A DNA stretch of 64,000 nt from Bacillota bacterium. GTDB taxonomy: Bacteria; Sysuimicrobiota; Sysuimicrobiia; Sysuimicrobiales; Segetimicrobiaceae. Of this stretch, positions 1 through 64,000 are shown piece after piece. A program made the translations under genes and the position numbers. The stretch lies in the NCBI GenBank assembly GCA_021324975.1, contig JAJPIA010000101.1, forward strand, positions 81,301 through 145,300, read 5' to 3'. Every line of letters begins with the position of its first letter. The stretch's first letter is position 1. A model generated the notes under the pieces. It made no database searches. It was given only the letters and a program-made list of their open reading frames with translations, and had not been told where the DNA came from.

Positions 1-10
1 GCCGGCAGAT

Positions 11-907
11 GTGGCGTTCCGGCGGGCGCGGCGGGTGCGGCTGGACACGCCGCTCCGCCTGCTCAATGTGCCGAGCCTCGTGCTGATCGCCGCGTTTACC
101 CTGGCGCCCATCGTGTACGTGGCGTATCTCAGCACGCTCGACCTGCGCATCGGCGCGCCGGGCTCGGGCGGCTTCGCCGGCTGGGCCAACTATCGCTTCG
201 TGCTGTCGGACGGCGCCGTTGCGGCGGCGTTTCGCAACACGCTGTACTTCGCCGTCCTCTCCGTCGCCGCCGCCACGCTCGCGGGGCTCGGCGTGGCGCT
301 GCTGCTCGACAGCGATGCCCCCGGCACCGGCCTCCTCATGGCCGGCGCCGTGCTCGCCTGGGGCATCCCGGAGATCGTCAACGCCTCGATGTGGCAGTGG
401 ATCTACAATCCGACCTTCGGCTCGCTCAACGGCCTGCTCGTCTCGCTGCACCTCACCGACCGGTACCGCGCATGGCTCAGCACGCCGGTGTCGGCCATGC
501 ACGCCGTCATCTTCGCCTACACGTGGAAGCTCGTGCCGTTCGTGGTCATCATCTTGTACGCCGCGCTGCGGTCCGTGCCCCTCGATTACTACGAGTCCGC
601 CGCGCTCGACGGCGCGGGGCCCTGGGCGCGGTTTCGCTATGTCACGATGCCGTTCATCGCCCCGGCCCTCGCGGTGGCCGTCCTCTTTTGCGTCGTGTGG
701 TCGATGCGGGCGTTCGACATCATCTACGTCCTGACGAGCGGCGGGCCGGGCCAGGCCACGACGGTGCTGAGCTACTTCACGTTCGCCAAGGCGTTCCAGT
801 TCGGTGACCTCGGCGCCGCCGCGGCCGTGGCCTGCCTGCTGACGCTCGTGACGCTCGCCCTCACGTTCGGGTACTGGCGCGCGCTGCCCCAGGAGGGGGG
901 GTCCTGA
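11..907 (+). CDS. Carbohydrate ABC transporter permease (MalF-like)
   Basis: Multiple TM segments; EAA loop YYESAALDGAGPWARF; FDIIYVLTSGGPG motif. Confidence 0.92.
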   Translation: MAFRRARRVRLDTPLRLLNVPSLVLIAAFTLAPIVYVAYLSTLDLRIGAPGSGGFAGWANYRFVLSDGAVAAAFRNTLYFAVLSVAAATLAGLGVALLLDSDAPGTGLLMAGAVLAWGIPEIVNASMWQWIYNPTFGSLNGLLVSLHLTDRYRAWLSTPVSAMHAVIFAYTWKLVPFVVIILYAALRSVPLDYYESAALDGAGPWARFRYVTMPFIAPALAVAVLFCVVWSMRAFDIIYVLTSGGPGQATTVLSYFTFAKAFQFGDLGAAAAVACLLTLVTLALTFGYWRALPQEGGS

Positions 908-954
908 CGCGCGCGCCCCGGCGCGGCCTCCCGGCTGCGCGCCTCAAGCGCGCC

Positions 955-1806
955 GTGCTCGGGGCGTTCCTCGCGCTGAGCCTCTTCTACCTCCTCGCGC
1001 CGCCTGCGTGGATGGTGATCTCGAGCCTCTCCCCCGACCGGGAGCTCCTCGTCCGGCCGCCGCGCTGGATCCCCGCTGACCTCACCGCCGTGCACTATCG
1101 CACGCTGCTGCGGCTCCCGGGCGGCGACCGAGCGGAGGCGGAGCAGAACCCGCAGATCCAGGCGTTTGCCCGCGCGCTCGTGAACAGCCTCGTGCTGGCG
1201 TCGGCGACCGTCGCCATCTGCCTGCTGTTCGGCTCGGTGTCGGCGTACTCGCTCACCCGGTTCGTTTCCGCGCGCCGCCGCCGGGTGATTCTCTTTTGCC
1301 TGCTGGGCTCGCGGATGCTGCCGGTGATCGTCGTGCTGGTCCCGATCTACATGGGGCTCCAGCGGCTGGGGCTGCTGGACACGCTCTCCGGGCTGATTCT
1401 CGCGGACGCCGGCCTGCTGCTGCCGTTCGTGATCTGGATTTTGGAGGGTTTCTACCGGTCGTTTCCGATCGAGCTGGAGGAAGCCGCGGCCATCGACGGG
1501 TGCAGCCCGACGCGGATCTTCGCGCGGATCGTGCTGCCCTTGTCGACGAACTCGCTGTTCGCCGCCGGCGCGTTTGTCTTCATCGCGGCGTGGTCGGATT
1601 TCATCGTCGCGCTCGTCCTGACCGCCAGCGAGCGGGCCTGGCCGGTCTCGGTCGTGCTCGCCCAGTCGCTCAACGCGATCACGAACCCCAGTTGGGGTCT
1701 GATGAACGCCGCGGGCCTGGTGACCGCGCTGGTGCCGGCCGCGCTGGCGCTCGTGTTTCGCGGGGCCGTCATGCGCGGGCTCCTCGGCGGCGCCCTCAAG
1801 GGCTGA
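955..1806 (+). CDS. Carbohydrate ABC transporter permease (MalG-like); start uncertain
   Basis: ELEEAAAIDGCS EAA loop; C-terminal GLLGGALKG. Confidence 0.92.
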   Translation: MLGAFLALSLFYLLAPPAWMVISSLSPDRELLVRPPRWIPADLTAVHYRTLLRLPGGDRAEAEQNPQIQAFARALVNSLVLASATVAICLLFGSVSAYSLTRFVSARRRRVILFCLLGSRMLPVIVVLVPIYMGLQRLGLLDTLSGLILADAGLLLPFVIWILEGFYRSFPIELEEAAAIDGCSPTRIFARIVLPLSTNSLFAAGAFVFIAAWSDFIVALVLTASERAWPVSVVLAQSLNAITNPSWGLMNAAGLVTALVPAALALVFRGAVMRGLLGGALKG

Positions 1807-1814
1807 CGCGCGCC

Positions 1815-2468
1815 ATGCTCGCGGACCTCGTCACGCTGCGCACCTCGGACGCCGTCGAGCTGGACGGCGCGTTGTACCGGGCGCCCGCGCCGGTGACGCC
1901 GGCGGCGCAGGTGCTCATGGTGCACGGCCTCACCTGGAACTTCTACCGGGGGCCGTCGCGGTGGCTCCCGCCGCGCCTGGCCGGGGCGGGGTACACGTGC
2001 CTCTCGCTGAACATGCGCGACCACGATCTCGCGGAGCCGCGGGACTTCGACCTCGCGCACCACGATCTTCGCGCCGGCATCGACGCGCTCTTCGATCTCG
2101 GGGCCCACACCGTGGTCGTGCTCGGGCACGGATACGCCTGCAACAAGATCGTCCGCTACCCGGTGCGGGCGGACGACCACCGCATCGGCCACTGGATCTT
2201 GACCACAATGGGATCGGTGAAGCGGCACCGGCCCGACATCTGGCAGGCCGGCCTCGAAGCCGCGGCCGGGATGACCGGACAGATTCTGGTGGTGCAGGGC
2301 GCGATCGACGCCTCGCTCGAGGGACGGGCCAGAGGCGACGAGCTCGCCGCCGCGGCCTCGAGCGCCCGCGTCGAGGTGCGCCTCCTCAAGAGAGGCAACC
2401 ACTACTTCGATCAGCGTCACGACGAGCTCGCCGCCGCCGTGATCGGATGGCTCCGCGCTACCCTTTGA
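1815..2468 (+). CDS. Alpha/beta-hydrolase-fold protein
   Basis: ATG 8 nt after the permease stop; LMVHG oxyanion motif, VLGHGYA elbow, QGAID, GNHYF. Confidence 0.7.
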   Translation: MLADLVTLRTSDAVELDGALYRAPAPVTPAAQVLMVHGLTWNFYRGPSRWLPPRLAGAGYTCLSLNMRDHDLAEPRDFDLAHHDLRAGIDALFDLGAHTVVVLGHGYACNKIVRYPVRADDHRIGHWILTTMGSVKRHRPDIWQAGLEAAAGMTGQILVVQGAIDASLEGRARGDELAAAASSARVEVRLLKRGNHYFDQRHDELAAAVIGWLRATL

Positions 2469-2630
2469 GCGATCCCGCCGTAAGCCCGCGCATGAAGTAG
2501 CGGCCGAGGAACACGCACATCAGGAGCGGCGGGAGCGCGGCGAGCAACGCCCCGCCCATCTGCACGTTCCACTCGACGACGTAGCTGCCGGCGAGGTTGT
2601 TGAGCGCCACCGTGATCGGCTGCATGGGCT
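2458..2630 (-). pseudogene. C-terminal remnant of a MalG-like ABC permease, frameshifted
   Basis: Manual translation: QPITVALNNLAGSYVVEWNVQM / ALLAALPPLLMCVFLGRYFMRGLTAGSLKG*. Confidence 0.8.
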
Positions 2631-2631
2631 G

Positions 2632-3138
2632 CTACTGCCGCGGGGCGAACACGCCGACCGCGTCGACCTTGTGGTAGTGATCTGTACCGACCAGCATCGA
2701 CACCGCAAACTGGATGCCGCGCTCGTCGTAGATCATGCGAATGCTGTTACCGACCGGCACCATGCGCGACGGGACGCCGAGCCGGTCCTGAACCTCGTCC
2801 ATGTCGGTCCCGTAACCGAAGCCCTCGGCGGTCACAACGCCCGGCATCGCCGCGCCGACGTAGTAGACCGTGCCCGCGCTGTTGGTCTCCACGAAGACGT
2901 GCCGGTCGCGCCAGCTGTATCCGTGCGTCCCGTTGGGCTCAGAAATCCCCGGCTCCAAGAGGTTATCCGACGGCATCGGCTCCCCGAGCATCTGCGCGAC
3001 CGTGGCGATGCTCATGCCGAGCTTGATCGGCCCGATGCCGACGCCGGGCACGACGAGGTAGCGCGTCTGCTGCGCCGCGGCTGGGGATGCGGTCAACAGC
3101 ACCGCGCACACAATCGCTGCGAGGCGCGTCCCCACCAT
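2632..3138 (-). CDS. Hypothetical secreted protein
   Basis: Signal peptide ending AAA-Q; VPGVGIGPIKLGMS followed by a related second half (T.EGFGYGT...LG.P). Confidence 0.7.
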   Translation of the reverse strand: MVGTRLAAIVCAVLLTASPAAAQQTRYLVVPGVGIGPIKLGMSIATVAQMLGEPMPSDNLLEPGISEPNGTHGYSWRDRHVFVETNSAGTVYYVGAAMPGVVTAEGFGYGTDMDEVQDRLGVPSRMVPVGNSIRMIYDERGIQFAVSMLVGTDHYHKVDAVGVFAPRQ

Positions 3139-3548
3139 GTGCCTCCGTTCGCCGCTCCCGAGAAATGCCACCATCAGCATACCCAAATTGGCGCCGCGCA
3201 TACCGTGCGCCGCGGGCGCGGCACGATGGTCCGCGGATACCAGCGGCGCCGCGTTGTTCGCGGACCGTCGAAAGGGACGAACCCCGCGCGCGCGAAAGTG
3301 CGACGGGCGGGTTCGCCGGAGGTGTGTGGGAATGCGTCCTGCTGGTGTCGGTGAAGCTGATTCTCAACGGCTTTCAGGTGCACACGCACATGCAGCGCGT
3401 CGAGGCGCAGCTCATCGAACTGCGAGATCTCCTGCAACAGCCGCGGCCGGCGCCCCGGCTGCGATCCGGCGCGGTGCACGACATCGATCCGTCCGGTCCA
3501 CGCTGAGCACCGGCGGCTCGATTGTGTGCGCGCGCCCGGCGCTGTGCC

Positions 3549-3683
3549 TCAGCGCGCCTTGCGCCGCTTGGTCGCTCGCTTGGCTACGGCCGCGCGCGCG
3601 ACCCGGCGCTTCGCCCCCGTTCGCCGCGTACGCTTGCCCTTGAGCTTGGGTTTGGCAGAGCCGGCGCCGTTGCTCCCTGGCAT
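3549..3683 (-). CDS. 44-aa highly basic peptide (protamine/histone-H1-like composition)
   Basis: RBS GAGGAG 5 nt before ATG; MPGSNGAGSAKPKLKGKRTRRTGAKRRVARAAVAKRATKRRKAR*; below the ORF-track size cutoff. Confidence 0.65.
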   Translation of the reverse strand: MPGSNGAGSAKPKLKGKRTRRTGAKRRVARAAVAKRATKRRKAR

Positions 3684-3752
3684 AGTCTCTCCTCGTTGGA
3701 CCACGATCGTGTCTGTGCCGCCCGCTTGGCACGCGCTCGTCGTTCGCTGCTT

Positions 3753-6404
3753 TCATGGGCGCGCGCGGTTCTCCTGCTCACCGCGCTCAGCCTCCTCCAG
3801 CGCGCGCTCCATGGTGAGGGCGCGTCCGGTGGCCCAGGCGGCGGTGAAGACGTCCGGCGTAGCTGCCTCGCGCGCGGCCGCGACTTCTCGATCGTAGTCG
3901 CCGCGATCCGACGGCGGGAGCGGCGCGCCCAGCGATTCACGCAAGGCTTCCGCGGCGCCGAAAAGACGCGCCGCCTTCACCGCATGGCCGCGCGCCCCGG
4001 CCAGCCCGGCGAACCGTTCGAGCTGATTGGCCAGGCCGAGCGTGTCGCCGATCTCGCGTCGCAGGCCCAGGCCCCGGGTGAGCTGTGCGCGCGCCGCCGC
4101 GTGGTCTCCCTGCCGGTAGGCAACCCATCCAAGGTTGGTCAGCGCCATGGCAATGTGCTGTTTGTCTTCGTGCCGCTCCCAGATCTCGAGCGCTTGGCTT
4201 AGGAGCCGCGTCGCCTCGGCATAGTCACCTTGGCGAAACGCGGCGCGGCCGAGATTGTGGAGCGCCAGGGCTACGCCCCACTCATCGCCGAGCTCGCGTC
4301 GCAGCGCGAGGCTCTCCCCGAGCAGCGCCCGCTCCGAGGCCACGTCCCCTTCCCCGGCCGCGACGAACGCGAGGTTGCCGAGGATCGTGGCGACGCCGCG
4401 GCCGTCGCCCAGCGTCCGCCACAAGGCGAGGCCCTGCTCGTAGAACCGGCGGCCCCCGGCGTAGTCGGCCTGTCCAAAGACGGCGAGGTTGCCCGCCGCG
4501 TTGAGCGCCTCCGCCCGCACGGGCCCAGGCGCGTCCGCGCCGGCCTGGAGCAGCGCGTGCAACCACTGCCGGCCTTCCGCAAAGTAGCCGCGGACGAACC
4601 AAAACCGCCACGCCGCGCCGACCAGCCGCAGGCCCGCCTCCGCGCGGCCGCTCCGGAGCGCCCACTCCAGCGCCGTCCTGAGGTTATCGTGCTCGGTCTC
4701 GAACCGCTCGAACCACGCGGCCTGCGTCGAGCCGACGAGACCCGGGGCCGCGCGCTCCGCAAGCTCGACGTACCATTGGAGGTGCCGGTCCGAAACGGCC
4801 GCGGCCTCTCGCGACTCGTGGAGGCGTTCGGCGCTGTATTGGCGGACCGTTTCCAGGAACCGGTAGCGCATGGTTCCCGCGTGCTCCTCCGCTTGGACCA
4901 GCGACCTCAAGACGAGCTGACTCAGCAGGTCCAGCACGGCGAGCGGCCGGTCCTCCGTGGTCTCGCAGACTCTTTCCGCCGCCTCGAGCGTCCAGCCGCC
5001 GGCGAACACCGCGAGACGCCGCAGCAGTGTCTGCTCGCCGGGCGAGAGCAGCTGGTATCCCCAGTCGATCACGGCGCGGAGCGTCTGATGGCGCGCCGGC
5101 GCTGTGCGGCTTCCCTGCTTGAGCAACGACAGCCGATCCTCGAGCCGCTTCGCGAGCTCCGACACCGGGAGCGCCGCGACGCGGGCGGCGGCGAGCTCAA
5201 TGGCCAGCGGGATCCCGTCGAGCCGGCGGCAGACCTCCACGACCGCCGGGGCGTTCTCGGGGGTGAGGGCAAATGCGGGCTGGGCCGCCGCTGCCCGCTC
5301 CGCGAACAACCTCACGGCCTCCGACGCGGGAGCGGTGGCCGCGGTGACCGGCACTCCAGCCGCCGGCAACGACAGCGACGGGACGCGCATCGTGATCTCG
5401 CCGGGGATCCTGAGCGGCTCGCGGCTGGTCGCGAGCACCCGCACGCGCTCGCACGCGCCGAGGATGGCGCCGATTGCGGCCGCGCAGGCGTCGATCACAT
5501 GCTCGCAGTTGTCCATCACCAGCACCATCGCACGATCGCGAAGCGCCTCGGTGAGCCCGGTCAACCAGGGCCGGCCCGGCATTTCCCGCACGCCGAATGT
5601 CGCGGCCACGGTCTGCACGACGAGCCTGGGGTCGGTCAGGGAGGCGAGCTCGACGAGCCACACCCCATCCGGATACTGCGGCACGAGATCCGCGCCGACC
5701 CGGAGCGCAAGGCGCGTCTTGCCGCAGCCGCCGGTCCCGGTCAGGGTGACGAGACGGCTCGTGGCGAGGACGCGGCCGACCTCGGTCCGCTCCCGGTCGC
5801 GCCCGACGAAGCTGGAGAGTTCCGGGGGGAGATTGTGACGCCGTGCCGGCAGCGCCCGGAGCGGGGGAAAGTCAACCGCGAGCGCCGGTGACATCACCTG
5901 GAAGATCTGTTCCGGCTGGCGCAGGTCTTTGAGCCGGTGGATGCCGAGGTCCCGCAGGCCGAGTTCCGGCGGCAGCGAGCCCGTCACCAAACCCTCGGTC
6001 GCCCGCGACATCAGGATTTGGCCGCCGTGCGCCGCATTGCAGATACGGGCGGCCCGGTGGACATCGAGCCCGATGTACTCACCCGCCACCCGCACCGGCT
6101 CCCCGGTGTGCACGCCCATCCGCACGCGTAGACGCGTCTCCGGCGGCCACGCGTGCTCGGTGAGCGCACGCTGCGCCGCCACCGCCGCGACCACGGCCGC
6201 GCGGGCGCTGGCAAACGCCACCAGGATCGCGTCTCCCGCCACGTCCATCTGGGTGCCGCCCTGCCGTGCAAACTCTGCGTGGAGCACGCGGCGGTGCTCG
6301 TCGAGCAGGTCGGCATACCGGGCGTCACCGAGATGCTGGAGCAGGTTGGTGGAACCTTCGATATCGGTGAAGACGAACGTGACGATCCGTGAGCGGCCGG
6401 ACAT
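3753..6404 (-). CDS. Class III nucleotide cyclase - STAND (NB-ARC-like) ATPase - TPR protein; alternative start 6461
   Basis: FTDIEGST, GDA, RMGVHTG, HRAARI; Walker A GTGGCGKT; DNCEH; GIPLAIELAA; C-terminal TPRs. Confidence 0.92.
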   Translation of the reverse strand: MSGRSRIVTFVFTDIEGSTNLLQHLGDARYADLLDEHRRVLHAEFARQGGTQMDVAGDAILVAFASARAAVVAAVAAQRALTEHAWPPETRLRVRMGVHTGEPVRVAGEYIGLDVHRAARICNAAHGGQILMSRATEGLVTGSLPPELGLRDLGIHRLKDLRQPEQIFQVMSPALAVDFPPLRALPARRHNLPPELSSFVGRDRERTEVGRVLATSRLVTLTGTGGCGKTRLALRVGADLVPQYPDGVWLVELASLTDPRLVVQTVAATFGVREMPGRPWLTGLTEALRDRAMVLVMDNCEHVIDACAAAIGAILGACERVRVLATSREPLRIPGEITMRVPSLSLPAAGVPVTAATAPASEAVRLFAERAAAAQPAFALTPENAPAVVEVCRRLDGIPLAIELAAARVAALPVSELAKRLEDRLSLLKQGSRTAPARHQTLRAVIDWGYQLLSPGEQTLLRRLAVFAGGWTLEAAERVCETTEDRPLAVLDLLSQLVLRSLVQAEEHAGTMRYRFLETVRQYSAERLHESREAAAVSDRHLQWYVELAERAAPGLVGSTQAAWFERFETEHDNLRTALEWALRSGRAEAGLRLVGAAWRFWFVRGYFAEGRQWLHALLQAGADAPGPVRAEALNAAGNLAVFGQADYAGGRRFYEQGLALWRTLGDGRGVATILGNLAFVAAGEGDVASERALLGESLALRRELGDEWGVALALHNLGRAAFRQGDYAEATRLLSQALEIWERHEDKQHIAMALTNLGWVAYRQGDHAAARAQLTRGLGLRREIGDTLGLANQLERFAGLAGARGHAVKAARLFGAAEALRESLGAPLPPSDRGDYDREVAAAREAATPDVFTAAWATGRALTMERALEEAERGEQENRARP

Positions 6405-6535
6405 ATCCGATTCCCCGAAGCGCACCCGTCCCGTCGAGCCGGCGGCGCGTCCATTCCCCATGCGCGACGACGAGCCCTTTTCGGTGAGCCGTCGGGAGGT
6501 CCTGCCGTCGGCGGCCGATTCCCGTCGGGCCGCCG

Positions 6536-7345
6536 TCAGACGGCCGACCGAATGGTCCAGAAGTCGTCGGTGAGGTGCGGCGCCGTGAGGTATGCGTACG
6601 GGAGCAGGAAATAGCCGCCCCGTCCCCAGCGGCTGCCCCAGGAGTTGCGCACGAGCAGGCGGCGTGCGCCGTCCTCGTACCCGACGGCGAGGACACTGTG
6701 GCCCCGCCCGAGGTGGCGATCGCGTTGCGTAGGCAGCGGCGCCACACCCGACCGCGCGACGGCCGCGGTCTCGAAGCTCGAGTAGACCACCATGCCGAAC
6801 AGCACGGGATGCCCGGACGCCAGGCAGGCCCGCACCGCGGTCAGCCGTCCGTCCCGCGCCAGGCGATGATAACGGATCGCGCGGTGCGGCGCGGCGGCCC
6901 GAAAACAGCGCGGCGGAGGAGCGAGCTCAAACCGCGGCACCTCGTACGGCCATAGTGTCTCCGCGCAGACCCCATGCCGCGCGACACACTTCAACGCGTC
7001 GCGGATCGACGATCCGGTATCGCACCGCGCAAATCCGCGTGCCGCGCGGGTGTTGTAGTAGATGAACATGCGCGAGGGGACAAAATCGGGCGCGAGGGCC
7101 TCCCGCCGCCGCAGGTACTGAAGCGCCGCCGCGACCGCGTTGGCGGTGCAACTCTCCAACTGGCCCTGATCGTAGACCGGCGGGCACTGTGGGCGGAGGT
7201 CAACACGACGCGGCAGCCGCCGCGCGAGGGCGGCGGGCCATGTGTAGGGGACGTCCCGCCGGTCGGGAAGGTCCCGGACCCATCCATAGTAATGTCGCCG
7301 TCGACGGCCCGCCTGCCGCGACCGGGCGGCCTCGCGCGCACTCAG
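6536..7345 (-). CDS. C1A papain-like cysteine peptidase without signal peptide; start uncertain (possibly CTG overlapping the crp stop)
   Basis: YGW..DLPD.RD; VDLR; QGQLESCTA (Gln/Cys), GHSVLAVGY (His), RNSWG (Asn). Confidence 0.88.
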   Translation of the reverse strand: MSAREAARSRQAGRRRRHYYGWVRDLPDRRDVPYTWPAALARRLPRRVDLRPQCPPVYDQGQLESCTANAVAAALQYLRRREALAPDFVPSRMFIYYNTRAARGFARCDTGSSIRDALKCVARHGVCAETLWPYEVPRFELAPPPRCFRAAAPHRAIRYHRLARDGRLTAVRACLASGHPVLFGMVVYSSFETAAVARSGVAPLPTQRDRHLGRGHSVLAVGYEDGARRLLVRNSWGSRWGRGGYFLLPYAYLTAPHLTDDFWTIRSAV

Positions 7346-8058
7346 GAGAGTTCCGCCCGCAACCGTTCCGGATCGACCACGATGAGGCGCTGCCGTTCGT
7401 GGCGGATCAGTCCCCTGTCCGTGTAGTACCGCAGCCACTTGTTGACGCTTTCCCGCGTCGCGCCGACCATCCCGGCCAGATCGCCCTGCGTCAGCCGGGA
7501 TGCGACCGTGACGCCGTGCGGTCCCGAGCGGCCCCGCGTGTCGGCCAGTTCGACCAGCAGCTTCACCAACCGTGTGCGGACGTCGAGAAACACCCCGTCG
7601 TGGATGCGGCTGTCCGCGCCGCGCAGCCTCCGGCTGACCGCGGCAAGCAGCACGAGCGCCGCCTGCGGGTGCGCGGTCAGGAAGCTCGTAAAGGCGTCTC
7701 GCGGCAGGATCCACAGCACGGAGGGCACGGTGGCCACGGCTTCGGCAGACCGGGGTTCGCCGTCAAGGAGCGAGAGCTCGCCGAGAAAATCGCCTCGGCC
7801 GAACAGCGCGAGCACGACCTCGTCCCCGCGAGACGATCCGAGAACGATCTTGACCTCGCCCTCCTCGACGATGTAGAGGGCGGTCCCCGGGTCGCCTTGA
7901 TGGAAGATGACCTCACCGGCGGCGTAGCGGTGCCGCCGCATGAGCGCGGCGACGCCGTCCAGCGACGCCGGCGCCAACTGCGACAGCAGCGGAACCTGCG
8001 CGAGCAGTTCCCGGAGCACCGCGGCGCTGCCTCCGATCGAGGTCGGTTTTCCGTCCAC
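7342..8058 (-). CDS. Crp/Fnr family regulator with cNMP-binding motif
   Basis: FLGELSLLDGEPRSA; HTH TQGDLAGMVGATRESVNK. Confidence 0.93.
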   Translation of the reverse strand: MDGKPTSIGGSAAVLRELLAQVPLLSQLAPASLDGVAALMRRHRYAAGEVIFHQGDPGTALYIVEEGEVKIVLGSSRGDEVVLALFGRGDFLGELSLLDGEPRSAEAVATVPSVLWILPRDAFTSFLTAHPQAALVLLAAVSRRLRGADSRIHDGVFLDVRTRLVKLLVELADTRGRSGPHGVTVASRLTQGDLAGMVGATRESVNKWLRYYTDRGLIRHERQRLIVVDPERLRAELS

Positions 8059-8160
8059 GCGCTCCCTCCACCGCCGCCGGAGCGGCGCATGTCATCCGCC
8101 GGCGCACCCTTCGACGATCACCCGCCCGCACCTCCGCCGCGGCTCGGGCTCGACCTCGAG

Positions 8161-9054
8161 CTACGAGGCGAAATCGGCGAGCGCCCGCCCCCGGCTCAAG
8201 CGCCGCAGCTTGGCGAGGGCTTTGAGCTCCAGCTGCCTCGCTCGTTCGCGCGTGACCCCGAACACCTTGGCCACTTCCTCCAGGGTGCGCGGCTGATTGT
8301 CGTCCAGTCCAAAGCGAAGCATGATGACCTGGCGCTGGCGCATCGGCAGCGCATTCAGCAGGTCCGCAAGGTGCGCTCTCAAGGCGGAGGCAAACGCCGC
8401 CTCGGCCGGATCGGGCGCCGTGGTGTCCTCGAGCAGGTCACCGAGGCATCCGTCCTCGTCGTTCGCGATCGGCGCTTCGAGCGAGACCGGCATCCGCGCG
8501 ACTTGCTGCGCCGCGCGCACCCGCGCAACCGGGTGGTCCATGCGCTCCTCGATCTCTTCGGCGCTCGGCTCGCGCCCCAGCTCTTGCGCCAGATGCTGTT
8601 GGACGCGGGTCAGCTTGTTTACCTGGAGCGCCATGTGCACGGGAATCCGGATCGGCCGGCTGTGGACGCCCCGGGCCCGCACGAGCGCCTGCCGGATCCA
8701 CCAGGTCGCGTACGTCGCGAACCGGTGGCCGCGGCGCCAGTCGAACCGCGCGACGGCCTGCATGAGCCCGAGGTTGCCTTCCTGGATGAGGTCGGACAGC
8801 GCGACGCCGGCGCCCGCGTATCGCCTGGCGAGGCTCACGACCAGCCGCAGGTTGGCTTCGATCAGCTGCCGCCGGGCGTCCGCGTCGCCGCCTTCCGCGC
8901 GCCTGGCCAGCTCCACCTCTTCGACCGCCGACAGCAGCCGCACGCGGCCGACTTCGTCTAAATACATGCGGACGAGATCACTCCCGGCACCGTCGCCACC
9001 CAGCAATGGTGCGCGGTCCTCCGCCGTGTGCGCCCCCAGCTGCTCGTGCAGCAT
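8161..9054 (-). CDS. Sigma-70 family sigma factor, RpoD/RpoS-like without region 1.1 (group 2)
   Basis: RBS GGAGG; region 1.2 VRMYLDEVG; ANLRLVVS, DLIQEGNLGL, YATWWIRQA; TLEEV..FGVTRER. Confidence 0.93.
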   Translation of the reverse strand: MLHEQLGAHTAEDRAPLLGGDGAGSDLVRMYLDEVGRVRLLSAVEEVELARRAEGGDADARRQLIEANLRLVVSLARRYAGAGVALSDLIQEGNLGLMQAVARFDWRRGHRFATYATWWIRQALVRARGVHSRPIRIPVHMALQVNKLTRVQQHLAQELGREPSAEEIEERMDHPVARVRAAQQVARMPVSLEAPIANDEDGCLGDLLEDTTAPDPAEAAFASALRAHLADLLNALPMRQRQVIMLRFGLDDNQPRTLEEVAKVFGVTRERARQLELKALAKLRRLSRGRALADFAS

Positions 9055-9220
9055 CCCCTCTCCTCCCCCCGGCCGCCGCCGCGCTTGACCGCAGCGGCCT
9101 CTCGGCCTCCGGCTCTCCCGCGACGAGGCAGGGCCGTTTTGCGCCACGCTCCGCCCAGGTCACGGCCCCACGATAACCGCACCCCGCCGCCGGCTGAAAT
9201 CGCGCGTGTCACACGAGCGG

Positions 9221-9251
9221 TGTGAATTGCGTCACTGTGATGTGCTTCACA
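9221..9251. promoter_or_regulatory. Two back-to-back CRP-type boxes
   Basis: TGTGA-attgcg-TCACT (9221-9236) and perfect TGTGA-tgtgct-TCACA (9236-9251), upstream of the sigma/crp cluster. Confidence 0.8.
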
Positions 9252-9516
9252 TGCGGATGGTGGCGCCGTTCAAGGCGGCGCGGGGAGCGGCCGGCTAGAT
9301 TGGCAAGGACAGGGGCGTCCCGGGAGGAACGGGGCGGACGGGGGTGGGCGACATGCCGTCTGGGCTTACGTCAGGGGTGGATCCGGCAAGCGCGGTGGGG
9401 GTGCTCCTGTGGTGCCTCATCCTGGCGGTCGCGATCGTGGCACGCCCCAGGCACGACGAAGCCGCATGGTCGCGCGGCAGCGCGCACGACCCCGACGACG
9501 AGCCGCGTTAGCGCGA

Positions 9517-10029
9517 TCAGCGCGGCAGCATCCGGACCATGAGGGCTTCCCGGAGGCCGGGGTCGGAGGGGTGCGGTTTGGTTCGCCCGGTCTCGGCGAA
9601 CCCCTGGCGCGCGTAGAGCGCCTTGGCCGCGCGGTTCGTGTCCGTGACCCATAGTTGGACGCAGCTGGCGCTGCGCTCACGGGCCCACGCCGTAACGGCT
9701 TCGACGAGCGCCGCTCCGACACCGCCCCGCCGCCGAGCCGGATCTACCCACATGGACGCCAGCCTTACGATGCTTGGATAGTCACGGTGCACGAATCCCC
9801 GAGCCATGCCGTACCACGTCTCGCCTTCCTCGGCGACGAACATCGTGTATGCTGCGCCGGCTGCATGCTCCCGGCAGACGCCGTCCCAAAACTCCTGCGG
9901 TTGCCCAAGCGCCTCCGCGTGCGTCCACCCAAAGGCCGCCGGGGCCTCGGCTAGCGCCCGCAGGCGGATCGCGCGAAGGCGCAGGCCTTCATCGGGACGG
10001 ACACGGCGGACTTGTACGGCGCTGCGCAT
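9517..10029 (-). CDS. GNAT family N-acetyltransferase
   Basis: SMWVDPARRRGGVG acetyl-CoA motif; N.AAKALY...GF. Confidence 0.88.
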   Translation of the reverse strand: MRSAVQVRRVRPDEGLRLRAIRLRALAEAPAAFGWTHAEALGQPQEFWDGVCREHAAGAAYTMFVAEEGETWYGMARGFVHRDYPSIVRLASMWVDPARRRGGVGAALVEAVTAWARERSASCVQLWVTDTNRAAKALYARQGFAETGRTKPHPSDPGLREALMVRMLPR

Positions 10030-10098
10030 GAGGCCTTGGTTCGGCTCGCCCCCACTCCGCCCTGCTGGGCAATTCGGAAACCCGGCTGGCAACACCCG

Positions 10099-10143
10099 AA
10101 AAAGAAAGAACGGCCCTCGGGGGGAGGAAAAGGGCCGCTCTCT
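10099..10143 (-). terminator. Intrinsic terminator with C-rich loop
   Basis: GAGCGGCCCT-TTTCCTCCCCCCG-AGGGCCGTTC followed by TTTCTTTTT. Confidence 0.7.
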
Positions 10144-10256
10144 CGCCTTGCTCGCTTGCATACATATTGTACCCGCGTGGGAACACGTCTAACAGTCCAT
10201 TCGCAAACCCAACCACCGAAAAACCCCGAAGGCCGACCGGCGCGGGCCTCGACAGG

Positions 10257-11405
10257 TCACGAGACCGTCCTGGCCGAGGAGCGCGGCCGCCTCTTCATTT
10301 CGTATAGCCGGTGATCCGCCGTCTCCAGGAGCCGTTCCGCGCTTGTTCCGTCTTCCGGCCACGCCGCCACGCCCCAACTGAATCGGACATCCAGATTGGC
10401 CCCCTGCCCGACATCGGCCGGAATGAGGTCGAAGGTTGCGAGCCGGCTCAGCATGACCGTGGCTTTGACGGCCGTGGTTTCGGGAAGCAGCAGCACAAAT
10501 TCGTCGCCGCCGTAGCGCGCCGCGAGATCGGTCTGCCGCAGGTAGCCCCGCAGGATCTTGCCGACGTGCGTCAGCACCTGGTCCCCGACCGTGTGGCCGT
10601 AGGCGTCGTTGATGCCCTTGAACCCGTCGAGATCGATGCTCACCACGCTCAGCGGGTCGGTAGATCGGGCGCAGCGTTGAAGCTCGGCGTGGAGCCTATC
10701 CAGCAGCCCGCGGCGGTTGGCCAGGCCGGTCAGCGCGTCGGTGGTCGCCGCTTCCTGCGCGCGCACGCGTTCCTCCATCTCGCGCTGGAGCGCGAGGCGC
10801 GCCTCCTCCGTCGTGGCGACGGAGTGGCGGTGGCTGTTGCACAGAAGCGTGGTAAAGATGGCCGTCGCGGTGACCGGCAGGGCGTGCGCGATCACCGCCA
10901 CGTCGTTGCGGCCGTATGAATAGACCCACGTCGGCGCCACATAGTTAAGGATCACGTGGTGCAGGGCCGTCAGCACCAGCACGAACCAGCCCAACCGCCA
11001 GTCGGAATAGACGGTGACCAGCGCCATGACCATGAAGAAGTGGAAGTGCATCTCGATCGATCCGCCGCTCATGAAGACGAACAGATACGAGTAGACCGTC
11101 AGCGCCGCGCTCATCAGGAGCCGCCACGCGTAGTGGTTGCGAAAGCTGTCCCGGAGGAGCGTGGGGACCGCCGCCGCGAGCAATCCGACCGCGGAGGACG
11201 TGAGCGCTTCCGTGGGGCTCAGCACGCGCCAGGAGAACGGGGACGGGAGTAGCACGCTCAGCTTGAGATAGGAGTTGGTACAAGCCATCAGCAGCGTGAA
11301 CCCGAAGTGCCACCACAGCAGCTTGAGCATGAATCGATCGATGCTGCGGTAGTTGAGCGCGGCCGCGTAGTTGCCGTTGATATCGGACGTCAGGTCCGGC
11401 TTCAT
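10257..11405 (-). CDS. Membrane-anchored diguanylate cyclase
   Basis: TM domain with EMHFHFF; DALTGLANRR, DLDGFK.IND.YGH, I-site RQTD, GGDEF. Confidence 0.93.
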   Translation of the reverse strand: MKPDLTSDINGNYAAALNYRSIDRFMLKLLWWHFGFTLLMACTNSYLKLSVLLPSPFSWRVLSPTEALTSSAVGLLAAAVPTLLRDSFRNHYAWRLLMSAALTVYSYLFVFMSGGSIEMHFHFFMVMALVTVYSDWRLGWFVLVLTALHHVILNYVAPTWVYSYGRNDVAVIAHALPVTATAIFTTLLCNSHRHSVATTEEARLALQREMEERVRAQEAATTDALTGLANRRGLLDRLHAELQRCARSTDPLSVVSIDLDGFKGINDAYGHTVGDQVLTHVGKILRGYLRQTDLAARYGGDEFVLLLPETTAVKATVMLSRLATFDLIPADVGQGANLDVRFSWGVAAWPEDGTSAERLLETADHRLYEMKRRPRSSARTVS

Positions 11406-11662
11406 TCACGGCCTCCCCGAAGGCTCCGGGCTAGGATACGACGCTGCGGTTGGAGGCCCGACGCGCCGGGCTGCGGAGCGTCTCCGGGTGCCGTGATCGT
11501 GCCCAAGGGAGACCGGCATTAGACGCGGGCGAATTCACAACACCTTCATGGGTCCTCCAAGAACCCTTCAACGCCCCCGGGTATCCTCGAAGTGTCGGCA
11601 TCGAGCCGGCGGAAGACCCCGACGCCGAGCTCTCTGCACGAACGATGGTGGAGGTGACTGGC

Positions 11663-12007
11663 ATGGCGATATTGGCGAAACGCTTCGCACGATTCGCGGT
11701 GCTTGGCGCGGCGTTTGTCGCGCTCAGCGGGCTGCCGGCATACGCGGGACAGCCGTCGGGAAACTACGAGGCGTGGGGAGGCTACCGGCAGGCCCAGACC
11801 GATTGCGCCGGCCCGTATGACCGGGGTGGTCCGCGAGGTTGGGCCTGCAACTCCGCCCACGGTGACCATCGGTGGAACGGCGGCGGCCCCTGGAACGGGG
11901 GCGTCTATCCCCCCGGGCAGGTGAACGGGATGTCCTGGCAGGACGCCGGATACTCGCCCGAAGAGGCCTGGGAGATCTGGAACTCGACGCCCAAGATCGG
12001 ATTCTAG
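11663..12007 (+). CDS. Small secreted Gly/Trp-rich protein
   Basis: RBS GGAGGT; signal peptide ending AYA; hairpin downstream. Confidence 0.65.
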   Translation: MAILAKRFARFAVLGAAFVALSGLPAYAGQPSGNYEAWGGYRQAQTDCAGPYDRGGPRGWACNSAHGDHRWNGGGPWNGGVYPPGQVNGMSWQDAGYSPEEAWEIWNSTPKIGF

Positions 12008-12019
12008 CCGGTCAACGCG

Positions 12020-12051
12020 GACGCCCGGAGCGCTAAGCTGCTCCGGGCGTC
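12020..12051 (+). terminator. GC-rich hairpin, probable terminator
   Basis: GACGCCCGGAGC / GCTCCGGGCGTC 12-bp stem after the stop. Confidence 0.5.
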
Positions 12052-12328
12052 TTCATGCCCGAACGGGTACTGCTCACGCTTTGTCCGCCGCTATCAGCCC
12101 GCAGCCCGCAGTAGCCCGGGCGCTTCCCCACGAAGACGCTCCGCCGCCTTCTCGGGAAGGCCTTGACTTCCGCGCGATGCCCCGCAACGGGCTGGGTAAA
12201 TCGCGTGCTTCGTGAGGAAATGCCGCCGCCGTCGCACCCGTTGGCAGCATTGGGAACTGTTGCCGGGCTCACGGCCGCCACGAGCCCGGTCGTCAAGGAT
12301 TCCGAATCCTGGGGCCGATCATGTCGAC

Positions 12329-13267
12329 ATGAATCCGCGCATCAGCTGGGTAGGGGCGTTCCACCTGGGCGTCATCTACATCGTGTGGGGCAGCACATAC
12401 CTCGGGATTCGCGTGGCGATCCTCGGCGGGTTTCCGCCTTTCATGCTCGGCGCGCTACGCGTGCTCCTGGCCGGAGGACTGCTGCTCCTGTGGGCCGCAT
12501 GGCGCGGGAGCCGGGTTCGCGTCTCCTGGGGGGAGGCGGGAATTCTGGCGCTCTCTGGGCTGCTCTTCTGGATCGGCGCGAACGGGTTGGTGATGTGGGC
12601 CGAGCAGCGGTCGGCCTCAGGCTACGCAGCGCTGCTCGCGGCGCTGTCGCCGGTGTGGGCAGCGATTCTCGAGGCGGCGCTGGACCGACGCGTCCCGTCC
12701 CGCCTCACCGTCCTCGCATTGGTCACGGGGTTTTGTGGGGTTGCGTTGCTGAGCATCCCGCAGCGCGCCGTTCCACAGTCGTCGAACCTATGGGCCACGC
12801 TCGCGCTCCTCCTCGCAGGGGCGTGCTGGGCGGCCGGGTCGGTGCTCCAACAGCGGAAGAGAGTGCAGGTGGAGCCCGCCGTGAGCTCGGGCTACCAGCA
12901 ACTGTTTGCCGGACTGGGGTTCGCTCTTATGGCTCTGGCTCTGCGGGAATCTGTGCCGCACATCACGGCGTCGGGCTGGGTGGCTTGGAGCTACCTCGTG
13001 GTGTTTGGTTCGCTCCTCGCGTTCACGTCGTATGTGCAGGTGTTGCGCCTGCTCCCTGTAAGCGTCGCCACGACCGCGGCGTACGTCAATCCCATGGTGG
13101 CCGTGTTCTTGGGCTGGCTGGTGCTTCGCGAGGGCGTGACGCCGTGGACGGTCGCCGGCTCGGCACTCGTGCTACTGGGGGTCGGCGGCGTGTTTCATGA
13201 CCGGGCGCAGCAGCTTCGGACGGCGCGCGCCACGGCGCCCCTTCGCCGCCGGGAAGCCGCGACGTGA
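12329..13267 (+). CDS. EamA/DMT family transporter
   Basis: YIVWGSTYL, PPF..GALR, YLVVFGS, AYVNP.VAV.LG. Confidence 0.92.
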   Translation: MNPRISWVGAFHLGVIYIVWGSTYLGIRVAILGGFPPFMLGALRVLLAGGLLLLWAAWRGSRVRVSWGEAGILALSGLLFWIGANGLVMWAEQRSASGYAALLAALSPVWAAILEAALDRRVPSRLTVLALVTGFCGVALLSIPQRAVPQSSNLWATLALLLAGACWAAGSVLQQRKRVQVEPAVSSGYQQLFAGLGFALMALALRESVPHITASGWVAWSYLVVFGSLLAFTSYVQVLRLLPVSVATTAAYVNPMVAVFLGWLVLREGVTPWTVAGSALVLLGVGGVFHDRAQQLRTARATAPLRRREAAT

Positions 13268-13327
13268 GTCACAGTATCAAAAGGCCTCTGCTCGTCCTTC
13301 TCCTCCCGAGGGGATGGGTCCATCCCC

Positions 13328-14548
13328 GTGGAACCACGAGACCCGATGCGCGCGCTCCGCGAGACCCTCGGAGGGGTGGCACGGGCTCTTCGCGCCAACG
13401 TTTGGTTTCCGCACGTGCCGCTCGCCGTCGCGCTGGCCGTGGCGGGCGCCCATCTGCTGTGGGTGACATTTGGCCCGGCGTGGCGCGAGTCCCGCGGGGG
13501 CGTCTCCCTCATCGTCTCCACATTCCGACCGGTCGATCTGCCCTACCTTTTGATCGGCGTGGGCATGGTCACGATGTCGGCGGGGCTGGTGACCCGCTCT
13601 CGCCTCGGCTGGGTCGTCGGCATCGTTCTCACACTGGCGACGATCCTCGTCGCGCTCAAGGTCGGTCACCCAGCCGCGGGCTATCTCACAGGGTACGACG
13701 GCGCGCTTCTTCTGGCATTGCTGCTCGCCTGGAGGACGTTTGACCGCAGCAGCCTCACGGCCGCGACGGTGTTCGCGCTCACCGGCGGCTTGTTGTTGAT
13801 CATCTACGCGACGTTCGGCAGTTTCTACCTCGGCAGTCAGTTCTCGCCGCCGATCAACACGCTGGTGGGCGCCTTCTACTACTCCGTGGTCACGATGACG
13901 ACGGTCGGTTACGGCGATATCGTCCCCAGGACGATCGAGGCACGCCTGTTCGCGGTCTCGATCATCATGCTGGGCGTCGCCGTGTTTGCGACGTCCCTGA
14001 GTGCCGTAGCCCGGCCGCTCGTGCGCGGCAGCATCGAACACATCATCCGGCGCCGGGAGGGGCAAATGAAACGGGAGAACCACTTCGTAGTGGTGGGCGC
14101 GACACCGCTTGCGTACAACACGTACCGGGAGCTCCGGCGGCGCCACCAGATCGTGACGCTGGTCCTGCCCGCACTCCCGGCCGGTGGCGAGTTCGAGGAC
14201 GCCGACGTTGTGGTTGGGGAGGCGGACAGCCTCGAGGTGCTCCGCCGCGCACACGCGGAGGCGGCGCAGGCGGTGCTGGCCATGAGCGACGATGACTCCG
14301 ACAACGCGTTCATTGTGCTTGCGGTGAAAGAGCTGCTGGGGCGCGCCCGGACCGTCGCCGCCGTCAACGACGGCAAGCATCTGGAGCGCGTCAAGCTCGC
14401 GCGGCCGGACATCGTGATCGCTCCGCAGGTCCTCGGGGGAGAGTTGTTGGCGATGGCCCTGACCGGCGAGCAGGTCAGCGGCGAGTTTGTCCTGGAGCGC
14501 ATTTTCCATGTCGAGGGCGGCGACCATCTGCCGAAGGCGCACCCGTAG
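13328..14548 (+). CDS. kch: Kch-like potassium channel with RCK domain
   Basis: Selectivity filter TMTTVGYGD; C-terminal RCK (HFVVVG, DDSDNAF). Confidence 0.88.
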   Translation: MEPRDPMRALRETLGGVARALRANVWFPHVPLAVALAVAGAHLLWVTFGPAWRESRGGVSLIVSTFRPVDLPYLLIGVGMVTMSAGLVTRSRLGWVVGIVLTLATILVALKVGHPAAGYLTGYDGALLLALLLAWRTFDRSSLTAATVFALTGGLLLIIYATFGSFYLGSQFSPPINTLVGAFYYSVVTMTTVGYGDIVPRTIEARLFAVSIIMLGVAVFATSLSAVARPLVRGSIEHIIRRREGQMKRENHFVVVGATPLAYNTYRELRRRHQIVTLVLPALPAGGEFEDADVVVGEADSLEVLRRAHAEAAQAVLAMSDDDSDNAFIVLAVKELLGRARTVAAVNDGKHLERVKLARPDIVIAPQVLGGELLAMALTGEQVSGEFVLERIFHVEGGDHLPKAHP

Positions 14549-14575
14549 CTCTTCGAGTGGCTGCCGTCCCGGATG

Positions 14576-14761
14576 CTAAGCCGGGCGAGGGCCATGGGTT
14601 AGGTCCGTCACCCACTTGAGCATTAGCCGGCACGCGTGCCGGTCGTGGAGGAACACCGCCGTACCCAGGAGATGCCACCCGGGGTCGTGGGCGATGAGAC
14701 GGGCCGACTCGTGCCCGGGTTGGTCCAGCCGACGCCAAAGGAGTACGTGATCGCTCATCAT
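14576..14761 (-). pseudogene. N-terminal fragment of a putative glycolipid-binding-domain protein
   Basis: LLWRRLDQPGHESARL...GW.L.GTAVF; resemblance lost after ~46 aa. Confidence 0.6.
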
Positions 14762-15541
14762 TCACCCGCTGGGCTTGCGCACCCACACCGCGGTCATCAT
14801 CCAGCATTGGGTCCAGTACTCGGCGTCGTCCAACAGCCGGTGGGCGCGCTCCAAGAGGTCCGCGTCCACGCATCCCGATCCCACGACCCTGTCACGCACC
14901 ATGTCGAAGAAGAGCTGGAAGTACCGCGCGCCGCGCTCCGTACCGCGGATGTGTTGCACGTCTGTCGCGGCCTGGGGATGCCCCCACCCCAGCCGCGAGA
15001 CCATGCCCGGGAGCCTTCGCCCGATGAGCCAATCGACATCCTGTGTGCGTCCCCACTCGATCAACCCTTGCCACGTTTTGCCCCAGGCCTCCGGCTCGGT
15101 GGTGGGGGCGAGGCTGAAGTCCGGCTCCTGGACAAACAGCACTCCGCCGTGTCTCAGGGCCGCGGCCATCTTCGCGAGCACTGTGGGGGCAAAGCTCGCA
15201 ATCTGATGGAGGAGAGCGCGGCACATCACCAAGTCGTATGTGTCCTCCGGCAGGTCAGCGGTCCGCGCATCCCCATCCCGTACGATGAGATTGCGCGCTG
15301 GGACAAGCCGGATCAGCCGGGTGTCCAGGTCGATCGAAGTTACGGACCCTCCCGGACCAACCTGCTCGCACAACCACTCCGTCACGCTACCGTTGCCGCC
15401 GCCGACCTCGAGGCAGTTCCACCCGCGAGTGACGCCCAGGGTCGTGAGGTAACGGCGGGTCCACGGATCCAGGATCTTTGACATCAAATCGAGGCGTTGG
15501 TACTCGATGATCGCCTCATTGCCCAAGATGTACCGTTTCAC
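14762..15541 (-). CDS. Class I SAM-dependent methyltransferase
   Basis: CLEVGGGNG; YDLVMCRALL; RBS GGGAGG before GTG. Confidence 0.9.
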   Translation of the reverse strand: MKRYILGNEAIIEYQRLDLMSKILDPWTRRYLTTLGVTRGWNCLEVGGGNGSVTEWLCEQVGPGGSVTSIDLDTRLIRLVPARNLIVRDGDARTADLPEDTYDLVMCRALLHQIASFAPTVLAKMAAALRHGGVLFVQEPDFSLAPTTEPEAWGKTWQGLIEWGRTQDVDWLIGRRLPGMVSRLGWGHPQAATDVQHIRGTERGARYFQLFFDMVRDRVVGSGCVDADLLERAHRLLDDAEYWTQCWMMTAVWVRKPSG

Positions 15542-15666
15542 CGTACCCTCCCAGTGTCGTGTGCTCGGGGCTTCGCACAGCGCACACCGCGACGACCGAA
15601 TCGGCGGGCAGACCCGGCCGTGCACATACGCAAGGACCGCAACAACGTGCTTGGGGCGCCGAGCCG

Positions 15667-16902
15667 TTAGTGCATCCGCGATAGGATCATCCGTAGCTCC
15701 GCGCCGGATGCCGGCTCCAACTGCTCCAACCTGGCAGCGTATGCGGACGCCCTCGATTTGTCCCCGCGGGTCATGTAGAGAATTCCGAGTTGATACAGCG
15801 CATTTTTGTGATCGGGTTTTACCCGCAGGACTTGCTCGTATTCCTCAATGGCTTGGTCGTAGAGCCCTTTCTCTTCGTACGCCGTCGCCAGATAGTACAG
15901 GATCTCCGCATCCTCGGGCGCATACTGCGCGGCCTTTTGGTACATGGCCAGCTGCCCGTCGTAGTCTCCACTTTCGTAGGCGATGCCGCCCAGCTGGAAG
16001 TACGCGTTCGGATAGTGAGGGTCGATTGCGATAGCCTCTCGGAAGTACCGCATGGCCTGATCATAGTTCTTCAGATTCTCGGCGAGGACGCCCTGAGAAT
16101 ACAGCGAGTCCGCGCTGTCCGCGCGTGCCTGCTTCTCTCGGCCGTTGATCACGGGCTTCAGGCGGTCGATCGGAATCGCGAACAGCGTCGAAATCTCCTT
16201 ACGGAGATCGGGCGGCACGACCGCGCTGGAGACGAATCCAAGGACGCGCCCATCCTCATCGAAGAGGCCTCCGTTCGGAATGGTCTGTGTCACCGGCGCC
16301 GTGATCTGGATGAGTGAATTGAGCGGCGGGCCAATCGGACGATCGGGCTCGCTGACGAACCCGGACGTGAACGTCGGCACGAACGTCGGCTGCGGGAACA
16401 GCACGAGGACTTGCTGGCGAGCCTTGATCGCTCCGGACGTCCCCAATCTTACAAAGGGGATCCCGGTCCCTCGAAATTGCAAGATCGTAAAGTCGTAGTC
16501 GCTGTAGCTTCGGATCGCCCCGGCCTGGGACCTCAATTCATAGAAAGCGCCGGTCGTGAGCCGAGCCTCCAACCCACCGTTCGTCACCACGTGCCGGTTG
16601 GTGATCAACGTTCCATCCGGCGAAATAAAGATGCCCACTCCCACCGCCGTCGGTTGATTGTTCCTGTCACGGGCCACAAGAATTGCGGTGGCATCGAGGA
16701 TTCGCCGCGTTGCCTCATCCAGGCGGTGTTCCGTCCACCAGCCGCGCACGGGCTCGGTGGCCAGGGCGCACAGAATCGCGAAGACCGTCGCAATGATAAC
16801 TTCGCGCCTGTGGCTCCGCTCGAGATGGAGGACGCGATCGACGACGTTCTGTATCCCACGAGCTATGATTGGCGGGAGTCTAAGCCTCCGCCCCCGACCC
16901 AT
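15667..16902 (-). CDS. Membrane-anchored trypsin-like domain plus TPR protein, catalytic Ser absent
   Basis: GVGIFISPDG.LITNRHVV; QITAPV..IPNGGLFDEDG; C-terminal TPRs. Confidence 0.8.
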   Translation of the reverse strand: MGRGRRLRLPPIIARGIQNVVDRVLHLERSHRREVIIATVFAILCALATEPVRGWWTEHRLDEATRRILDATAILVARDRNNQPTAVGVGIFISPDGTLITNRHVVTNGGLEARLTTGAFYELRSQAGAIRSYSDYDFTILQFRGTGIPFVRLGTSGAIKARQQVLVLFPQPTFVPTFTSGFVSEPDRPIGPPLNSLIQITAPVTQTIPNGGLFDEDGRVLGFVSSAVVPPDLRKEISTLFAIPIDRLKPVINGREKQARADSADSLYSQGVLAENLKNYDQAMRYFREAIAIDPHYPNAYFQLGGIAYESGDYDGQLAMYQKAAQYAPEDAEILYYLATAYEEKGLYDQAIEEYEQVLRVKPDHKNALYQLGILYMTRGDKSRASAYAARLEQLEPASGAELRMILSRMH

Positions 16903-17357
16903 CGAGCACCCCCCGGAGCGGCGCCGGTGCACGCATCGACGATGAGGTCGCCGCAAGCAAGATCACGGCGCGCCGCCGCCTTCAGAGACACAGTGACGAT
17001 TTGACCGGTGGGCGGCTTCGAGAGGCCGGAGAGACTTCCTTCTCTCACGCCCGCAAGTGCGGCAGGGGAAGCAACCTGGAGGTGCCTCGGAGGTGCTGAG
17101 CTCATTACCCAGCCGACAAATGTTCCGGGGTGAAGCGGGCGCTGCGCCGCATCCTCGATCCGGAGGAGTTCCTAGGTTCACATGGAATCCGCGCCGTGAG
17201 CCGGCGCCACGCAGAACAACGGTACGTGCCGCGCATCGACGGCATGGACTATGACGTGGCGTACGAACCGCAGGAATCGAGAGGGAGTGCTTAGGCCGCT
17301 CGGAGCGCTGATCCATGTCGGGGGAGAGCGCGCGTTGCTTGCGCGGTCGGCGTCATC

Positions 17358-19166
17358 GTGAACACGAGCATCCGCCACACCGTGGTCGCCGGCGGAATAA
17401 GCGGCCTGGTTGCCGGGCTCGTGCCCGCGCTGTCCCTTGACGTGAACAGTCCGGGGACGATGTCCGTCGGCCCGGCCGGGTGGGGTGCCGTGAGCGTCGC
17501 GCTCCAACTCGTGCTCGCCATGCTCGGCGGTGCGGGGTTCGGCGCGCTCGTTCGCGACCAACTGGATGGTCGTGCCGCCACCGCCGCGAGCGGCTTGTTG
17601 TATGGTCTGCTGTGGTGGATCGTGGGCCCCCTGACCGTCGCACCGATGGCCCACGGCCACATTCCCACCTGGTCGCTCCGCGACGCTACGGCGACGTTCC
17701 CCGCCCTCATCGCCTCTTTGTTCTACGGTGGCGTGTTGGGCGGCGTGCTTCCGCTGTTGACCGGCACGTTCGGGAACCCGCGCGCATCCGCGCGCTGCGA
17801 ACCCGTGGTTCGACCCGTGCGGCGCATCGTCATCCTCGGCGGGGGATTCGGCGGTGTGAGCGTGGCGCAGCGCCTCGAGTTCTTGCTCGCACGCGACCCA
17901 TCCGTTCAGATCACGATGGTGAGCCAGAGTAATTACCTCCTGTTCACGCCCATGCTGGCGGAGGTTGCGGCCAGCGGGCTCGAGCCGCAGCACATCAGCG
18001 CGCCCGTGAGAGCAGCATTCCTCCGGGTCGAGTTTCGCCACGCCGAGCTCGAAACGGTGAACGTAGCCGCGCGCCTCGTGAGAACGCGCGCCGCGGGCGC
18101 CGCGCGCATTGATGCCCTGCACTACGATCACCTCGTGCTTGCGCTCGGTGCCGTGCCGAACCTGCGTCGCGTGCCCGGGCTCGAAGCGCACGCGTTCACG
18201 CTGAAGTCGCTCGACGACGCCAACCGATTGCGCAATCACGTCATCGGCCTTCTCGAGCGTGCCGACGTCGAAGTCGATCCGCACGAACGGCGGCGCCAAC
18301 TCACATTCGTCGTGGTCGGCGGGGGGTTCGCCGGCGCCGAGATGATTGCCGAGTTACGCGACCTGGTTCACAGCGTCCGCCGCTTCTACCGGGGGATCGA
18401 CCCCGGTGCTCTGCGGTTCGTGCTCGTTCATTCGGGAGAACGCATCCTGCCCGAGCTCGGCTCGGCGCTGGCGGCATACGCGCGGCGCAAGATGGAAGCA
18501 CGGGGCATCGAGTTTCTGCTCGGTGCGCGGATGGCCGCGGCGCATTCCGACAGCGTCGTGTTGGCCGACGGCCGGACCGTGCCAACCCGGACGATCGTGT
18601 GGGCGGCAGGCAACCAGCCACACCCGCTGCTCCGGTCCCTGCCCGTCGAGCGCAGCCAAAGCGGCGCGGTGATCGTGGAGCCCACGCTGCAGGTCAAAGG
18701 GCTGCCCAATGTCTGGGCGGTGGGCGACTGCGCGCAGATCCCCGACGCGTTCCACGAAGGGAGTTCGTGTCCCCCCACGGCGCAGCACGCCGTTCGCGAG
18801 GGGATCGCCGTCGCCGAGAACATCGTCGCGGTGTTGCGCGGTATCGCACCGCGGCCGTTTCGTTTCCGGACGATCGCGACGCTGGTCGCGCTCGGCCATC
18901 GCACCGCGGTGGCGGACGTTCGCGGGTGGAGATTTTCCGGGTTCCTTGCGTGGGCGATGTGGCGAACGGTGTATTGGTGGAAGCTTCCTGGGCTCGAGAA
19001 GAAGATTCGAGTCGCGCTCGACTGGACGATCGATCTGTTCTTTCCAAGGGACGTCGCGCTCTTGACGGCCTCGCCCTCGGTGCCGCAGGGCCTTGATGCC
19101 CCTGAGCCGGGCCGGGGCGCGTCCAGCGTTCCGACCCCTGCGGCCCCGCCCCCGCCCGCAACATGA
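17358..19166 (+). CDS. Type II NADH dehydrogenase-like flavoprotein with N-terminal membrane module
   Basis: ILGGGFGG, FTPML.EVA, VVGGGFAG.E, WAVGDCA, PPTAQHA. Confidence 0.88.
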   Translation: MNTSIRHTVVAGGISGLVAGLVPALSLDVNSPGTMSVGPAGWGAVSVALQLVLAMLGGAGFGALVRDQLDGRAATAASGLLYGLLWWIVGPLTVAPMAHGHIPTWSLRDATATFPALIASLFYGGVLGGVLPLLTGTFGNPRASARCEPVVRPVRRIVILGGGFGGVSVAQRLEFLLARDPSVQITMVSQSNYLLFTPMLAEVAASGLEPQHISAPVRAAFLRVEFRHAELETVNVAARLVRTRAAGAARIDALHYDHLVLALGAVPNLRRVPGLEAHAFTLKSLDDANRLRNHVIGLLERADVEVDPHERRRQLTFVVVGGGFAGAEMIAELRDLVHSVRRFYRGIDPGALRFVLVHSGERILPELGSALAAYARRKMEARGIEFLLGARMAAAHSDSVVLADGRTVPTRTIVWAAGNQPHPLLRSLPVERSQSGAVIVEPTLQVKGLPNVWAVGDCAQIPDAFHEGSSCPPTAQHAVREGIAVAENIVAVLRGIAPRPFRFRTIATLVALGHRTAVADVRGWRFSGFLAWAMWRTVYWWKLPGLEKKIRVALDWTIDLFFPRDVALLTASPSVPQGLDAPEPGRGASSVPTPAAPPPPAT

Positions 19167-20698
19167 AGCAACGCGCCCTCCCCTTAGCGGCACTCCGTGG
19201 GGCCGTCGCGGGCGCGGCAGCAGGGCTCGCGTTCGCCGCCGCGATGAGACAGTCCGGTGCGCTCGTGACGGTTGCGTCAATCGTCCACGCGAGTCCAGCA
19301 GGCCTGGATTTCGTCGCTCACCTGCTCGTCGCGGCGGCCGTCGGCGCCGGATTCGGCACACTCGTGTCGTCCGAGCGCCTCGGCGTCGGGGAGCTGTTGT
19401 TCTGGGGCCTCACGTACGGGATGGTGTGGTGGTTCGTGGGCGCGCTCACGGTCGCGCCGATGCTCCTTGCCGGGCGGGCGATCTGGACTGTTGCCGCCGC
19501 ACAGGCGGCCTTGCCGAGCCTGTTCGGACACCTGTGGTACGGCGCGATCACCGCTCTGATCTACGCGGCGATCACGCCGGGGCCCTCGGACGGGCGGCCG
19601 CGTGTCACCGGCGGGACAGTAGGGGCGGGGGTGCTCGCCGGCGTCGCAGGAGCGTGGTTACTCGAGCGCCTCATCGCCACGCAATCGCCGTGGCTCGGCA
19701 CCACCGGCCTGAGCCTGGCGACCTCGTCGCCGGCGCACCGGTTCGTCTTCCTCACGGGAGTCCTGGGCGGCCTCGTGTTTGCGTTGCTCTATCCTCAGCC
19801 GCGCGACGCCGCGGGCCCGGGGCTGATCCGCGGCGCATTGTTCGGGTTTGTCTGGTGGGCGGCCGCCGCCCTGTCCGCGCTGCCGGAGATCAACGGAGGG
19901 GGGTTGGCCTGGTCGCTCGAGGCGGTACGCGCGCGTTTTCCAGCGCTACCGGCGTTCGTTCTCTATGGAGGACTTGTGGCCCTGGTGTACCGATGGCTGC
20001 TCGCGGCGGGCCGGCTGCTGTTCGCGGACGACGCCACCCCCCGCGACGAGGAGGGCACCGGCACCCGCGGGTTGCGCGCCATCGGGCGCGGGGCCTTTGC
20101 AGGCCTGATCGGAGGTCTCGTCTTCACCCTCGTCATGGTTCGGGTCGGGTTTCTTCCCACGGTCGCTCAGATCGTCGGGGCTGCCTCCCCCTGGAGCGGA
20201 TTTCTCGTGCATCTTGTCATCGCCAACATCATCGGCGCGAGCTACGGTCTACTGTTCTTGGGCCGCAGCGTCGGAACTGGATCCGCGCTCGGCTGGGGCG
20301 TCTCGTACGGATTCTTCTGGTGGATTCTCGGTCCGCTGACCCTGCTGCCCGTTTTGCTCGGGGGCGCCCCGCGGTGGACGCCACAAGTCGCCGGCGCGCT
20401 GATCCCGAGTCTCGTCGGACATCTCGCGTACGGAGGGGCCGTGGGGATCGTGTTCTACCTGCTCGAGGTGCGCTACAACCCGTGGTGGGTTCCCCACACT
20501 GAGCTCATGGCGGCGCAATCGGAGCGCCGCAGAGCCGAAGTGCTGGCGTCGGCCTCCGCGTTGTGGGTGCTGGTCGTCATGCTCGGTCTGACGTTACCGA
20601 TCATGCTGGCATGCGGGATGGCCCCAGCGTACAGCGGCACCGCGACTGCGCGGGGTGCATACGGCCAGAGCAGCGGCGAGGCCGGGCCGTGTCCTTAG
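19163..20698 (+). CDS. Polytopic membrane protein with three internal repeats
   Basis: ATGA overlap with the upstream gene; repeated G..YG..WW..G.LT..P and PSL.GHL.YG. Confidence 0.8.
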   Translation: MKQRALPLAALRGAVAGAAAGLAFAAAMRQSGALVTVASIVHASPAGLDFVAHLLVAAAVGAGFGTLVSSERLGVGELLFWGLTYGMVWWFVGALTVAPMLLAGRAIWTVAAAQAALPSLFGHLWYGAITALIYAAITPGPSDGRPRVTGGTVGAGVLAGVAGAWLLERLIATQSPWLGTTGLSLATSSPAHRFVFLTGVLGGLVFALLYPQPRDAAGPGLIRGALFGFVWWAAAALSALPEINGGGLAWSLEAVRARFPALPAFVLYGGLVALVYRWLLAAGRLLFADDATPRDEEGTGTRGLRAIGRGAFAGLIGGLVFTLVMVRVGFLPTVAQIVGAASPWSGFLVHLVIANIIGASYGLLFLGRSVGTGSALGWGVSYGFFWWILGPLTLLPVLLGGAPRWTPQVAGALIPSLVGHLAYGGAVGIVFYLLEVRYNPWWVPHTELMAAQSERRRAEVLASASALWVLVVMLGLTLPIMLACGMAPAYSGTATARGAYGQSSGEAGPCP

Positions 20699-20786
20699 GC
20701 ACGCGCTGGTCGCGGCCGCGACGCGCTCGCCGCCCACGCGCACCACGGACACAGGGATCCCGCCGAAGCATCCACAAGCGCGCGGT

Positions 20787-21011
20787 TCAGCAAGCGGACG
20801 CGGATTGTCGATGTCGCGGTAGCCTACCTCTGCGACGGCTGTGTTCCATCGCGTGCCGCCGCTCGAGCGCGCTCTGAAAAGTTTCCATCGTCGGGACCGG
20901 TCCCGGCGGCAGGAAACGGCGCACATCCGGGTCGGTCACCATTCGAATCCACGGTTCTGCGTCGCGCGGCTCGAAGCTCCGGATGATCAAGCGCGCCGTT
21001 TCAAGCCGCAT
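20787..21011 (-). pseudogene. N-terminal fragment of a RimJ/RimL-type GNAT
   Basis: MRLETARLIIRSFEPRDAE...DPDVRRFL; truncated. Confidence 0.65.
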
Positions 21012-21176
21012 GACACCCCTCCCGCTCCTTCGATGGGTCGGGCAAGGCCGCGTAACGAGTTGATTAAGGTTCGCCACGGGCGAATCCAAATCCACAGGCA
21101 TGGAGTAATGCAGGGTGTGCAACCAAGGACAGACGCGCGCGCTAATCTGATCCAACGCACAAGGAGGTACGTGGAC

Positions 21177-21383
21177 ATGAATCGAGTTTCGGGTTCGGCA
21201 CTCGGAAAGGTGATCAAGCGAGGGTTCGTGGTCCTCGCACTGGGAGCGGTTGTGGGGGTGGCCCCACTCGCTTCGCTGGCCGATGACACCGCCGGCGTCG
21301 GGATGAGTGCGACGGGCGGGGGCGCGACGATCGTCCCGGCCTGGCAGCAAGGAAATGCGCAGGGAGACGGCAACGGACGGTAG
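21177..21383 (+). CDS. Small secreted peptide (68 aa)
   Basis: Strong RBS AAGGAGGT; signal peptide ending SLA; long hairpin downstream. Confidence 0.6.
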   Translation: MNRVSGSALGKVIKRGFVVLALGAVVGVAPLASLADDTAGVGMSATGGGATIVPAWQQGNAQGDGNGR

Positions 21384-21763
21384 ACATCAACAGGTGCGTT
21401 CCGTCTGCGCGTGCGAGAAATGCACAGCCGGTGGGGGATCTCCCCCCCCGCTGTGCAGATTCGCATAGATCAAGTCTCTTGCCCAGAGCCGGAACTTAGT
21501 GCACGATCGTGAACGTCGGGGAGTGAATCGCGGAAAGTCTCGTTCCGACAAGGGACGGGCGCGATCAAAGCGTACACCGCCCCGACTACGACGATGCGCG
21601 CAGCGAACTGGGGGGCGGAAGGCCGATTCCCAATGGGTGAAACCGCAAGCCAGCCTTTTCAGCTCTCGTTCAACGCAGCACTCAAGGTAGACTGCCAGGG
21701 GCCGCGGGTTACCTCAAACTGGACGGCGGGCCACGACGTGCCGGCCGTCGCAGGGCGGTAGCA

Positions 21764-22993
21764 CTGTCCGCGGGCCGGCGGCGTTTCACGGCCGCCTTTG
21801 AGGCTCCCGGCTACCGCTGGCTTTGGCTGAAATCTCTCTCGACGGCAGCAGCATACACGATCGAAAATCTGAGTGTCGGCTGGCTTGTCCTCCAGCTGAC
21901 CAATTCGCCGTTCTGGCTAGGCGTCGCCGTCGGCATGCGCGGAACGGCCCAGGCGCTGCTCAGCGTGCCCGCGGGCTTTGCAGCCGACCGGCTGGACCGC
22001 CGCGCCATCCTCATCGTCGCGCAGACGATCGCGGGACTCGGTGCGCTTGTGCTCGCCTATCTCATCCTGTCCGCGAAAATCGCGCTGTGGCACGTCCTGG
22101 TCTACATGGTGTTGGTGGGCGCGATGATTTCGACGAACAGCCCGGCCACCAACGGCCTCGTCTACGACGTGGTCGGCGAAGCGCGCCTCCTCAACGCCAG
22201 CGCGTTTCTGTTCATGGCCAGCAGCATCGTCCGCATCGCCGGCGCGCTCGCCGGCGGCGTCATCATCGACCGGCTGGGCGTCGGTCGGAACTACCTGCTG
22301 ATCGCGATCGTGAATGCCGGCGGTGTGGCATGCCTTGCCGCGCTGCGAAGCCCGCCTGCGCGGCGGCACGCGTCGGAGGCATTTGGCCGCGCGGTGACCG
22401 AGGGCGTCCGCTACGCGTTTCGCACCGCCCGGATCCGCCGGCTGCTGCTCCTCAGCCTGACGATCGAAGGCTTCGGCTTCTCCACGTTCTCGTTGCTCCC
22501 GTTCATGGCGCGGGACGTCCTGCACGTGGGCGGCGCCGGGCTCGGAGATCTGGCCGCTATGAACGGCGTAGGGCAGCTGGCGGCGACGCTGCTGATCGCC
22601 TCCCGCGTGGAACAGAAGCATCTCGGTTCGGTGCTCATGGGAGCAGCGTTCGGGTTCGGCGCCTGCATCATCGCGTTTTCGTCGTCTCCGTGGTTCGGGC
22701 TCTCGCTCGGTCTCATCACCACCGTGGGGCTCATGGGAAGCGCGTACGATGCGACGATCGCCGCATCGTTTCAACTCGGGGTTGCGGATGAGATGCGGGG
22801 GCGCGTGCTGGGCTTCTACTCGGCCACCTTTGGCCTCAACGCGCTGGGTGCTGTATGCATCGGTGCCGTCGCCACCATCACGGGCACGCCGCTGGCGCTC
22901 GGGTTGAGCGGTGCCGCAGTGATTGCGAGCGCCTTCGCCCTCAGCCGCGGCGCCGTGGCGCTAATTCGGCCGGATCCCGCCCCTCCCGCTTGA
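21764..22993 (+). CDS. MFS transporter; frame open upstream of the first ATG (21935)
   Basis: In-frame YRWLW...GWLVLQLTNSPFWLG precedes AGFAADRLDRR; MRGRVLG. Confidence 0.85.
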   Translation: MSAGRRRFTAAFEAPGYRWLWLKSLSTAAAYTIENLSVGWLVLQLTNSPFWLGVAVGMRGTAQALLSVPAGFAADRLDRRAILIVAQTIAGLGALVLAYLILSAKIALWHVLVYMVLVGAMISTNSPATNGLVYDVVGEARLLNASAFLFMASSIVRIAGALAGGVIIDRLGVGRNYLLIAIVNAGGVACLAALRSPPARRHASEAFGRAVTEGVRYAFRTARIRRLLLLSLTIEGFGFSTFSLLPFMARDVLHVGGAGLGDLAAMNGVGQLAATLLIASRVEQKHLGSVLMGAAFGFGACIIAFSSSPWFGLSLGLITTVGLMGSAYDATIAASFQLGVADEMRGRVLGFYSATFGLNALGAVCIGAVATITGTPLALGLSGAAVIASAFALSRGAVALIRPDPAPPA

Positions 22994-23309
22994 AGCACTC
23001 CCCTTATGTTGTGTGTTGCCTTGGCCGCCGGCAAGGCCGGCATGATAACGGGTCCAATCACTGGGAAGGCCGCATCAGCGGCTTGCTTCGATGCCCGCCA
23101 CTGCACTTTCTCCCCCGCCGGAGCACGGGTCATCGTCCGGCTGCGCCTGCACGTGTTCCTGCTTTCGCTTGGGCTTGCGCTGGTGGCGGCGGCCGTGGCG
23201 GTGCGGTACCCTTCGTTCCTCGCGCTCGGCCCTTCGACGGATGACGGGTACGGGCACATCAGCGAGTTCGTGAGCGCCGCGGGAGGTCCGTTGACGATGG
23301 GTGTGCTAC

Positions 23310-24131
23310 CTAGCGTAGAGCATCGTAATTGAACGGTTTGAGCGGCGGATAGGTGCGTGGTCCCATCTGTGCGATCCGTTCCTTCGCGCGTGCGATGCGG
23401 TCCGACGTGAGTGGATGCTCCGCGAGGAACGGTCCCCCCAACGGTCCACCGCCGTTTCCACCCTTCTCCATGAGCGTCTGGAAGAGTTGCAGCATGCCCT
23501 CCGGGTTGTACCCGGCAGTCACCATGTCCTTGAGACCCGATGCATCCGCCTCGTCTTCGTCGTCCCGAGAGTGCTTCTGGCGCAGCACCCCCGCGGTGAC
23601 GGCACCCCATCCAAGCGCAGCCGCCTTGTTCCCCGCGAGCAGGGTTCCGATCGCAACGGCGCGGCGCCGCTGCACCTGCTTGACGTACGCCTTCGCCCAG
23701 TGCTGCCGGTAGACGTGGGCGAGCTCGTGGCCGGTCACGGCCGCGACGGCGTCTTCTGTCTTCATGATCGCAAGAAGCCCGGTCAACATGAAGATGGGGC
23801 CCCCGGGCACCGCGAACGCGTTGACTTCCTTGCTGTCGAGAACGTAGTACTGGTAGTCCCAGGTGGTCCGGTCCGTCTCAGAAAGATGCGCGACCAGGCG
23901 TTTCGCGAGGCCCTCGAAGAACCGCAGGCGGCCGTCCTTGACCGGTTGATACTTCTTGAGAAGGTCCTCGGTGGCCTTGGCGCCCACGGCCTTCTGCTCG
24001 GCCGGCGATGGAAGCGCCGGGGCCGCGTCGACTGGCCGCGAGAACACCCAAGGCGCGATGACCATGCTGACGCCGGCGCCTACAACACGCCTCCGGATTC
24101 TTCTGCGCGGTAACCGATGCTCCGAATTCAC
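23310..24131 (-). CDS. M48 family Zn metallopeptidase with Arg-rich export signal
   Basis: VNAFAVPGG, GHELAH, SR.DE.EAD, HP....RI. Confidence 0.9.
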   Translation of the reverse strand: MNSEHRLPRRRIRRRVVGAGVSMVIAPWVFSRPVDAAPALPSPAEQKAVGAKATEDLLKKYQPVKDGRLRFFEGLAKRLVAHLSETDRTTWDYQYYVLDSKEVNAFAVPGGPIFMLTGLLAIMKTEDAVAAVTGHELAHVYRQHWAKAYVKQVQRRRAVAIGTLLAGNKAAALGWGAVTAGVLRQKHSRDDEDEADASGLKDMVTAGYNPEGMLQLFQTLMEKGGNGGGPLGGPFLAEHPLTSDRIARAKERIAQMGPRTYPPLKPFNYDALR

Positions 24132-24321
24132 CGGGCACGCCCTCCACCGGCCGGCGCGGTCAAACGCCTTGCAACCCGACCTCGGTTGATTAGTTCACAA
24201 CCGCGGCCTGCTCACCTTCCCACGGCGCAAGACAGCACAACCCCGAGAAAATAGAGACCGTAGGTCGGAACCGGCCACCCCAAGCCGGACGGGTTCACGA
24301 TACCTGTCGTCGCGTCGCCGG

Positions 24322-26697
24322 CTACTGCCGCGCCATCGCGATGCGTAGCGCATCCTCCGGCACGACCAGGTGGTCCACGCTTTCGGCGGCCTCAGCGATG
24401 GCAATCTGCACGCCCCTGATGCGGCCTGTAAATGCGTTGCCGCGAGACTCGTAGTCCGGAGAGACCGGCGCCCCGCTGTCCTCACCGACGTCGCAGCCAT
24501 CGTCGGCAGAAAACGCCATCGGCTGCGTGGCTCCGACCGCGCCCTCGCCTACTTTCTTGCCGTCGACAAAGAGCGACACCTTACCGCCCTTGGCCAAACC
24601 GCCGCCGGCGTAGGCGAACTCCATGCGCACCTGATGCGGGCCGGCCGGCAGCGCGTTGGCCGCCTCAGCGTAGAAGCGTTGTATGCCGAAAAAGTTGTAG
24701 CAGTACTTGAGCTTACCCCCCTTCGCGTAAAGGCTCCAACCGCCAGCGTTGCCGCCCTGGCAGACGATCACGCCCTCTACGCCAGAGGCCGGCACCTCGA
24801 TCTCGGCGGTCACCGCGTGGGACTTGTTCTTGATATTCACGACCGAGTTCTCCGACAGGCGACCCATGCCGGGGAAGAGGATCTGGGTCCTCCCTTTGAC
24901 CAGCACCGGCCGGCCGGCGAAGTCGGAGTTTAAGCGCTCGACACGCCGGTCGTCGAGCGGCAGCACATTGTACTTCACCGCCTCGATCAGCCACAGGCGC
25001 TGCAGCTCGCGCAGCTTCTCCGGCATCTCCTTGGACAGGTCGTGTGCCTGGGTCCAGTCCTTGGTGGTGTCGTAGAGTTCCCAGACGTCATCGTCGAACG
25101 CCGGATACTTCCCGGTCATCACCCATGGGGTGCTGTGCCGGGTGACCGCCGTCCAGCCCCGATGGTAAATGCCGCGGTTGCAGAACATCTCGAAATACTG
25201 CGTCTCGCGCCGCTCCGCGGCCTTGGCGTCGTTGAACGAGTACAGCATGCTGACTCCCTCAATCGGTTGTTGCTGGACGCCGTTCACGAACAGGGGCTCC
25301 GGGAGCCCCGCCGCCTCGAGGATCGTCGGCGCGACGTCAATCACGTGGTGAAACTGGGTGCGGATCTCGCCTTTGCCCTTGATCCCCCGCGGCCAGTGGA
25401 CGATCATGCCATTGCGCGTACCGCCCCAGTGGGACGCCACCTGCTTCGTCCATTGATACGGCGTGTCCATGGCGTGCGCCCAGCCCACAGCGTAGTGATT
25501 GTAGGAATCGGGCCCGCCGAGCTTGTCGAGCCGGGCCGTGAGGAATTCGGGCGTCTCGATGCCCGTCATGCCGTTGAGGGTGAGCATCTCATTGTACGTG
25601 CCGTTCACCGTGCCCTCGGCCGACGCGCCGTTGTCGCCGATAATGTAATACACGAGCGTGTCGTCCAGGACGCCGAGCTTCTGCAGCCCATCTATCACTC
25701 GGCCGATGTGGTGGTCGGTGTATTCCAGGAAGCCCGCGTAGACCTCCATCTGGCGGCGCAGCACGGGTTTGAGCGCCTCGGGCATCGCATCCCACGCCGG
25801 GATCTCCGTGGGGCGGCGGGTCAGCTGAGCGTCCTGCGGGATCACGCGCAGTTCTTTTTGCCGCTTGAACGTCCGCTCGCGCAGCTTGTCCCACCCGTCG
25901 TTGAACTTGCCCTTGTATTTGTCGGCCCACTCCTTCGGCACGTGATGCGGGGCGTGGGTCGCTCCGGGCGCGAAATAGACGAAGAACGGCTTGTCAGGCA
26001 TCAGCGCCTTTTGCTGCCCGATCCACTTGATGGCCTTGTCGGTCATATCCTCCATGAAGTGATAGCCTTCTTCAGGCGTCAGCTTAACCTCCACCGGCGT
26101 CGTGCCTTCGTAGAGCGTGGGGTACCACTGGTTGGCTTCGCCGCCGATGAATCCGTAGAAGTACTCAAAGCCCCCGCCGCCCGTGGGCCAGGCATCGAAC
26201 GGGCCCGCCGGGCTCGTCTGCCACACCGGCACCTCGTGGCATTTGCCGAACTGGCCCGTCGCGTAGCCGTTGAGCCTGAGCGTCCTGGCGATCGGCGAGG
26301 CGGTATTGGGCAGAACCGAGCAATACCCGGGCGCGCTGGTCGCAATTTCGGTGATACCACCCATGCCCACCGAGTGGTGGTTGCGCCCAGTCAGTAGCGC
26401 CTGCCGCGTCGGCGAGCATAGGGCCGTGGTGTGAAAACGATTGTACCTCAACCCCCCGGCCGCGAGGCGCTCCGCCGTCGGCGTGTTGCACGGTCCGCCA
26501 AACGCACTCGACGCGCCAAAGCCCACGTCGTCGAGCAGCACGATGAGGACGTTCGGGGCCCCCTTCGGCGGGCGCAATTGCTCGATCGGCGGGTACTTGG
26601 CATCGGGATCTTTTGCGTCGTACGTGATCAAGCCCGTGCGGGGCCGATCGGGAATCGGCAGGATCTGGCGGGGATGCAGTTCACGTTGGGATGCCAT
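24322..26697 (-). CDS. Arylsulfatase (Cys-type, formylglycine-dependent)
   Basis: LLDDVGFG, CSPTR.ALLTGRNHH, FGK.H, GDNG. Confidence 0.95.
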   Translation of the reverse strand: MASQRELHPRQILPIPDRPRTGLITYDAKDPDAKYPPIEQLRPPKGAPNVLIVLLDDVGFGASSAFGGPCNTPTAERLAAGGLRYNRFHTTALCSPTRQALLTGRNHHSVGMGGITEIATSAPGYCSVLPNTASPIARTLRLNGYATGQFGKCHEVPVWQTSPAGPFDAWPTGGGGFEYFYGFIGGEANQWYPTLYEGTTPVEVKLTPEEGYHFMEDMTDKAIKWIGQQKALMPDKPFFVYFAPGATHAPHHVPKEWADKYKGKFNDGWDKLRERTFKRQKELRVIPQDAQLTRRPTEIPAWDAMPEALKPVLRRQMEVYAGFLEYTDHHIGRVIDGLQKLGVLDDTLVYYIIGDNGASAEGTVNGTYNEMLTLNGMTGIETPEFLTARLDKLGGPDSYNHYAVGWAHAMDTPYQWTKQVASHWGGTRNGMIVHWPRGIKGKGEIRTQFHHVIDVAPTILEAAGLPEPLFVNGVQQQPIEGVSMLYSFNDAKAAERRETQYFEMFCNRGIYHRGWTAVTRHSTPWVMTGKYPAFDDDVWELYDTTKDWTQAHDLSKEMPEKLRELQRLWLIEAVKYNVLPLDDRRVERLNSDFAGRPVLVKGRTQILFPGMGRLSENSVVNIKNKSHAVTAEIEVPASGVEGVIVCQGGNAGGWSLYAKGGKLKYCYNFFGIQRFYAEAANALPAGPHQVRMEFAYAGGGLAKGGKVSLFVDGKKVGEGAVGATQPMAFSADDGCDVGEDSGAPVSPDYESRGNAFTGRIRGVQIAIAEAAESVDHLVVPEDALRIAMARQ

Positions 26698-26718
26698 TCA
26701 GGGTCCTCCCTTCCGCCA

Positions 26719-26913
26719 CTAGTTAAGTATCGATGCTGACCAGAATCCGTCGACGGTGACCGGGTGGACGGGCGCTTGCTCGGGATAGAAGTCCTCGGAC
26801 ACCATGTGAAGCGTCCCGCCCGGGGTCCACACCATGCCCGGATGGGGCTCGCGACCTTGCGGGGATCCGAGAGCCTCCTGGACCCCCGCTGGCGAGTGTG
26901 TGCTCCCGCTCAT
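26719..26913 (-). pseudogene. N-terminal remnant of formylglycine-generating enzyme (SUMF1/FGE family)
   Basis: GMVWTPGGTLHM.SEDFYPEQAPVHPVTVDGFW, then an early stop. Confidence 0.75.
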
Positions 26914-26991
26914 CCCGCCCATCTCCCCGAATGCGATCTGATCAACGCCGCGGATCGATCCCAAACCCGCGACACGCCGGCCCTGTCGACG

Positions 26992-27585
26992 CTACGCCTT
27001 GACGATGGAGACCGCTCTCGCCTCCGAGTACGTCAAGACGATCAAGTCGCCCACCGTGAGGTTGGTGAGAAGAGCCGGATCGACCTGGAACCTCCGAACG
27101 TTGCCCTGCGCGCCCTTGAGGGTGATGAGCCCATCGGGTTTATCGAGCGCCAACACCCGCGCGGTGACCTGGATTTGGTGCGCGGCCATCGCAGCCGGCG
27201 CCTGCCCCGGTTCATCGCTCACTATGGTGGCGCCCATTGCGCGGGCGGACGGCTTCTCCCCCGGGGCCGCCTTTCGAGCCTTGATCACCAGGGACCGGTA
27301 GTATCGCGCTGCCACACGGTTGCCCACCCTGACCGCGCTCAGGGAGACGCTCGGGTCGACCCAGACGGCGACAGTACCGGCCGGCCCCCGCAGCGTGACC
27401 AGCCGCTGGCGAAGATCGACGGCAACGACCGTCGCGGTGATCGTCACGAGTTGCCGATGGACTACCGTGGGCTTCGGTCCCGCCTGTGCCCGTGCCGCAG
27501 CCGGGTGGAAGGACAGCCCTCCGAGGACCATCCCCAATGCAAGCGCACCCGCAATCGATCGCCGAATCACTGCCACACATTTCAT
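26992..27585 (-). CDS. Secreted protein with two tandem beta-rich repeats
   Basis: RBS AGGAGG; signal peptide; TATVVAVD...VTLRGP.G / TARVLALD...ITLKGAQG. Confidence 0.75.
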   Translation of the reverse strand: MKCVAVIRRSIAGALALGMVLGGLSFHPAAARAQAGPKPTVVHRQLVTITATVVAVDLRQRLVTLRGPAGTVAVWVDPSVSLSAVRVGNRVAARYYRSLVIKARKAAPGEKPSARAMGATIVSDEPGQAPAAMAAHQIQVTARVLALDKPDGLITLKGAQGNVRRFQVDPALLTNLTVGDLIVLTYSEARAVSIVKA

Positions 27586-27638
27586 CGCCCTGTCCTCCTG
27601 AGCCATGACCTGATTGGCTTTTGTACGAGACATGGGTA

Positions 27639-27890
27639 TCAACGCGCCGCGGAGTTACCTTCGCTCGGGCGCTCCTGCCGCTCCACCGACACGATCGTCA
27701 GCCCGAGATCGCGCGCCCGGCTGATGAGGCCGTAGAAGGCGGATTCATCGATCACCTCGCCCGAGAGGATGGTGTCCCCGTTAACGGGCTCAATCGCAAA
27801 TCCGGCAAACCACGTGGACCAGTCTGGGGCGAGCACGCCACGGACGCGGATCACGTAGCGAGTCGGCTTCGCATCGCTGCGGTCGCTCAC
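27639..27890 (-). CDS. Small conserved hypothetical protein of a type seen beside MalT-like regulators
   Basis: RBS GGAGGAG; Y.IRVRG.L...W..WF.G...T.LSG.V.D..A.YGL...RDLGL.I.SV. Confidence 0.75.
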   Translation of the reverse strand: MSDRSDAKPTRYVIRVRGVLAPDWSTWFAGFAIEPVNGDTILSGEVIDESAFYGLISRARDLGLTIVSVERQERPSEGNSAAR

Positions 27891-28510
27891 GCTAGCTCCT
27901 CCGAGCCGTGGCGATGGGCACCGGCCGGTGCCGGACAAGCCGGGTCTGCATTCGTGCCGGCGGTCCCCTGCCGTACCCATTCTGGAACCGTGTGATCGGT
28001 CTGCCGCGACGTTCGAACCGCGGTTGCCACCGATGCTACCGTGACCTGAACGAGAGATCGACCATCCAAAGTGACATAGCGGGTTGAACTTGATGTCGGG
28101 CACCGCGCTGCAGTCCAGGACAACGGTTCGCGGTCGCGCGTTCTCGACGAATTGCCGGAATGCGTCGCGGAGACGGGGTCGCAAGGGTACCGCGCCGCAG
28201 CGGCGCAGGCGATCTACCGGAGTGACACGGGGGGTTGATTCTTCCGAGTCCCCAGCGCCCGGCCTCGGCTGGCATGCTCCTCCCCCGAGCCACGGAGCCC
28301 GCGGAGCCCATGCGGTTGTGTCGCGGGGGCAGATCACGGCATCGGCCGGCCCTGATTCCTTCCCCGGGGTCGAGCACCCTCCAACTCTAGTCAAAAATGT
28401 GATCAAGTTTTGCTAAAATGTGGGGCGAACAACGCAAAGACAGTTTTGAAATATCATGTGGCCTGCAAATTAAGAGGCGTGGCGGTCATCAAGCGGGCGG
28501 GGGACACGCT

Positions 28511-31376
28511 TTGACTGAACGTGTAAGTCACGTGGGAGTTGCAGGTTCACAACCGGTTGATCCCCAGGCTCGTTCGGCTCGTGGAGACGGCACGAGCCGA
28601 CGAAGATCGACCCATGTCAGCGGAACCAACGCGGCAGGCGCTCGGCGCGATGTGCTGGTGACAAAGATCCGTACTCCACGGGTTCGCTCCCACCTCGTCC
28701 ACAGGGAGCGATTGCTGGCCAAGCTCGAAGCAGAGCGTGCTCGCCCGCTCACGCTGCTCTGCGCTCCGGCTGGTTTTGGCAAGACCACTCTCCTCGTCGA
28801 CTGGCTGGCCTCGCGGAGGACACCTGACGGTCCTCCAGCCGCGGTAGCATGGCTGTCGTTGGACGAGGGCGACAACGATCCAACCCAATTCCTCCGGTTC
28901 TTGATCGCCGCGCTACGCGCGGCGGACCCACGGATTGGCGCCACCCTCCTCGAAGTCCTCAATACGCCACCCCACCCATCTATCCGGGCGATGCTGACGC
29001 TCTTGGTGAACGATCTCGTCGCTGCCGGCCGGGATATGACGCTCGTGTTCGAAGACTTTCACGTAATCCGCGATCGCGTGATCCACGACGCGGTCGCCTT
29101 CTTGCTCGACAACCCGCCGGCGCTGCTTCACATCGTCATCATGACGCGAGAAGATCCGCCCCTACCCCTGCCACGCCTGCGTGTCGCCGACGCGGTCTGC
29201 GAAGTGCGTGCCGCTGATCTTCGGTTCACCCTGAAGGAGGCGACCGCATTTCTTGAGGAGGTGATGAGGCGTCGGCTGTCACCCCAGGACCTTTCGGCGC
29301 TCGTGACCCGGACGGAGGGTTGGGTGGGCGGTCTGCAGTTGGCCGCGCTGTCGATGCCGAAGCAGGCGGATGAAATCTCTGCGTTCATAGCCGGCCTCGC
29401 GGGGAGTCATCGGTACCTGCTTGAGTATCTCACCGACGAGGTTCTCGCCCGGCAATCGCCTCCCATCGTTACGTTCCTGCTCCGCACTTCGATTCTCGAC
29501 CGGTTGAATGTCGAGTTGTGCGGGGCGGTGCTCGGGGAAGAGAATCTGGACGATACCAGGGCGAAGCTTGACGAAGTCGAACGCCGCAATCTCTTCCTCG
29601 TTCCGCTCGATGACGAACGCCGTTGGTACCGGTACCATCGCCTCTTCGCGGACCTGCTGCGGGCCCGCCTCCGGCAGACAGACCCGGTCTTGTTCGCCGA
29701 CCTCCACAATCGCGCCAGCCGTTGGTACGAGCAGCACGCGGTCTCGGGCGAAGCCATTCAACATTCGTTGACAGCGCAGGACTTCGATCGCGCGGCACAA
29801 ATGGTCCAATCGAGCTCGCTTCGATCGATCGCTCAAGGAGAGGTCCAAATCGTCCTTGACTGGTACCGTCGCCTTCCGGTGCCGCTGGTGGAATCCGATC
29901 CCCGGCTCGGCATTCCCTACGCGTACGCCTTGATGCTGTCCAATCAGCCGGACCTAGCCAAAGCCGAGATGCAGAACGTCGAACGGCACCTGCCGTCCGA
30001 CCCGACCTCCCTGGACGCAAGGGCGGCACGCGGACGGATCGCGTTGCTTCGGGCCATTCAGGCGATTGGGAATGGCCATCTTGATCAGACTGTCGCGCTC
30101 GCTGCCGAAGCCCAGGCGTTGCTTCAGCCGCAAGACGAGGTGGCACGGGCATTCGCGCAACTCGGCATGGCTTATGCCTTTCGGGTGAGCGGGGACGTCG
30201 CGCCTGCCAGCGAGCGCACGCTCGTCGCGGCTACCGAAGAAGCGGGGCGCCTCAACCTCCCGGCGCTGGAACGCGTGGGCCTCAGTCTCCTCGCCCGCCT
30301 GTACATGTGCCAGGGGAAGCTCCGGCGGGCCGAAGTCACCTTTGACCGCGCGGAACGCGTGATCGGTAGGCACGTGCTGATGGGTGCCCCGATTTTCCAT
30401 TTCAGCCGGGGAGAGCTCCTGCGAGAGTGGAACGATCCGCGCGGGGCGGAGACATCGCTCCAACAGGGCATCGACGCGATCTCCGAGCGCAACGGCGTCG
30501 ACGCGTGGGTGGCGATGGAGGGGTATTTCTCATTGGCGCGGCTCCGGCAAGCGCAGGGAGATGGCCCGGGGGCTATGGGCGTGCTGGACGCGTATGCCAG
30601 GCTCGCGCGCCGATTCGACGTTGGCCCCCAAATGCTGGACGTGGCTGCCGCCGCGCGCGCCCGGTTGTGGCTGATGCAGGGCAACCAGACCGCCGCTGCG
30701 CGGTGGGCGGCCGGTGCCGGGCTTAGTTCCGATGACGCCGTGAGCTATGCGCACGAAACGGAGTACAAGGTGCTCGCACGCGTCCTGATCGCCGTGAAAG
30801 ATCCCGCGGCCGCGCCGTTGCTCAACCGTCTCTTGGCCGACGCGGAACGATGCGGGCGCATCGGTGGTGCGATCGAAATCTTGACGCTCCTGAGCTTGGC
30901 TTGGTACGCCCTCGGCGATCGGGCTCGGGCGTTTGCCGCGCTGGACCGAGCCCTGACCCTCGGGGAACCGGAGGGGTACGTGCGCGTCTTCGCGGACGAG
31001 GGCGCCCCCATGGCCTCGCTGCTCCGCCGCGCCCGGCTCCATGGCATCGCGCCCGAATACACCGCCCGCTTGCTGGCCGTGATTGAGGGCGGTCGGGGCG
31101 GGCCCATTGCGTCGCGTGCGGTCTCCGAGAGCGCCCCGCCGTCTATCGCTCCGCGTTCCCCGGCCGCGTCCGCCCTCGTCGAGCCGCTCACGGAGCGGGA
31201 GCGCGAGGTCCTCCGGCTGGCCATCTCGGGCGCCTCAAACCAGGAAATCGCTCGCCCGCTCGCTCACCATCACAATCGGCACCGTCAAACGGCACATGCA
31301 CCACATCTTGGGGAAGTTCGGGGTGCAAAACCGTACTCAGGCCATCCTCCGCGCCCAGGCCCTCAATCTCGACTGA
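28511..31376 (+). pseudogene. MalT-like STAND/LuxR regulator, frameshifted in the C-terminal HTH; start uncertain
   Basis: APAGFGKTT, WLSLDEGDNDP, RTEGW.GGLQL, WYRYH.LFA; LTEREREVL..SNQEIA in one frame, TITIGTVKRH..NRTQA in the next. Confidence 0.85.
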
Positions 31377-31384
31377 GATTATCC

Positions 31385-31690
31385 GGCCTGCTTCCTCATG
31401 CTCATCGCGTTTCTGCCGTTCGCCACCCGCCTCGTCGGCGCGTATCCTCATCGCCCGACGGCGCTGATGGCCTACGGGCTGACCGCATTGGCAACGCTGC
31501 TCGTGCTCTCCGCGCAGTGGTATTATGCGGTCGGGCGCGCGGGCCTGGTCGCGTCGAACGTGGACGCCGAACTCGTCCGCTACGGGAAACTGAAGCTGTT
31601 GCTGCCCACCGTCATTTGTGCGCTCTCCATTGCCACGGCGCCCGCGGCCCCACCGCTCAGTCTTCTCCTGCTCGTCCTCATGCCGGTTGA
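31385..31690 (+). pseudogene. C-terminal fragment of a TMEM175-family membrane protein
   Basis: FLMLIAFLPFAT.LVG.Y...YG; no N-terminal half. Confidence 0.6.
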
Positions 31691-31707
31691 TCTCCGGCGC
31701 GCTTCGC

Positions 31708-32184
31708 CTACCACGGTGCTTCCCGCCTGCCGACAACCCGCGACAACTGAAATCCAACCCAGGCGCCCGCGGCGATCGCCAGGGTCGTCGTGAAGACCAT
31801 ACTGAGCTTCAGCACAAGGTCGAGCGGAACGGTGACAGCCGCGCCGCCCGTCACGGACCCAACTCGAAGAAAGTCTCCGATCGCGGCGAAGAACGATCCG
31901 GCGGCGCCAAGCGGGAGGAGACCGCTCACCATGACCACGGGCGGGACAGTGGACCGGCGCACGAGGACGACCGCAAGGATCACGGTCAGGGCGGCGGCGG
32001 CCGCGACGGCCGGGGCCTGAGCCACACCCCATCCCATCAGCACATCGCGCGCCACGCGGTCGAGAAAACCGCAGCAGAAGCTGGGAATCAGCGCGTAATA
32101 CGGTGCCGAAAAGACCGCGGCCATGGCGAGCGAGAAGAGCCCGGCCCATAGGCCGTCCGCGAGATTCGCCGGGAGATTCATCAT
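31708..32184 (-). CDS. Threonine/serine exporter family, C-terminal-type subunit
   Basis: AVFSAP...G; P.V.VSGLLPL; TLAIAAG. Confidence 0.75.
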   Translation of the reverse strand: MMNLPANLADGLWAGLFSLAMAAVFSAPYYALIPSFCCGFLDRVARDVLMGWGVAQAPAVAAAAALTVILAVVLVRRSTVPPVVMVSGLLPLGAAGSFFAAIGDFLRVGSVTGGAAVTVPLDLVLKLSMVFTTTLAIAAGAWVGFQLSRVVGRREAPW

Positions 32185-32201
32185 CCGACGGCGTTCGGCC
32201 C

Positions 32202-32936
32202 TTATAAGACGGCATCCGCGATCGCCACGGCGACCGCCATGATCAGGAATACGGAGACGGCATCCAGCAGCCGCTGAATCCCCACCAGGAGATATCCGTC
32301 CGATACCGCATCGATGAAGCCGTTGATCAGCGCGAGCCCCGGGATCATGTAGACGACCGAACCGAGCAACGTCGCCGACACCGCGTGACTGAGCCCCAGC
32401 CGCAATCCCGCGGTGCCGATCAAGGCCGAAATCAGCGCGCACACCGCCGTCAACGGTGTCCGCGGCACGCTCCGCGCCTCCAGCAGGATCCGAACGAACT
32501 GCCCGGCGCCCGCGGCGAGGGAGGTGACGCCGAACGCCCCCCAATCGCCCCCGGCGATGCGGGAAAAGAAGGCCCCGGCACACGCCGCGAACAACGCGGA
32601 TACTCCGAGATTATAGGGCGAGACGCGGGTCTTGATTCGCTCGATGGCCCCGGCAACGTGGGCGCCGTCCATGTCGGCGTTCACCAGCCGTTCGCCGAGT
32701 TCGACGGCCTCGGCAGCTCGAGCCAGCTGCACCCCAAGTACACCGGCAGGCTGCACGGCCACAGCCGGACCGGCCGCAATGGCGAAATCTGACCGCCAAA
32801 TTGTCGACGTATCTGTGGCGCCGCGCCGCCCCAGCGCATTGCGAAAGGTGCGTTCCGCCGCTGCCGTGGAGCCGCCGTTTCGCATGACCAACAATGCCAG
32901 AGCCAGCGCCAGGTCAAGTCGTTGTGCGCCGGACAT
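32202..32936 (-). CDS. Threonine/serine exporter family (ThrE), N-terminal-type subunit
   Basis: LMRNGG-like start; F...AGGDW; IPGLALING..D. Confidence 0.8.
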   Translation of the reverse strand: MSGAQRLDLALALALLVMRNGGSTAAAERTFRNALGRRGATDTSTIWRSDFAIAAGPAVAVQPAGVLGVQLARAAEAVELGERLVNADMDGAHVAGAIERIKTRVSPYNLGVSALFAACAGAFFSRIAGGDWGAFGVTSLAAGAGQFVRILLEARSVPRTPLTAVCALISALIGTAGLRLGLSHAVSATLLGSVVYMIPGLALINGFIDAVSDGYLLVGIQRLLDAVSVFLIMAVAVAIADAVL

Positions 32937-33351
32937 CTCGCTGCCGTGCCGGTCGCCGGCGTCGTGTGTCCTCACTCGACCATCCAGGCCGGGTGCTGCC
33001 AAAACCTTTGTGCCCTCATCCCGATCACCTCGGCGGCCACCCCCGCGGTTCACGCCAGGAAGTGCGGAGACTGCCTCGAGCAACGCTCCCTGACCCCTTC
33101 GGCACCTTGACGAGGGCCGTCGCCCGGAATCGCCCCCCGGCGGGTCGCCAGGTCGCAGACTCCCGTTGCTATAGACACTACCGCGGCCTCGAGGAGAAGT
33201 CGACTACCCAAAGTAGCATAGCAGGTTGAGTTTCCGCGGAGAGCCAAAGAGCACCTCGGCGAGGGCGACCGGCGGATGGCGCTGTGTGCAACCTAATGAG
33301 CCAAATACGACGTCCGCCCGATTGCCTGACACATCCGCGCGGCAGGGGGCA

Positions 33352-34107
33352 ATGTCCGCGGTGAAAGCGCGAGGAATTAATGTGCTAATGCTAGTGGTTG
33401 CGACGCTCATAGGACTTCTCGCCGGGGTAATCAACAGGTCGGCGTTCGGAGAGTCGACTGCGGCTAATCCTGCAATTCTGGAGGTCGTCACCATCGACGG
33501 GAATAACCGGAGCACGTCATCGGGCACGGGCTGGTTCCTCGAAGCGAATGGCGTAGCCGTCACGAGCAGCACAACTGTCAATCGCGCCGTAAGCGCCGGC
33601 GATCGGCTCCTGACTATCATCGGCAATGAGTTTTACGCAGCCGATCTCGTATGCAGCACCCGGGTGGTCGACACGCAAGGAACAGTTACACCTCGTGCCG
33701 ACATCGCGGAGATCAAGCTTCGTCCCTCGGACTTCCCATTCCAGCGCTTGAGCGGCACAACAGGCACGTATACAGCGCACACAGGCCCGCTCCCGGCATT
33801 TCAGACTCTATCCATGGCGCAGGGATCGATTGATGTGGGACAACCTGTCATGATGGTAAACAGTGGAACTTCGTTGGGAAGCCAGGTACAGGTGCCCGGC
33901 GTCGTGAACAGCCTCGGCACGGCGTTCGACGGCACCAGGCTATTTGGAATCCGGTTTTCGGGTGACGCGCCAAACTCGGGAGCTAGCGGCGCACCGGTTC
34001 TCAATAACAGCGGTCAGGTTGCAGGAGTGTTCGCGTGGGAAGATCCCAAGACCCATCTTGGCTATGCGCAGACGGTCGACGTACTTAAGCGTTGCAGCGG
34101 GCCCTGA
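33352..34107 (+). CDS. Exported trypsin-like domain protein, catalytic His apparently absent
   Basis: GTGWF, VTSSTTV, ADIA, GASGAPVLN..GQV.GV. Confidence 0.75.
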   Translation: MSAVKARGINVLMLVVATLIGLLAGVINRSAFGESTAANPAILEVVTIDGNNRSTSSGTGWFLEANGVAVTSSTTVNRAVSAGDRLLTIIGNEFYAADLVCSTRVVDTQGTVTPRADIAEIKLRPSDFPFQRLSGTTGTYTAHTGPLPAFQTLSMAQGSIDVGQPVMMVNSGTSLGSQVQVPGVVNSLGTAFDGTRLFGIRFSGDAPNSGASGAPVLNNSGQVAGVFAWEDPKTHLGYAQTVDVLKRCSGP

Positions 34108-34224
34108 GCGCGCGCCATCGAGGTATGCCACCCCTCTTGGCAGGCGACCGAAATCGCCGATTGCCCCTAACGATCGAGCGGGCGAGCGTACCCGGCCAGC
34201 TGCGGTGACCCACATGATTCACAT

Positions 34225-34416
34225 TCACCCACCTATCCCCTTCGCGGCGCTACCAGTAAGAATCTGCCACAAGCCGGCGACGATGCCGCAAGCCCCGATG
34301 ACAATGGCAACTAGCCCAAGGTAGCCGATGAGACCGATGAAAAAGTGAAGTGCCACAAGGCCAAGCGCCGCAAACACCACGCCTGCATACAGGAACTCCA
34401 ACCCTTGGGTACGCAT
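34225..34416 (-). CDS. Small two-TM hypothetical protein
   Basis: Hydrophobic 63-aa ORF with purine-rich RBS. Confidence 0.45.
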   Translation of the reverse strand: MRTQGLEFLYAGVVFAALGLVALHFFIGLIGYLGLVAIVIGACGIVAGLWQILTGSAAKGIGG

Positions 34417-34612
34417 CCGCCTTTTCCCCGCTTGGTTCGGTTCCGGGCTACTCACCGCGTCCCCCTTCGTTACCGGCGACCCGACAAGACGAAGTCTGGT
34501 GCCTCTATTCGCTACTCTGTGCGGCCCCACCGCTGGCCTCGCGACTGATGGCTTGGGCTTGACCCCGCAGGCGGCGGATCTCCGTGACCGTGCCAGTGAA
34601 GATTGCGGGCGG

Positions 34613-34825
34613 CTAATCGGGAAAGAGGTACATGCCGACGACAACGGCCGTGCCAATTAGCGCAATCAGGATGGGATTGCTGACGAAGTACGGAAACACC
34701 GTAAGGATGCCTCCACCAACGGTGGTGCCGATCCGCCCTGTCCTCCGGCCATAAATGAGCGCGCCCATTCCGACGAGGCTGAACAGAGCTCCGAGAATTA
34801 GGGTCGCCGGACTGATATTGAACAT
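34613..34825 (-). CDS. Small membrane protein
   Basis: LFS.VG...IYGRR...G.L.VFPYFVSN pattern. Confidence 0.65.
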   Translation of the reverse strand: MFNISPATLILGALFSLVGMGALIYGRRTGRIGTTVGGGILTVFPYFVSNPILIALIGTAVVVGMYLFPD

Positions 34826-35019
34826 CCTGATCGGGTCATGCCCGCCCGAGCGCAGAACTAGACCGGACTAGTCCACCTCGACCGCGAGCCTTGGCTTCAC
34901 CCAATGCGGCGGCAGGTCCGTCCGTAGCTCGCCCCACTGATCACGAAGCGTCGGGATGGCGTGAACGGACACGCCTCTGTTTCGTTGGCCTTCAACTCCT
35001 CCAGCATCACCTTGCGCGT

Positions 35020-35096
35020 ATTTCGAAAATCCGTTCGGCCGAAAGTGTTACCCATGTCTTAGGTACGAAGTGTCACCTATGTCTCCGGGTTGGACC
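35020..35096 (+). mobile_element. Right-end remnant of an IS481-like element
   Basis: Direct repeat AAGTGTTACCCATGTC / AAGTGTCACCTATGTC; ENPFG/KVLPMS* resembles an IS481 transposase C-terminus. Confidence 0.6.
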
Positions 35097-35103
35097 CCCC
35101 TTA

Positions 35104-35156
35104 CTGTGGCGGGCCGCGAGGGACTCGAACCCCCGACGCCCGGGTTAAAAGCTCGG
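35104..35156 (-). repeat. att site: duplicated 3' half of tRNA-Lys
   Basis: 53-bp direct repeat of 54427-54479 with 3 mismatches. Confidence 0.92.
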
Positions 35157-35216
35157 TCGATCGGCCCTCCAGCCATTATTTTGCAAGGCTTTGCGCACGC
35201 GACCCACCGTCGGAAT

Positions 35217-35237
35217 CGGTAGCAGGCCGGTAGCAGA
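35217..35237. repeat. Putative integrase arm-type sites (left)
   Basis: CGGTAGCAGGC-CGGTAGCAGA; matches 54379-54399. Confidence 0.7.
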
Positions 35238-35263
35238 TTCTTGGGCGGTGAACGTAGAGTTGT

Positions 35264-36125
35264 TCAACGGCCGTCCCCTTCCTGCGTACCAGAGACCGGG
35301 GTCCGCCGATCGGGAGCCAACCCGCTGAGCATCGCCGACACCGCCTGGGCGGCCACCGCTTGCATGCCCTGCAGCACGTGGGCATAGGTCGAAAGCGTGA
35401 ACGCCGGCGTCGAGTGGCCGAGGCGCTCTGGGACCACGCGAACGTTGACGCCACGCTGGAGCAGGTGCGTGGCGTGCGCATGGCGCAAGTTGTGGAGCGC
35501 CCGACGAGAGGAAAGCCCCAGCCTCTTGCAGAGACGCTTCAGGTCGCGCTGGCGAATGTTGCTCGCGTGGAGCGGCTTGCCGTCGGGCTGCGTGAAGACA
35601 AGCCCCGTCTCGTGCCGCCCTTGGCAGGCTTGGTCGGTACAGGACGGCCCATGCTCACACGGGGGACGACGGCGGCGCTCCTCGTCCTGGTGGCTGCGCT
35701 GGTCACGCAGTACCTCGACAATCTCAGGCGGGAGTGCGATGGCGCGCCGAGAGCGGAGGCTCTTGGGGTCCCGCAGGACATAGCCGCCGCCCCTGGGGCG
35801 CTGAAGCGCCTGGTCGATGTACGCGGTCGCTTCCCGAAGGTCGAGATCCTCCCACGCAAGGCCGAGCGTCTCGCCGACGCGAGCGCCGGTCCCGGCGATG
35901 AACAGATAGATCGGGTAGTAGGCGCTCGACGTGTGAGCCTCGCTCAGGAACAGGTTTACCTGTGATTCGGTCCACACGTCCAGCGTCACACGCGCCCGCT
36001 TCGGCGCCTGAGCCGCGGCGGCAGGATTCTGGACGATAAGGTCCTGCCACACGGCATCGCGGAGCGCTTTGTGGAGCAGGCGGCGGTGATGGTTGACCGT
36101 CGTTGGTCCGAGGCCGGCAGCACCC
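35264..36125 (-). pseudogene. Tyrosine integrase, N-terminally truncated
   Basis: TGARVGETLGL.W, PKS, HNLRHAHAT, LGHS....TLSTYAH. Confidence 0.9.
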
Positions 36126-36491
36126 TCTTGCACACTGCCTTACGCCACTCCCAGACTGCGGGCGATGGAACGCATGCTCAGTCCCTGCGACCAGTGAAGC
36201 TGAAGAATGCTCTTGATCTGCCGCATCGCAAGCCTCCGGTTGGCCACGCCCGTTCTCCTCTCGCGCCGTTTGGCGGCGGAAGTTGGGAGGACGCGCGCAC
36301 GACTCCTGGACGGTGGTCAGCTCCCCGTCCGGCGCCCCGGCGGCCCCGGGTGATCGGGATTTATCAGAATGGGTGATCGGGACTTTCCAGAACGACTGAT
36401 CAGGAATTACCAGAACGCGTGATCACTTTCAGACCAGAATCGGTGATCGGGATTTTCCAGAACGGGTGATCAGATTGGGGCAGAATCCGCA
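36126..36491 (-). mobile_element. IS21-family left end with istA 5' remnant
   Basis: Terminal TGCG at 36491; GTG at 36247 gives MANRRLAMRQIKSILQLHWSQGLSMRSIARSLGVA*. Confidence 0.82.
36350..36491. repeat. Six ~23-bp imperfect tandem repeats (IS21 terminal transposase-binding array)
   Basis: Unit GTGATC-N-CAGAA, for example GTGATCGGGATTTTCCAGAACGG. Confidence 0.85.
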
Positions 36492-36759
36492 CCGAAGTCT
36501 AGCACGCGTTGCGCCGCCGCCGCAGAGAATCGAGGCCACGAACGGGCCGTGACATTTCGTGTGGAAGCTACCGCTCCTCAGCTGCCCGAAGTGAAAGGCT
36601 CCCGAATTGGTACAGTGGACATGCCCTCCCCAGGCGCAGGGAGCCCCCAATTGTCCGTCATAGTGCGACAGAAACTGTAGTGCGTGTATTGTGCGGATGA
36701 AATCCCGCGCCTAATACCTCGGCCCCCACCATGCCGCGAAGACGTGGTTTTTCTCCCTA

Positions 36760-37060
36760 ACGTCGTCCTATCCCAACACACGAAGAGCGCCGGAAATCGC
36801 CCAGCCGGATCACTCGTGTTGAACCACGGTGAACTGCTAAGCACGTCGAGGAGCGCGGTCAGGCTCCGGTCGGCCAGCTCCCGACCACCATCGTGCCCAT
36901 CATGTTCGTCGTTCCACCCCACAAACACGAGGCACGTCGGCGGCGGGGGTCCCTGAAGGTCAGCGACAAACGTCTTGAGCACGAACGCCCCCCCGCGCCC
37001 GGGGGGCGCATGCAGGTCAACGAACGGATTGTGCCTCTGGGCGATCACACTCTCCAGATG
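36760..37060 (-). pseudogene. Degenerate fragment of a phosphoesterase/acid-phosphatase family gene
   Basis: RHNPFV, N.EHDGHDG...AD..L, LFVCWD. Confidence 0.55.
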
Positions 37061-37197
37061 ATAGACGTACACGGGGAGCGGTGGACGGGCTGCCGCACCT
37101 TCAGTCGCCACGGAGGGATGGAAGGTCTGAGCACAAAGACGCGCGCCCCCGTTTTCAGCCGGGGGCGCGGTGGAACGCGGGCCAGGGAAACCGCGGT

Positions 37198-37548
37198 CTA
37201 ATGGCTGGGCTCAGTTCGCGGCAGGCCTTTGAAGGCGAGCCACGCACTGAGCACCAGGACGATGATCCCACCAATCAAGGATGAGTACATGTCCGCGGCT
37301 CGGTTCGCAAACGACACGAACCACGGAGCCACGATGAACCAGATGCCAACGAGCCCGTTCACGTATTGGATCCATGTTTGTCGACGTGCGGCTTCGTTGA
37401 GTGCTGCAGCACCAGCCAAAACGAGCAGGATTGCACCCCCAACGATACTGGTCCACATCTCGCTCGCATTGGCCACGAACCCGAGGCTGAACGGTGCGAT
37501 GATGAACCAAATACCAATCAATGCGTTCACGACGTTTTGCCAAAGCAT
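37198..37548 (-). CDS. SPW-repeat membrane protein
   Basis: Two repeats: W...VNALIGIWFIIAPF / W..YVNGLVGIWFIVAPW. Confidence 0.85.
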   Translation of the reverse strand: MLWQNVVNALIGIWFIIAPFSLGFVANASEMWTSIVGGAILLVLAGAAALNEAARRQTWIQYVNGLVGIWFIVAPWFVSFANRAADMYSSLIGGIIVLVLSAWLAFKGLPRTEPSH

Positions 37549-37756
37549 GGACGCTCACCTCTTTCGTAATCGCGGTCTCCCTCGGCCCCGTTCCAGCATT
37601 CCAGATTCAGATATCCGGACACCATTCTTGACAGGATGGCACGGCGACCCCATCTTACCGTCTTCGGGGCACCCTATGTCCGTGATTGTCAGTCGCTCAT
37701 GCGCTGTCCGCCTCTTGTAATGCCTTATTCACCGAGAAGAAATGTCGAAAGGCGCT

Positions 37757-37984
37757 TCAGGCCTCGTGACGGAGCGGTGCGCGATCCACTCCGACCTCCA
37801 CGTGCACCCTGCCGGCGGCAATCTCCTCGAGCGCCACCGTGACCGGGTTAGCGCTGACCACATCCACCATCGGGAGCGCGCCTTCCTTCAACTGCTGCAT
37901 CCGCTTCACCACGCCGATGATCAACGCGTACTTGTTGTCAACCCGCGCGAGCAGAGCTTCGAGTGTTGGCCTCGTCAACGCCAT
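37757..37984 (-). CDS. rpoZ: RNA polymerase omega subunit homolog
   Basis: P.LE.LL.RVDNKY.L...V.KR..QL..G..P.V......PVTVALEEIAAG. Confidence 0.88.
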   Translation of the reverse strand: MALTRPTLEALLARVDNKYALIIGVVKRMQQLKEGALPMVDVVSANPVTVALEEIAAGRVHVEVGVDRAPLRHEA

Positions 37985-37996
37985 GCCCAGTCCCCT

Positions 37997-38224
37997 TTAG
38001 CCCTCCACGGCATTACGGCATTCAACCACCCTCAGATGCGGTCGAGTTGGACACGGCGCCTGCCGGAGCGCCTCGAGATCGCTACGCGCGTGATCCGCGG
38101 CAGCTCGGTGAACGGCCGACGCGCGCTCGATCGCCCGCAACCGATCCTCATGGTAGCTGATCTGCGCAACGAGCTGATCTTCCCTCATCCGACACTGGAG
38201 AGTGCGGACCCGGTCCATGACATC
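37997..38224 (-). CDS. Small coiled-coil-like hypothetical protein
   Basis: RBS GAGGAGGTG; lies between the STAS gene and rpoZ. Confidence 0.55.
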   Translation of the reverse strand, partial: DVMDRVRTLQCRMREDQLVAQISYHEDRLRAIERASAVHRAAADHARSDLEALRQAPCPTRPHLRVVECRNAVEG

Positions 38225-38243
38225 ATCACCTCCTCGCGCGAGA

Positions 38244-38645
38244 CTATGAGCCGAACGCGAGTAGACTCGGCCAATCCGTTGGTTGTTCGCTCGCCGCGGC
38301 CGATTGCACTTTTTGCAGGGCCTCATCGACCGAAGGGAAAATGTCGAACAGCTTTTGGAGCGCGAGCACCGAGAAAATGCGGTGCATCGACGCGTTGGCG
38401 ATCACGAACCCTAGGCGCACGTCGTGCTGCTTCGACCGTTCGTGGACTCGTATCAGTATGTTGAGGCCGGTGCTGTCGATGTACGTTGCCTTCGTCAGGT
38501 CCACTACGACGGCGCGACCATTGCCGATCGCCTCTTCCAGCAGCTCCTGGAGCACATGGGCGGTACAGAGGTCAATCTCTCCAGACGCGCGCACAATATT
38601 CACGCCGTCCTGTTGAGCATACTCGTACTGCGGCGCCTCGCGCAT
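38244..38645 (-). CDS. STAS-domain anti-sigma factor antagonist (RsbV/SpoIIAA-like)
   Basis: GEIDL, VVVDLTKATYIDSTGL. Confidence 0.9.
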   Translation of the reverse strand: MREAPQYEYAQQDGVNIVRASGEIDLCTAHVLQELLEEAIGNGRAVVVDLTKATYIDSTGLNILIRVHERSKQHDVRLGFVIANASMHRIFSVLALQKLFDIFPSVDEALQKVQSAAASEQPTDWPSLLAFGS

Positions 38646-38849
38646 TCCCCGGGGTCCGTGAGAGACCGCACCTGTTCTCATCACCGTCCTCCTGCCTGTT
38701 AGACTTCTGACATAACGCTACACACAACACGCGTCCACACGCCGCTGATCAGACGTGGCTCGGTCGTAGCGGCCGGGAGCTGGCGCTTCCCCGTTTGTGA
38801 TTCTCCTCGACCTGCACTGACCTCGCCCCCAACCCTAGACCCCTTCCCC

Positions 38850-39409
38850 GAGCGTGTTGCGCCTGGGAGTCCAGGCCGGAACCGTAAGATGCTGCCGCAA
38901 GATCACCTGCACGCCAAGTCCACTTCTCACGTATGCGCTCTACCGCCCCACCGCGCGTCAGCAGCACCCCGCGCAGCAAGTCAGGATTGCCAATCGCGAG
39001 GATGTGAACTGGCCTCCCGATCGGCCGGCCATCAACGACGACTGACTCGTCCTCCGACATGATTGTGCTCTCCGTCATCAACCGTGCTCCGTTGACCGCG
39101 ATCGCTCGGGCGCCACCGTACCACAGCGTCATCTCCAAGAGCAGGTCGCCAGCGTGGACGTGGGCGAGTGCGGGACTGGCATTCACCGAGATCGGCTGGG
39201 TCGCGTCGGACACTACGATCTCCACGCCGGGTCCGGATTCCGGCGCCCGATCGGCGAAAGCAGGCCAGCCGCGCGGCCGCCCGATGCTCGCGCCCGGTGA
39301 TGAAGGTCGCGACCCCTGCCGCCATCCATCCGGCCGCTGCAAGCAGGATCCAGACCGCCACCGAGGCCGCTTTGGGACGACTCGGACGCACAGGTGCGCT
39401 CGCCGTCAT
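38850..39409 (-). pseudogene. DUF881-like protein, frameshifted
   Basis: ATGA overlap with the GT4 stop; TM N-terminus, then another frame GPGV.I.VSD..VH..DL..LW.GGA.AIAVNG.RL...I.AIGNP. Confidence 0.72.
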
Positions 39410-40473
39410 GTCTGCGTAGTTTCGGTCGCTGTCTCGCCCGCCACCAGGGTTTCCGCGAGCACGTCCCGGTACACCGCCTCGTACCCGTCCGCCATGCGCT
39501 CCACGGAGAACCGCTCGGCGACCCATCGCCGGCACAACGACCGATCGATGCGCGGAACCTCTTCGACTGCCCGGATCATGTCGGCGATCGTGCGGCAGAC
39601 GAAGCCGGTCTGCTCATGGGCAACGACCTCCGGGACCGAGCCATGCGCCATGGCGATCACGGGGGTGCCGCACGCCATCGCTTCGACCACCGTGATCCCG
39701 AACGGTTCCGGCCAGTCGATCGGGAACAAATACGCATAGGCGTTCCCGAGGAACTCGTCCTTCTGAGCTTCGTCGATCTCGCCGAGATACTCAATGCTGG
39801 GATGTCGCAGGAACGGTTTGATCGCGTGCGTGAAATAGTCGCGGTCGGCGGGGTCCACTTTGGCCGCAATCTTTAACGGCATCTCCGCGGCACGGGCGAT
39901 CTCGATGGCACGATCCAGCCGCTTTTCAGGAGCGATTCGCCCAAGAAACGCGAGGTAGTCCCCCGGCCGGTCCCGGAGCGTGAAGTTCCGCAGCTCGATG
40001 CCATTGTAGACCGTGGCCAGCCAATTGGCGGACGGCAGCGGCGCGCGTTGCGCATCGCTGATCGAGACGAGCTGCACCTCCGCAAAGTCCGCGAACACTT
40101 CGCTCAGTTCCGGCAGGTCGAGCCTGCCGTGCGTCGTGGTCACGAGCGGCGTGCGGATGAGCCGGGAATACGGGAACGCAAAATAATCAATGTGGTTGTG
40201 GATGATGTCGAACTCGGCCGCCATCTGGCTGACGCGTCCGAGTTCACGGATTGTGTAGGCGACGTAGTCGCGCACGTCGGGATTGAGCCGCAGCCCTTCG
40301 GGGCAACATGGGACCAAGCGTGCCGACGTCCGCGAATCACCGCTTGCGAAGAGCACGACATCGTGCCCGCGTCGCACGAGCTCCTCGGTCAACCCGTAGA
40401 CGACGCGCTCGGTGCCACCATATAGCTTTGGCGGGACGGATTCGTACAACGGTGCCACTTGTGCGATGCGCAT
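39406..40473 (-). CDS. Glycosyltransferase family 4
   Basis: MRIAQVAP..SVPP..YGGTER; FLGRI.PEK; WPEPFG..VEAMACGTPV. Confidence 0.95.
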   Translation of the reverse strand: MRIAQVAPLYESVPPKLYGGTERVVYGLTEELVRRGHDVVLFASGDSRTSARLVPCCPEGLRLNPDVRDYVAYTIRELGRVSQMAAEFDIIHNHIDYFAFPYSRLIRTPLVTTTHGRLDLPELSEVFADFAEVQLVSISDAQRAPLPSANWLATVYNGIELRNFTLRDRPGDYLAFLGRIAPEKRLDRAIEIARAAEMPLKIAAKVDPADRDYFTHAIKPFLRHPSIEYLGEIDEAQKDEFLGNAYAYLFPIDWPEPFGITVVEAMACGTPVIAMAHGSVPEVVAHEQTGFVCRTIADMIRAVEEVPRIDRSLCRRWVAERFSVERMADGYEAVYRDVLAETLVAGETATETTQT

Positions 40474-40678
40474 CGAACTTCCCCCCCCTTAAACAGAGAC
40501 GCAGGGCAGCTCGGCACCGCCCTGCGTCGCATCGAGACCTCGTTGAACGCTGCACCCGCACCGCCGCGATGAATACTCGCAGGGCCCTCGCCGGGCACAT
40601 CTCGCACACGCGTCTTCAGTTGTTCAGCTTTGCGTCCCTCATCTTAGGAACGTGATCGGCATGATGTCAAGCACGCCA

Positions 40679-40740
40679 GAGTGTTCGGGAGTGTTCGGGA
40701 GTGTTCGGGGATGTTCGTCGCTCCCACAGCGGACGAACAT
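40679..40740. repeat. Three 10-bp tandem repeats plus hairpin
   Basis: GAGTGTTCGG x3, then ATGTTCGTC...GACGAACAT inverted repeat. Confidence 0.75.
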
Positions 40741-40833
40741 GGACACACCGCACGCTCTCGCGCCGTCCCCCCTTCTGTCGGCGCGCGCGCTATCCCCGAG
40801 CCGGGCCACCACGTGATCGACTCCGCTCTCCGC

Positions 40834-41139
40834 TTACTTGATGGGACGCCCCGGCCGTAGCTCCTGCGTTCGTTTGGCGAAGTCCCCGCCCGCGTGGTGC
40901 ACGCGCTTCAGCCGTTGCACCTCCCGTTGGAGCGCACTCTCCACGAGTTGTGACAGGGTCAGCCTCTCTGGCGGTCCGGACAACGCGACGGTGACATCCC
41001 GCAATTCGTCCACCAGCACCTCCGCAAGGTAAAAGGTCACCCGGACCTTCCGCTGGGCACCTTCCTCCGGCGCTCGAACCGGCACCGGATGCCGCGCGCT
41101 GCCCTTTGTCCGACCCTCTCCGTTGTGCCTTGTGTTCAT
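40834..41139 (-). CDS. Ribbon-helix-helix-like DNA-binding protein (plasmid centromere-binding type)
   Basis: KVRVTFYL..LVDELR...TLSQLVE.AL.REV.RL...G..F....LRPGRP. Confidence 0.6.
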   Translation of the reverse strand: MNTRHNGEGRTKGSARHPVPVRAPEEGAQRKVRVTFYLAEVLVDELRDVTVALSGPPERLTLSQLVESALQREVQRLKRVHHAGGDFAKRTQELRPGRPIK

Positions 41140-41224
41140 CAGCGCTCCCGCACCGTTCATCAGTGGCATCATATCACGTCGGACGGCTTTTGTACACATT
41201 TCATTCAAATCACACAAATGACCC

Positions 41225-41254
41225 TTGACAATAAAGACCATAAATACGTACAAT
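41225..41254 (+). promoter_or_regulatory. Sigma70-type promoter of hsp20
   Basis: TTGACA-18-TACAAT in an AT-rich patch. Confidence 0.75.
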
Positions 41255-41301
41255 ACTGTGCGAAACCAACCATGATGATCCGACGAAGGGAGGCCTGTGT
41301 C

Positions 41302-41790
41302 ATGATCAGCTCTACGCGCTGGAACCCGTTTGCGGACCTGCTCGCCATGCAGCGCGACATGGCCAATTTCGTCAACCGAGCGCTAGGAGGCCCGGACGCC
41401 TCGAGCGGTCCCTCGGGGCGAGGCGTGGCATGGACTCCTGGGACGGAGGCATTCTACAAGGACAATGCGCTGGTGGTCCGAGCATGGCTGCCGGGCGTGG
41501 ATCCGAACAAGGTCGACGTGCAAGTGGTGGGCAACATGCTGACGTTGAAGGGGGAACGCGTTTTCCCCTATCAACTGCCCGAGAACGCGTATTTGTATAG
41601 CGACGTGGCATACGGACCGTTTGAGCGCGTGTTGACGTTGCCCGAGACCCTCCAGTTCGATCGCATCTCAGCGAGGTACGCAGCCGGCGTCCTGGAGATC
41701 ACCATCCCGGTTCACGAAGGCGCATTGCCCAAGAAGGTGTCAATCGACGTTCAACCCGAGCCGAAGACGGTTGCGGCCACCACCAGATAG
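41302..41790 (+). CDS. Hsp20/alpha-crystallin small heat-shock protein
   Basis: WNPF; LPGVD, LTLKGER, YG.FER.L.LP, A.Y..GVLEI.IP. Confidence 0.93.
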   Translation: MISSTRWNPFADLLAMQRDMANFVNRALGGPDASSGPSGRGVAWTPGTEAFYKDNALVVRAWLPGVDPNKVDVQVVGNMLTLKGERVFPYQLPENAYLYSDVAYGPFERVLTLPETLQFDRISARYAAGVLEITIPVHEGALPKKVSIDVQPEPKTVAATTR

Positions 41791-41808
41791 CCGCGCCCTC
41801 GCCCCGGG

Positions 41809-41849
41809 CGGATGGCGCGAGGTGCAACGAGTCAGCCTCGCGCCATCCG
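41809..41849 (+). terminator. 14-bp-stem hairpin after hsp20
   Basis: CGGATGGCGCGAGG / CCTCGCGCCATCCG; no clear U-tract. Confidence 0.45.
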
Positions 41850-42095
41850 GTGAAGTTGGTCATGGGGACCAGCCTTCGCGTGTTCTACGTCGTCTGTCGC
41901 GGTTGTCAATCGTCGCTACCGATCATCGGCCTGGCGGCTCACGCCGGTGCCCTTCATGCGGCGATGTGCGCGACGGTGCTTGGAAGCGGTTACCGCAGAT
42001 GCCCCAGTTGTGGGCAGGGGTACGAGTACCGAGCCGAAGACGTCCGCTGGTACGATTCGTCCACCTTCCAAGAGCACCCGAGCGAGTGCGATTGA
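41850..42095 (+). CDS. Small putative Zn-ribbon protein
   Basis: CRGC and CPSC pairs. Confidence 0.45.
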   Translation: MKLVMGTSLRVFYVVCRGCQSSLPIIGLAAHAGALHAAMCATVLGSGYRRCPSCGQGYEYRAEDVRWYDSSTFQEHPSECD

Positions 42096-42265
42096 GCGTG
42101 ACAACGTAACTGCGGCGGGGCTCGATCGAACCATCACCGACGGGGCCGTCGTCTGGGCATGATGCGACCTACACGGTACGGGGTACGGTCTAACGGGCAG
42201 CGCGCGCACAAGATCAACGTGTCCCGCACCAGGCGCGACAACTGGTCTGCTATGGCCGTTCGGCC

Positions 42266-44431
42266 TTAAGGACTGGGCAAGAAGACCCCGTAATCCTCGA
42301 CCGGCTCAACGATGCACGGCCCGCTGATATCGAGAACGTCGATCCGAGACCGTGTACCTTCCCGCCAGCACCGGAACGCGACGCGCGCGGACCCGACCCT
42401 GAGATTCTCGACTTCGACCCAGTCGAGCCAGGACGGCAGCGCGGGCGCAACGTAGAGCCGATCTCGAGGGGCGTCTGCCCGAAGGCCGAGCAGCATCTGC
42501 AGCAGCAGAAACGCGCTGCCGGCCGCCCACGCCTGCGGGATATTCGCGCCCAGGTACTGCACCGGGAATCCTCCATCGGCACGCGCCAGACCGGACAACA
42601 ACTCGGGCAGCCGGTACCGCTGAAAGGCAGCGGCGGCATCCAGGATGGCCCGGGCGATCCGAGCGGTTGCTGCCACATCGCCGTATCGCCGACAGCCGGC
42701 CGCAATGAGGGAGTTGTCATGGGGCCAGACCGCGCCCCGCTGGTACGCGTAGGGGTTGAACGCGGGATGCGCCGCGCTGAGCGTGCGGATGCCCCACCCG
42801 CTCCACATATCCTCCCGCATCAGGCGGGCGATCACGCGCGGTGCGCGCGCAGGGGCGGCAATCCCGGACCACAGACAGTGCCCGGCGTTGCTGACGGCGC
42901 TCGTAATGGGATCTTTGTGCGAGTCCAGGCCGAACGCAAACGTCCCCTCGTCATCAAGCCAGAAGGCCGCATCAAACCGCTCGGCGAGGTTCCGTGCTTC
43001 CTCGCGAAGCCGGCCTGCCCGCTCCGGCTCGCCCACGGCCTCGTAGAGCACCGCCATCCGGCGCTTCGCGTCATACGCATACCCTTGCAGTTCACAAAGC
43101 GCAATGGGGGGCTCGACGGGCTGGCCATCGGCGTAGACTGTGCCATCCGTGGAGTCCTTCCATCCCTGATGTTTGATGCCATGAGGCGATCGCGTCCGGT
43201 ATTCTTGGAATCCGTCGCCGTCCCGGTCCCCGTAACGGTCCATCCACTCCAGGCAGCGCTGGGCGATGGGCATGCGTGCGGAGAGCAATTCCCGCTCGCC
43301 CGTCCATAGATACGTCTCGTGTAGCAGAATCGGATACAGCAGCGTGGCATCAGCGGTCCCATAGTACGGTGTGTGCGGGATCTGCCCAAACCACGCCAGC
43401 TCGCCCCTGCGCAGTTCATGTGGGAGTTTGCCCGGATCGGCGTCCCGAAAGTCGTCCGAGGCTGTGGCTTGATGCTGCGCCAGCGACGCAAGCGCGCCCG
43501 CCGCGAAGGACGGATTAAGCGGGAGCGTCTGGAAGCCGGCGATCAAACTGTCGCGACCGAATAGGGCGACAAACCAGGGCGCGCCGGCCGCAAGCACCAG
43601 CGACGCCTCCGGGCCCTGCGTCGCGTCCAGCAACAGGGAGACGAGATCATCGGCCGATTGCCGTAACGTGGCCGTCACGGCTTCATCGCTCGTCCGGATA
43701 TGAGTGGACGCCGCGTGCCACGCGTCTACGATGGTCGGACGCGCGGCCGGGAAAGCTTCGCCCCGGAGCGACGTCGGAAGATGGACGATATCGTCGCGCT
43801 CGGGCGAGAGCTGCACCCTGGCGCGCCATCGCGCCCCTGGCGGAAGCGTCAGCTCGAACAGCAGCGCATGACGTTCGTATCGAGCGGACGTGGACGACTC
43901 GACAATCCGATACAACGCCTGGGTGCGGTAGCCGTTCCGATTGTACGCTACCGTGAGTTGTTGGGTGTCAGCGTCCCAAACCGTCGTGATCGCCCGGCGT
44001 ATACGCGGGTGATGGCTCCGTACCTCGAACACGTCCGCAAAATCTGTTCCGATTTCGAGCTCCAGGGTTAGCCGGACTGGTTCACGATGATAATTGACGA
44101 GCACGAAATCTTCGTGCATCGCGCTCGATACGCGCCGCTCGACGGTGAGACCAACTACGTTCTTGGGAATCGGTCCCGCGGCGCTAAGCAGCGCGACATT
44201 CGTGAACTCGAATCGCGCCGCGGTATGAGAAACGGATGCTGACGTCACGAGCTTCCACTTGCGTCCGTTGATGCGATACTGATAGTGCGACAGGAATCGG
44301 GTGTCGTGCGTGAAAAATCCTTGTTCAGCGCGGCTTTGGATCCCAGCGTCGGGCTTGCTCACGATGAACGCGAGGCCGCGGTGAACCGTAATGGTGTCCG
44401 GGCCGATTTTGATGTCGCCCGGCACCAGCAT
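42266..44431 (-). CDS. Amylo-alpha-1,6-glucosidase / glycogen-debranching family glycoside hydrolase
   Basis: DTRFLS, AGAPWF.ALFGRDS, PGK.PHE.R, QGWKDS, YQRG.VWPHDN, PQAWAA. Confidence 0.93.
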   Translation of the reverse strand: MLVPGDIKIGPDTITVHRGLAFIVSKPDAGIQSRAEQGFFTHDTRFLSHYQYRINGRKWKLVTSASVSHTAARFEFTNVALLSAAGPIPKNVVGLTVERRVSSAMHEDFVLVNYHREPVRLTLELEIGTDFADVFEVRSHHPRIRRAITTVWDADTQQLTVAYNRNGYRTQALYRIVESSTSARYERHALLFELTLPPGARWRARVQLSPERDDIVHLPTSLRGEAFPAARPTIVDAWHAASTHIRTSDEAVTATLRQSADDLVSLLLDATQGPEASLVLAAGAPWFVALFGRDSLIAGFQTLPLNPSFAAGALASLAQHQATASDDFRDADPGKLPHELRRGELAWFGQIPHTPYYGTADATLLYPILLHETYLWTGERELLSARMPIAQRCLEWMDRYGDRDGDGFQEYRTRSPHGIKHQGWKDSTDGTVYADGQPVEPPIALCELQGYAYDAKRRMAVLYEAVGEPERAGRLREEARNLAERFDAAFWLDDEGTFAFGLDSHKDPITSAVSNAGHCLWSGIAAPARAPRVIARLMREDMWSGWGIRTLSAAHPAFNPYAYQRGAVWPHDNSLIAAGCRRYGDVAATARIARAILDAAAAFQRYRLPELLSGLARADGGFPVQYLGANIPQAWAAGSAFLLLQMLLGLRADAPRDRLYVAPALPSWLDWVEVENLRVGSARVAFRCWREGTRSRIDVLDISGPCIVEPVEDYGVFLPSP

Positions 44432-44469
44432 ACGGGCATCCACGACTGATGAACGGCGTGAGCGTGCGT

Positions 44470-44652
44470 TTACACGGTATTCGCGAAGTCCCGCATGAAT
44501 CGTTCCAGCGCGTCGATCGCCGCCTGAACCTGCTTCACCACGTCTTTGACCGACGGGTATTCGCCCATTCCCTTGAGCCCCACCGCCACGCGACGAAGAT
44601 CGCGCTGGCAACTCGCAGCCGCATCTCGCAACACCGTGATCTTTGCCGCCAT
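44470..44652 (-). CDS. Small helical hypothetical protein
   Basis: RBS AGGAGGG; 60-aa ORF upstream of the hydrolase. Confidence 0.5.
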   Translation of the reverse strand: MAAKITVLRDAAASCQRDLRRVAVGLKGMGEYPSVKDVVKQVQAAIDALERFMRDFANTV

Positions 44653-44951
44653 TTGTCCCTCCTGCCCGAACGCTGCGATTGAGAATTCGGTTTGCGGAGA
44701 ACGGACGACGTTCCTCCCGCACAGAACGCCAGTGTCAGGAACACCGAGGTTACCATAGTTTCAGTGCGACCAGCTGACGCGACACCCAAGGTCGGAACTA
44801 ATAATTGGTGCCCCTGTTGGCCTACCGTCATATCTGGTATCTTTCGGCACCGCCCACTCCCTGCAGCAGAGGAAAACCATAGGGAAAGCCCGCGCCCCAT
44901 AGAATGGGGTGGTGGGGCCTGAGGTTCGGCCATGCGAGGGAGGGTGCGCCG

Positions 44952-45488
44952 GTGAGGACTGTCCTTCTGCTCGTGGCGGGGCTGTTGGCAGTCGTGATCG
45001 GCATCATGCCCTGGCAGACGACCGCGGCCCAGCAACCGCGGACGGTCACGGTGGCGCTCTACGCGGACGCGATTTCCCTGGATCCCGAGAACACGAACGA
45101 TAACCTCACGTATTCCATCGAGCGCGAAGTGTACGACGGGCTCGTCGGGATCTCGCCCGACTTGAAGTTCGTTCCGGAGCTCGCGACGTCGTGGGACGTG
45201 TCGCCGGACGCTCGAGTCTATACGTTCCACCTCCGGCGCGGGGTAACGTTCCAGGACGGCACGCCCTTCAACGCCCAGGCCGTGAAGATCAACTTCGACC
45301 GCGCCAGGGATCCCGCGAACAAGTTGATCCGGCGCAACCTCTACGAGAACATTGCTTCGATTGACGTCGTCGATGACTGGACGGTTCGGTTCGCGCTGGC
45401 AAAGCCGTTCGGCGCGATGATGTACAACTTCTCCCACGCTGCGAGCCGCGTCGTCAGCCCTGCGGCCATCGCGAAAGGCGAGCAGTAG
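44952..45488 (+). pseudogene. Peptide/glutathione ABC substrate-binding protein (family 5), truncated at 178 aa
   Basis: SLDP, YDGLV, PELA.SW.VS.D..YTF.LR.GV.FQDGTPFNA.AVK. Confidence 0.85.
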
Positions 45489-45702
45489 CGGTAGGGCGAA
45501 AATCTGTCGTGCGACTGCGGTGTTTGCGCCGGTACCAGTGCGCCTTGCATCACCGAAAGAAGGGATCGGGGGTGCGAGGCAGGGGGGTCGGCGGCAAGCG
45601 CGAAGTCTGGCCGGGACGAGACTCGCGTGCGCGGTGGCGCTCGAATCTTCCAACCCGTCCTGCGCACGCGCTGGGGTATTGAAGTCGACTGGACGACCGC
45701 AG

Positions 45703-48700
45703 GTGGACAGTCCAGATCTCGGTATCCAGTTGCTCGGGGGCTTTCGCGCCGCCTACCGTGGCGCCGACCTGACCATCCGTTCCGAGCGGGTGCAATCGCT
45801 CCTCGCCTATCTGGCACTCCACCGCGGGAGTCCCCAGAACCGCGCGCACGTGGCGTCGGTATTCTGGCCGGACTCCCCGGAAGCGCAGGCGCGGACCAAC
45901 CTCAGGAAGCTCATGCTCGAACTGCGCCATGCGCTCCCCCGCGCCGATCGGTATGTGCGCAGCGACGGCGCGGCGCTCACCTGGAACGAGCGCGCCCCGT
46001 ATCGGCTCGATGTCGCCGAGTTCGAACGAGCCGCCCGGTCCGCCTCGGCACGATCGTTAGAGCGGGCTGTGACGCTCTACCGTGGAGAGCTGCTGCCGGG
46101 CGTTTACGACAACTGGGTGCTCTCCGAGCGCGAGCGGCTGCGGCGGGCGCACATCGCCGTGCTGGAGCGGCTGGTGACGATCATGGAAACCCGGTGCGCG
46201 TACCCCAAGGCGCTTGCGTACGCACAGCAACTCCTCGCGGAGGACCCGCTTCGGGAAGACACGTACCGCCTGCTGATGCGCTTACACGCGGTAACCGGTA
46301 ATCACGCTGGCGCGTTGCGCATGTACCACGCGTGCACAACCGTTCTGCAACGCGAACTTGGCGTTTCCCCGAGCTCGGCGACCCGGGAGGCGTACGCGCG
46401 CCTGTTGCACGCGGACGCACGACCCACACCGGCCCCGTTGGCCGTCCCGTCCCTTATCGGCCGTGAGCGCGAGTGGGAGCAGGTGCTCGCGGCTTGGAAG
46501 GACGCCGCGTACGGCCCGCGGGTCGTCGCCTTCACAGGCGAGGCCGGGATCGGCAAGACGCGGCTGGCCGAGGAGATCGCGGACTGGGCCGCGCGCCAAG
46601 GGATCGCCGTGGCGCGGGCACGATGCTACGCGGCGAAGCGCGGGCTGGCCTACGACACCGTAGCCGCACTCGTGCGCACGCGGCTGCCGCTCCCCCCTCT
46701 CGGGATGCCATGGCGGCGCGAGGTAGCGCGGGTGCTCCCCGAACTCGCGGCCGGCCACCCGGAGCTGTCGTCGCCGGAGCCACTCAGGGAAGGCTGGCAG
46801 CGCCGGCGCCTGTTCGAAGCCCTGGCGCGCGTCATGCTGGGAAGTCAGCCCTTGGTCATCGCGGTGGACGATCTTCACTGGTGCGATCGCGACAGCCTCG
46901 AGTGGCTTCACTACCTCACCACGTACGATGAGGAGGCCCGTCTACTGCTCGTCATCGCCGTCCGGCAGGACGAGGTCGGGCCCGGCCATCTCGGCGGCAG
47001 GGTGTTGGCCTCGTGGCGCCGCAGTGGGCGGCTCGCCGAGATCGAAGTTGCACCGCTGGATTGCGGTGCTACGGCCCGCCTGTCCGCCGCGGTCAGCGGC
47101 GAGGCTCTGGACGCCGGCGAGGCTGGACGTGTGTTTCGGGCAACAGGTGGCAACCCGCTCTACGTGATCGAACTGACGCGGGCGGGGTGGGCCCGCGCCG
47201 TCGCCGCCTCCTCCGCCGCGCGTCCGCTGCCGCCGCGTGTCCAGGCCCTTATCCAGGCGCGGCTGGACGGGCTATCGTCCGCGGCCCGCGACGCGGCGGG
47301 GGCCGCCGCGGCGATCGGCCGCGAGTTCACGTTTGCATTGCTGGCGCGCGTCGTGGGAGGTGACGACGCGGCGCTGCTTGCGGCCGTGGACGAACTGTGG
47401 CGGCGGCGCATCCTCCGCGAGTCGGGCGCCGATGCGTACGATTTCGGCCACGAGACTCTGAGGGACGCCGTCTACGCTGGGCTCGGCCCCGCCCGCCGGG
47501 CGCGACTGCACCGTCGGATCGCGGAGGCGTTGGAAGCTCTGCACGAGCCGTTCCGGGACGAGATCAGCGGGGAGATCGCGTCCCACTTCGATCGCGCAGG
47601 CGAGCCTGTGCGTGCCATACCGTACTACCGGCGCGCAGCAGAGGCGGCCCGCCGCGTGTACGCCAACGACCTGGCGGCGCGCTGCTACGAGCGGCTCGTT
47701 GAGCTTACTGCAGACGCCGGGCGCATCGACGCGCTGCGCGCGCTCGGGGACGTGCGGGAGTTCACCGGACGGTGGGTGCAGGCGGCGGAAGCGTACGAGC
47801 GGGCGCTGACCCTGGCCCGTGAGATCGGCGATCATGGGATCCTGGCGCGGTGCCGCACGGCGCTGGGACGGTTGCTCGTGCGCCGGGGTCACTATGCCGC
47901 GGCGCTGGGCCATCTGGAGCAAGCTCGTGCCGATTGGGGACGCGTCGCAGATCCGGCCGGCCTCGCCGATGCGCTGCTGAACATCGGTATCGCCCACTGG
48001 TCCCAAGGCCGGTATACAGAGGCGATCGCGGCCTACGCCGAGATGCTGCGACTTGCCCGCAGCAGCGGTGACCGCCGCCGAGAAGCCGAGGCGATCGGAC
48101 ACATTGGGCTTGTGCATTATGAACGGCTTGAATATGCGCAAGCGCTCGTCTGCTACGAGCAGCATCTTAGGATAGCACGCGAACTGGACGACAAGCACAC
48201 TATCGCGAGGGTGACCGGCAACCTCGGCACGGTGTTGCACAAGCTCGGAGACTTTCCCCGGGCGGCGATGGCGCACATTGAAGGCGCGCAGCTCGCAGAG
48301 GCGATCGGCGACCGGCGCACGCTGAGTCTCGCGCTGGGCAACCTCGGAACGGTGTGTCACGATAGCGGCGACGCGCCGCGAGCCCTGGCCTGTTATCGGA
48401 CGGCACTCGCTCTCGCGCTGGACATCGGTGAACCGTGGCACGCGGGGATCATCGCGGGCAACGCCTCGCGGACTTTGATGGCACTCGGGGAACAGCGTAT
48501 CGCCGATCGGGCGCTCGCGGCCGCCGTCGCGCTCGGACGGCGGCATCTCCACGGGCCTTATTTCCTCTCCAAGCACCTGTGCTGGCAGGCGGAGGCCGCG
48601 CTCGGACAAGGAAGAACAGCCGAGGCCGAGGCCCTCGCCGCCGAAGCGGCGCACATCGCGACGGAAGTCGGACGCCGGGACATCCAGCTGCGTGCAAGCA

Positions 48701-49137
48701 TCCTCCTGATCCGGATTCGTGCTGCTCTGCGCGAGATGCCGGTCTGCGACGCGATCGGTCAGTTGGAGGGGATGCTGGCCGCGTGGTCGGCGGTCCGCGA
48801 GCAGGCGGAGATTCACTACGCGGCATGGCAGATCGATGGTGCCCGGGACGACCATTGCCGGGCCGCGGCGGCAATGTACCGGACGGCATATGAGACGGTG
48901 CCGAACGTCGAGTACAGCACGCGTTACGCGGAGTTGACCGGGGGTGCGCTGCCGGCCCCTCGGCCGCTGTGTGAAGTCCCGGAGTTGGCCGCGCGACCCG
49001 GACCATCTCTCGAGGCGCTCGTGCGGGATCTTGAACAAATGGCCTCGGAATCAGGGGCAGCCGAGATCGAGTCTCCCTCCGTCGCGGTGGAGCCCCTGAC
49101 GATGTCCGCCGAGTCGGCGCCCAACAAGTTGGTCTGA
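45703..49137 (+). CDS. SARP (wHTH-BTAD) - AAA ATPase - TPR regulator
   Basis: LLAYLAL, FWPDS.E.QAR.NLR, LYRG.LL, DPLRE; GEAGIGKT; DDLHW.D; TGGNPL; TPRs. Confidence 0.93.
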   Translation: MDSPDLGIQLLGGFRAAYRGADLTIRSERVQSLLAYLALHRGSPQNRAHVASVFWPDSPEAQARTNLRKLMLELRHALPRADRYVRSDGAALTWNERAPYRLDVAEFERAARSASARSLERAVTLYRGELLPGVYDNWVLSERERLRRAHIAVLERLVTIMETRCAYPKALAYAQQLLAEDPLREDTYRLLMRLHAVTGNHAGALRMYHACTTVLQRELGVSPSSATREAYARLLHADARPTPAPLAVPSLIGREREWEQVLAAWKDAAYGPRVVAFTGEAGIGKTRLAEEIADWAARQGIAVARARCYAAKRGLAYDTVAALVRTRLPLPPLGMPWRREVARVLPELAAGHPELSSPEPLREGWQRRRLFEALARVMLGSQPLVIAVDDLHWCDRDSLEWLHYLTTYDEEARLLLVIAVRQDEVGPGHLGGRVLASWRRSGRLAEIEVAPLDCGATARLSAAVSGEALDAGEAGRVFRATGGNPLYVIELTRAGWARAVAASSAARPLPPRVQALIQARLDGLSSAARDAAGAAAAIGREFTFALLARVVGGDDAALLAAVDELWRRRILRESGADAYDFGHETLRDAVYAGLGPARRARLHRRIAEALEALHEPFRDEISGEIASHFDRAGEPVRAIPYYRRAAEAARRVYANDLAARCYERLVELTADAGRIDALRALGDVREFTGRWVQAAEAYERALTLAREIGDHGILARCRTALGRLLVRRGHYAAALGHLEQARADWGRVADPAGLADALLNIGIAHWSQGRYTEAIAAYAEMLRLARSSGDRRREAEAIGHIGLVHYERLEYAQALVCYEQHLRIARELDDKHTIARVTGNLGTVLHKLGDFPRAAMAHIEGAQLAEAIGDRRTLSLALGNLGTVCHDSGDAPRALACYRTALALALDIGEPWHAGIIAGNASRTLMALGEQRIADRALAAAVALGRRHLHGPYFLSKHLCWQAEAALGQGRTAEAEALAAEAAHIATEVGRRDIQLRASILLIRIRAALREMPVCDAIGQLEGMLAAWSAVREQAEIHYAAWQIDGARDDHCRAAAAMYRTAYETVPNVEYSTRYAELTGGALPAPRPLCEVPELAARPGPSLEALVRDLEQMASESGAAEIESPSVAVEPLTMSAESAPNKLV

Positions 49138-49396
49138 AGATAAGGATCCCCCGGAAGGTCGGTTGCTCCCCGTCGTTACCGACCGGACTTGTGCGTCCGA
49201 CTGACCATCTGCTCGTGCTCCGGTTACCTCTTCCGTAAGTCTTCAGCCCGCCCTGGACACCCACTACCTCGGAACGCTCTTGAAACGCCCCACCATGTAC
49301 ACCATGAACTGACGACGAGGTTGCTGCCAGCCGAAACCGGACGCGCGATCGGTGCCGCGGTCCGGTCAGGCGGAGTGCCGTATCGGGGGGTGAGTC

Positions 49397-50404
49397 ATGC
49401 GCGTGTTCCTCGCATTGGCGGTGGTCGTCGGTGCGTTGGTGCTCGTGGCGGCACCGCGCCAAGCGGGCGCGGCGAAGACGTGGATCGTCCAGGTCGGCGC
49501 TTCGGCGAACAAGCAGGCGGACCAGGCGCTGTTGTTCCTCCCGGGGACGATCACGATCAACGAGGGGGACACGGTTCAATGGAAACTTGCCGCATCCGAT
49601 CACGCGATCTACTTCCCGGCGGACCAGAAGCCGCCGGATCTCATCATTCCGGGGGCCGCCAAAGGGCAATTGCTGTGGAATCCCGCCGTGATGTACGCGT
49701 CGCACCAGAAGACCTATGATGGCTCCGCCCCCATTAGCGGCGGCGCGCTCCTCCACGATCCGGACGCGCCGAAGAGCTATACGCTGACCTTCACGAAAGC
49801 CGGGACGTACAAGTATCTGTGCATGTTCCACCCGGGCATGGAAGGCACCGTCATCGTGCAGCCCGCGGGCACCCCGTATCCGAAGACGCAGGCCCAGTAC
49901 GACGAGGAGGCCGCCGCCGAGGCGAAGGCCGCGCTCGCGAAGGCCGAAGCCCTCCGGGCCTCCAACAGTCCCATCGTGACCGCCGTCGGCGGGCATCACA
50001 ACTACACGCTCAGGCTGGTCGGATCGGTCACGGATGGGGTGACGGTCTATCGGTTCCCGGTGCAGTCGTTGACGATCCACCGTGGGGACACGGTCACCTG
50101 GGCGATGCAGGACCCGACCGAACTCCACACGGTCTCCTTCGGCGTAGGCAACCGCTCGTTCGACATCGTGACGATGCAGCCACGGTCGCAGGACCCGCCA
50201 CTTCCGGTGGTGACCCCGGCCACGATGCGGCCGGCCGGCGGGCCGGTCTATCGCGGCGCGGGGCTGTACAACTCCGGGTTCATGATGACGGATCCGCCGG
50301 GGGTGCGGCAATATACCCTCACGTTCATGCAGCGAGGCACGTTCAAGTACATCTGCGCCACGCATGACGACTTCGGGATGGCAGCGACGGTCGTCGTGCG
50401 ATAG
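49397..50404 (+). CDS. Secreted two-domain cupredoxin (type-1 copper)
   Basis: Signal peptide; DHAI...YLCMFHPGM and LHTV...YICATHDDFGM. Confidence 0.88.
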   Translation: MRVFLALAVVVGALVLVAAPRQAGAAKTWIVQVGASANKQADQALLFLPGTITINEGDTVQWKLAASDHAIYFPADQKPPDLIIPGAAKGQLLWNPAVMYASHQKTYDGSAPISGGALLHDPDAPKSYTLTFTKAGTYKYLCMFHPGMEGTVIVQPAGTPYPKTQAQYDEEAAAEAKAALAKAEALRASNSPIVTAVGGHHNYTLRLVGSVTDGVTVYRFPVQSLTIHRGDTVTWAMQDPTELHTVSFGVGNRSFDIVTMQPRSQDPPLPVVTPATMRPAGGPVYRGAGLYNSGFMMTDPPGVRQYTLTFMQRGTFKYICATHDDFGMAATVVVR

Positions 50405-50477
50405 CGCTCAGGGTGAGCGGCGCCGTGCGCCATGCCGTCGTGCCCACGCCACGACGTGATGTGTGAGGTGTGCCGTG

Positions 50478-50699
50478 GTGGATGTGCATAAGCAGAATCC
50501 GTCGGACCTCTTCACAGTTCGCGTTTGGGCCGAGCAGGTAGACGACGCTGTGGAGTGGCGAGGGAAGGTGCAGCATCTTCCGACCGGCGAAGCCCGGTAC
50601 TTCCGCGAATGGACGGCTCTGGTGCGTTTCATGGTTGACCTGCTGACGCGGTCCAGATCCGGCCGCCTCGTGGGCGGATGCGACGAGTCACCTGGCTGA
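50478..50699 (+). CDS. Small conserved hypothetical protein
   Basis: FTVRVW.E.....WRG.VQH..TGE.RYF pattern; RBS GAGGTG. Confidence 0.7.
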   Translation: MDVHKQNPSDLFTVRVWAEQVDDAVEWRGKVQHLPTGEARYFREWTALVRFMVDLLTRSRSGRLVGGCDESPG

Positions 50700-50880
50700 G
50701 CGAGTGCCGGGACCTGCCGCGCGCTTTCACTTCGGCCGCCTCCACCCCATGGTCCGCGGACGGCGCTGGTCAACCGCGGACAGCAGCAGCGCCATCCGGT
50801 TCGCCCCGGACCAGACGAGCGTAACACAATCCGCCAGGGGTCGGTGACGCACCGCGCGATACATGAGAGGAGGAGGCAAC

Positions 50881-51435
50881 ATGAGGCACTGGGGTGTGCT
50901 TGGGGTTGCGGGGATCCTCGCGGTGGCTGTGGGCTTCCCGTCATCAGCACGTGCCGCCATGGGCGGTACGATTGTGCAGAGGACTGAGTCGGCTCACTAC
51001 CGGCTCGAGCTCGACATCGGGTACGCAGAAACGATGTACACGGCCGCGGAAGCCGCCAAAACGCATCCGACATCCGGCGAGATCATGGTTACCGGCCGGA
51101 TGACGGGGCCAATGCCCGGGATGGCCGGCATGTCCGCCGGCACAGGCGCGGGGAACGCCATGGCCATGGACTGGCGCCACCTGGAACTCCACGTGATCGA
51201 CAAGAACACGGGGACGGCCGTCGAATACGCGGCCGTGCGCATCACCGTGACGAATACCGCAACCGGCAAGCGCGTCGCCGTCCCCATCACGCAAATGTAC
51301 GGCCTCGCGGAAGGGTTCCCCGACTGGCACTATGGCAACAACGTCCTGATGCCCCCGGCTGCGTACATTATCGCGTGCGAGGTGAACGACGAGCAAGTGG
51401 CGTTCCATGTGACGGTGCCGGCGGCCGCCATGTAA
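50881..51435 (+). CDS. Secreted Met-rich protein, P19/FetP/Tp34-like metal-binding fold
   Basis: RBS GAGGAGG; signal peptide; HLE.H, M, HYGNNV. Confidence 0.7.
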   Translation: MRHWGVLGVAGILAVAVGFPSSARAAMGGTIVQRTESAHYRLELDIGYAETMYTAAEAAKTHPTSGEIMVTGRMTGPMPGMAGMSAGTGAGNAMAMDWRHLELHVIDKNTGTAVEYAAVRITVTNTATGKRVAVPITQMYGLAEGFPDWHYGNNVLMPPAAYIIACEVNDEQVAFHVTVPAAAM

Positions 51436-51559
51436 ATTCGTCTTACCGAGGTACTGCCGCCTCAGCGAAAGGAGCACACACGTGCAACGGGCGGGGGGCC
51501 GTGAGAGAGCCGCCTCGCCGCCCTGCGGCGCCGAGTTCAAGGTCGAGGGTACGGAGAAG

Positions 51560-51945
51560 TTGGTTGAGATCGTCGTCGACCTCCAGACGCGCCGGGCGAT
51601 TCTCATGCGGCTGATGCCGCGGATGCTCTTCTTCATGCCGTCCGTGTCGCTCGTCACTACGACGGCGGGCTGGTATCTCGCGGTCTGGATGGGGCTGTTC
51701 GGCGTGCGGTCGCCCGAGATCTGGTGGCTGCGGGCGACACTCGCGATCGTCACGGTGATGACGGTGCACGGCCTCGGGACCTCCTGCCGACCAATCTCGG
51801 CGTCTACTTCGAGTTGCGCAAGCCGAAGCCAGACGGCGAACGCATCGGCCGGTTGATGCGCCGATGCATCGTGGGTCGTAGCGAGCCAGACCGTGGTGCA
51901 ATTTGCCCTCATTCTCATCATGGCTAGGTTTGCGACGGGAATCTG
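51560..51945 (+). pseudogene. Frameshifted C-terminal fragment of a membrane protein
   Basis: RLMPRMLFFMP..TAGWYLA / LLPTNL.VYFELRK / ILIMARFATGI* in different frames. Confidence 0.55.
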
Positions 51946-51992
51946 ATCCGACCGTTGGCTCAACCAGAGCGTGCTGGGGGAGGGGACACCTC

Positions 51993-53393
51993 ATGAACGA
52001 ACTGGCGGTGACAACGACCGGCGGTGAGACGATCCTGGCCAAGGAGCGGGTGGACCAACTGGGCGCACGTCTCCGTGGCCCGCTCCTCCGCGCCACAGAC
52101 GAGGGCTATGACGAGTGTCGGCGCATCTTCAACGCGATGATCGACCGGCGTCCGGCGCTGATCGTTCGCTGTCTGAGCGCCGACGATGTGCTGCACGCCG
52201 TTCGGTTCGCGCGTGATCACGAGGCTCTTGTCGCGGTGCGTGGGGGTGGTCATGGCGTCGCCGGCAACGCCGTCTGCGACGGAGCGATCTTGATCGACCT
52301 CTCGCTCATGAAAGGGATCCGCGTCGATCCCGCGCGGCGCATTGCGCGCGCCGAGCCCGGGCTGCGGCTGGCCGAGTTCGACCAGGAGACGCAGGTCTTC
52401 GGTCTGGCCGCGCCGACCGGGCTCATCTCGAACACCGGGATCGCTGGCCTGACGCTCGGAGGAGGCGTCGGTTGGCTGAGCGGCCTGTACGGCTTGGCGT
52501 GCGACAACCTGCTCTCAGTCGACATCGTGACGGCGGACGGGAAACTGGTAACGGCGAGCACGACGGAAAACCCGGACCTCTTTTGGGGCGTGCGGGGGGG
52601 AAGCGGTAACTTCGGCGTGGTCACGTCCTTCGAATACCGCTTGCACCCCGTGGGGCCCGTGCTGGCCGGCATGATTGCGTACCCGTACGGCAAGGCGAAG
52701 GCGTTCCTCCAAGCGGCGCTCGACGTCTCCTCAAACGGGCCGGACGAACTCACGATGAAGCCCGTGCTCCTTACGCTTGCGGACGGCACACGGGCGGGCG
52801 CCGCGAACCTCTGTTACTGTGGTCAATTGGCGGAGGGGCAGCGGATCATACGGCGTCTACGCTCTCTTGGGGCGCCGCTCGTGGACTCTGTCCAGCCGAT
52901 GCCTTACGTCGGGGTGCAGTCGATGCTCGACGCCGGTGTCCCGCTCGGGAACCGCCACTACTGGAAGTCGAGCTTTGTCCGTCATCCGGGCGAGCAGGCG
53001 CTTGAGGTTATGGTGGATTTTATGGCGCGGACGCCGTCGCCGCTGACATTCTCGTACCTCATGCGAGTCCACGGCGCCGCGACCCGGGTCAGGCCATCCG
53101 ACACGGCATTCGCTCACCGCGCCAATTGCTACGACTTCGCGATCATCTCGCAGTGGCCCGACGCCGCCGACGACGAGCGCAACGTTGCGTGGACGCGGGC
53201 GTTCTTCGAGGCGATGCACCCCCACGTCGAGCAGAGCGTATATGTCAACAATCTAGGCGAGGAGGGCGATGACCGGGTACGGGCGGCGTACGGGCCCAAC
53301 TACGACCGGCTGGCCGTTCTAAAGCGGCGGTACGACCCGACGAACTTCTTCCGCCTGAACCATAACGTCAGGCCGGCGCCGCCGGCGACGTAA
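51993..53393 (+). CDS. FAD-binding oxidoreductase (berberine-bridge/VAO-PCMH family)
   Basis: RGGGHG, GLTLGGG.G, DLFWG.RGG.GNFGVVT, YVN, K..YDP.N.FR.N. Confidence 0.95.
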   Translation: MNELAVTTTGGETILAKERVDQLGARLRGPLLRATDEGYDECRRIFNAMIDRRPALIVRCLSADDVLHAVRFARDHEALVAVRGGGHGVAGNAVCDGAILIDLSLMKGIRVDPARRIARAEPGLRLAEFDQETQVFGLAAPTGLISNTGIAGLTLGGGVGWLSGLYGLACDNLLSVDIVTADGKLVTASTTENPDLFWGVRGGSGNFGVVTSFEYRLHPVGPVLAGMIAYPYGKAKAFLQAALDVSSNGPDELTMKPVLLTLADGTRAGAANLCYCGQLAEGQRIIRRLRSLGAPLVDSVQPMPYVGVQSMLDAGVPLGNRHYWKSSFVRHPGEQALEVMVDFMARTPSPLTFSYLMRVHGAATRVRPSDTAFAHRANCYDFAIISQWPDAADDERNVAWTRAFFEAMHPHVEQSVYVNNLGEEGDDRVRAAYGPNYDRLAVLKRRYDPTNFFRLNHNVRPAPPAT

Positions 53394-53989
53394 GCGGCCC
53401 ACGACGCCCCGCCTCTACAACACCCGGATTCCCCCATTTTTGTGTCCCCGGCGCGACGTGCCAAGCGGTCCCCTACGATAAGCTCGTGGCGTTGCTGAGC
53501 GACATCTTGACCATCCTGGCCGACTAGGCCGTGGTGTTACCCAAGTCGGCCGCCGTGGATTCGACATCCGTCGGGGCAGTTGTATCGAACACCGCACCCT
53601 CGCTCAGCCGGGGGCCATGCTTTCAGACGCCATTGAACACCTCATCGGCCCGGGCCGGGCGGGTGGGTCGGTGTCGCTTCGCGGCTTTACCGGATTCGCC
53701 GCGCTGCGCCCGTCGCCACCGAGCCGACGCTGGTTCTCCGCCGACCTCCATCGCGCAGATCCCCCTCCGGTGCGGCGATTTCAGTCGGACGTCTCGAACC
53801 CTGCGGGGCTCTCAATGGTTGCGAGCGCCTGTTCCGGGATTTAGCGACTCATCCGAGTGGAGGACGTTCCCACGTACCGCCAGTTGAGTGTCGAGTGTAC
53901 GCAACTGCCCGTCCCCCGGCCAGAAGTATCCACCAAGTGTCGGGAGGGGTGTCCTTTGGGGTTGCCTGTCCGGACGAAGTCAGAGTGCA

Positions 53990-54110
53990 GCGTGAGAACG
54001 ACAGGTTGGCTCCCTCTACGTTTATCTTGCGTAAGGAGGCGTTTCATCCTTGATCCACCGAGCGACGGTGTTTCGGTGCACGCCGAGGGTTCGCGCGAGT
54101 GAAGGATTGG
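53990..54110 (-). mobile_element. Possible degenerate transposase HTH remnant
   Basis: LARTLGVHRNTVARWIK only. Confidence 0.35.
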
Positions 54111-54378
54111 TGGTCATTCGCTGCGAGAGCGGTATTCGATTAAGGGAACCAGTTGGGGCAAACGCCTCTCTTGCATGTTGCCTGGTGTCGAGCGACAGGT
54201 CCAACCGCCACGTTTCTACCCGACCGAACGCCGTGGGTTCCCGCGACCTAATTCTCCTGTGGACACAAAGGCAGGCCACTTGGGGAATACCCTGGTCTCT
54301 TATCCTGGCCGCCCGCGCGGCGCACGAGCAAGCACGTGGCCTGGCCCTAGATTGATTCTGCTGCCGTGAACCCAGAAA

Positions 54379-54399
54379 CAGTAGCAGGACAGTAGCAAA
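54379..54399. repeat. Putative integrase arm-type sites (right)
   Basis: CAGTAGCAGGA-CAGTAGCAAA; matches 35217-35237. Confidence 0.7.
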
Positions 54400-54429
54400 A
54401 GCAAATGCTATGCTCTCAGAGCCCTGCTG

Positions 54430-54505
54430 TGGTGGGCCGTGAGGGACTCGAACCCCCGACGCCCGGGTTAAAAGCCCGGCGCTCTACCCGCTGAGCTAAC
54501 GGCCC
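54430..54505 (-). tRNA. tRNA-Lys(UUU)
   Basis: GGGCCGT acceptor stem, anticodon arm CCGGG-CTTTTAA-CCCGG, GGTTCGAGTCC, encoded CCA; 76 nt. Confidence 0.97.
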
Positions 54506-54557
54506 ACGCCACGAATTCTACCACGTCCCCCTGACGTTGCCGACTGTCTCGCGCGCG

Positions 54558-56903
54558 TTAGCTCCGCCCCGCCGGCTCCAATCGCTGGTGGTGCGTCGCT
54601 CCTGCTCGGATATCGGCCTGCTCGTAGCGCATGGGCCGCAGGCGCAGCTCGGACCAGTCCCTCGCTTGATCGGCGTAGTGGGGACTCCCCGGGTGGCCCG
54701 ACGCCCCGAGCGGGACGATCCAGGCGCTGTTGCGCCAATTGCCGACATCGAACACATATCGCGCCACCGAGCCGCTCGTGACGGCAAAGCCGGCCGCCGG
54801 CACGAACGACGACGCCTGGACGGTGTCGCCGTCGCCGCCCGCGGGCACGCTCGACGGGTTGAGGACCGCCGCGTTGTCCGGGAAGATCGCGGCGAGCGGA
54901 TGCTTGGGTTGCGTTGCATGGACCCGGCCCCAGCGCCACGTCTCAACGTCGGGGCCGAGCCGCCCGCCGAGATCGGCCGCCGCGGCCTCCAAACTTCGTC
55001 GCAACATGGACGACCAGTCCGTACCCCGCGGCAGCAGCGTCCGGTCGTCTCGGCGGACCCACTCGGGGAGCAGCGACCTGAGCCGCGCGATGTGCCCTAC
55101 GCCCGGGCCCGGCACCGCCGCAAATGCCTCGGCGGCGAGCGGGCCGAGCAGCGGCTCGAAGAGATCTCGCATGAGACGGTCGCGGAACGCCGCGTAGATT
55201 GTCGGCGCCACGGCCGCCGGGTCCATGACACCGTCCCAGGCGCGGAGCTCGGTGAGCGCCCGCTGCGCGAGCGGCTCGGCCACGGCGATGCCGGCCAGGA
55301 TGCCGATCCACTCGCCGGCCGGGATCGAGACGCGATCGGCGTGCACGCGTCCCATGTCTTCCGCGGTGGCGCGCTCAAGGCCGCGCAGGCGCTCGATCAC
55401 CCGGCGCGTGCGGAAGTCGGGCGCGTAATCGAGGCCGAGGTAGTGGGGATACTCGGGTCCCGTGATCCGGCTGTTGGCGGTCGCGATCCATCCGGTATCC
55501 GGATTGCGGTAGGCCGGCATGTCTTCGAACGGGATGACGCCGTGCCACTCGTACTCACCGTCCCAACCGGGCACGGGGAGCCATGCGTTTGCGGCGGCCC
55601 GCAGCGGAACCTGGCCGCGGGTACGGTAGCCGATCGTGCCGCGCGTGTCGGCGAAGACGAAGTTGTTGCCGGGGTCCACCCAGACGCGCATCGCGTGCTC
55701 GAGCTCGTCCGCGGATGTCGCGCGGAGCATGGGCAGGAGCGCTTCGAACGTTCGATTCGGCTCGGCGGTCGCCGTATAGCGCATCGTGACCGCGTAGCCG
55801 CCCCGGGGATCACCGAGCACCACCGGACCGTGGTGCGTGACCGTAACGTCGATCTCGACGGGCTCGGCCGCGCGCACCTGAATGGTCTCGCGGGTCACGC
55901 CGGCGCGCCGCCACTCACCCCGGAACAGGTATCGCGCGGGATCGTCGCGGTCGAAGCGCTCGACAAAAAGGTCCTGGCAGTCCGCCATCGCGTGCGTCAC
56001 GCACCACGCGACGTGACGATTGTGGCCGAAGTGCGGCATCCCGGGCACACCGGGAAACGACAATCCGATGGCGTCGAACTCGGGACACGCGAGATGATTC
56101 TGGTAGTAGACGTTCGGCACATCGAGGGCACGATGCGGATCGCCCGCCACGAGCGGCTTCCCGGACGCGGTGCGCATGCCCGACACGGCCCAGTTATTGC
56201 TGCCGCCTTCGAGATCAGCCTCGAAGTCGCCGGCCTCCGCGAGCAACGGCGCGATCGCCGTAAATGCGCCGAGCGCGTCCGGCGGCTGGCCCGCGAATTG
56301 TGCACCCGGCGGAACGATGAGGGTGAGATTCGCTGGAATCCCGGGACACAGCTTTGCCGCAACCGCGGCACCGAGACGTCGGAGGAGCCGCGCGCGCCAG
56401 ACCTTTTGCTGCCACGGCCCCATGTCCACGTGGCGTACCTTGAACACGGCAAGGCAGTCCCACGGCGTCCACGGCTCGGGGCGCGCGCCGAGGAGGCGAA
56501 ACTCGGCCGGCAACGTCCGCGTGGACGCGAGAAACGCATTGACGCCGGCGGCGTACGCGTCGAGCATCGCCCGCGTCTCGTCGTTCGCGGAGTCGTAGTC
56601 GGTGCGCGCGGTGGCGCCGAGTCGAAGACGCCGGAAGCGGGCGTCCTGCGGAACGGCGGCCCGGCCGGCATACTCGGCCCAGCGCCCGTAGGCGCGCCGT
56701 CTGTCGTACTCCATGTGCCACAGCCGGTCCTGGGCGTGCACGAACCCCTGCCCCACACACACGTCGTGCACCGAGCGGGCCTCGACATGCGGGATGCCGT
56801 CGGCGTCCCGCCAGATCTCGACCGGCGCATGCAACGCCCCCACCGGTACCGTGCTATCCAGGTCGGGAAGTGCCCGGCGCAGGTCGTCTGTCGTCAAGGC
56901 CAT
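54558..56903 (-). CDS. Penicillin acylase family Ntn-hydrolase (peptidase S45)
   Basis: RD..GIPH, QGFVHAQDRLW, GSNNW, DPH, G.SGHPGSPHY.DQ. Confidence 0.95.
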   Translation of the reverse strand: MALTTDDLRRALPDLDSTVPVGALHAPVEIWRDADGIPHVEARSVHDVCVGQGFVHAQDRLWHMEYDRRRAYGRWAEYAGRAAVPQDARFRRLRLGATARTDYDSANDETRAMLDAYAAGVNAFLASTRTLPAEFRLLGARPEPWTPWDCLAVFKVRHVDMGPWQQKVWRARLLRRLGAAVAAKLCPGIPANLTLIVPPGAQFAGQPPDALGAFTAIAPLLAEAGDFEADLEGGSNNWAVSGMRTASGKPLVAGDPHRALDVPNVYYQNHLACPEFDAIGLSFPGVPGMPHFGHNRHVAWCVTHAMADCQDLFVERFDRDDPARYLFRGEWRRAGVTRETIQVRAAEPVEIDVTVTHHGPVVLGDPRGGYAVTMRYTATAEPNRTFEALLPMLRATSADELEHAMRVWVDPGNNFVFADTRGTIGYRTRGQVPLRAAANAWLPVPGWDGEYEWHGVIPFEDMPAYRNPDTGWIATANSRITGPEYPHYLGLDYAPDFRTRRVIERLRGLERATAEDMGRVHADRVSIPAGEWIGILAGIAVAEPLAQRALTELRAWDGVMDPAAVAPTIYAAFRDRLMRDLFEPLLGPLAAEAFAAVPGPGVGHIARLRSLLPEWVRRDDRTLLPRGTDWSSMLRRSLEAAAADLGGRLGPDVETWRWGRVHATQPKHPLAAIFPDNAAVLNPSSVPAGGDGDTVQASSFVPAAGFAVTSGSVARYVFDVGNWRNSAWIVPLGASGHPGSPHYADQARDWSELRLRPMRYEQADIRAGATHHQRLEPAGRS

Positions 56904-57021
56904 CGGTCCCACCGTCCTTCGTTGGATTTTCGCCCATACCACGCGTGTTTGTCCAAGGGAAGCCTTCGCGCTGGGCCAACCGTCCTCCGGCCATGGGGAA
57001 TGCGATCGCAGGTTTCCACCG

Positions 57022-57070
57022 TAATAACCTATTAAAGCCACTTGACAGGTTATATTGGCTGCGCTAAGGT
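57022..57070 (+). promoter_or_regulatory. Sigma70-type promoter with overlapping AT-rich operator-like palindromes
   Basis: TTGACA(57042)-17-TAAGGT(57065); TAATA-acc-TATTA; ATAACCT...AGGTTAT. Confidence 0.75.
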
Positions 57071-57075
57071 AGGGA

Positions 57076-57245
57076 CCACGCCACCCTCTCCGATCGCGCC
57101 GCCGGCAGTGATGGCCGAAGCCCTCTTCTGCGACGCCCCGTAGCCGAGAACCCCAGGGGATCGAGCGGCCAGACACGAAATGCCCACTCGCGGTCCGGCG
57201 CGCTGGCGCCGGACCGCGACCTAGTGACGATCCGGAGGTCCTGGG
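57076..57245 (+). ncRNA. Candidate structured 5' leader RNA
   Basis: Long multi-bulged hairpin at 57092-57195, competing 14-bp hairpin at 57188-57219, potential pairing over the SD. Confidence 0.5.
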
Positions 57246-58034
57246 ATGAACGGTCGACGATGGGCGCTCGTCCTCGGGGCCAGCAGCGGTTTTGGCGAGG
57301 CGGCGAGCCTCGCGCTGGCTCGCGCCGGCTACGATATCGTGGGCGTGCACCTGGACCGCAAGGCCACCTTGCCGCATGTCGAGGAGGTCATCGGCCGCAT
57401 CCGCGAAACGGGACGGACGCCGGTCTTCTTCAACGTCAACGCCGCCGACCCGGAGCGGCGCGTGGAGGTGCTCGCCCGCGCCAAGGACGCGGCGGGGCCC
57501 GACGGCACCGTCGCGGTGCTCCTGCATTCGCTCGCCTTCGGCAACCTACGGCCGTATGTGGCGGAGACCCCCGAGACCTCGATCACCGCGGCGCAGATGG
57601 ACATGACGCTTTCGGTCATGGCCCACAGTCTCGTCTATTGGACGCAGGACCTGGTGTTCGGCGGTCTCATGGGGCGCGGGGGCAAGATCTTCGCGATGAC
57701 GAGCGCCGGCGCGACGCGGGTGCTCCCGAACTACGGCGCCGTCTCGGCCGCCAAGGCGGCGCTGGAATCCCACATGCGCCAGCTCGCGATGGAGCTCGCA
57801 CCGCGCGGCATCGCGGTGAACGCGATTCGCGCCGGGGTCACGGACACGCCGGCGCTCAGAAAGATTCCCGGACACGAGGTGATTGCGAGCAACGCGCGCT
57901 TCCGCAATCCCTCCGGCCGCCTCACGACGACCGAAGACGTCGCGCGCGCGCTCGTCGCACTGTGCGGGCCCGGTACGGAGTGGATCACGGGCGCCGTGCT
58001 CGGCGTGGACGGCGGCGAAGATATCGTCGGCTAA
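57246..58034 (+). CDS. SDR oxidoreductase, FabL/FabI-like enoyl-ACP reductase
   Basis: GASSGFG; Y..V..AKAALES; VNAI.AGVTDTPAL; WITG. Confidence 0.8.
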   Translation: MNGRRWALVLGASSGFGEAASLALARAGYDIVGVHLDRKATLPHVEEVIGRIRETGRTPVFFNVNAADPERRVEVLARAKDAAGPDGTVAVLLHSLAFGNLRPYVAETPETSITAAQMDMTLSVMAHSLVYWTQDLVFGGLMGRGGKIFAMTSAGATRVLPNYGAVSAAKAALESHMRQLAMELAPRGIAVNAIRAGVTDTPALRKIPGHEVIASNARFRNPSGRLTTTEDVARALVALCGPGTEWITGAVLGVDGGEDIVG

Positions 58035-58037
58035 GCC

Positions 58038-59195
58038 CTAGCTTCGCGCCCCAATCGGCACGTACGCGCGGTTGCGCGGACCGACGTATTCCGCGCGGGG
58101 ACGGATAAGGCGGTTGTCGGCGAACTGCTCGAGCACGTGCGCCGTCCATCCGGAGATGCGGCTCACGGCGAAGACCGGAGTGAACAGGTCGAGCGGGATC
58201 CCCAGCGCGTAGTAGCAGCTTGCCGAGTAGAAGTCCACGTTGCAGTGCAGGTGCTTTTCCGCCAGCATGAACTGCTCGATCTCGCGCGACATCTGGAACC
58301 ACTTGAGCTGGTTCGTCTGCCGGCAGAGCTCCTCGGACATCTTCCGCAGGTGCGTCGCGCGCGGATCCTCCGTCTTGTAGACCCGGTGGCCGAAGCCCGC
58401 GATCTTTTTCTTTTCGGCGAGCAGGCGCTTGACCGTGGGCACGGCGTTCTGGACTTCGCCGATCTGGAGCAGGAGGCGCATCACGGCCTCGTTCGCGCCG
58501 CCGTGCAGCGGGCCCTTGAGGGTGCCGATGCCCGACGTGATCGCGGAGTGCATGTCGGCCAGGGTGGCGGCCGTGACGCGGGCGGCGAAGGTACTGGCGT
58601 TCAGCTCGTGGTCGGCGTGGAGGATGAGGGCGATGTCGACGGTCCGGGCTGCAGTGTCGGTGGGCCGCTCGCCCCGCAGCATGTAGAGAAAGTTGGCCGC
58701 ATGGTTGAGCGCGGGATCGGGCGCGACCAGCGGCTGCCGGTGGCGGCACCGATCGATCGCGGCCACGATGGTCGCGATCTGCGCCGTCAGCCGGATGGCC
58801 TTGCGCACGTTCGCCGGGCGCGCGTCATCCTTGGCATCGGGATCGTACACGCCGAGGGCCGATACCGCCGTGCGGAGCACGTCCATCGGCAGCGCGTCCG
58901 CCGGCGCGGCCGCGATGATCTCGACGACCGGGGCCGGGAGCGTCCGCGCCGCGCGGAGGTCGTGGTTCAGGGCGTCGAGCTCGGCGCGGGTCGGCAGCTC
59001 ACCGTGCCACAGCAGGTAGGCCACCTCCTCGAACGACGCGTGCGCGACCAAGTCGTGGATGTCATAGCCCTGGTAGATCAGCCGCCCCTCCACGCCGTCG
59101 ACGAAGCAGATGCGGCTCGACGCCGCGACGATCCCTTCGAGCCCCTCCGCGACCGCGCTGGGACCGCCCGCGGACTGGCCTGGTGTGGGCTGCAT
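58038..59195 (-). CDS. Citrate synthase (short type) or 2-methylcitrate synthase
   Basis: GLEGIVA, HADHELNAST, GPLHGGAN, GFGHRVYK..DPR, NVDFYS. Confidence 0.93.
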   Translation of the reverse strand: MQPTPGQSAGGPSAVAEGLEGIVAASSRICFVDGVEGRLIYQGYDIHDLVAHASFEEVAYLLWHGELPTRAELDALNHDLRAARTLPAPVVEIIAAAPADALPMDVLRTAVSALGVYDPDAKDDARPANVRKAIRLTAQIATIVAAIDRCRHRQPLVAPDPALNHAANFLYMLRGERPTDTAARTVDIALILHADHELNASTFAARVTAATLADMHSAITSGIGTLKGPLHGGANEAVMRLLLQIGEVQNAVPTVKRLLAEKKKIAGFGHRVYKTEDPRATHLRKMSEELCRQTNQLKWFQMSREIEQFMLAEKHLHCNVDFYSASCYYALGIPLDLFTPVFAVSRISGWTAHVLEQFADNRLIRPRAEYVGPRNRAYVPIGARS

Positions 59196-59357
59196 GGCAT
59201 CGACCTCCCGGACTGCGGGCCGAGCGTGGCACCCGGCCCGTACATGATGCGCGAGCGTGCTACCCTTCACTCTCTGTTATGCCCGCTACCTTCACCGTAT
59301 GGCCCGCCGGAGCCGGTGTCAACGCGCGGCGGAGCCGCCCCGGTGACGGCGGTACCG

Positions 59358-60229
59358 TCACCGGTCGCTCACGGCGGCCTTGAGGTCGCGGACAAACGCG
59401 CCGACGCGGCCCAGATCCTCCGGGTCCTCCTCGAGCATCCTGACGAGCGCGCTCCCGACGATCACGCCGTCCGCGTAGCGCGCCACCTCCCGGGCCTGGC
59501 CGGGCCGGCTGATGCCGAAGCCGACGCACACCGGGGTCTCGGAGGCGGCACGGATCCGCCCGACCAGCTCGGCCAGCTCCGGCGGCACCTCGTCGCGCAC
59601 GCCGGTCACGCCGGTGCGCGACACGCAATAAATGAAGCCTGTCGAGGCGCCGGCGACGGAGCGGATCCGCGCATCGGTGCTGGTCGGCGCCAGGAGAAAG
59701 ATCGTGGCCAGCCCCGCCGCCCCTCCCTCCGCGACGAGGACATCGCCTTCCTCGGGCGGCAGATCGGCCGTGATCACGCCGTCGAGTCCCGCCGCCACGG
59801 CCTCGCGGCAGAACGCGGCGAGGCCATGGTGGAGCAGCAAATTGTAGTAGGTCATGAACACGAGCGGCACGCCCGTGTGCTCCCGGATGCGTGCGACGAG
59901 TGCGAGCGCGCCTCCGAGCGTCATACCACCGGCAAGCGCCCGGAAGCCGGCGCGCTGGTTCACCGGGCCGTCGGCGATAGGGTCGCTGAAGGGCACACCG
60001 AGCTCGATCGCGTCCGCGCCCGCGGCGACCAGCAGCTCCACCAGCCGCTCCGTCGCCGCGGGGTCCGGGTCCCCCGCCATGACGTACGGCACCAGCACCC
60101 GCCGGCCGGCCGCCCGCGCGGCGCCCAGAACGCGGACGAGCCGGTTGTCCCGGAGGGCTGCCGTGGAGGTCGGCGCGGCGGCCCGCCGCGCCGCGGACCG
60201 GCCCGTTCCGGCGGCCGCGCGGGACCGGC

Positions 60230-60233
<4 letters not shown>
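59358..60233 (-). CDS. trpA: Tryptophan synthase alpha
   Basis: [31 protein letters not shown]. Confidence 0.97.
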
Positions 60234-61446
<1,213 letters not shown>

Positions 61447-61450
<4 letters not shown>

Positions 61451-62073
61451 GGTCGCACCTCCCCGTTGCACCGGGTCACCTGCGCGATAAACGCGCGGAT
61501 CTTAACGGGATCCTTCTCCCCGTGCGTCTCCACGCCCGACGCCACGTCCACCGCGTACGGCCGCGCCGCCTCGATCGCGGCCGCCACATTCTCCTGGGTG
61601 AGCCCGCCCGAGAGGATCACGCGCCCGGACGCGTGCGCGGCCCGCGCGAGCGTCCAGTCGAACGTCTGCCCGGTTCCGCCCATCGCGCCGGGGACATGGG
61701 CGTCGAGCAGAAACGCGGCCACGCGATACCGCTCGAGCTGCCGGAGGCTCCCGGCGTCGCGGATCTTGATCGCCTTGATCACGTGGCGGTCGAAGCGATC
61801 GCAGAACTCCGGGGTCTCCTCGCCGTGAAACTGCAGCGCGTCGAGCGCGCACACGTCCGCGATCTTGCGGACGACCTCGGCCTCCTCGTTGGCGAACACG
61901 CCGACCTTGGCCACAAACGGCGGAACGGCGCGCGCGATGGCCCGCGCGGTCTCCGGAGCGACGTAGCGCCGTCCCGGGCGCCAGAAATTCAGGCCGATCG
62001 CGTCGGCCCCGGCCTCCACCGCGGCCAGCGCATCCTCCAACCGCCGGATTCCGCAGATCTTGACGCGGACCAT
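61447..62073 (-). CDS. trpF: Phosphoribosylanthranilate isomerase
   Basis: [26 protein letters not shown]. Confidence 0.96.
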
Positions 62074-63143
62074 CAGCCTCCCCGCGCGCGCGCCGCGGCC
62101 TCGAAGTAGTCCATCCCCATGCGCTCGAGGCAGAGCGCCACCGTCTGCTGGGCCTCGCGGCGCGCGACCCGGCTGCCCTCGACGAGGATCTCCTCGAGCC
62201 GTCCGGGCGTCGCGGCCCACGCGGCGCGGCGCTCGCGTATCGGGGCGAGAAACTCGTTGAGCGCCCGCGCGAGGCGCTTCTTGACCTCGACATCGCCCAC
62301 GGTGCCCTTGCGGTACCGCGCCTTGAGCTCCTCGACCTCGGCGGCGTCTCTGTTGAAGGCGTCGTGGTAGATGAAGACGGGGTTGCCCTCGACGTGACCG
62401 GGGTCGGTCGGATGGATCCGCGTCGGGTCGGTGAACATCCGGCTCACCTTCTTCTCGACCGTCGCCGCGTCGTCGGAGAGGTAGATCGCGTTGTCGAGCG
62501 ACTTGCTCATCTTGGCCTGACCGTCGGTCCCGACGAGCGTGCCGACCCGTCCGGTGATGGTCTCCGGCTCGGGAAACACGGGCCCGTACAACTCGTTGAA
62601 CCGCCGCGCGACCTCGCGCGTGACCTCGAGATGGCTCGACTGGTCCTTGCCCACGGGCACGACGTCGGCGCGCACCATGAGGATGTCGGCCGCCTGGAGG
62701 ACGGGGTACGAGAGGAGCCCGAGGGTCGCCGTCTCGAGCCGGAGGTCCCGCATCACCTCCTTCAGCGTCGGCACGCGCTGCAGGCGCGGGACCGTGGTCA
62801 GCATCGAAAAGATCAGGTAGAGCACCGCGACCTCCGGCACCAACGACTGCACGTAGATCGTGCTTCGCTCCGGATCGATCCCGACGCTCAGGTAGTCGAG
62901 CACCAGGTCGCGGATATTCTGGGCGATCTCGTGGGTCCGCTCCACGCCGGTCGTGAGCACATGGTAGTCGGCCACCAGGAAGAAGCACTCGTACTCCTCC
63001 TGCAGCCGCAGGCGGTTCTCCAGGGAGCCCACGTAGTGCCCCAGGTGCAGCTTCCCCGTCGGCCGGTCGCCGGTCAGCAGTCGCCCCTGTTTGCCCGGCA
63101 CCGCCGGCCGGATCGACGTCCTATGGATCTGTGTCTCCGTCAT
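62073..63143 (-). CDS. trpS: Tryptophan--tRNA ligase
   Basis: [32 protein letters not shown]. Confidence 0.97.
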
Positions 63144-63165
63144 GCCGCCTCCTGTGTGGCCGACC

Positions 63166-63987
63166 TTAGCGTTCCGTGCCCGCGCGCCGTGCGTGCGGAT
63201 GCCCGAGGAGCTCGCGGACGCGCGCGGCGGGATCCGCGGACCGCATCAGCGCCGTGCCGACGAGCACGGCGTCGACCCTCAGGCGCTCCAGTTCCTCGAC
63301 GTGTCCGCGTGTCTCGATGCCGCTCTCGGCCACGATGCGCGGGCCGGCGGGCACGAGCGGCCGCAGCCGCCGCGTCGTCTCCAGCGTCGTCTCCAGCGTG
63401 TCCAGGTTGCGGTTGTTGATGCCGAGGACGGCCGGCCGCGCGGCGAGCGCGCGCCGGAGCTCGTCCTCGGAGTGCACCTCCACCAGCGCGGCCATTCCGA
63501 GCTCCGCGGCCAGTCCCTGGAGGTCGCGCAGCGCGCCGGCGTCGAGGATCGCCGCGATCAGGAGCACCGCGTCCGCCGCGAGCGTCCGGGCCTCGTACAC
63601 CTGGTACGGATCCAGCGTGAAGTCCTTGCGCAGCACCGGCACCGGCACCGCGCGCCGCACCATCGCAAGATGCTCGTCGGCGCCGTGGAAGAACCGCGCG
63701 TCCGTGAGCACGGACACGGCCGCCGCGCCGTGCTCGGCGTAGGTGCGCGCCACCGCGGCCGGATCGAACGTCTCGCGGATCACGCCGGCCGACGGCGACG
63801 CACCTTTGACCTCGGCAATGAGGCGCACCGGCGGACCCTGGATCGCGGCCGCGAACCCGCGCGCCGGCGGTGCGTCCGCGGCGCGCCGGCGGATGTCCTC
63901 GAGCGGAACGCGCCGGCGGCGCGCCGTGAGCTCCTCCCGCTTGTGCGCGACGATCGCGCCCAACACTCCCACCCGGCTCACCTCCAT
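63166..63987 (-). CDS. trpC: Indole-3-glycerol phosphate synthase
   Basis: IAEVK.ASPS, SVLTD, LRKDF, GINNRNL, AESGI. Confidence 0.97.
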
Positions 63988-64000
63988 GGAGCCGCCGCGG

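What the first reader, a model, noticed from the sequence alone, without database searches (positions are those of the whole stretch)
3549..9251. Self-contained cyclic-nucleotide switch: CRP boxes > sigma70 > CRP > papain protease > cyclase-STAND-TPR > basic peptide
Seen: five co-oriented genes with short gaps. The CRP has an intact cNMP pocket (GE...RS) and a RESVNK recognition helix. The C1A protease has a full Cys-His-Asn triad and no signal peptide. Two CRP boxes lie upstream. Established: CRPs with this helix type (e.g. mycobacterial Rv3676) bind TGTGA-N6-TCACA, and STAND-TPR proteins are ligand-triggered switches. Inference: the sensor makes cNMP, CRP controls its own operon, and the outputs are an alternative sigma factor, a protease and a nucleic-acid-binding peptide. 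This could be a bistable dormancy, differentiation or defence module. I do not recognise this combination as described.
Basis: partly seen in the sequence, partly recalled or inferred. Interest (0 to 1): 0.85.

Follow-up and report, generated by a model that had tools for sequence, protein, structure and literature searches.

The report
CRP-sigma operon joined to cyclase-sensor cassette
An uncultured soil bacterium carries a cyclic-nucleotide-responsive regulator and a spare sigma factor directly upstream of a conserved trio (cytoplasmic papain-type protease, sensor-coupled nucleotide cyclase, tiny basic protein), which looks like a new wiring of known signalling parts whose function has not been tested.

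Summary
All five genes lie on the minus strand. They are a group-2-like sigma factor, a GlxR/Crp-type CRP, a xylellain-type C1A protease, a class III cyclase-STAND-TPR protein and a 44-aa basic protein. A perfect TGTGA-N6-TCACA box and an abutting one-mismatch box lie upstream.

The "self-contained five-gene switch" reading is only partly supported, because the block is composite.
- **Conserved trio.** Protease + cyclase-STAND + peptide occurs in two genera and one metagenome contig. In the second genus it has no CRP, sigma or boxes.
- **Genus-specific part.** Sigma + CRP behind the boxes occurs in four genomes of one genus. CRP relatives elsewhere in the family carry the box directly upstream of crp, so autoregulation is older than the operon.

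Support for cyclase-to-CRP coupling:
- All three cyclases of this genome sit beside a cNMP-binding gene.
- 11 of 30 cyclase-STAND loci in the family do the same.

Cautions:
- The cyclase has Asp for the adenine-specifying Lys and His for the catalytic Asn. This signature is kept in about 120 homologues, and the His is shared with the LipJ chain 1YBT.
- The genome has 3 cyclases and 9 cNMP-binding genes.
- There is no expression data.

The roles of the protease and the peptide are unknown. I rate it a new variant of a known kind, of moderate interest.

The parts
9236..9251 (-). Distal CRP box TGTGAAGCACATCACA, a perfect TGTGA-N6-TCACA
   Evidence: It is one of 3 perfect sites in the genome. A perfect box is found upstream of sigma in all four loci G000, G002, G001 and G004.
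9221..9236 (-). Proximal CRP box AGTGACGCAATTCACA (one mismatch), sharing one base with the distal box
   Evidence: It aligns with the proximal perfect box TGTGAAACACTTCACA of G001 and G004.
9170..9175 (-). -10-like hexamer TATCGT, 45 nt downstream of the proximal box; inferred promoter element
   Evidence: It is invariant in 4 of 4 aligned upstream regions. The consensus promoter scan found no site, so this is inference only.
8161..9054 (-). Group-2-like sigma-70 factor, 297 aa from ATG 9054 (the ORF is open to 9147)
   Evidence: Pfam regions 1.2, 2, 3 and 4. The RpoD model NF006666 scores 368 bits against a cut-off of 572, and the true RpoD lies on contig C89 at 610 bits. It is 57% identical to the genome's own RpoD.
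7342..8058 (-). CRP/FNR-family regulator of GlxR / mycobacterial Crp type, 238 aa
   Evidence: PF00027 98 bits, PF13545 56.9 bits. One search gives 3R6S, 4BYY, 3I54 and 3D0S at E about 1e-34, with RESVNK aligned to RETVNK.
6536..7345 (-). Cytoplasmic xylellain-type C1A cysteine protease. It is conserved from 7300. The start is uncertain: CTG 7345 overlaps the CRP stop as CTGA, or an in-frame GTG lies at 7438.
   Evidence: 3OIS at E = 4e-60; start codons; ortholog alignment, invariant C51, H201, N219.
3753..6404 (-). Class III cyclase homology domain + STAND NTPase (Walker A GTGGCGKT, DNCEH) + TPR, 883 aa (alternative ATG at 6461)
3549..3683 (-). Conserved 44-aa basic protein (net charge +18), preceded by an AGGAGAG Shine-Dalgarno sequence
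   Evidence: No family was found.

Best explanation
The locus is a genus-specific join of two older units.

Unit 1 is an autoregulated GlxR/Crp-type regulator. In this genus a spare RpoD-like (group-2) sigma gene sits between the CRP-box promoter and crp, so both are driven from the boxes.

Unit 2 is a conserved three-gene cassette: a cytoplasmic xylellain-type C1A protease, a cyclase-STAND-TPR protein and a 44-aa basic protein.

Most likely mechanism (inferred, not shown):
1. A signal read by the TPR/NTPase part drives nucleotide-dependent oligomerisation.
2. Oligomerisation brings the N-terminal cyclase domains into active dimers.
3. The cNMP produced loads the neighbouring CRP.
4. CRP binds the two boxes roughly 65 and 80 bp upstream of a predicted start site and activates the whole transcription unit.
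5. This raises CRP, the cyclase-sensor and the alternative sigma factor, which then redirects RNA polymerase.

The protease and the small protein are specific partners of this one cyclase-STAND lineage. They most likely act on the sensor's input or turnover. Their roles are open.
For: Shown:
- Gene identities.
- Perfect boxes upstream of sigma in 4 of 4 orthologous loci, with differing spacers. The proximal box and a TATCGT hexamer align in all four.
- Boxes with at most one mismatch lie about 30-120 nt upstream of crp in 7 of 15 other CRP loci of the family, including 5 of the 7 closest relatives at 56-68% identity.
- All 3 PF00211 matches in the genome are STAND/TPR-fused and lie next to a cNMP-binding gene.
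- 11 of 30 full-length cyclase-STAND loci in the family have a cNMP-binding gene adjacent, or 8 of 27 if the four orthologs of this genus count once. The arrangements vary: upstream, downstream and divergent. My arithmetic from 9 such genes per 4.43 Mb gives a chance expectation of about 2%.
- The five-gene block keeps together while its flanks differ between G000/G002 and G001.
- The trio is found in G000, G002, G001, G012 and G014 (split over two contigs) and in contig L112. G004's contig ends inside STAND.
- A profile of the peptide finds clear matches only in 5 of 94 genomes of the order, and all 5 hold the protease. Two further weak matches contain stop codons.
- The trio's cyclase-STANDs form one clade, support 100/99.
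- In the cyclase domain the two metal Asp and the Arg are kept. His at the Asn position stands in 120 of the 121 aligned sequences (query plus 120 homologues). It aligns with His of the LipJ cyclase chain 1YBT.
- The Ma1120 cyclase is active with Ala at that position (PMC4215837, passages read).
- No terminator-like site was found on the minus strand across 2400-9700.
Against: - The trio occurs without CRP, sigma or any box (at most 2 mismatches) in genus g2. Coupling to CRP is therefore not obligatory.
- CRP relatives in genera g5 and g6 mostly stand alone.
- 19 of 30 cyclase-STAND loci have no cNMP-binding neighbour within the stretches examined.
- The adenine-specifying Lys is Asp here, and the second specificity position is variable. 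The product may not be cAMP, and activity is untested.
- The genome has two further cyclases and eight further cNMP-binding matches, so cross-talk is possible.
- Boxes are not enriched genome-wide.
- Activation rather than repression is inferred only from a predicted -10 element.
- There is no transcript evidence.
- In G000 and G002 the protease lacks a canonical start codon.
Confidence: 0.5

Rival explanations
1. Two independent modules merely lie side by side. The box-sigma-CRP unit is an ordinary global cAMP regulator fed by other cyclases. The protease/cyclase-STAND/peptide cassette does something unrelated, and its cyclase-like domain may have a different product or only a structural role.
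For: - The cassette lacks CRP, sigma and boxes in genus g2.
- CRP relatives with their own box occur alone in g5 and g6.
- A canonical cyclase (KFIGD, VVNLAAR) exists on contig C117.
- The locus cyclase has non-canonical Asp and His.
Against: - cNMP-binding genes recur next to this same non-canonical cyclase-STAND family: 11 of 30 loci, including a second pair in this genome.
- The gap between crp and the protease is very short or overlapping, and the block persists in different flanks.
Confidence: 0.25
2. It is a conflict or anti-phage system. The STAND-TPR protein senses an invader, makes a nucleotide signal, and the protease (with or without the sigma factor) executes the response. This would be analogous to Pycsar, CBASS or Avs, or to the CRISPR-linked cyclic-nucleotide-activated protease that releases a sigma factor (recalled, not checked here).
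For: - STAND-TPR paralogues are strongly expanded and vary in number, from 7 matches in G000 to 21 in G007.
- The cassette is patchy: 4 of 7 genomes of genus g1 and 2 of 7 of g2.
- Xylellain-type proteases are described as prone to horizontal transfer, including into phages (PMC10380794, passages read).
- There are weak PADLOC similarities to PycC, PycTIR and MzaA.
Against: - The PADLOC hits are domain-level only. PycC scores 17.6 bits. The hit to the effector models covers only the cNMP domain. MzaA scores 276 bits against an NCBIfam cut-off of 800.
- The flanking genes that could be identified are transport, signalling and metabolic genes (ABC-type permeases, GNAT, GGDEF, EamA, amidases, cyclophilin, PLP enzyme); several flanking ORFs had no Pfam hit, and no integrase, transposase or defence family was seen.
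- The cyclase-STAND tree follows the genera.
- The cNMP receptor here is a transcription factor with family-wide autoregulatory boxes.
Confidence: 0.1
3. It is a peptide-centred module. The protease processes the 44-aa basic protein, or is held inactive by it, and the TPR domain reads the peptide as its ligand. This would resemble TPR-receptor/peptide pairs or a RiPP-like precursor/protease/TPR set.
For: - Protease, this cyclase-STAND clade and the peptide co-occur strictly, and the peptide is absent next to other paralogues or other xylellain-type proteases.
- The peptide gene lies directly 3' of the TPR gene.
- The TPR region resembles RiPP-associated and AfsR TPR models (HaaT at E = 1.9e-33 but 116 bits against a cut-off of 1125).
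Against: - The peptide has no hydrophobic leader or signal sequence and no Cys/Ser/Thr-rich core.
- No modifying enzyme or exporter is conserved beside the cassette.
- The TPR hits lie far below their cut-offs.
Confidence: 0.1

Closest known systems
GlxR (Corynebacterium) / Crp Rv3676 (Mycobacterium) regulators with class III adenylyl cyclases
   Same: The best solved relatives of the CRP are these proteins. They share the recognition-helix type (RESVNK against RETVNK) and an intact phosphate-binding cassette. The TGTGA-N6-TCACA site type for them is recalled. Cyclases are present in the same genome.
   Different: - Here the crp gene is co-oriented behind a group-2-like sigma gene and followed by a protease and a STAND-fused cyclase.
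- The boxes lie upstream of sigma.
- The residues aligned to the adenine-contacting Thr-Asn of helix C are Ala-Asp. This is my reading, and the role of those residues is recalled.
Mycobacterial cyclases Rv1900c/LipJ (PDB 1YBT/1YBU) and Ma1120 (4WP9)
   Same: They are the closest solved cyclase domains, at E = 7e-17 and 1.5e-19. LipJ has Asn where the locus protein has Asp, at the Lys position, and His at the same His position. Ma1120 has Ala at the Asn position and is active (PMC4215837).
   Different: The fusion partners differ: a hydrolase domain in LipJ, and none in the Ma1120 constructs. The locus protein has Asp at the first specificity position. That LipJ is an active cyclase with dispensable Asn and His is recalled from its structure paper and was not read here.
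Cyclase-ATPase-TPR/HTH proteins such as M. tuberculosis Rv0386, and the STAND clade of MalT/AfsR
   Same: The architecture is an N-terminal class III cyclase followed by a STAND-type NTPase (Walker A, DNCEH) and helical repeats. The TPR region resembles AfsR (E = 1.6e-21). At least 7,999 database proteins match the cyclase-NTPase part at E <= 1e-10.
   Different: There is no C-terminal or N-terminal DNA-binding domain here. Output would go through a separate CRP. The properties of Rv0386 are recalled, not checked.
Xylellain (Xylella fastidiosa C1A protease, PDB 3OIS)
   Same: E = 4e-60 over residues 3-252. The catalytic residues are shared, and it is a short single-domain form. Xylellain-type peptidases are described as widespread in bacteria (PMC10380794).
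   Different: The chain has about 30 N-terminal residues before the aligned part, while the locus protein has about 8-20. About 50%-identical relatives in other phyla show no sigma, CRP, cyclase-STAND or peptide gene within the 6-kb flanks fetched (0 of 32 loci).
Pycsar (pyrimidine cyclase + cNMP-binding effector)
   Same: It pairs a class III-like cyclase gene with a cNMP-binding-domain gene.
   Different: The cyclase match to PycC models is marginal (17.6 bits). The receptor is a DNA-binding regulator, not a TIR or membrane effector. The cyclase is STAND-gated.

Membership tests
CRP/FNR family, cAMP-receptor (GlxR/Crp) type | cNMP-binding domain plus C-terminal Crp-type HTH above the Pfam cut-offs | tested here: met
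   PF00027 scores 98 bits (cut-off 27.5). PF13545 scores 56.9 bits (cut-off 27).
CRP/FNR family, cAMP-receptor (GlxR/Crp) type | Phosphate-binding cassette Glu and Arg-Ser, and recognition helix R-E-x-x-x-K/R | tested here: met
   FGELS...PRSA and RESVNK align with FGELS...PRTS and RETVNK of 3R6S.
CRP/FNR family, cAMP-receptor (GlxR/Crp) type | Binds cAMP and TGTGA-N6-TCACA DNA | not testable with these tools
   Only the presence and conservation of the boxes is shown.
Class III nucleotidyl cyclase | Cyclase homology domain above the Pfam cut-off | tested here: met
   PF00211 scores 27.9 bits (cut-off 21.9). The Ma1120 chain matches at E = 1.5e-19.
Class III nucleotidyl cyclase | Two metal-binding Asp and the transition-state Arg | tested here: met
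   D14, D58 and R120 (883-aa numbering). They are kept in 119, 119 and 121 of 121 aligned sequences.
Class III nucleotidyl cyclase | Canonical Lys/Asp (adenine) or Glu/Cys (guanine) specificity pair | tested here: not met
   Asp54 aligns to Ma1120 K101 and Glu109 to D157. Position 54 is Asp in 83 of 121 sequences. Position 109 is variable.
Class III nucleotidyl cyclase | Transition-state Asn | tested here: not met
   His116 is kept in 120 of 121 sequences. It aligns to His in 1YBT and to Ala164 in Ma1120, which is active.
STAND NTPase (NB-ARC / MalT / AfsR-like) | Walker A GxxGxGKT, Walker B acidic motif, and C-terminal repeat sensor | tested here: met
   G223, G226, G228, K229, T230 and D298, N299, C300, E301, H302 are invariant in 61 sequences. 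NB-ARC scores 24.4 bits (cut-off 23.5), AAA_22 32.7 and TPR_12 65.8.
Papain family C1A, xylellain type | Peptidase_C1 domain with Gln-Cys-His-Asn, and close similarity to xylellain | tested here: met
   PF00112 scores 47.4 bits (cut-off 20.7). 3OIS matches at E = 4e-60. C51, H201 and N219 are invariant among 6 orthologs.
Group 2 (RpoD-like, non-essential) sigma-70 factor | Regions 1.2-4 present, but not the genome's primary sigma | tested here: met
   Four sigma-70 region families are found. NF006666 scores 368 bits against a cut-off of 572, while a C89 gene scores 610. Non-essentiality is not testable.
Pycsar | PycC cyclase plus an effector with a cNMP-binding domain fused to TIR or TM | tested here: not met
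   PycC models score 16-18 bits. The similarity to the effector models covers only the cNMP domain, and the C-terminus is an HTH.
MZA anti-phage system (MzaA sigma) | MzaA equivalog score | tested here: not met
   NF041931 scores 276 bits against a cut-off of 800, and only the sigma core aligns.
RRNPP-type TPR receptor with secreted signalling peptide | The pro-peptide has an export signal, and the receptor has an HTH or phosphatase output | tested here: not met
   The peptide has no hydrophobic segment. The receptor's output domain is a cyclase.

The most novel reading that the evidence does not exclude
The protease / cyclase-STAND-TPR / 44-aa basic protein trio is a previously undescribed intracellular, protease- and peptide-gated second-messenger switch. 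Proteolysis or sequestration of the small basic protein would be what the TPR sensor reads. The Asp/His-type cyclase domain would make a cyclic nucleotide, possibly not cAMP. In this genus that signal would have been wired through a dedicated CRP into positive feedback and an alternative sigma factor. This amounts to a cell-fate or abortive-defence decision circuit. It would also give a first functional handle on a family of at least 7,999 cyclase-STAND proteins.
Probability: 0.12. Interest if true: 0.75.

Novelty: new variant of a known kind. Interest (0 to 1): 0.42.

Why it matters
Cyclase-ATPase-TPR proteins are very numerous in soil bacteria: 7,999 of the 8,000 candidates scored reached E <= 1e-10. 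None of the 120 best hits listed carries a functional name beyond a domain label.

This locus offers a compact, testable case in which such a sensor-cyclase sits with three things at once:
- a candidate receptor (CRP) with recognisable DNA sites;
- a defined output (an RpoD-like sigma factor);
- two lineage-specific partners (a cytoplasmic papain-type protease and a tiny basic protein).

If the wiring is real, it shows how STAND sensors can act on transcription through a diffusible nucleotide rather than a fused DNA-binding domain. It would also assign a first role to cytoplasmic xylellain-type proteases. If it is not real, the locus is an ordinary autoregulated CRP beside an unrelated cassette.

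Tried and rejected
- **Complex prediction**: protease + TPR part (residues 480-883) + peptide as partner gave 'no answer' (score 0.02, mark 0.32). The controls were not run. This is no evidence either way.
- **Sequencing runs**: no RNA holder is listed. Six DNA runs hold all or part of the stretch.
- **Rfam** on 2400-10300: only a sub-threshold CcsR1 match at 10102-10184, outside the locus.
- **Consensus promoter and terminator scan**: no promoter-like site, and one terminator-like site on the plus strand only.
- **Genome-wide enrichment of CRP boxes**: none.
- **Conserved partners of protease relatives elsewhere**: none in other phyla. In some Verrucomicrobia the domain is part of giant proteins.
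- **Charge of the TPR domain** as a hint for peptide binding: not distinctive, at -5 against a median of -8 in 88 homologues.
- **Peptide family searches**: nothing from Pfam, NCBIfam, PADLOC or the Atlas. The best Atlas score was 0.85, within the range that shuffled sequences reach.
- **The 114-aa ORF 3412-3756** overlapping the peptide has no family. I treat it as a high-GC artefact.

Literature:
- ('xylellain') found 3 papers holding the term.
- searched cyclase/STAND/TPR/NB-ARC, non-canonical class III residues, papain-like + cyclase + STAND + gene neighbourhood, and Pycsar + cNMP-binding + transcription factor + STAND. No listed paper describes this gene combination.
- I saw listings and abstract starts only, except for passages of PMC10380794 and PMC4215837.
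- For PMC2447327 only reference-list text was returned.
- Supplements were not opened. Those of PMC10380794 may list this protease group.
- Recalled and not read here: the Rv1900c and Rv0386 papers, the STAND classification paper, AfsR/AfsS, the CRISPR Calp protease-sigma system, the Pycsar paper and the xylellain structure paper.

Full report
**Source.** The window is contig C104:81301-145300 of a 4.43-Mb metagenome-assembled genome with 144 contigs, 96% complete. Its GC content is about 70%. A 93%-identical relative is recorded as 'MAG: Bacillota bacterium'. High GC fills every frame with long ORFs, so gene calls below rest on domain hits and on conservation.

**Anatomy.** All parts lie on the minus strand.
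- Sigma factor: the ORF runs 9147-8161. The likely start is ATG 9054, behind a strong Shine-Dalgarno stretch, and this matches the 297-aa ORF of the closest relative.
  - It has sigma-70 regions 1.2, 2, 3 and 4.
  - It scores 368 bits on the RpoD model, whose cut-off is 572. The genome's real RpoD, at 610 bits, lies on contig C89.
  - It is therefore a group-2-like RpoD paralogue, 57% identical to the housekeeping factor.
- CRP: 8058-7342. Its best solved relatives are the entries 3R6S, 4BYY, 3I54 and 3D0S, at E about 1e-34. I recall these as GlxR and mycobacterial Crp.
  - The phosphate-binding cassette is intact, and RESVNK aligns to RETVNK.
- Protease: conserved from 7300 to 6536. It has Gln/Cys/His/Asn. 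It matches chain 3OIS ('Cysteine protease', recalled as xylellain) at E = 4e-60.
  - Relatives begin 6-8 residues before the conserved YGW-PD-PD-RD motif. There is thus neither a signal peptide nor a long propeptide.
- Cyclase-STAND-TPR protein: 6404-3753, 883 aa, with an alternative ATG at 6461.
- Small protein: ATG 3683 to stop 3549, 44 aa, net charge +18.
- No terminator-like site lies on this strand, and no known RNA family lies in the locus.

**The boxes.** TGTGAAGCACATCACA lies at 9251-9236 and AGTGACGCAATTCACA at 9236-9221.
- Genome-wide the motif is not enriched. There are 3 perfect sites against 0.93 expected, and permuted half-site controls gave 0-5. There are 33 sites with at most one mismatch, against a control mean of 38.8.
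- Conservation carries the weight instead.
  - All four orthologous loci (G000, G002, G001, G004) have perfect boxes upstream of sigma, with different spacers.
  - The proximal box and a TATCGT hexamer 45 nt downstream of it align in all four.
  - If that hexamer is the -10 element, the box centres lie near -65 and -80, upstream of a poor -35. This is the layout of an activated promoter rather than a repressed one. That step is inference.
- In other genera of the family, CRP relatives at 46-68% identity have a box with at most one mismatch 30-120 nt upstream of crp itself. This holds for 7 of 15 loci, and for 5 of the 7 closest relatives. None has a sigma gene beside it.
- CRP autoregulation thus looks ancestral. 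In this genus an RpoD paralogue has come to lie between the autoregulated promoter and crp.
- That paralogue is found only in the four operon genomes, plus a 64%-identical copy in G005 without CRP or boxes.

**The block is composite.**
- Sigma-CRP-protease-cyclase occurs in 4 of 7 genomes of genus g1.
- In G012 and G014 (genus g2) and in metagenome contig L112, protease and cyclase-STAND are adjacent without CRP or sigma.
  - In G012 the upstream genes are dnaE, a DJ-1 family gene, an MBL-fold gene and a small membrane ORF.
  - No box with up to two mismatches was found upstream of the protease in the stretches scanned: about 1.1-1.2 kb in the G012 and G014 loci, and the 433 bp available in L112.
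- The small basic ORF proved to be a real gene of this cassette.
  - It is present with a Shine-Dalgarno sequence and conserved ends (MxxxNGAGxxKP ... KGRKRR) in G000, G002, G001 and G012.
  - It is also present in G014, on the contig that continues the broken gene, and in L112.
  - A profile search of 94 genomes of the order found it in exactly these five genomes. Two further weak matches contain stop codons.
  - It is absent beside all other cyclase-STAND paralogues and all other xylellain-type proteases fetched.
- The cassette's cyclase-STANDs form one clade with 100/99 support among 31 family members.
- About 50%-identical protease relatives occur in Acidobacteriota, Verrucomicrobiota, Omnitrophota, Eremiobacterota, Planctomycetota and an Arthrobacter. 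They share no conserved neighbour, and none of the 32 loci has a cyclase-STAND beside it.
  - This fits published remarks on patchy, transfer-prone xylellain-type peptidases (PMC10380794, passages).

**Is the cyclase the source of the CRP's ligand?**
- For:
  - The genome has three PF00211 matches, all fused to STAND-like NTPase and TPR parts, and each lies next to a cNMP-binding gene.
  - Besides this locus, a CRP (48% identity) + cyclase-STAND (46%) pair without a protease lies 45 kb away on the same contig.
  - A canonical cyclase-AAA_16-TPR protein lies next to a 142-aa cNMP-binding protein on contig C117.
  - Across the family, 11 of 30 full-length cyclase-STAND loci have such a neighbour, in varied orientations.
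  - About 2% would be expected from gene density. This is my arithmetic, and related genomes are not independent.
- Against:
  - 19 loci have no such neighbour.
  - The cassette in genus g2 has none.
  - Eight other cNMP-binding matches exist in the genome.

**The cyclase active site.** I aligned the domain to Ma1120, whose residues are defined in PMC4215837 (passages): K101 and D157 for substrate, A164 at the usual Asn position, and R168.
- The locus protein has Asp, Glu, His and Arg at these four positions, and it keeps both metal-binding Asp residues.
- Among 121 aligned sequences, His is kept in 120, Arg in 121 and the metal Asp residues in 119 each. The Lys position is Asp in 83, and the second specificity position varies.
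- The LipJ cyclase chain 1YBT shows His at the same place and Asn at the Lys position. I recall that this enzyme is an active adenylyl cyclase with some guanylyl cyclase activity.
- The domain is therefore probably catalytic and under strong constraint, but its nucleotide preference cannot be read from the sequence. An acidic residue at the Lys position is more like guanylyl cyclases.

**The STAND part.**
- Walker A and the DNCEH motif are invariant in 61 sequences.
- The family is large. 7,999 of 8,000 scored candidates reached E <= 1e-10, and many are labelled only 'predicted ATPase/class 3 adenylate cyclase'.
- It is expanded in this bacterial family, from 7 matches in G000 to 21 in G007.
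- The other five copies in G000 lack any N-terminal domain.

**Mechanism.** The best-supported model is a sensor-gated cyclase feeding a neighbouring, autoregulated CRP, which drives its own operon and an alternative sigma factor.
- Class III cyclases form their active sites at a dimer interface, and STAND proteins oligomerise when they bind nucleotide and ligand. Both points are established knowledge, recalled here. Oligomerisation-driven cyclase activation is therefore the natural inference.
- Nothing shown here says what the sensor detects, or what the protease and the small protein do.
- A three-chain complex prediction gave no verdict.
- No RNA data were found.

**An unexplained detail.** G001 and G004 have GTG, and G012 and G014 have ATG, 7-8 codons before the protease's YGW motif. 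G000 and G002 have GCG at that position and no canonical start after the CRP stop.
- The only candidates are a CTG that overlaps the stop as CTGA (7345-7342), which would mean translational coupling, or an in-frame GTG at 7438 inside crp.

**Verdict.**
The block is a genus-specific join of an autoregulated CRP (plus a captured sigma paralogue) with a conserved protease/cyclase-STAND/peptide cassette. It is not a self-contained five-gene invention.
- No listed paper in six full-text searches describes the combination.
- I rate it a new variant of a known kind (cNMP-CRP signalling with STAND-fused cyclases), of moderate interest. The strictly co-occurring protease and 44-aa protein are the most original and least understood parts.

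Noticed in passing
window 7300-7345 (minus); L010, L011, L012, L013, L014: The protease has no ATG, GTG or TTG start between the CRP stop and its conserved N-terminus in G000 and G002, where GCG replaces the GTG used in G001 and G004. A CTG overlaps the CRP stop as CTGA, which suggests translational coupling or a non-canonical start.
   Followed up: partly
G000:C104:~41000-45300 (locus L048/L079, outside the window): A paralogous pair lies here: a CRP (48% identity) directly followed by a cyclase-STAND-TPR (46%), with no protease, sigma or peptide. Acyl-CoA metabolism genes lie upstream.
   Followed up: partly
G000:C117 (locus L049 5282-9324): This is the third cyclase of the genome. It has canonical Lys/Asn residues and is fused to AAA_16 and a MalT-like TPR (1178 aa). 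A 142-aa stand-alone cNMP-binding protein follows it.
   Followed up: partly
G000 contigs C134, C76, C96, C109, C101 (L117-L121): Five further STAND-TPR paralogues begin directly at the NTPase linker, with no N-terminal output domain. Relatives hold up to 21 matches per genome (G007).
   Followed up: partly
window 9517-10161 and 10257-11405 (minus): A GNAT acetyltransferase and a membrane-anchored GGDEF diguanylate cyclase lie directly upstream of the boxes. The GNAT gene is conserved there in G002 but not in G001.
   Followed up: partly
window 2632-3201 (minus): A 189-aa protein with a hydrophobic N-terminus lies here (weak DUF7738 hit, E = 0.0036). It follows the cassette in G000 and G002 (87% identity) but not in G001.
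   Followed up: no
L027, L028, L030, L032 (Verrucomicrobia records): In at least one of these records (L028, a 1,245-aa protein with the Peptidase_C1 domain at its C-terminus) the xylellain-type protease domain is part of a giant protein; long ORFs cover it in the others. Proteins with an FGE-sulfatase domain lie in the same loci (L027, L032).
   Followed up: partly
L014 6402-6770 (G012): In genus g2 a 122-aa ORF with one hydrophobic segment and no family lies just upstream of the protease, where genus g1 has crp.
   Followed up: no
G000:C12:2693 and C25:13953: These are the only two other perfect TGTGA-N6-TCACA sites in the genome. One is at the 3' end of an ORF. The other lies in a stretch of about 1 kb without a confident ORF. 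Their neighbouring genes were not identified.
   Followed up: partly
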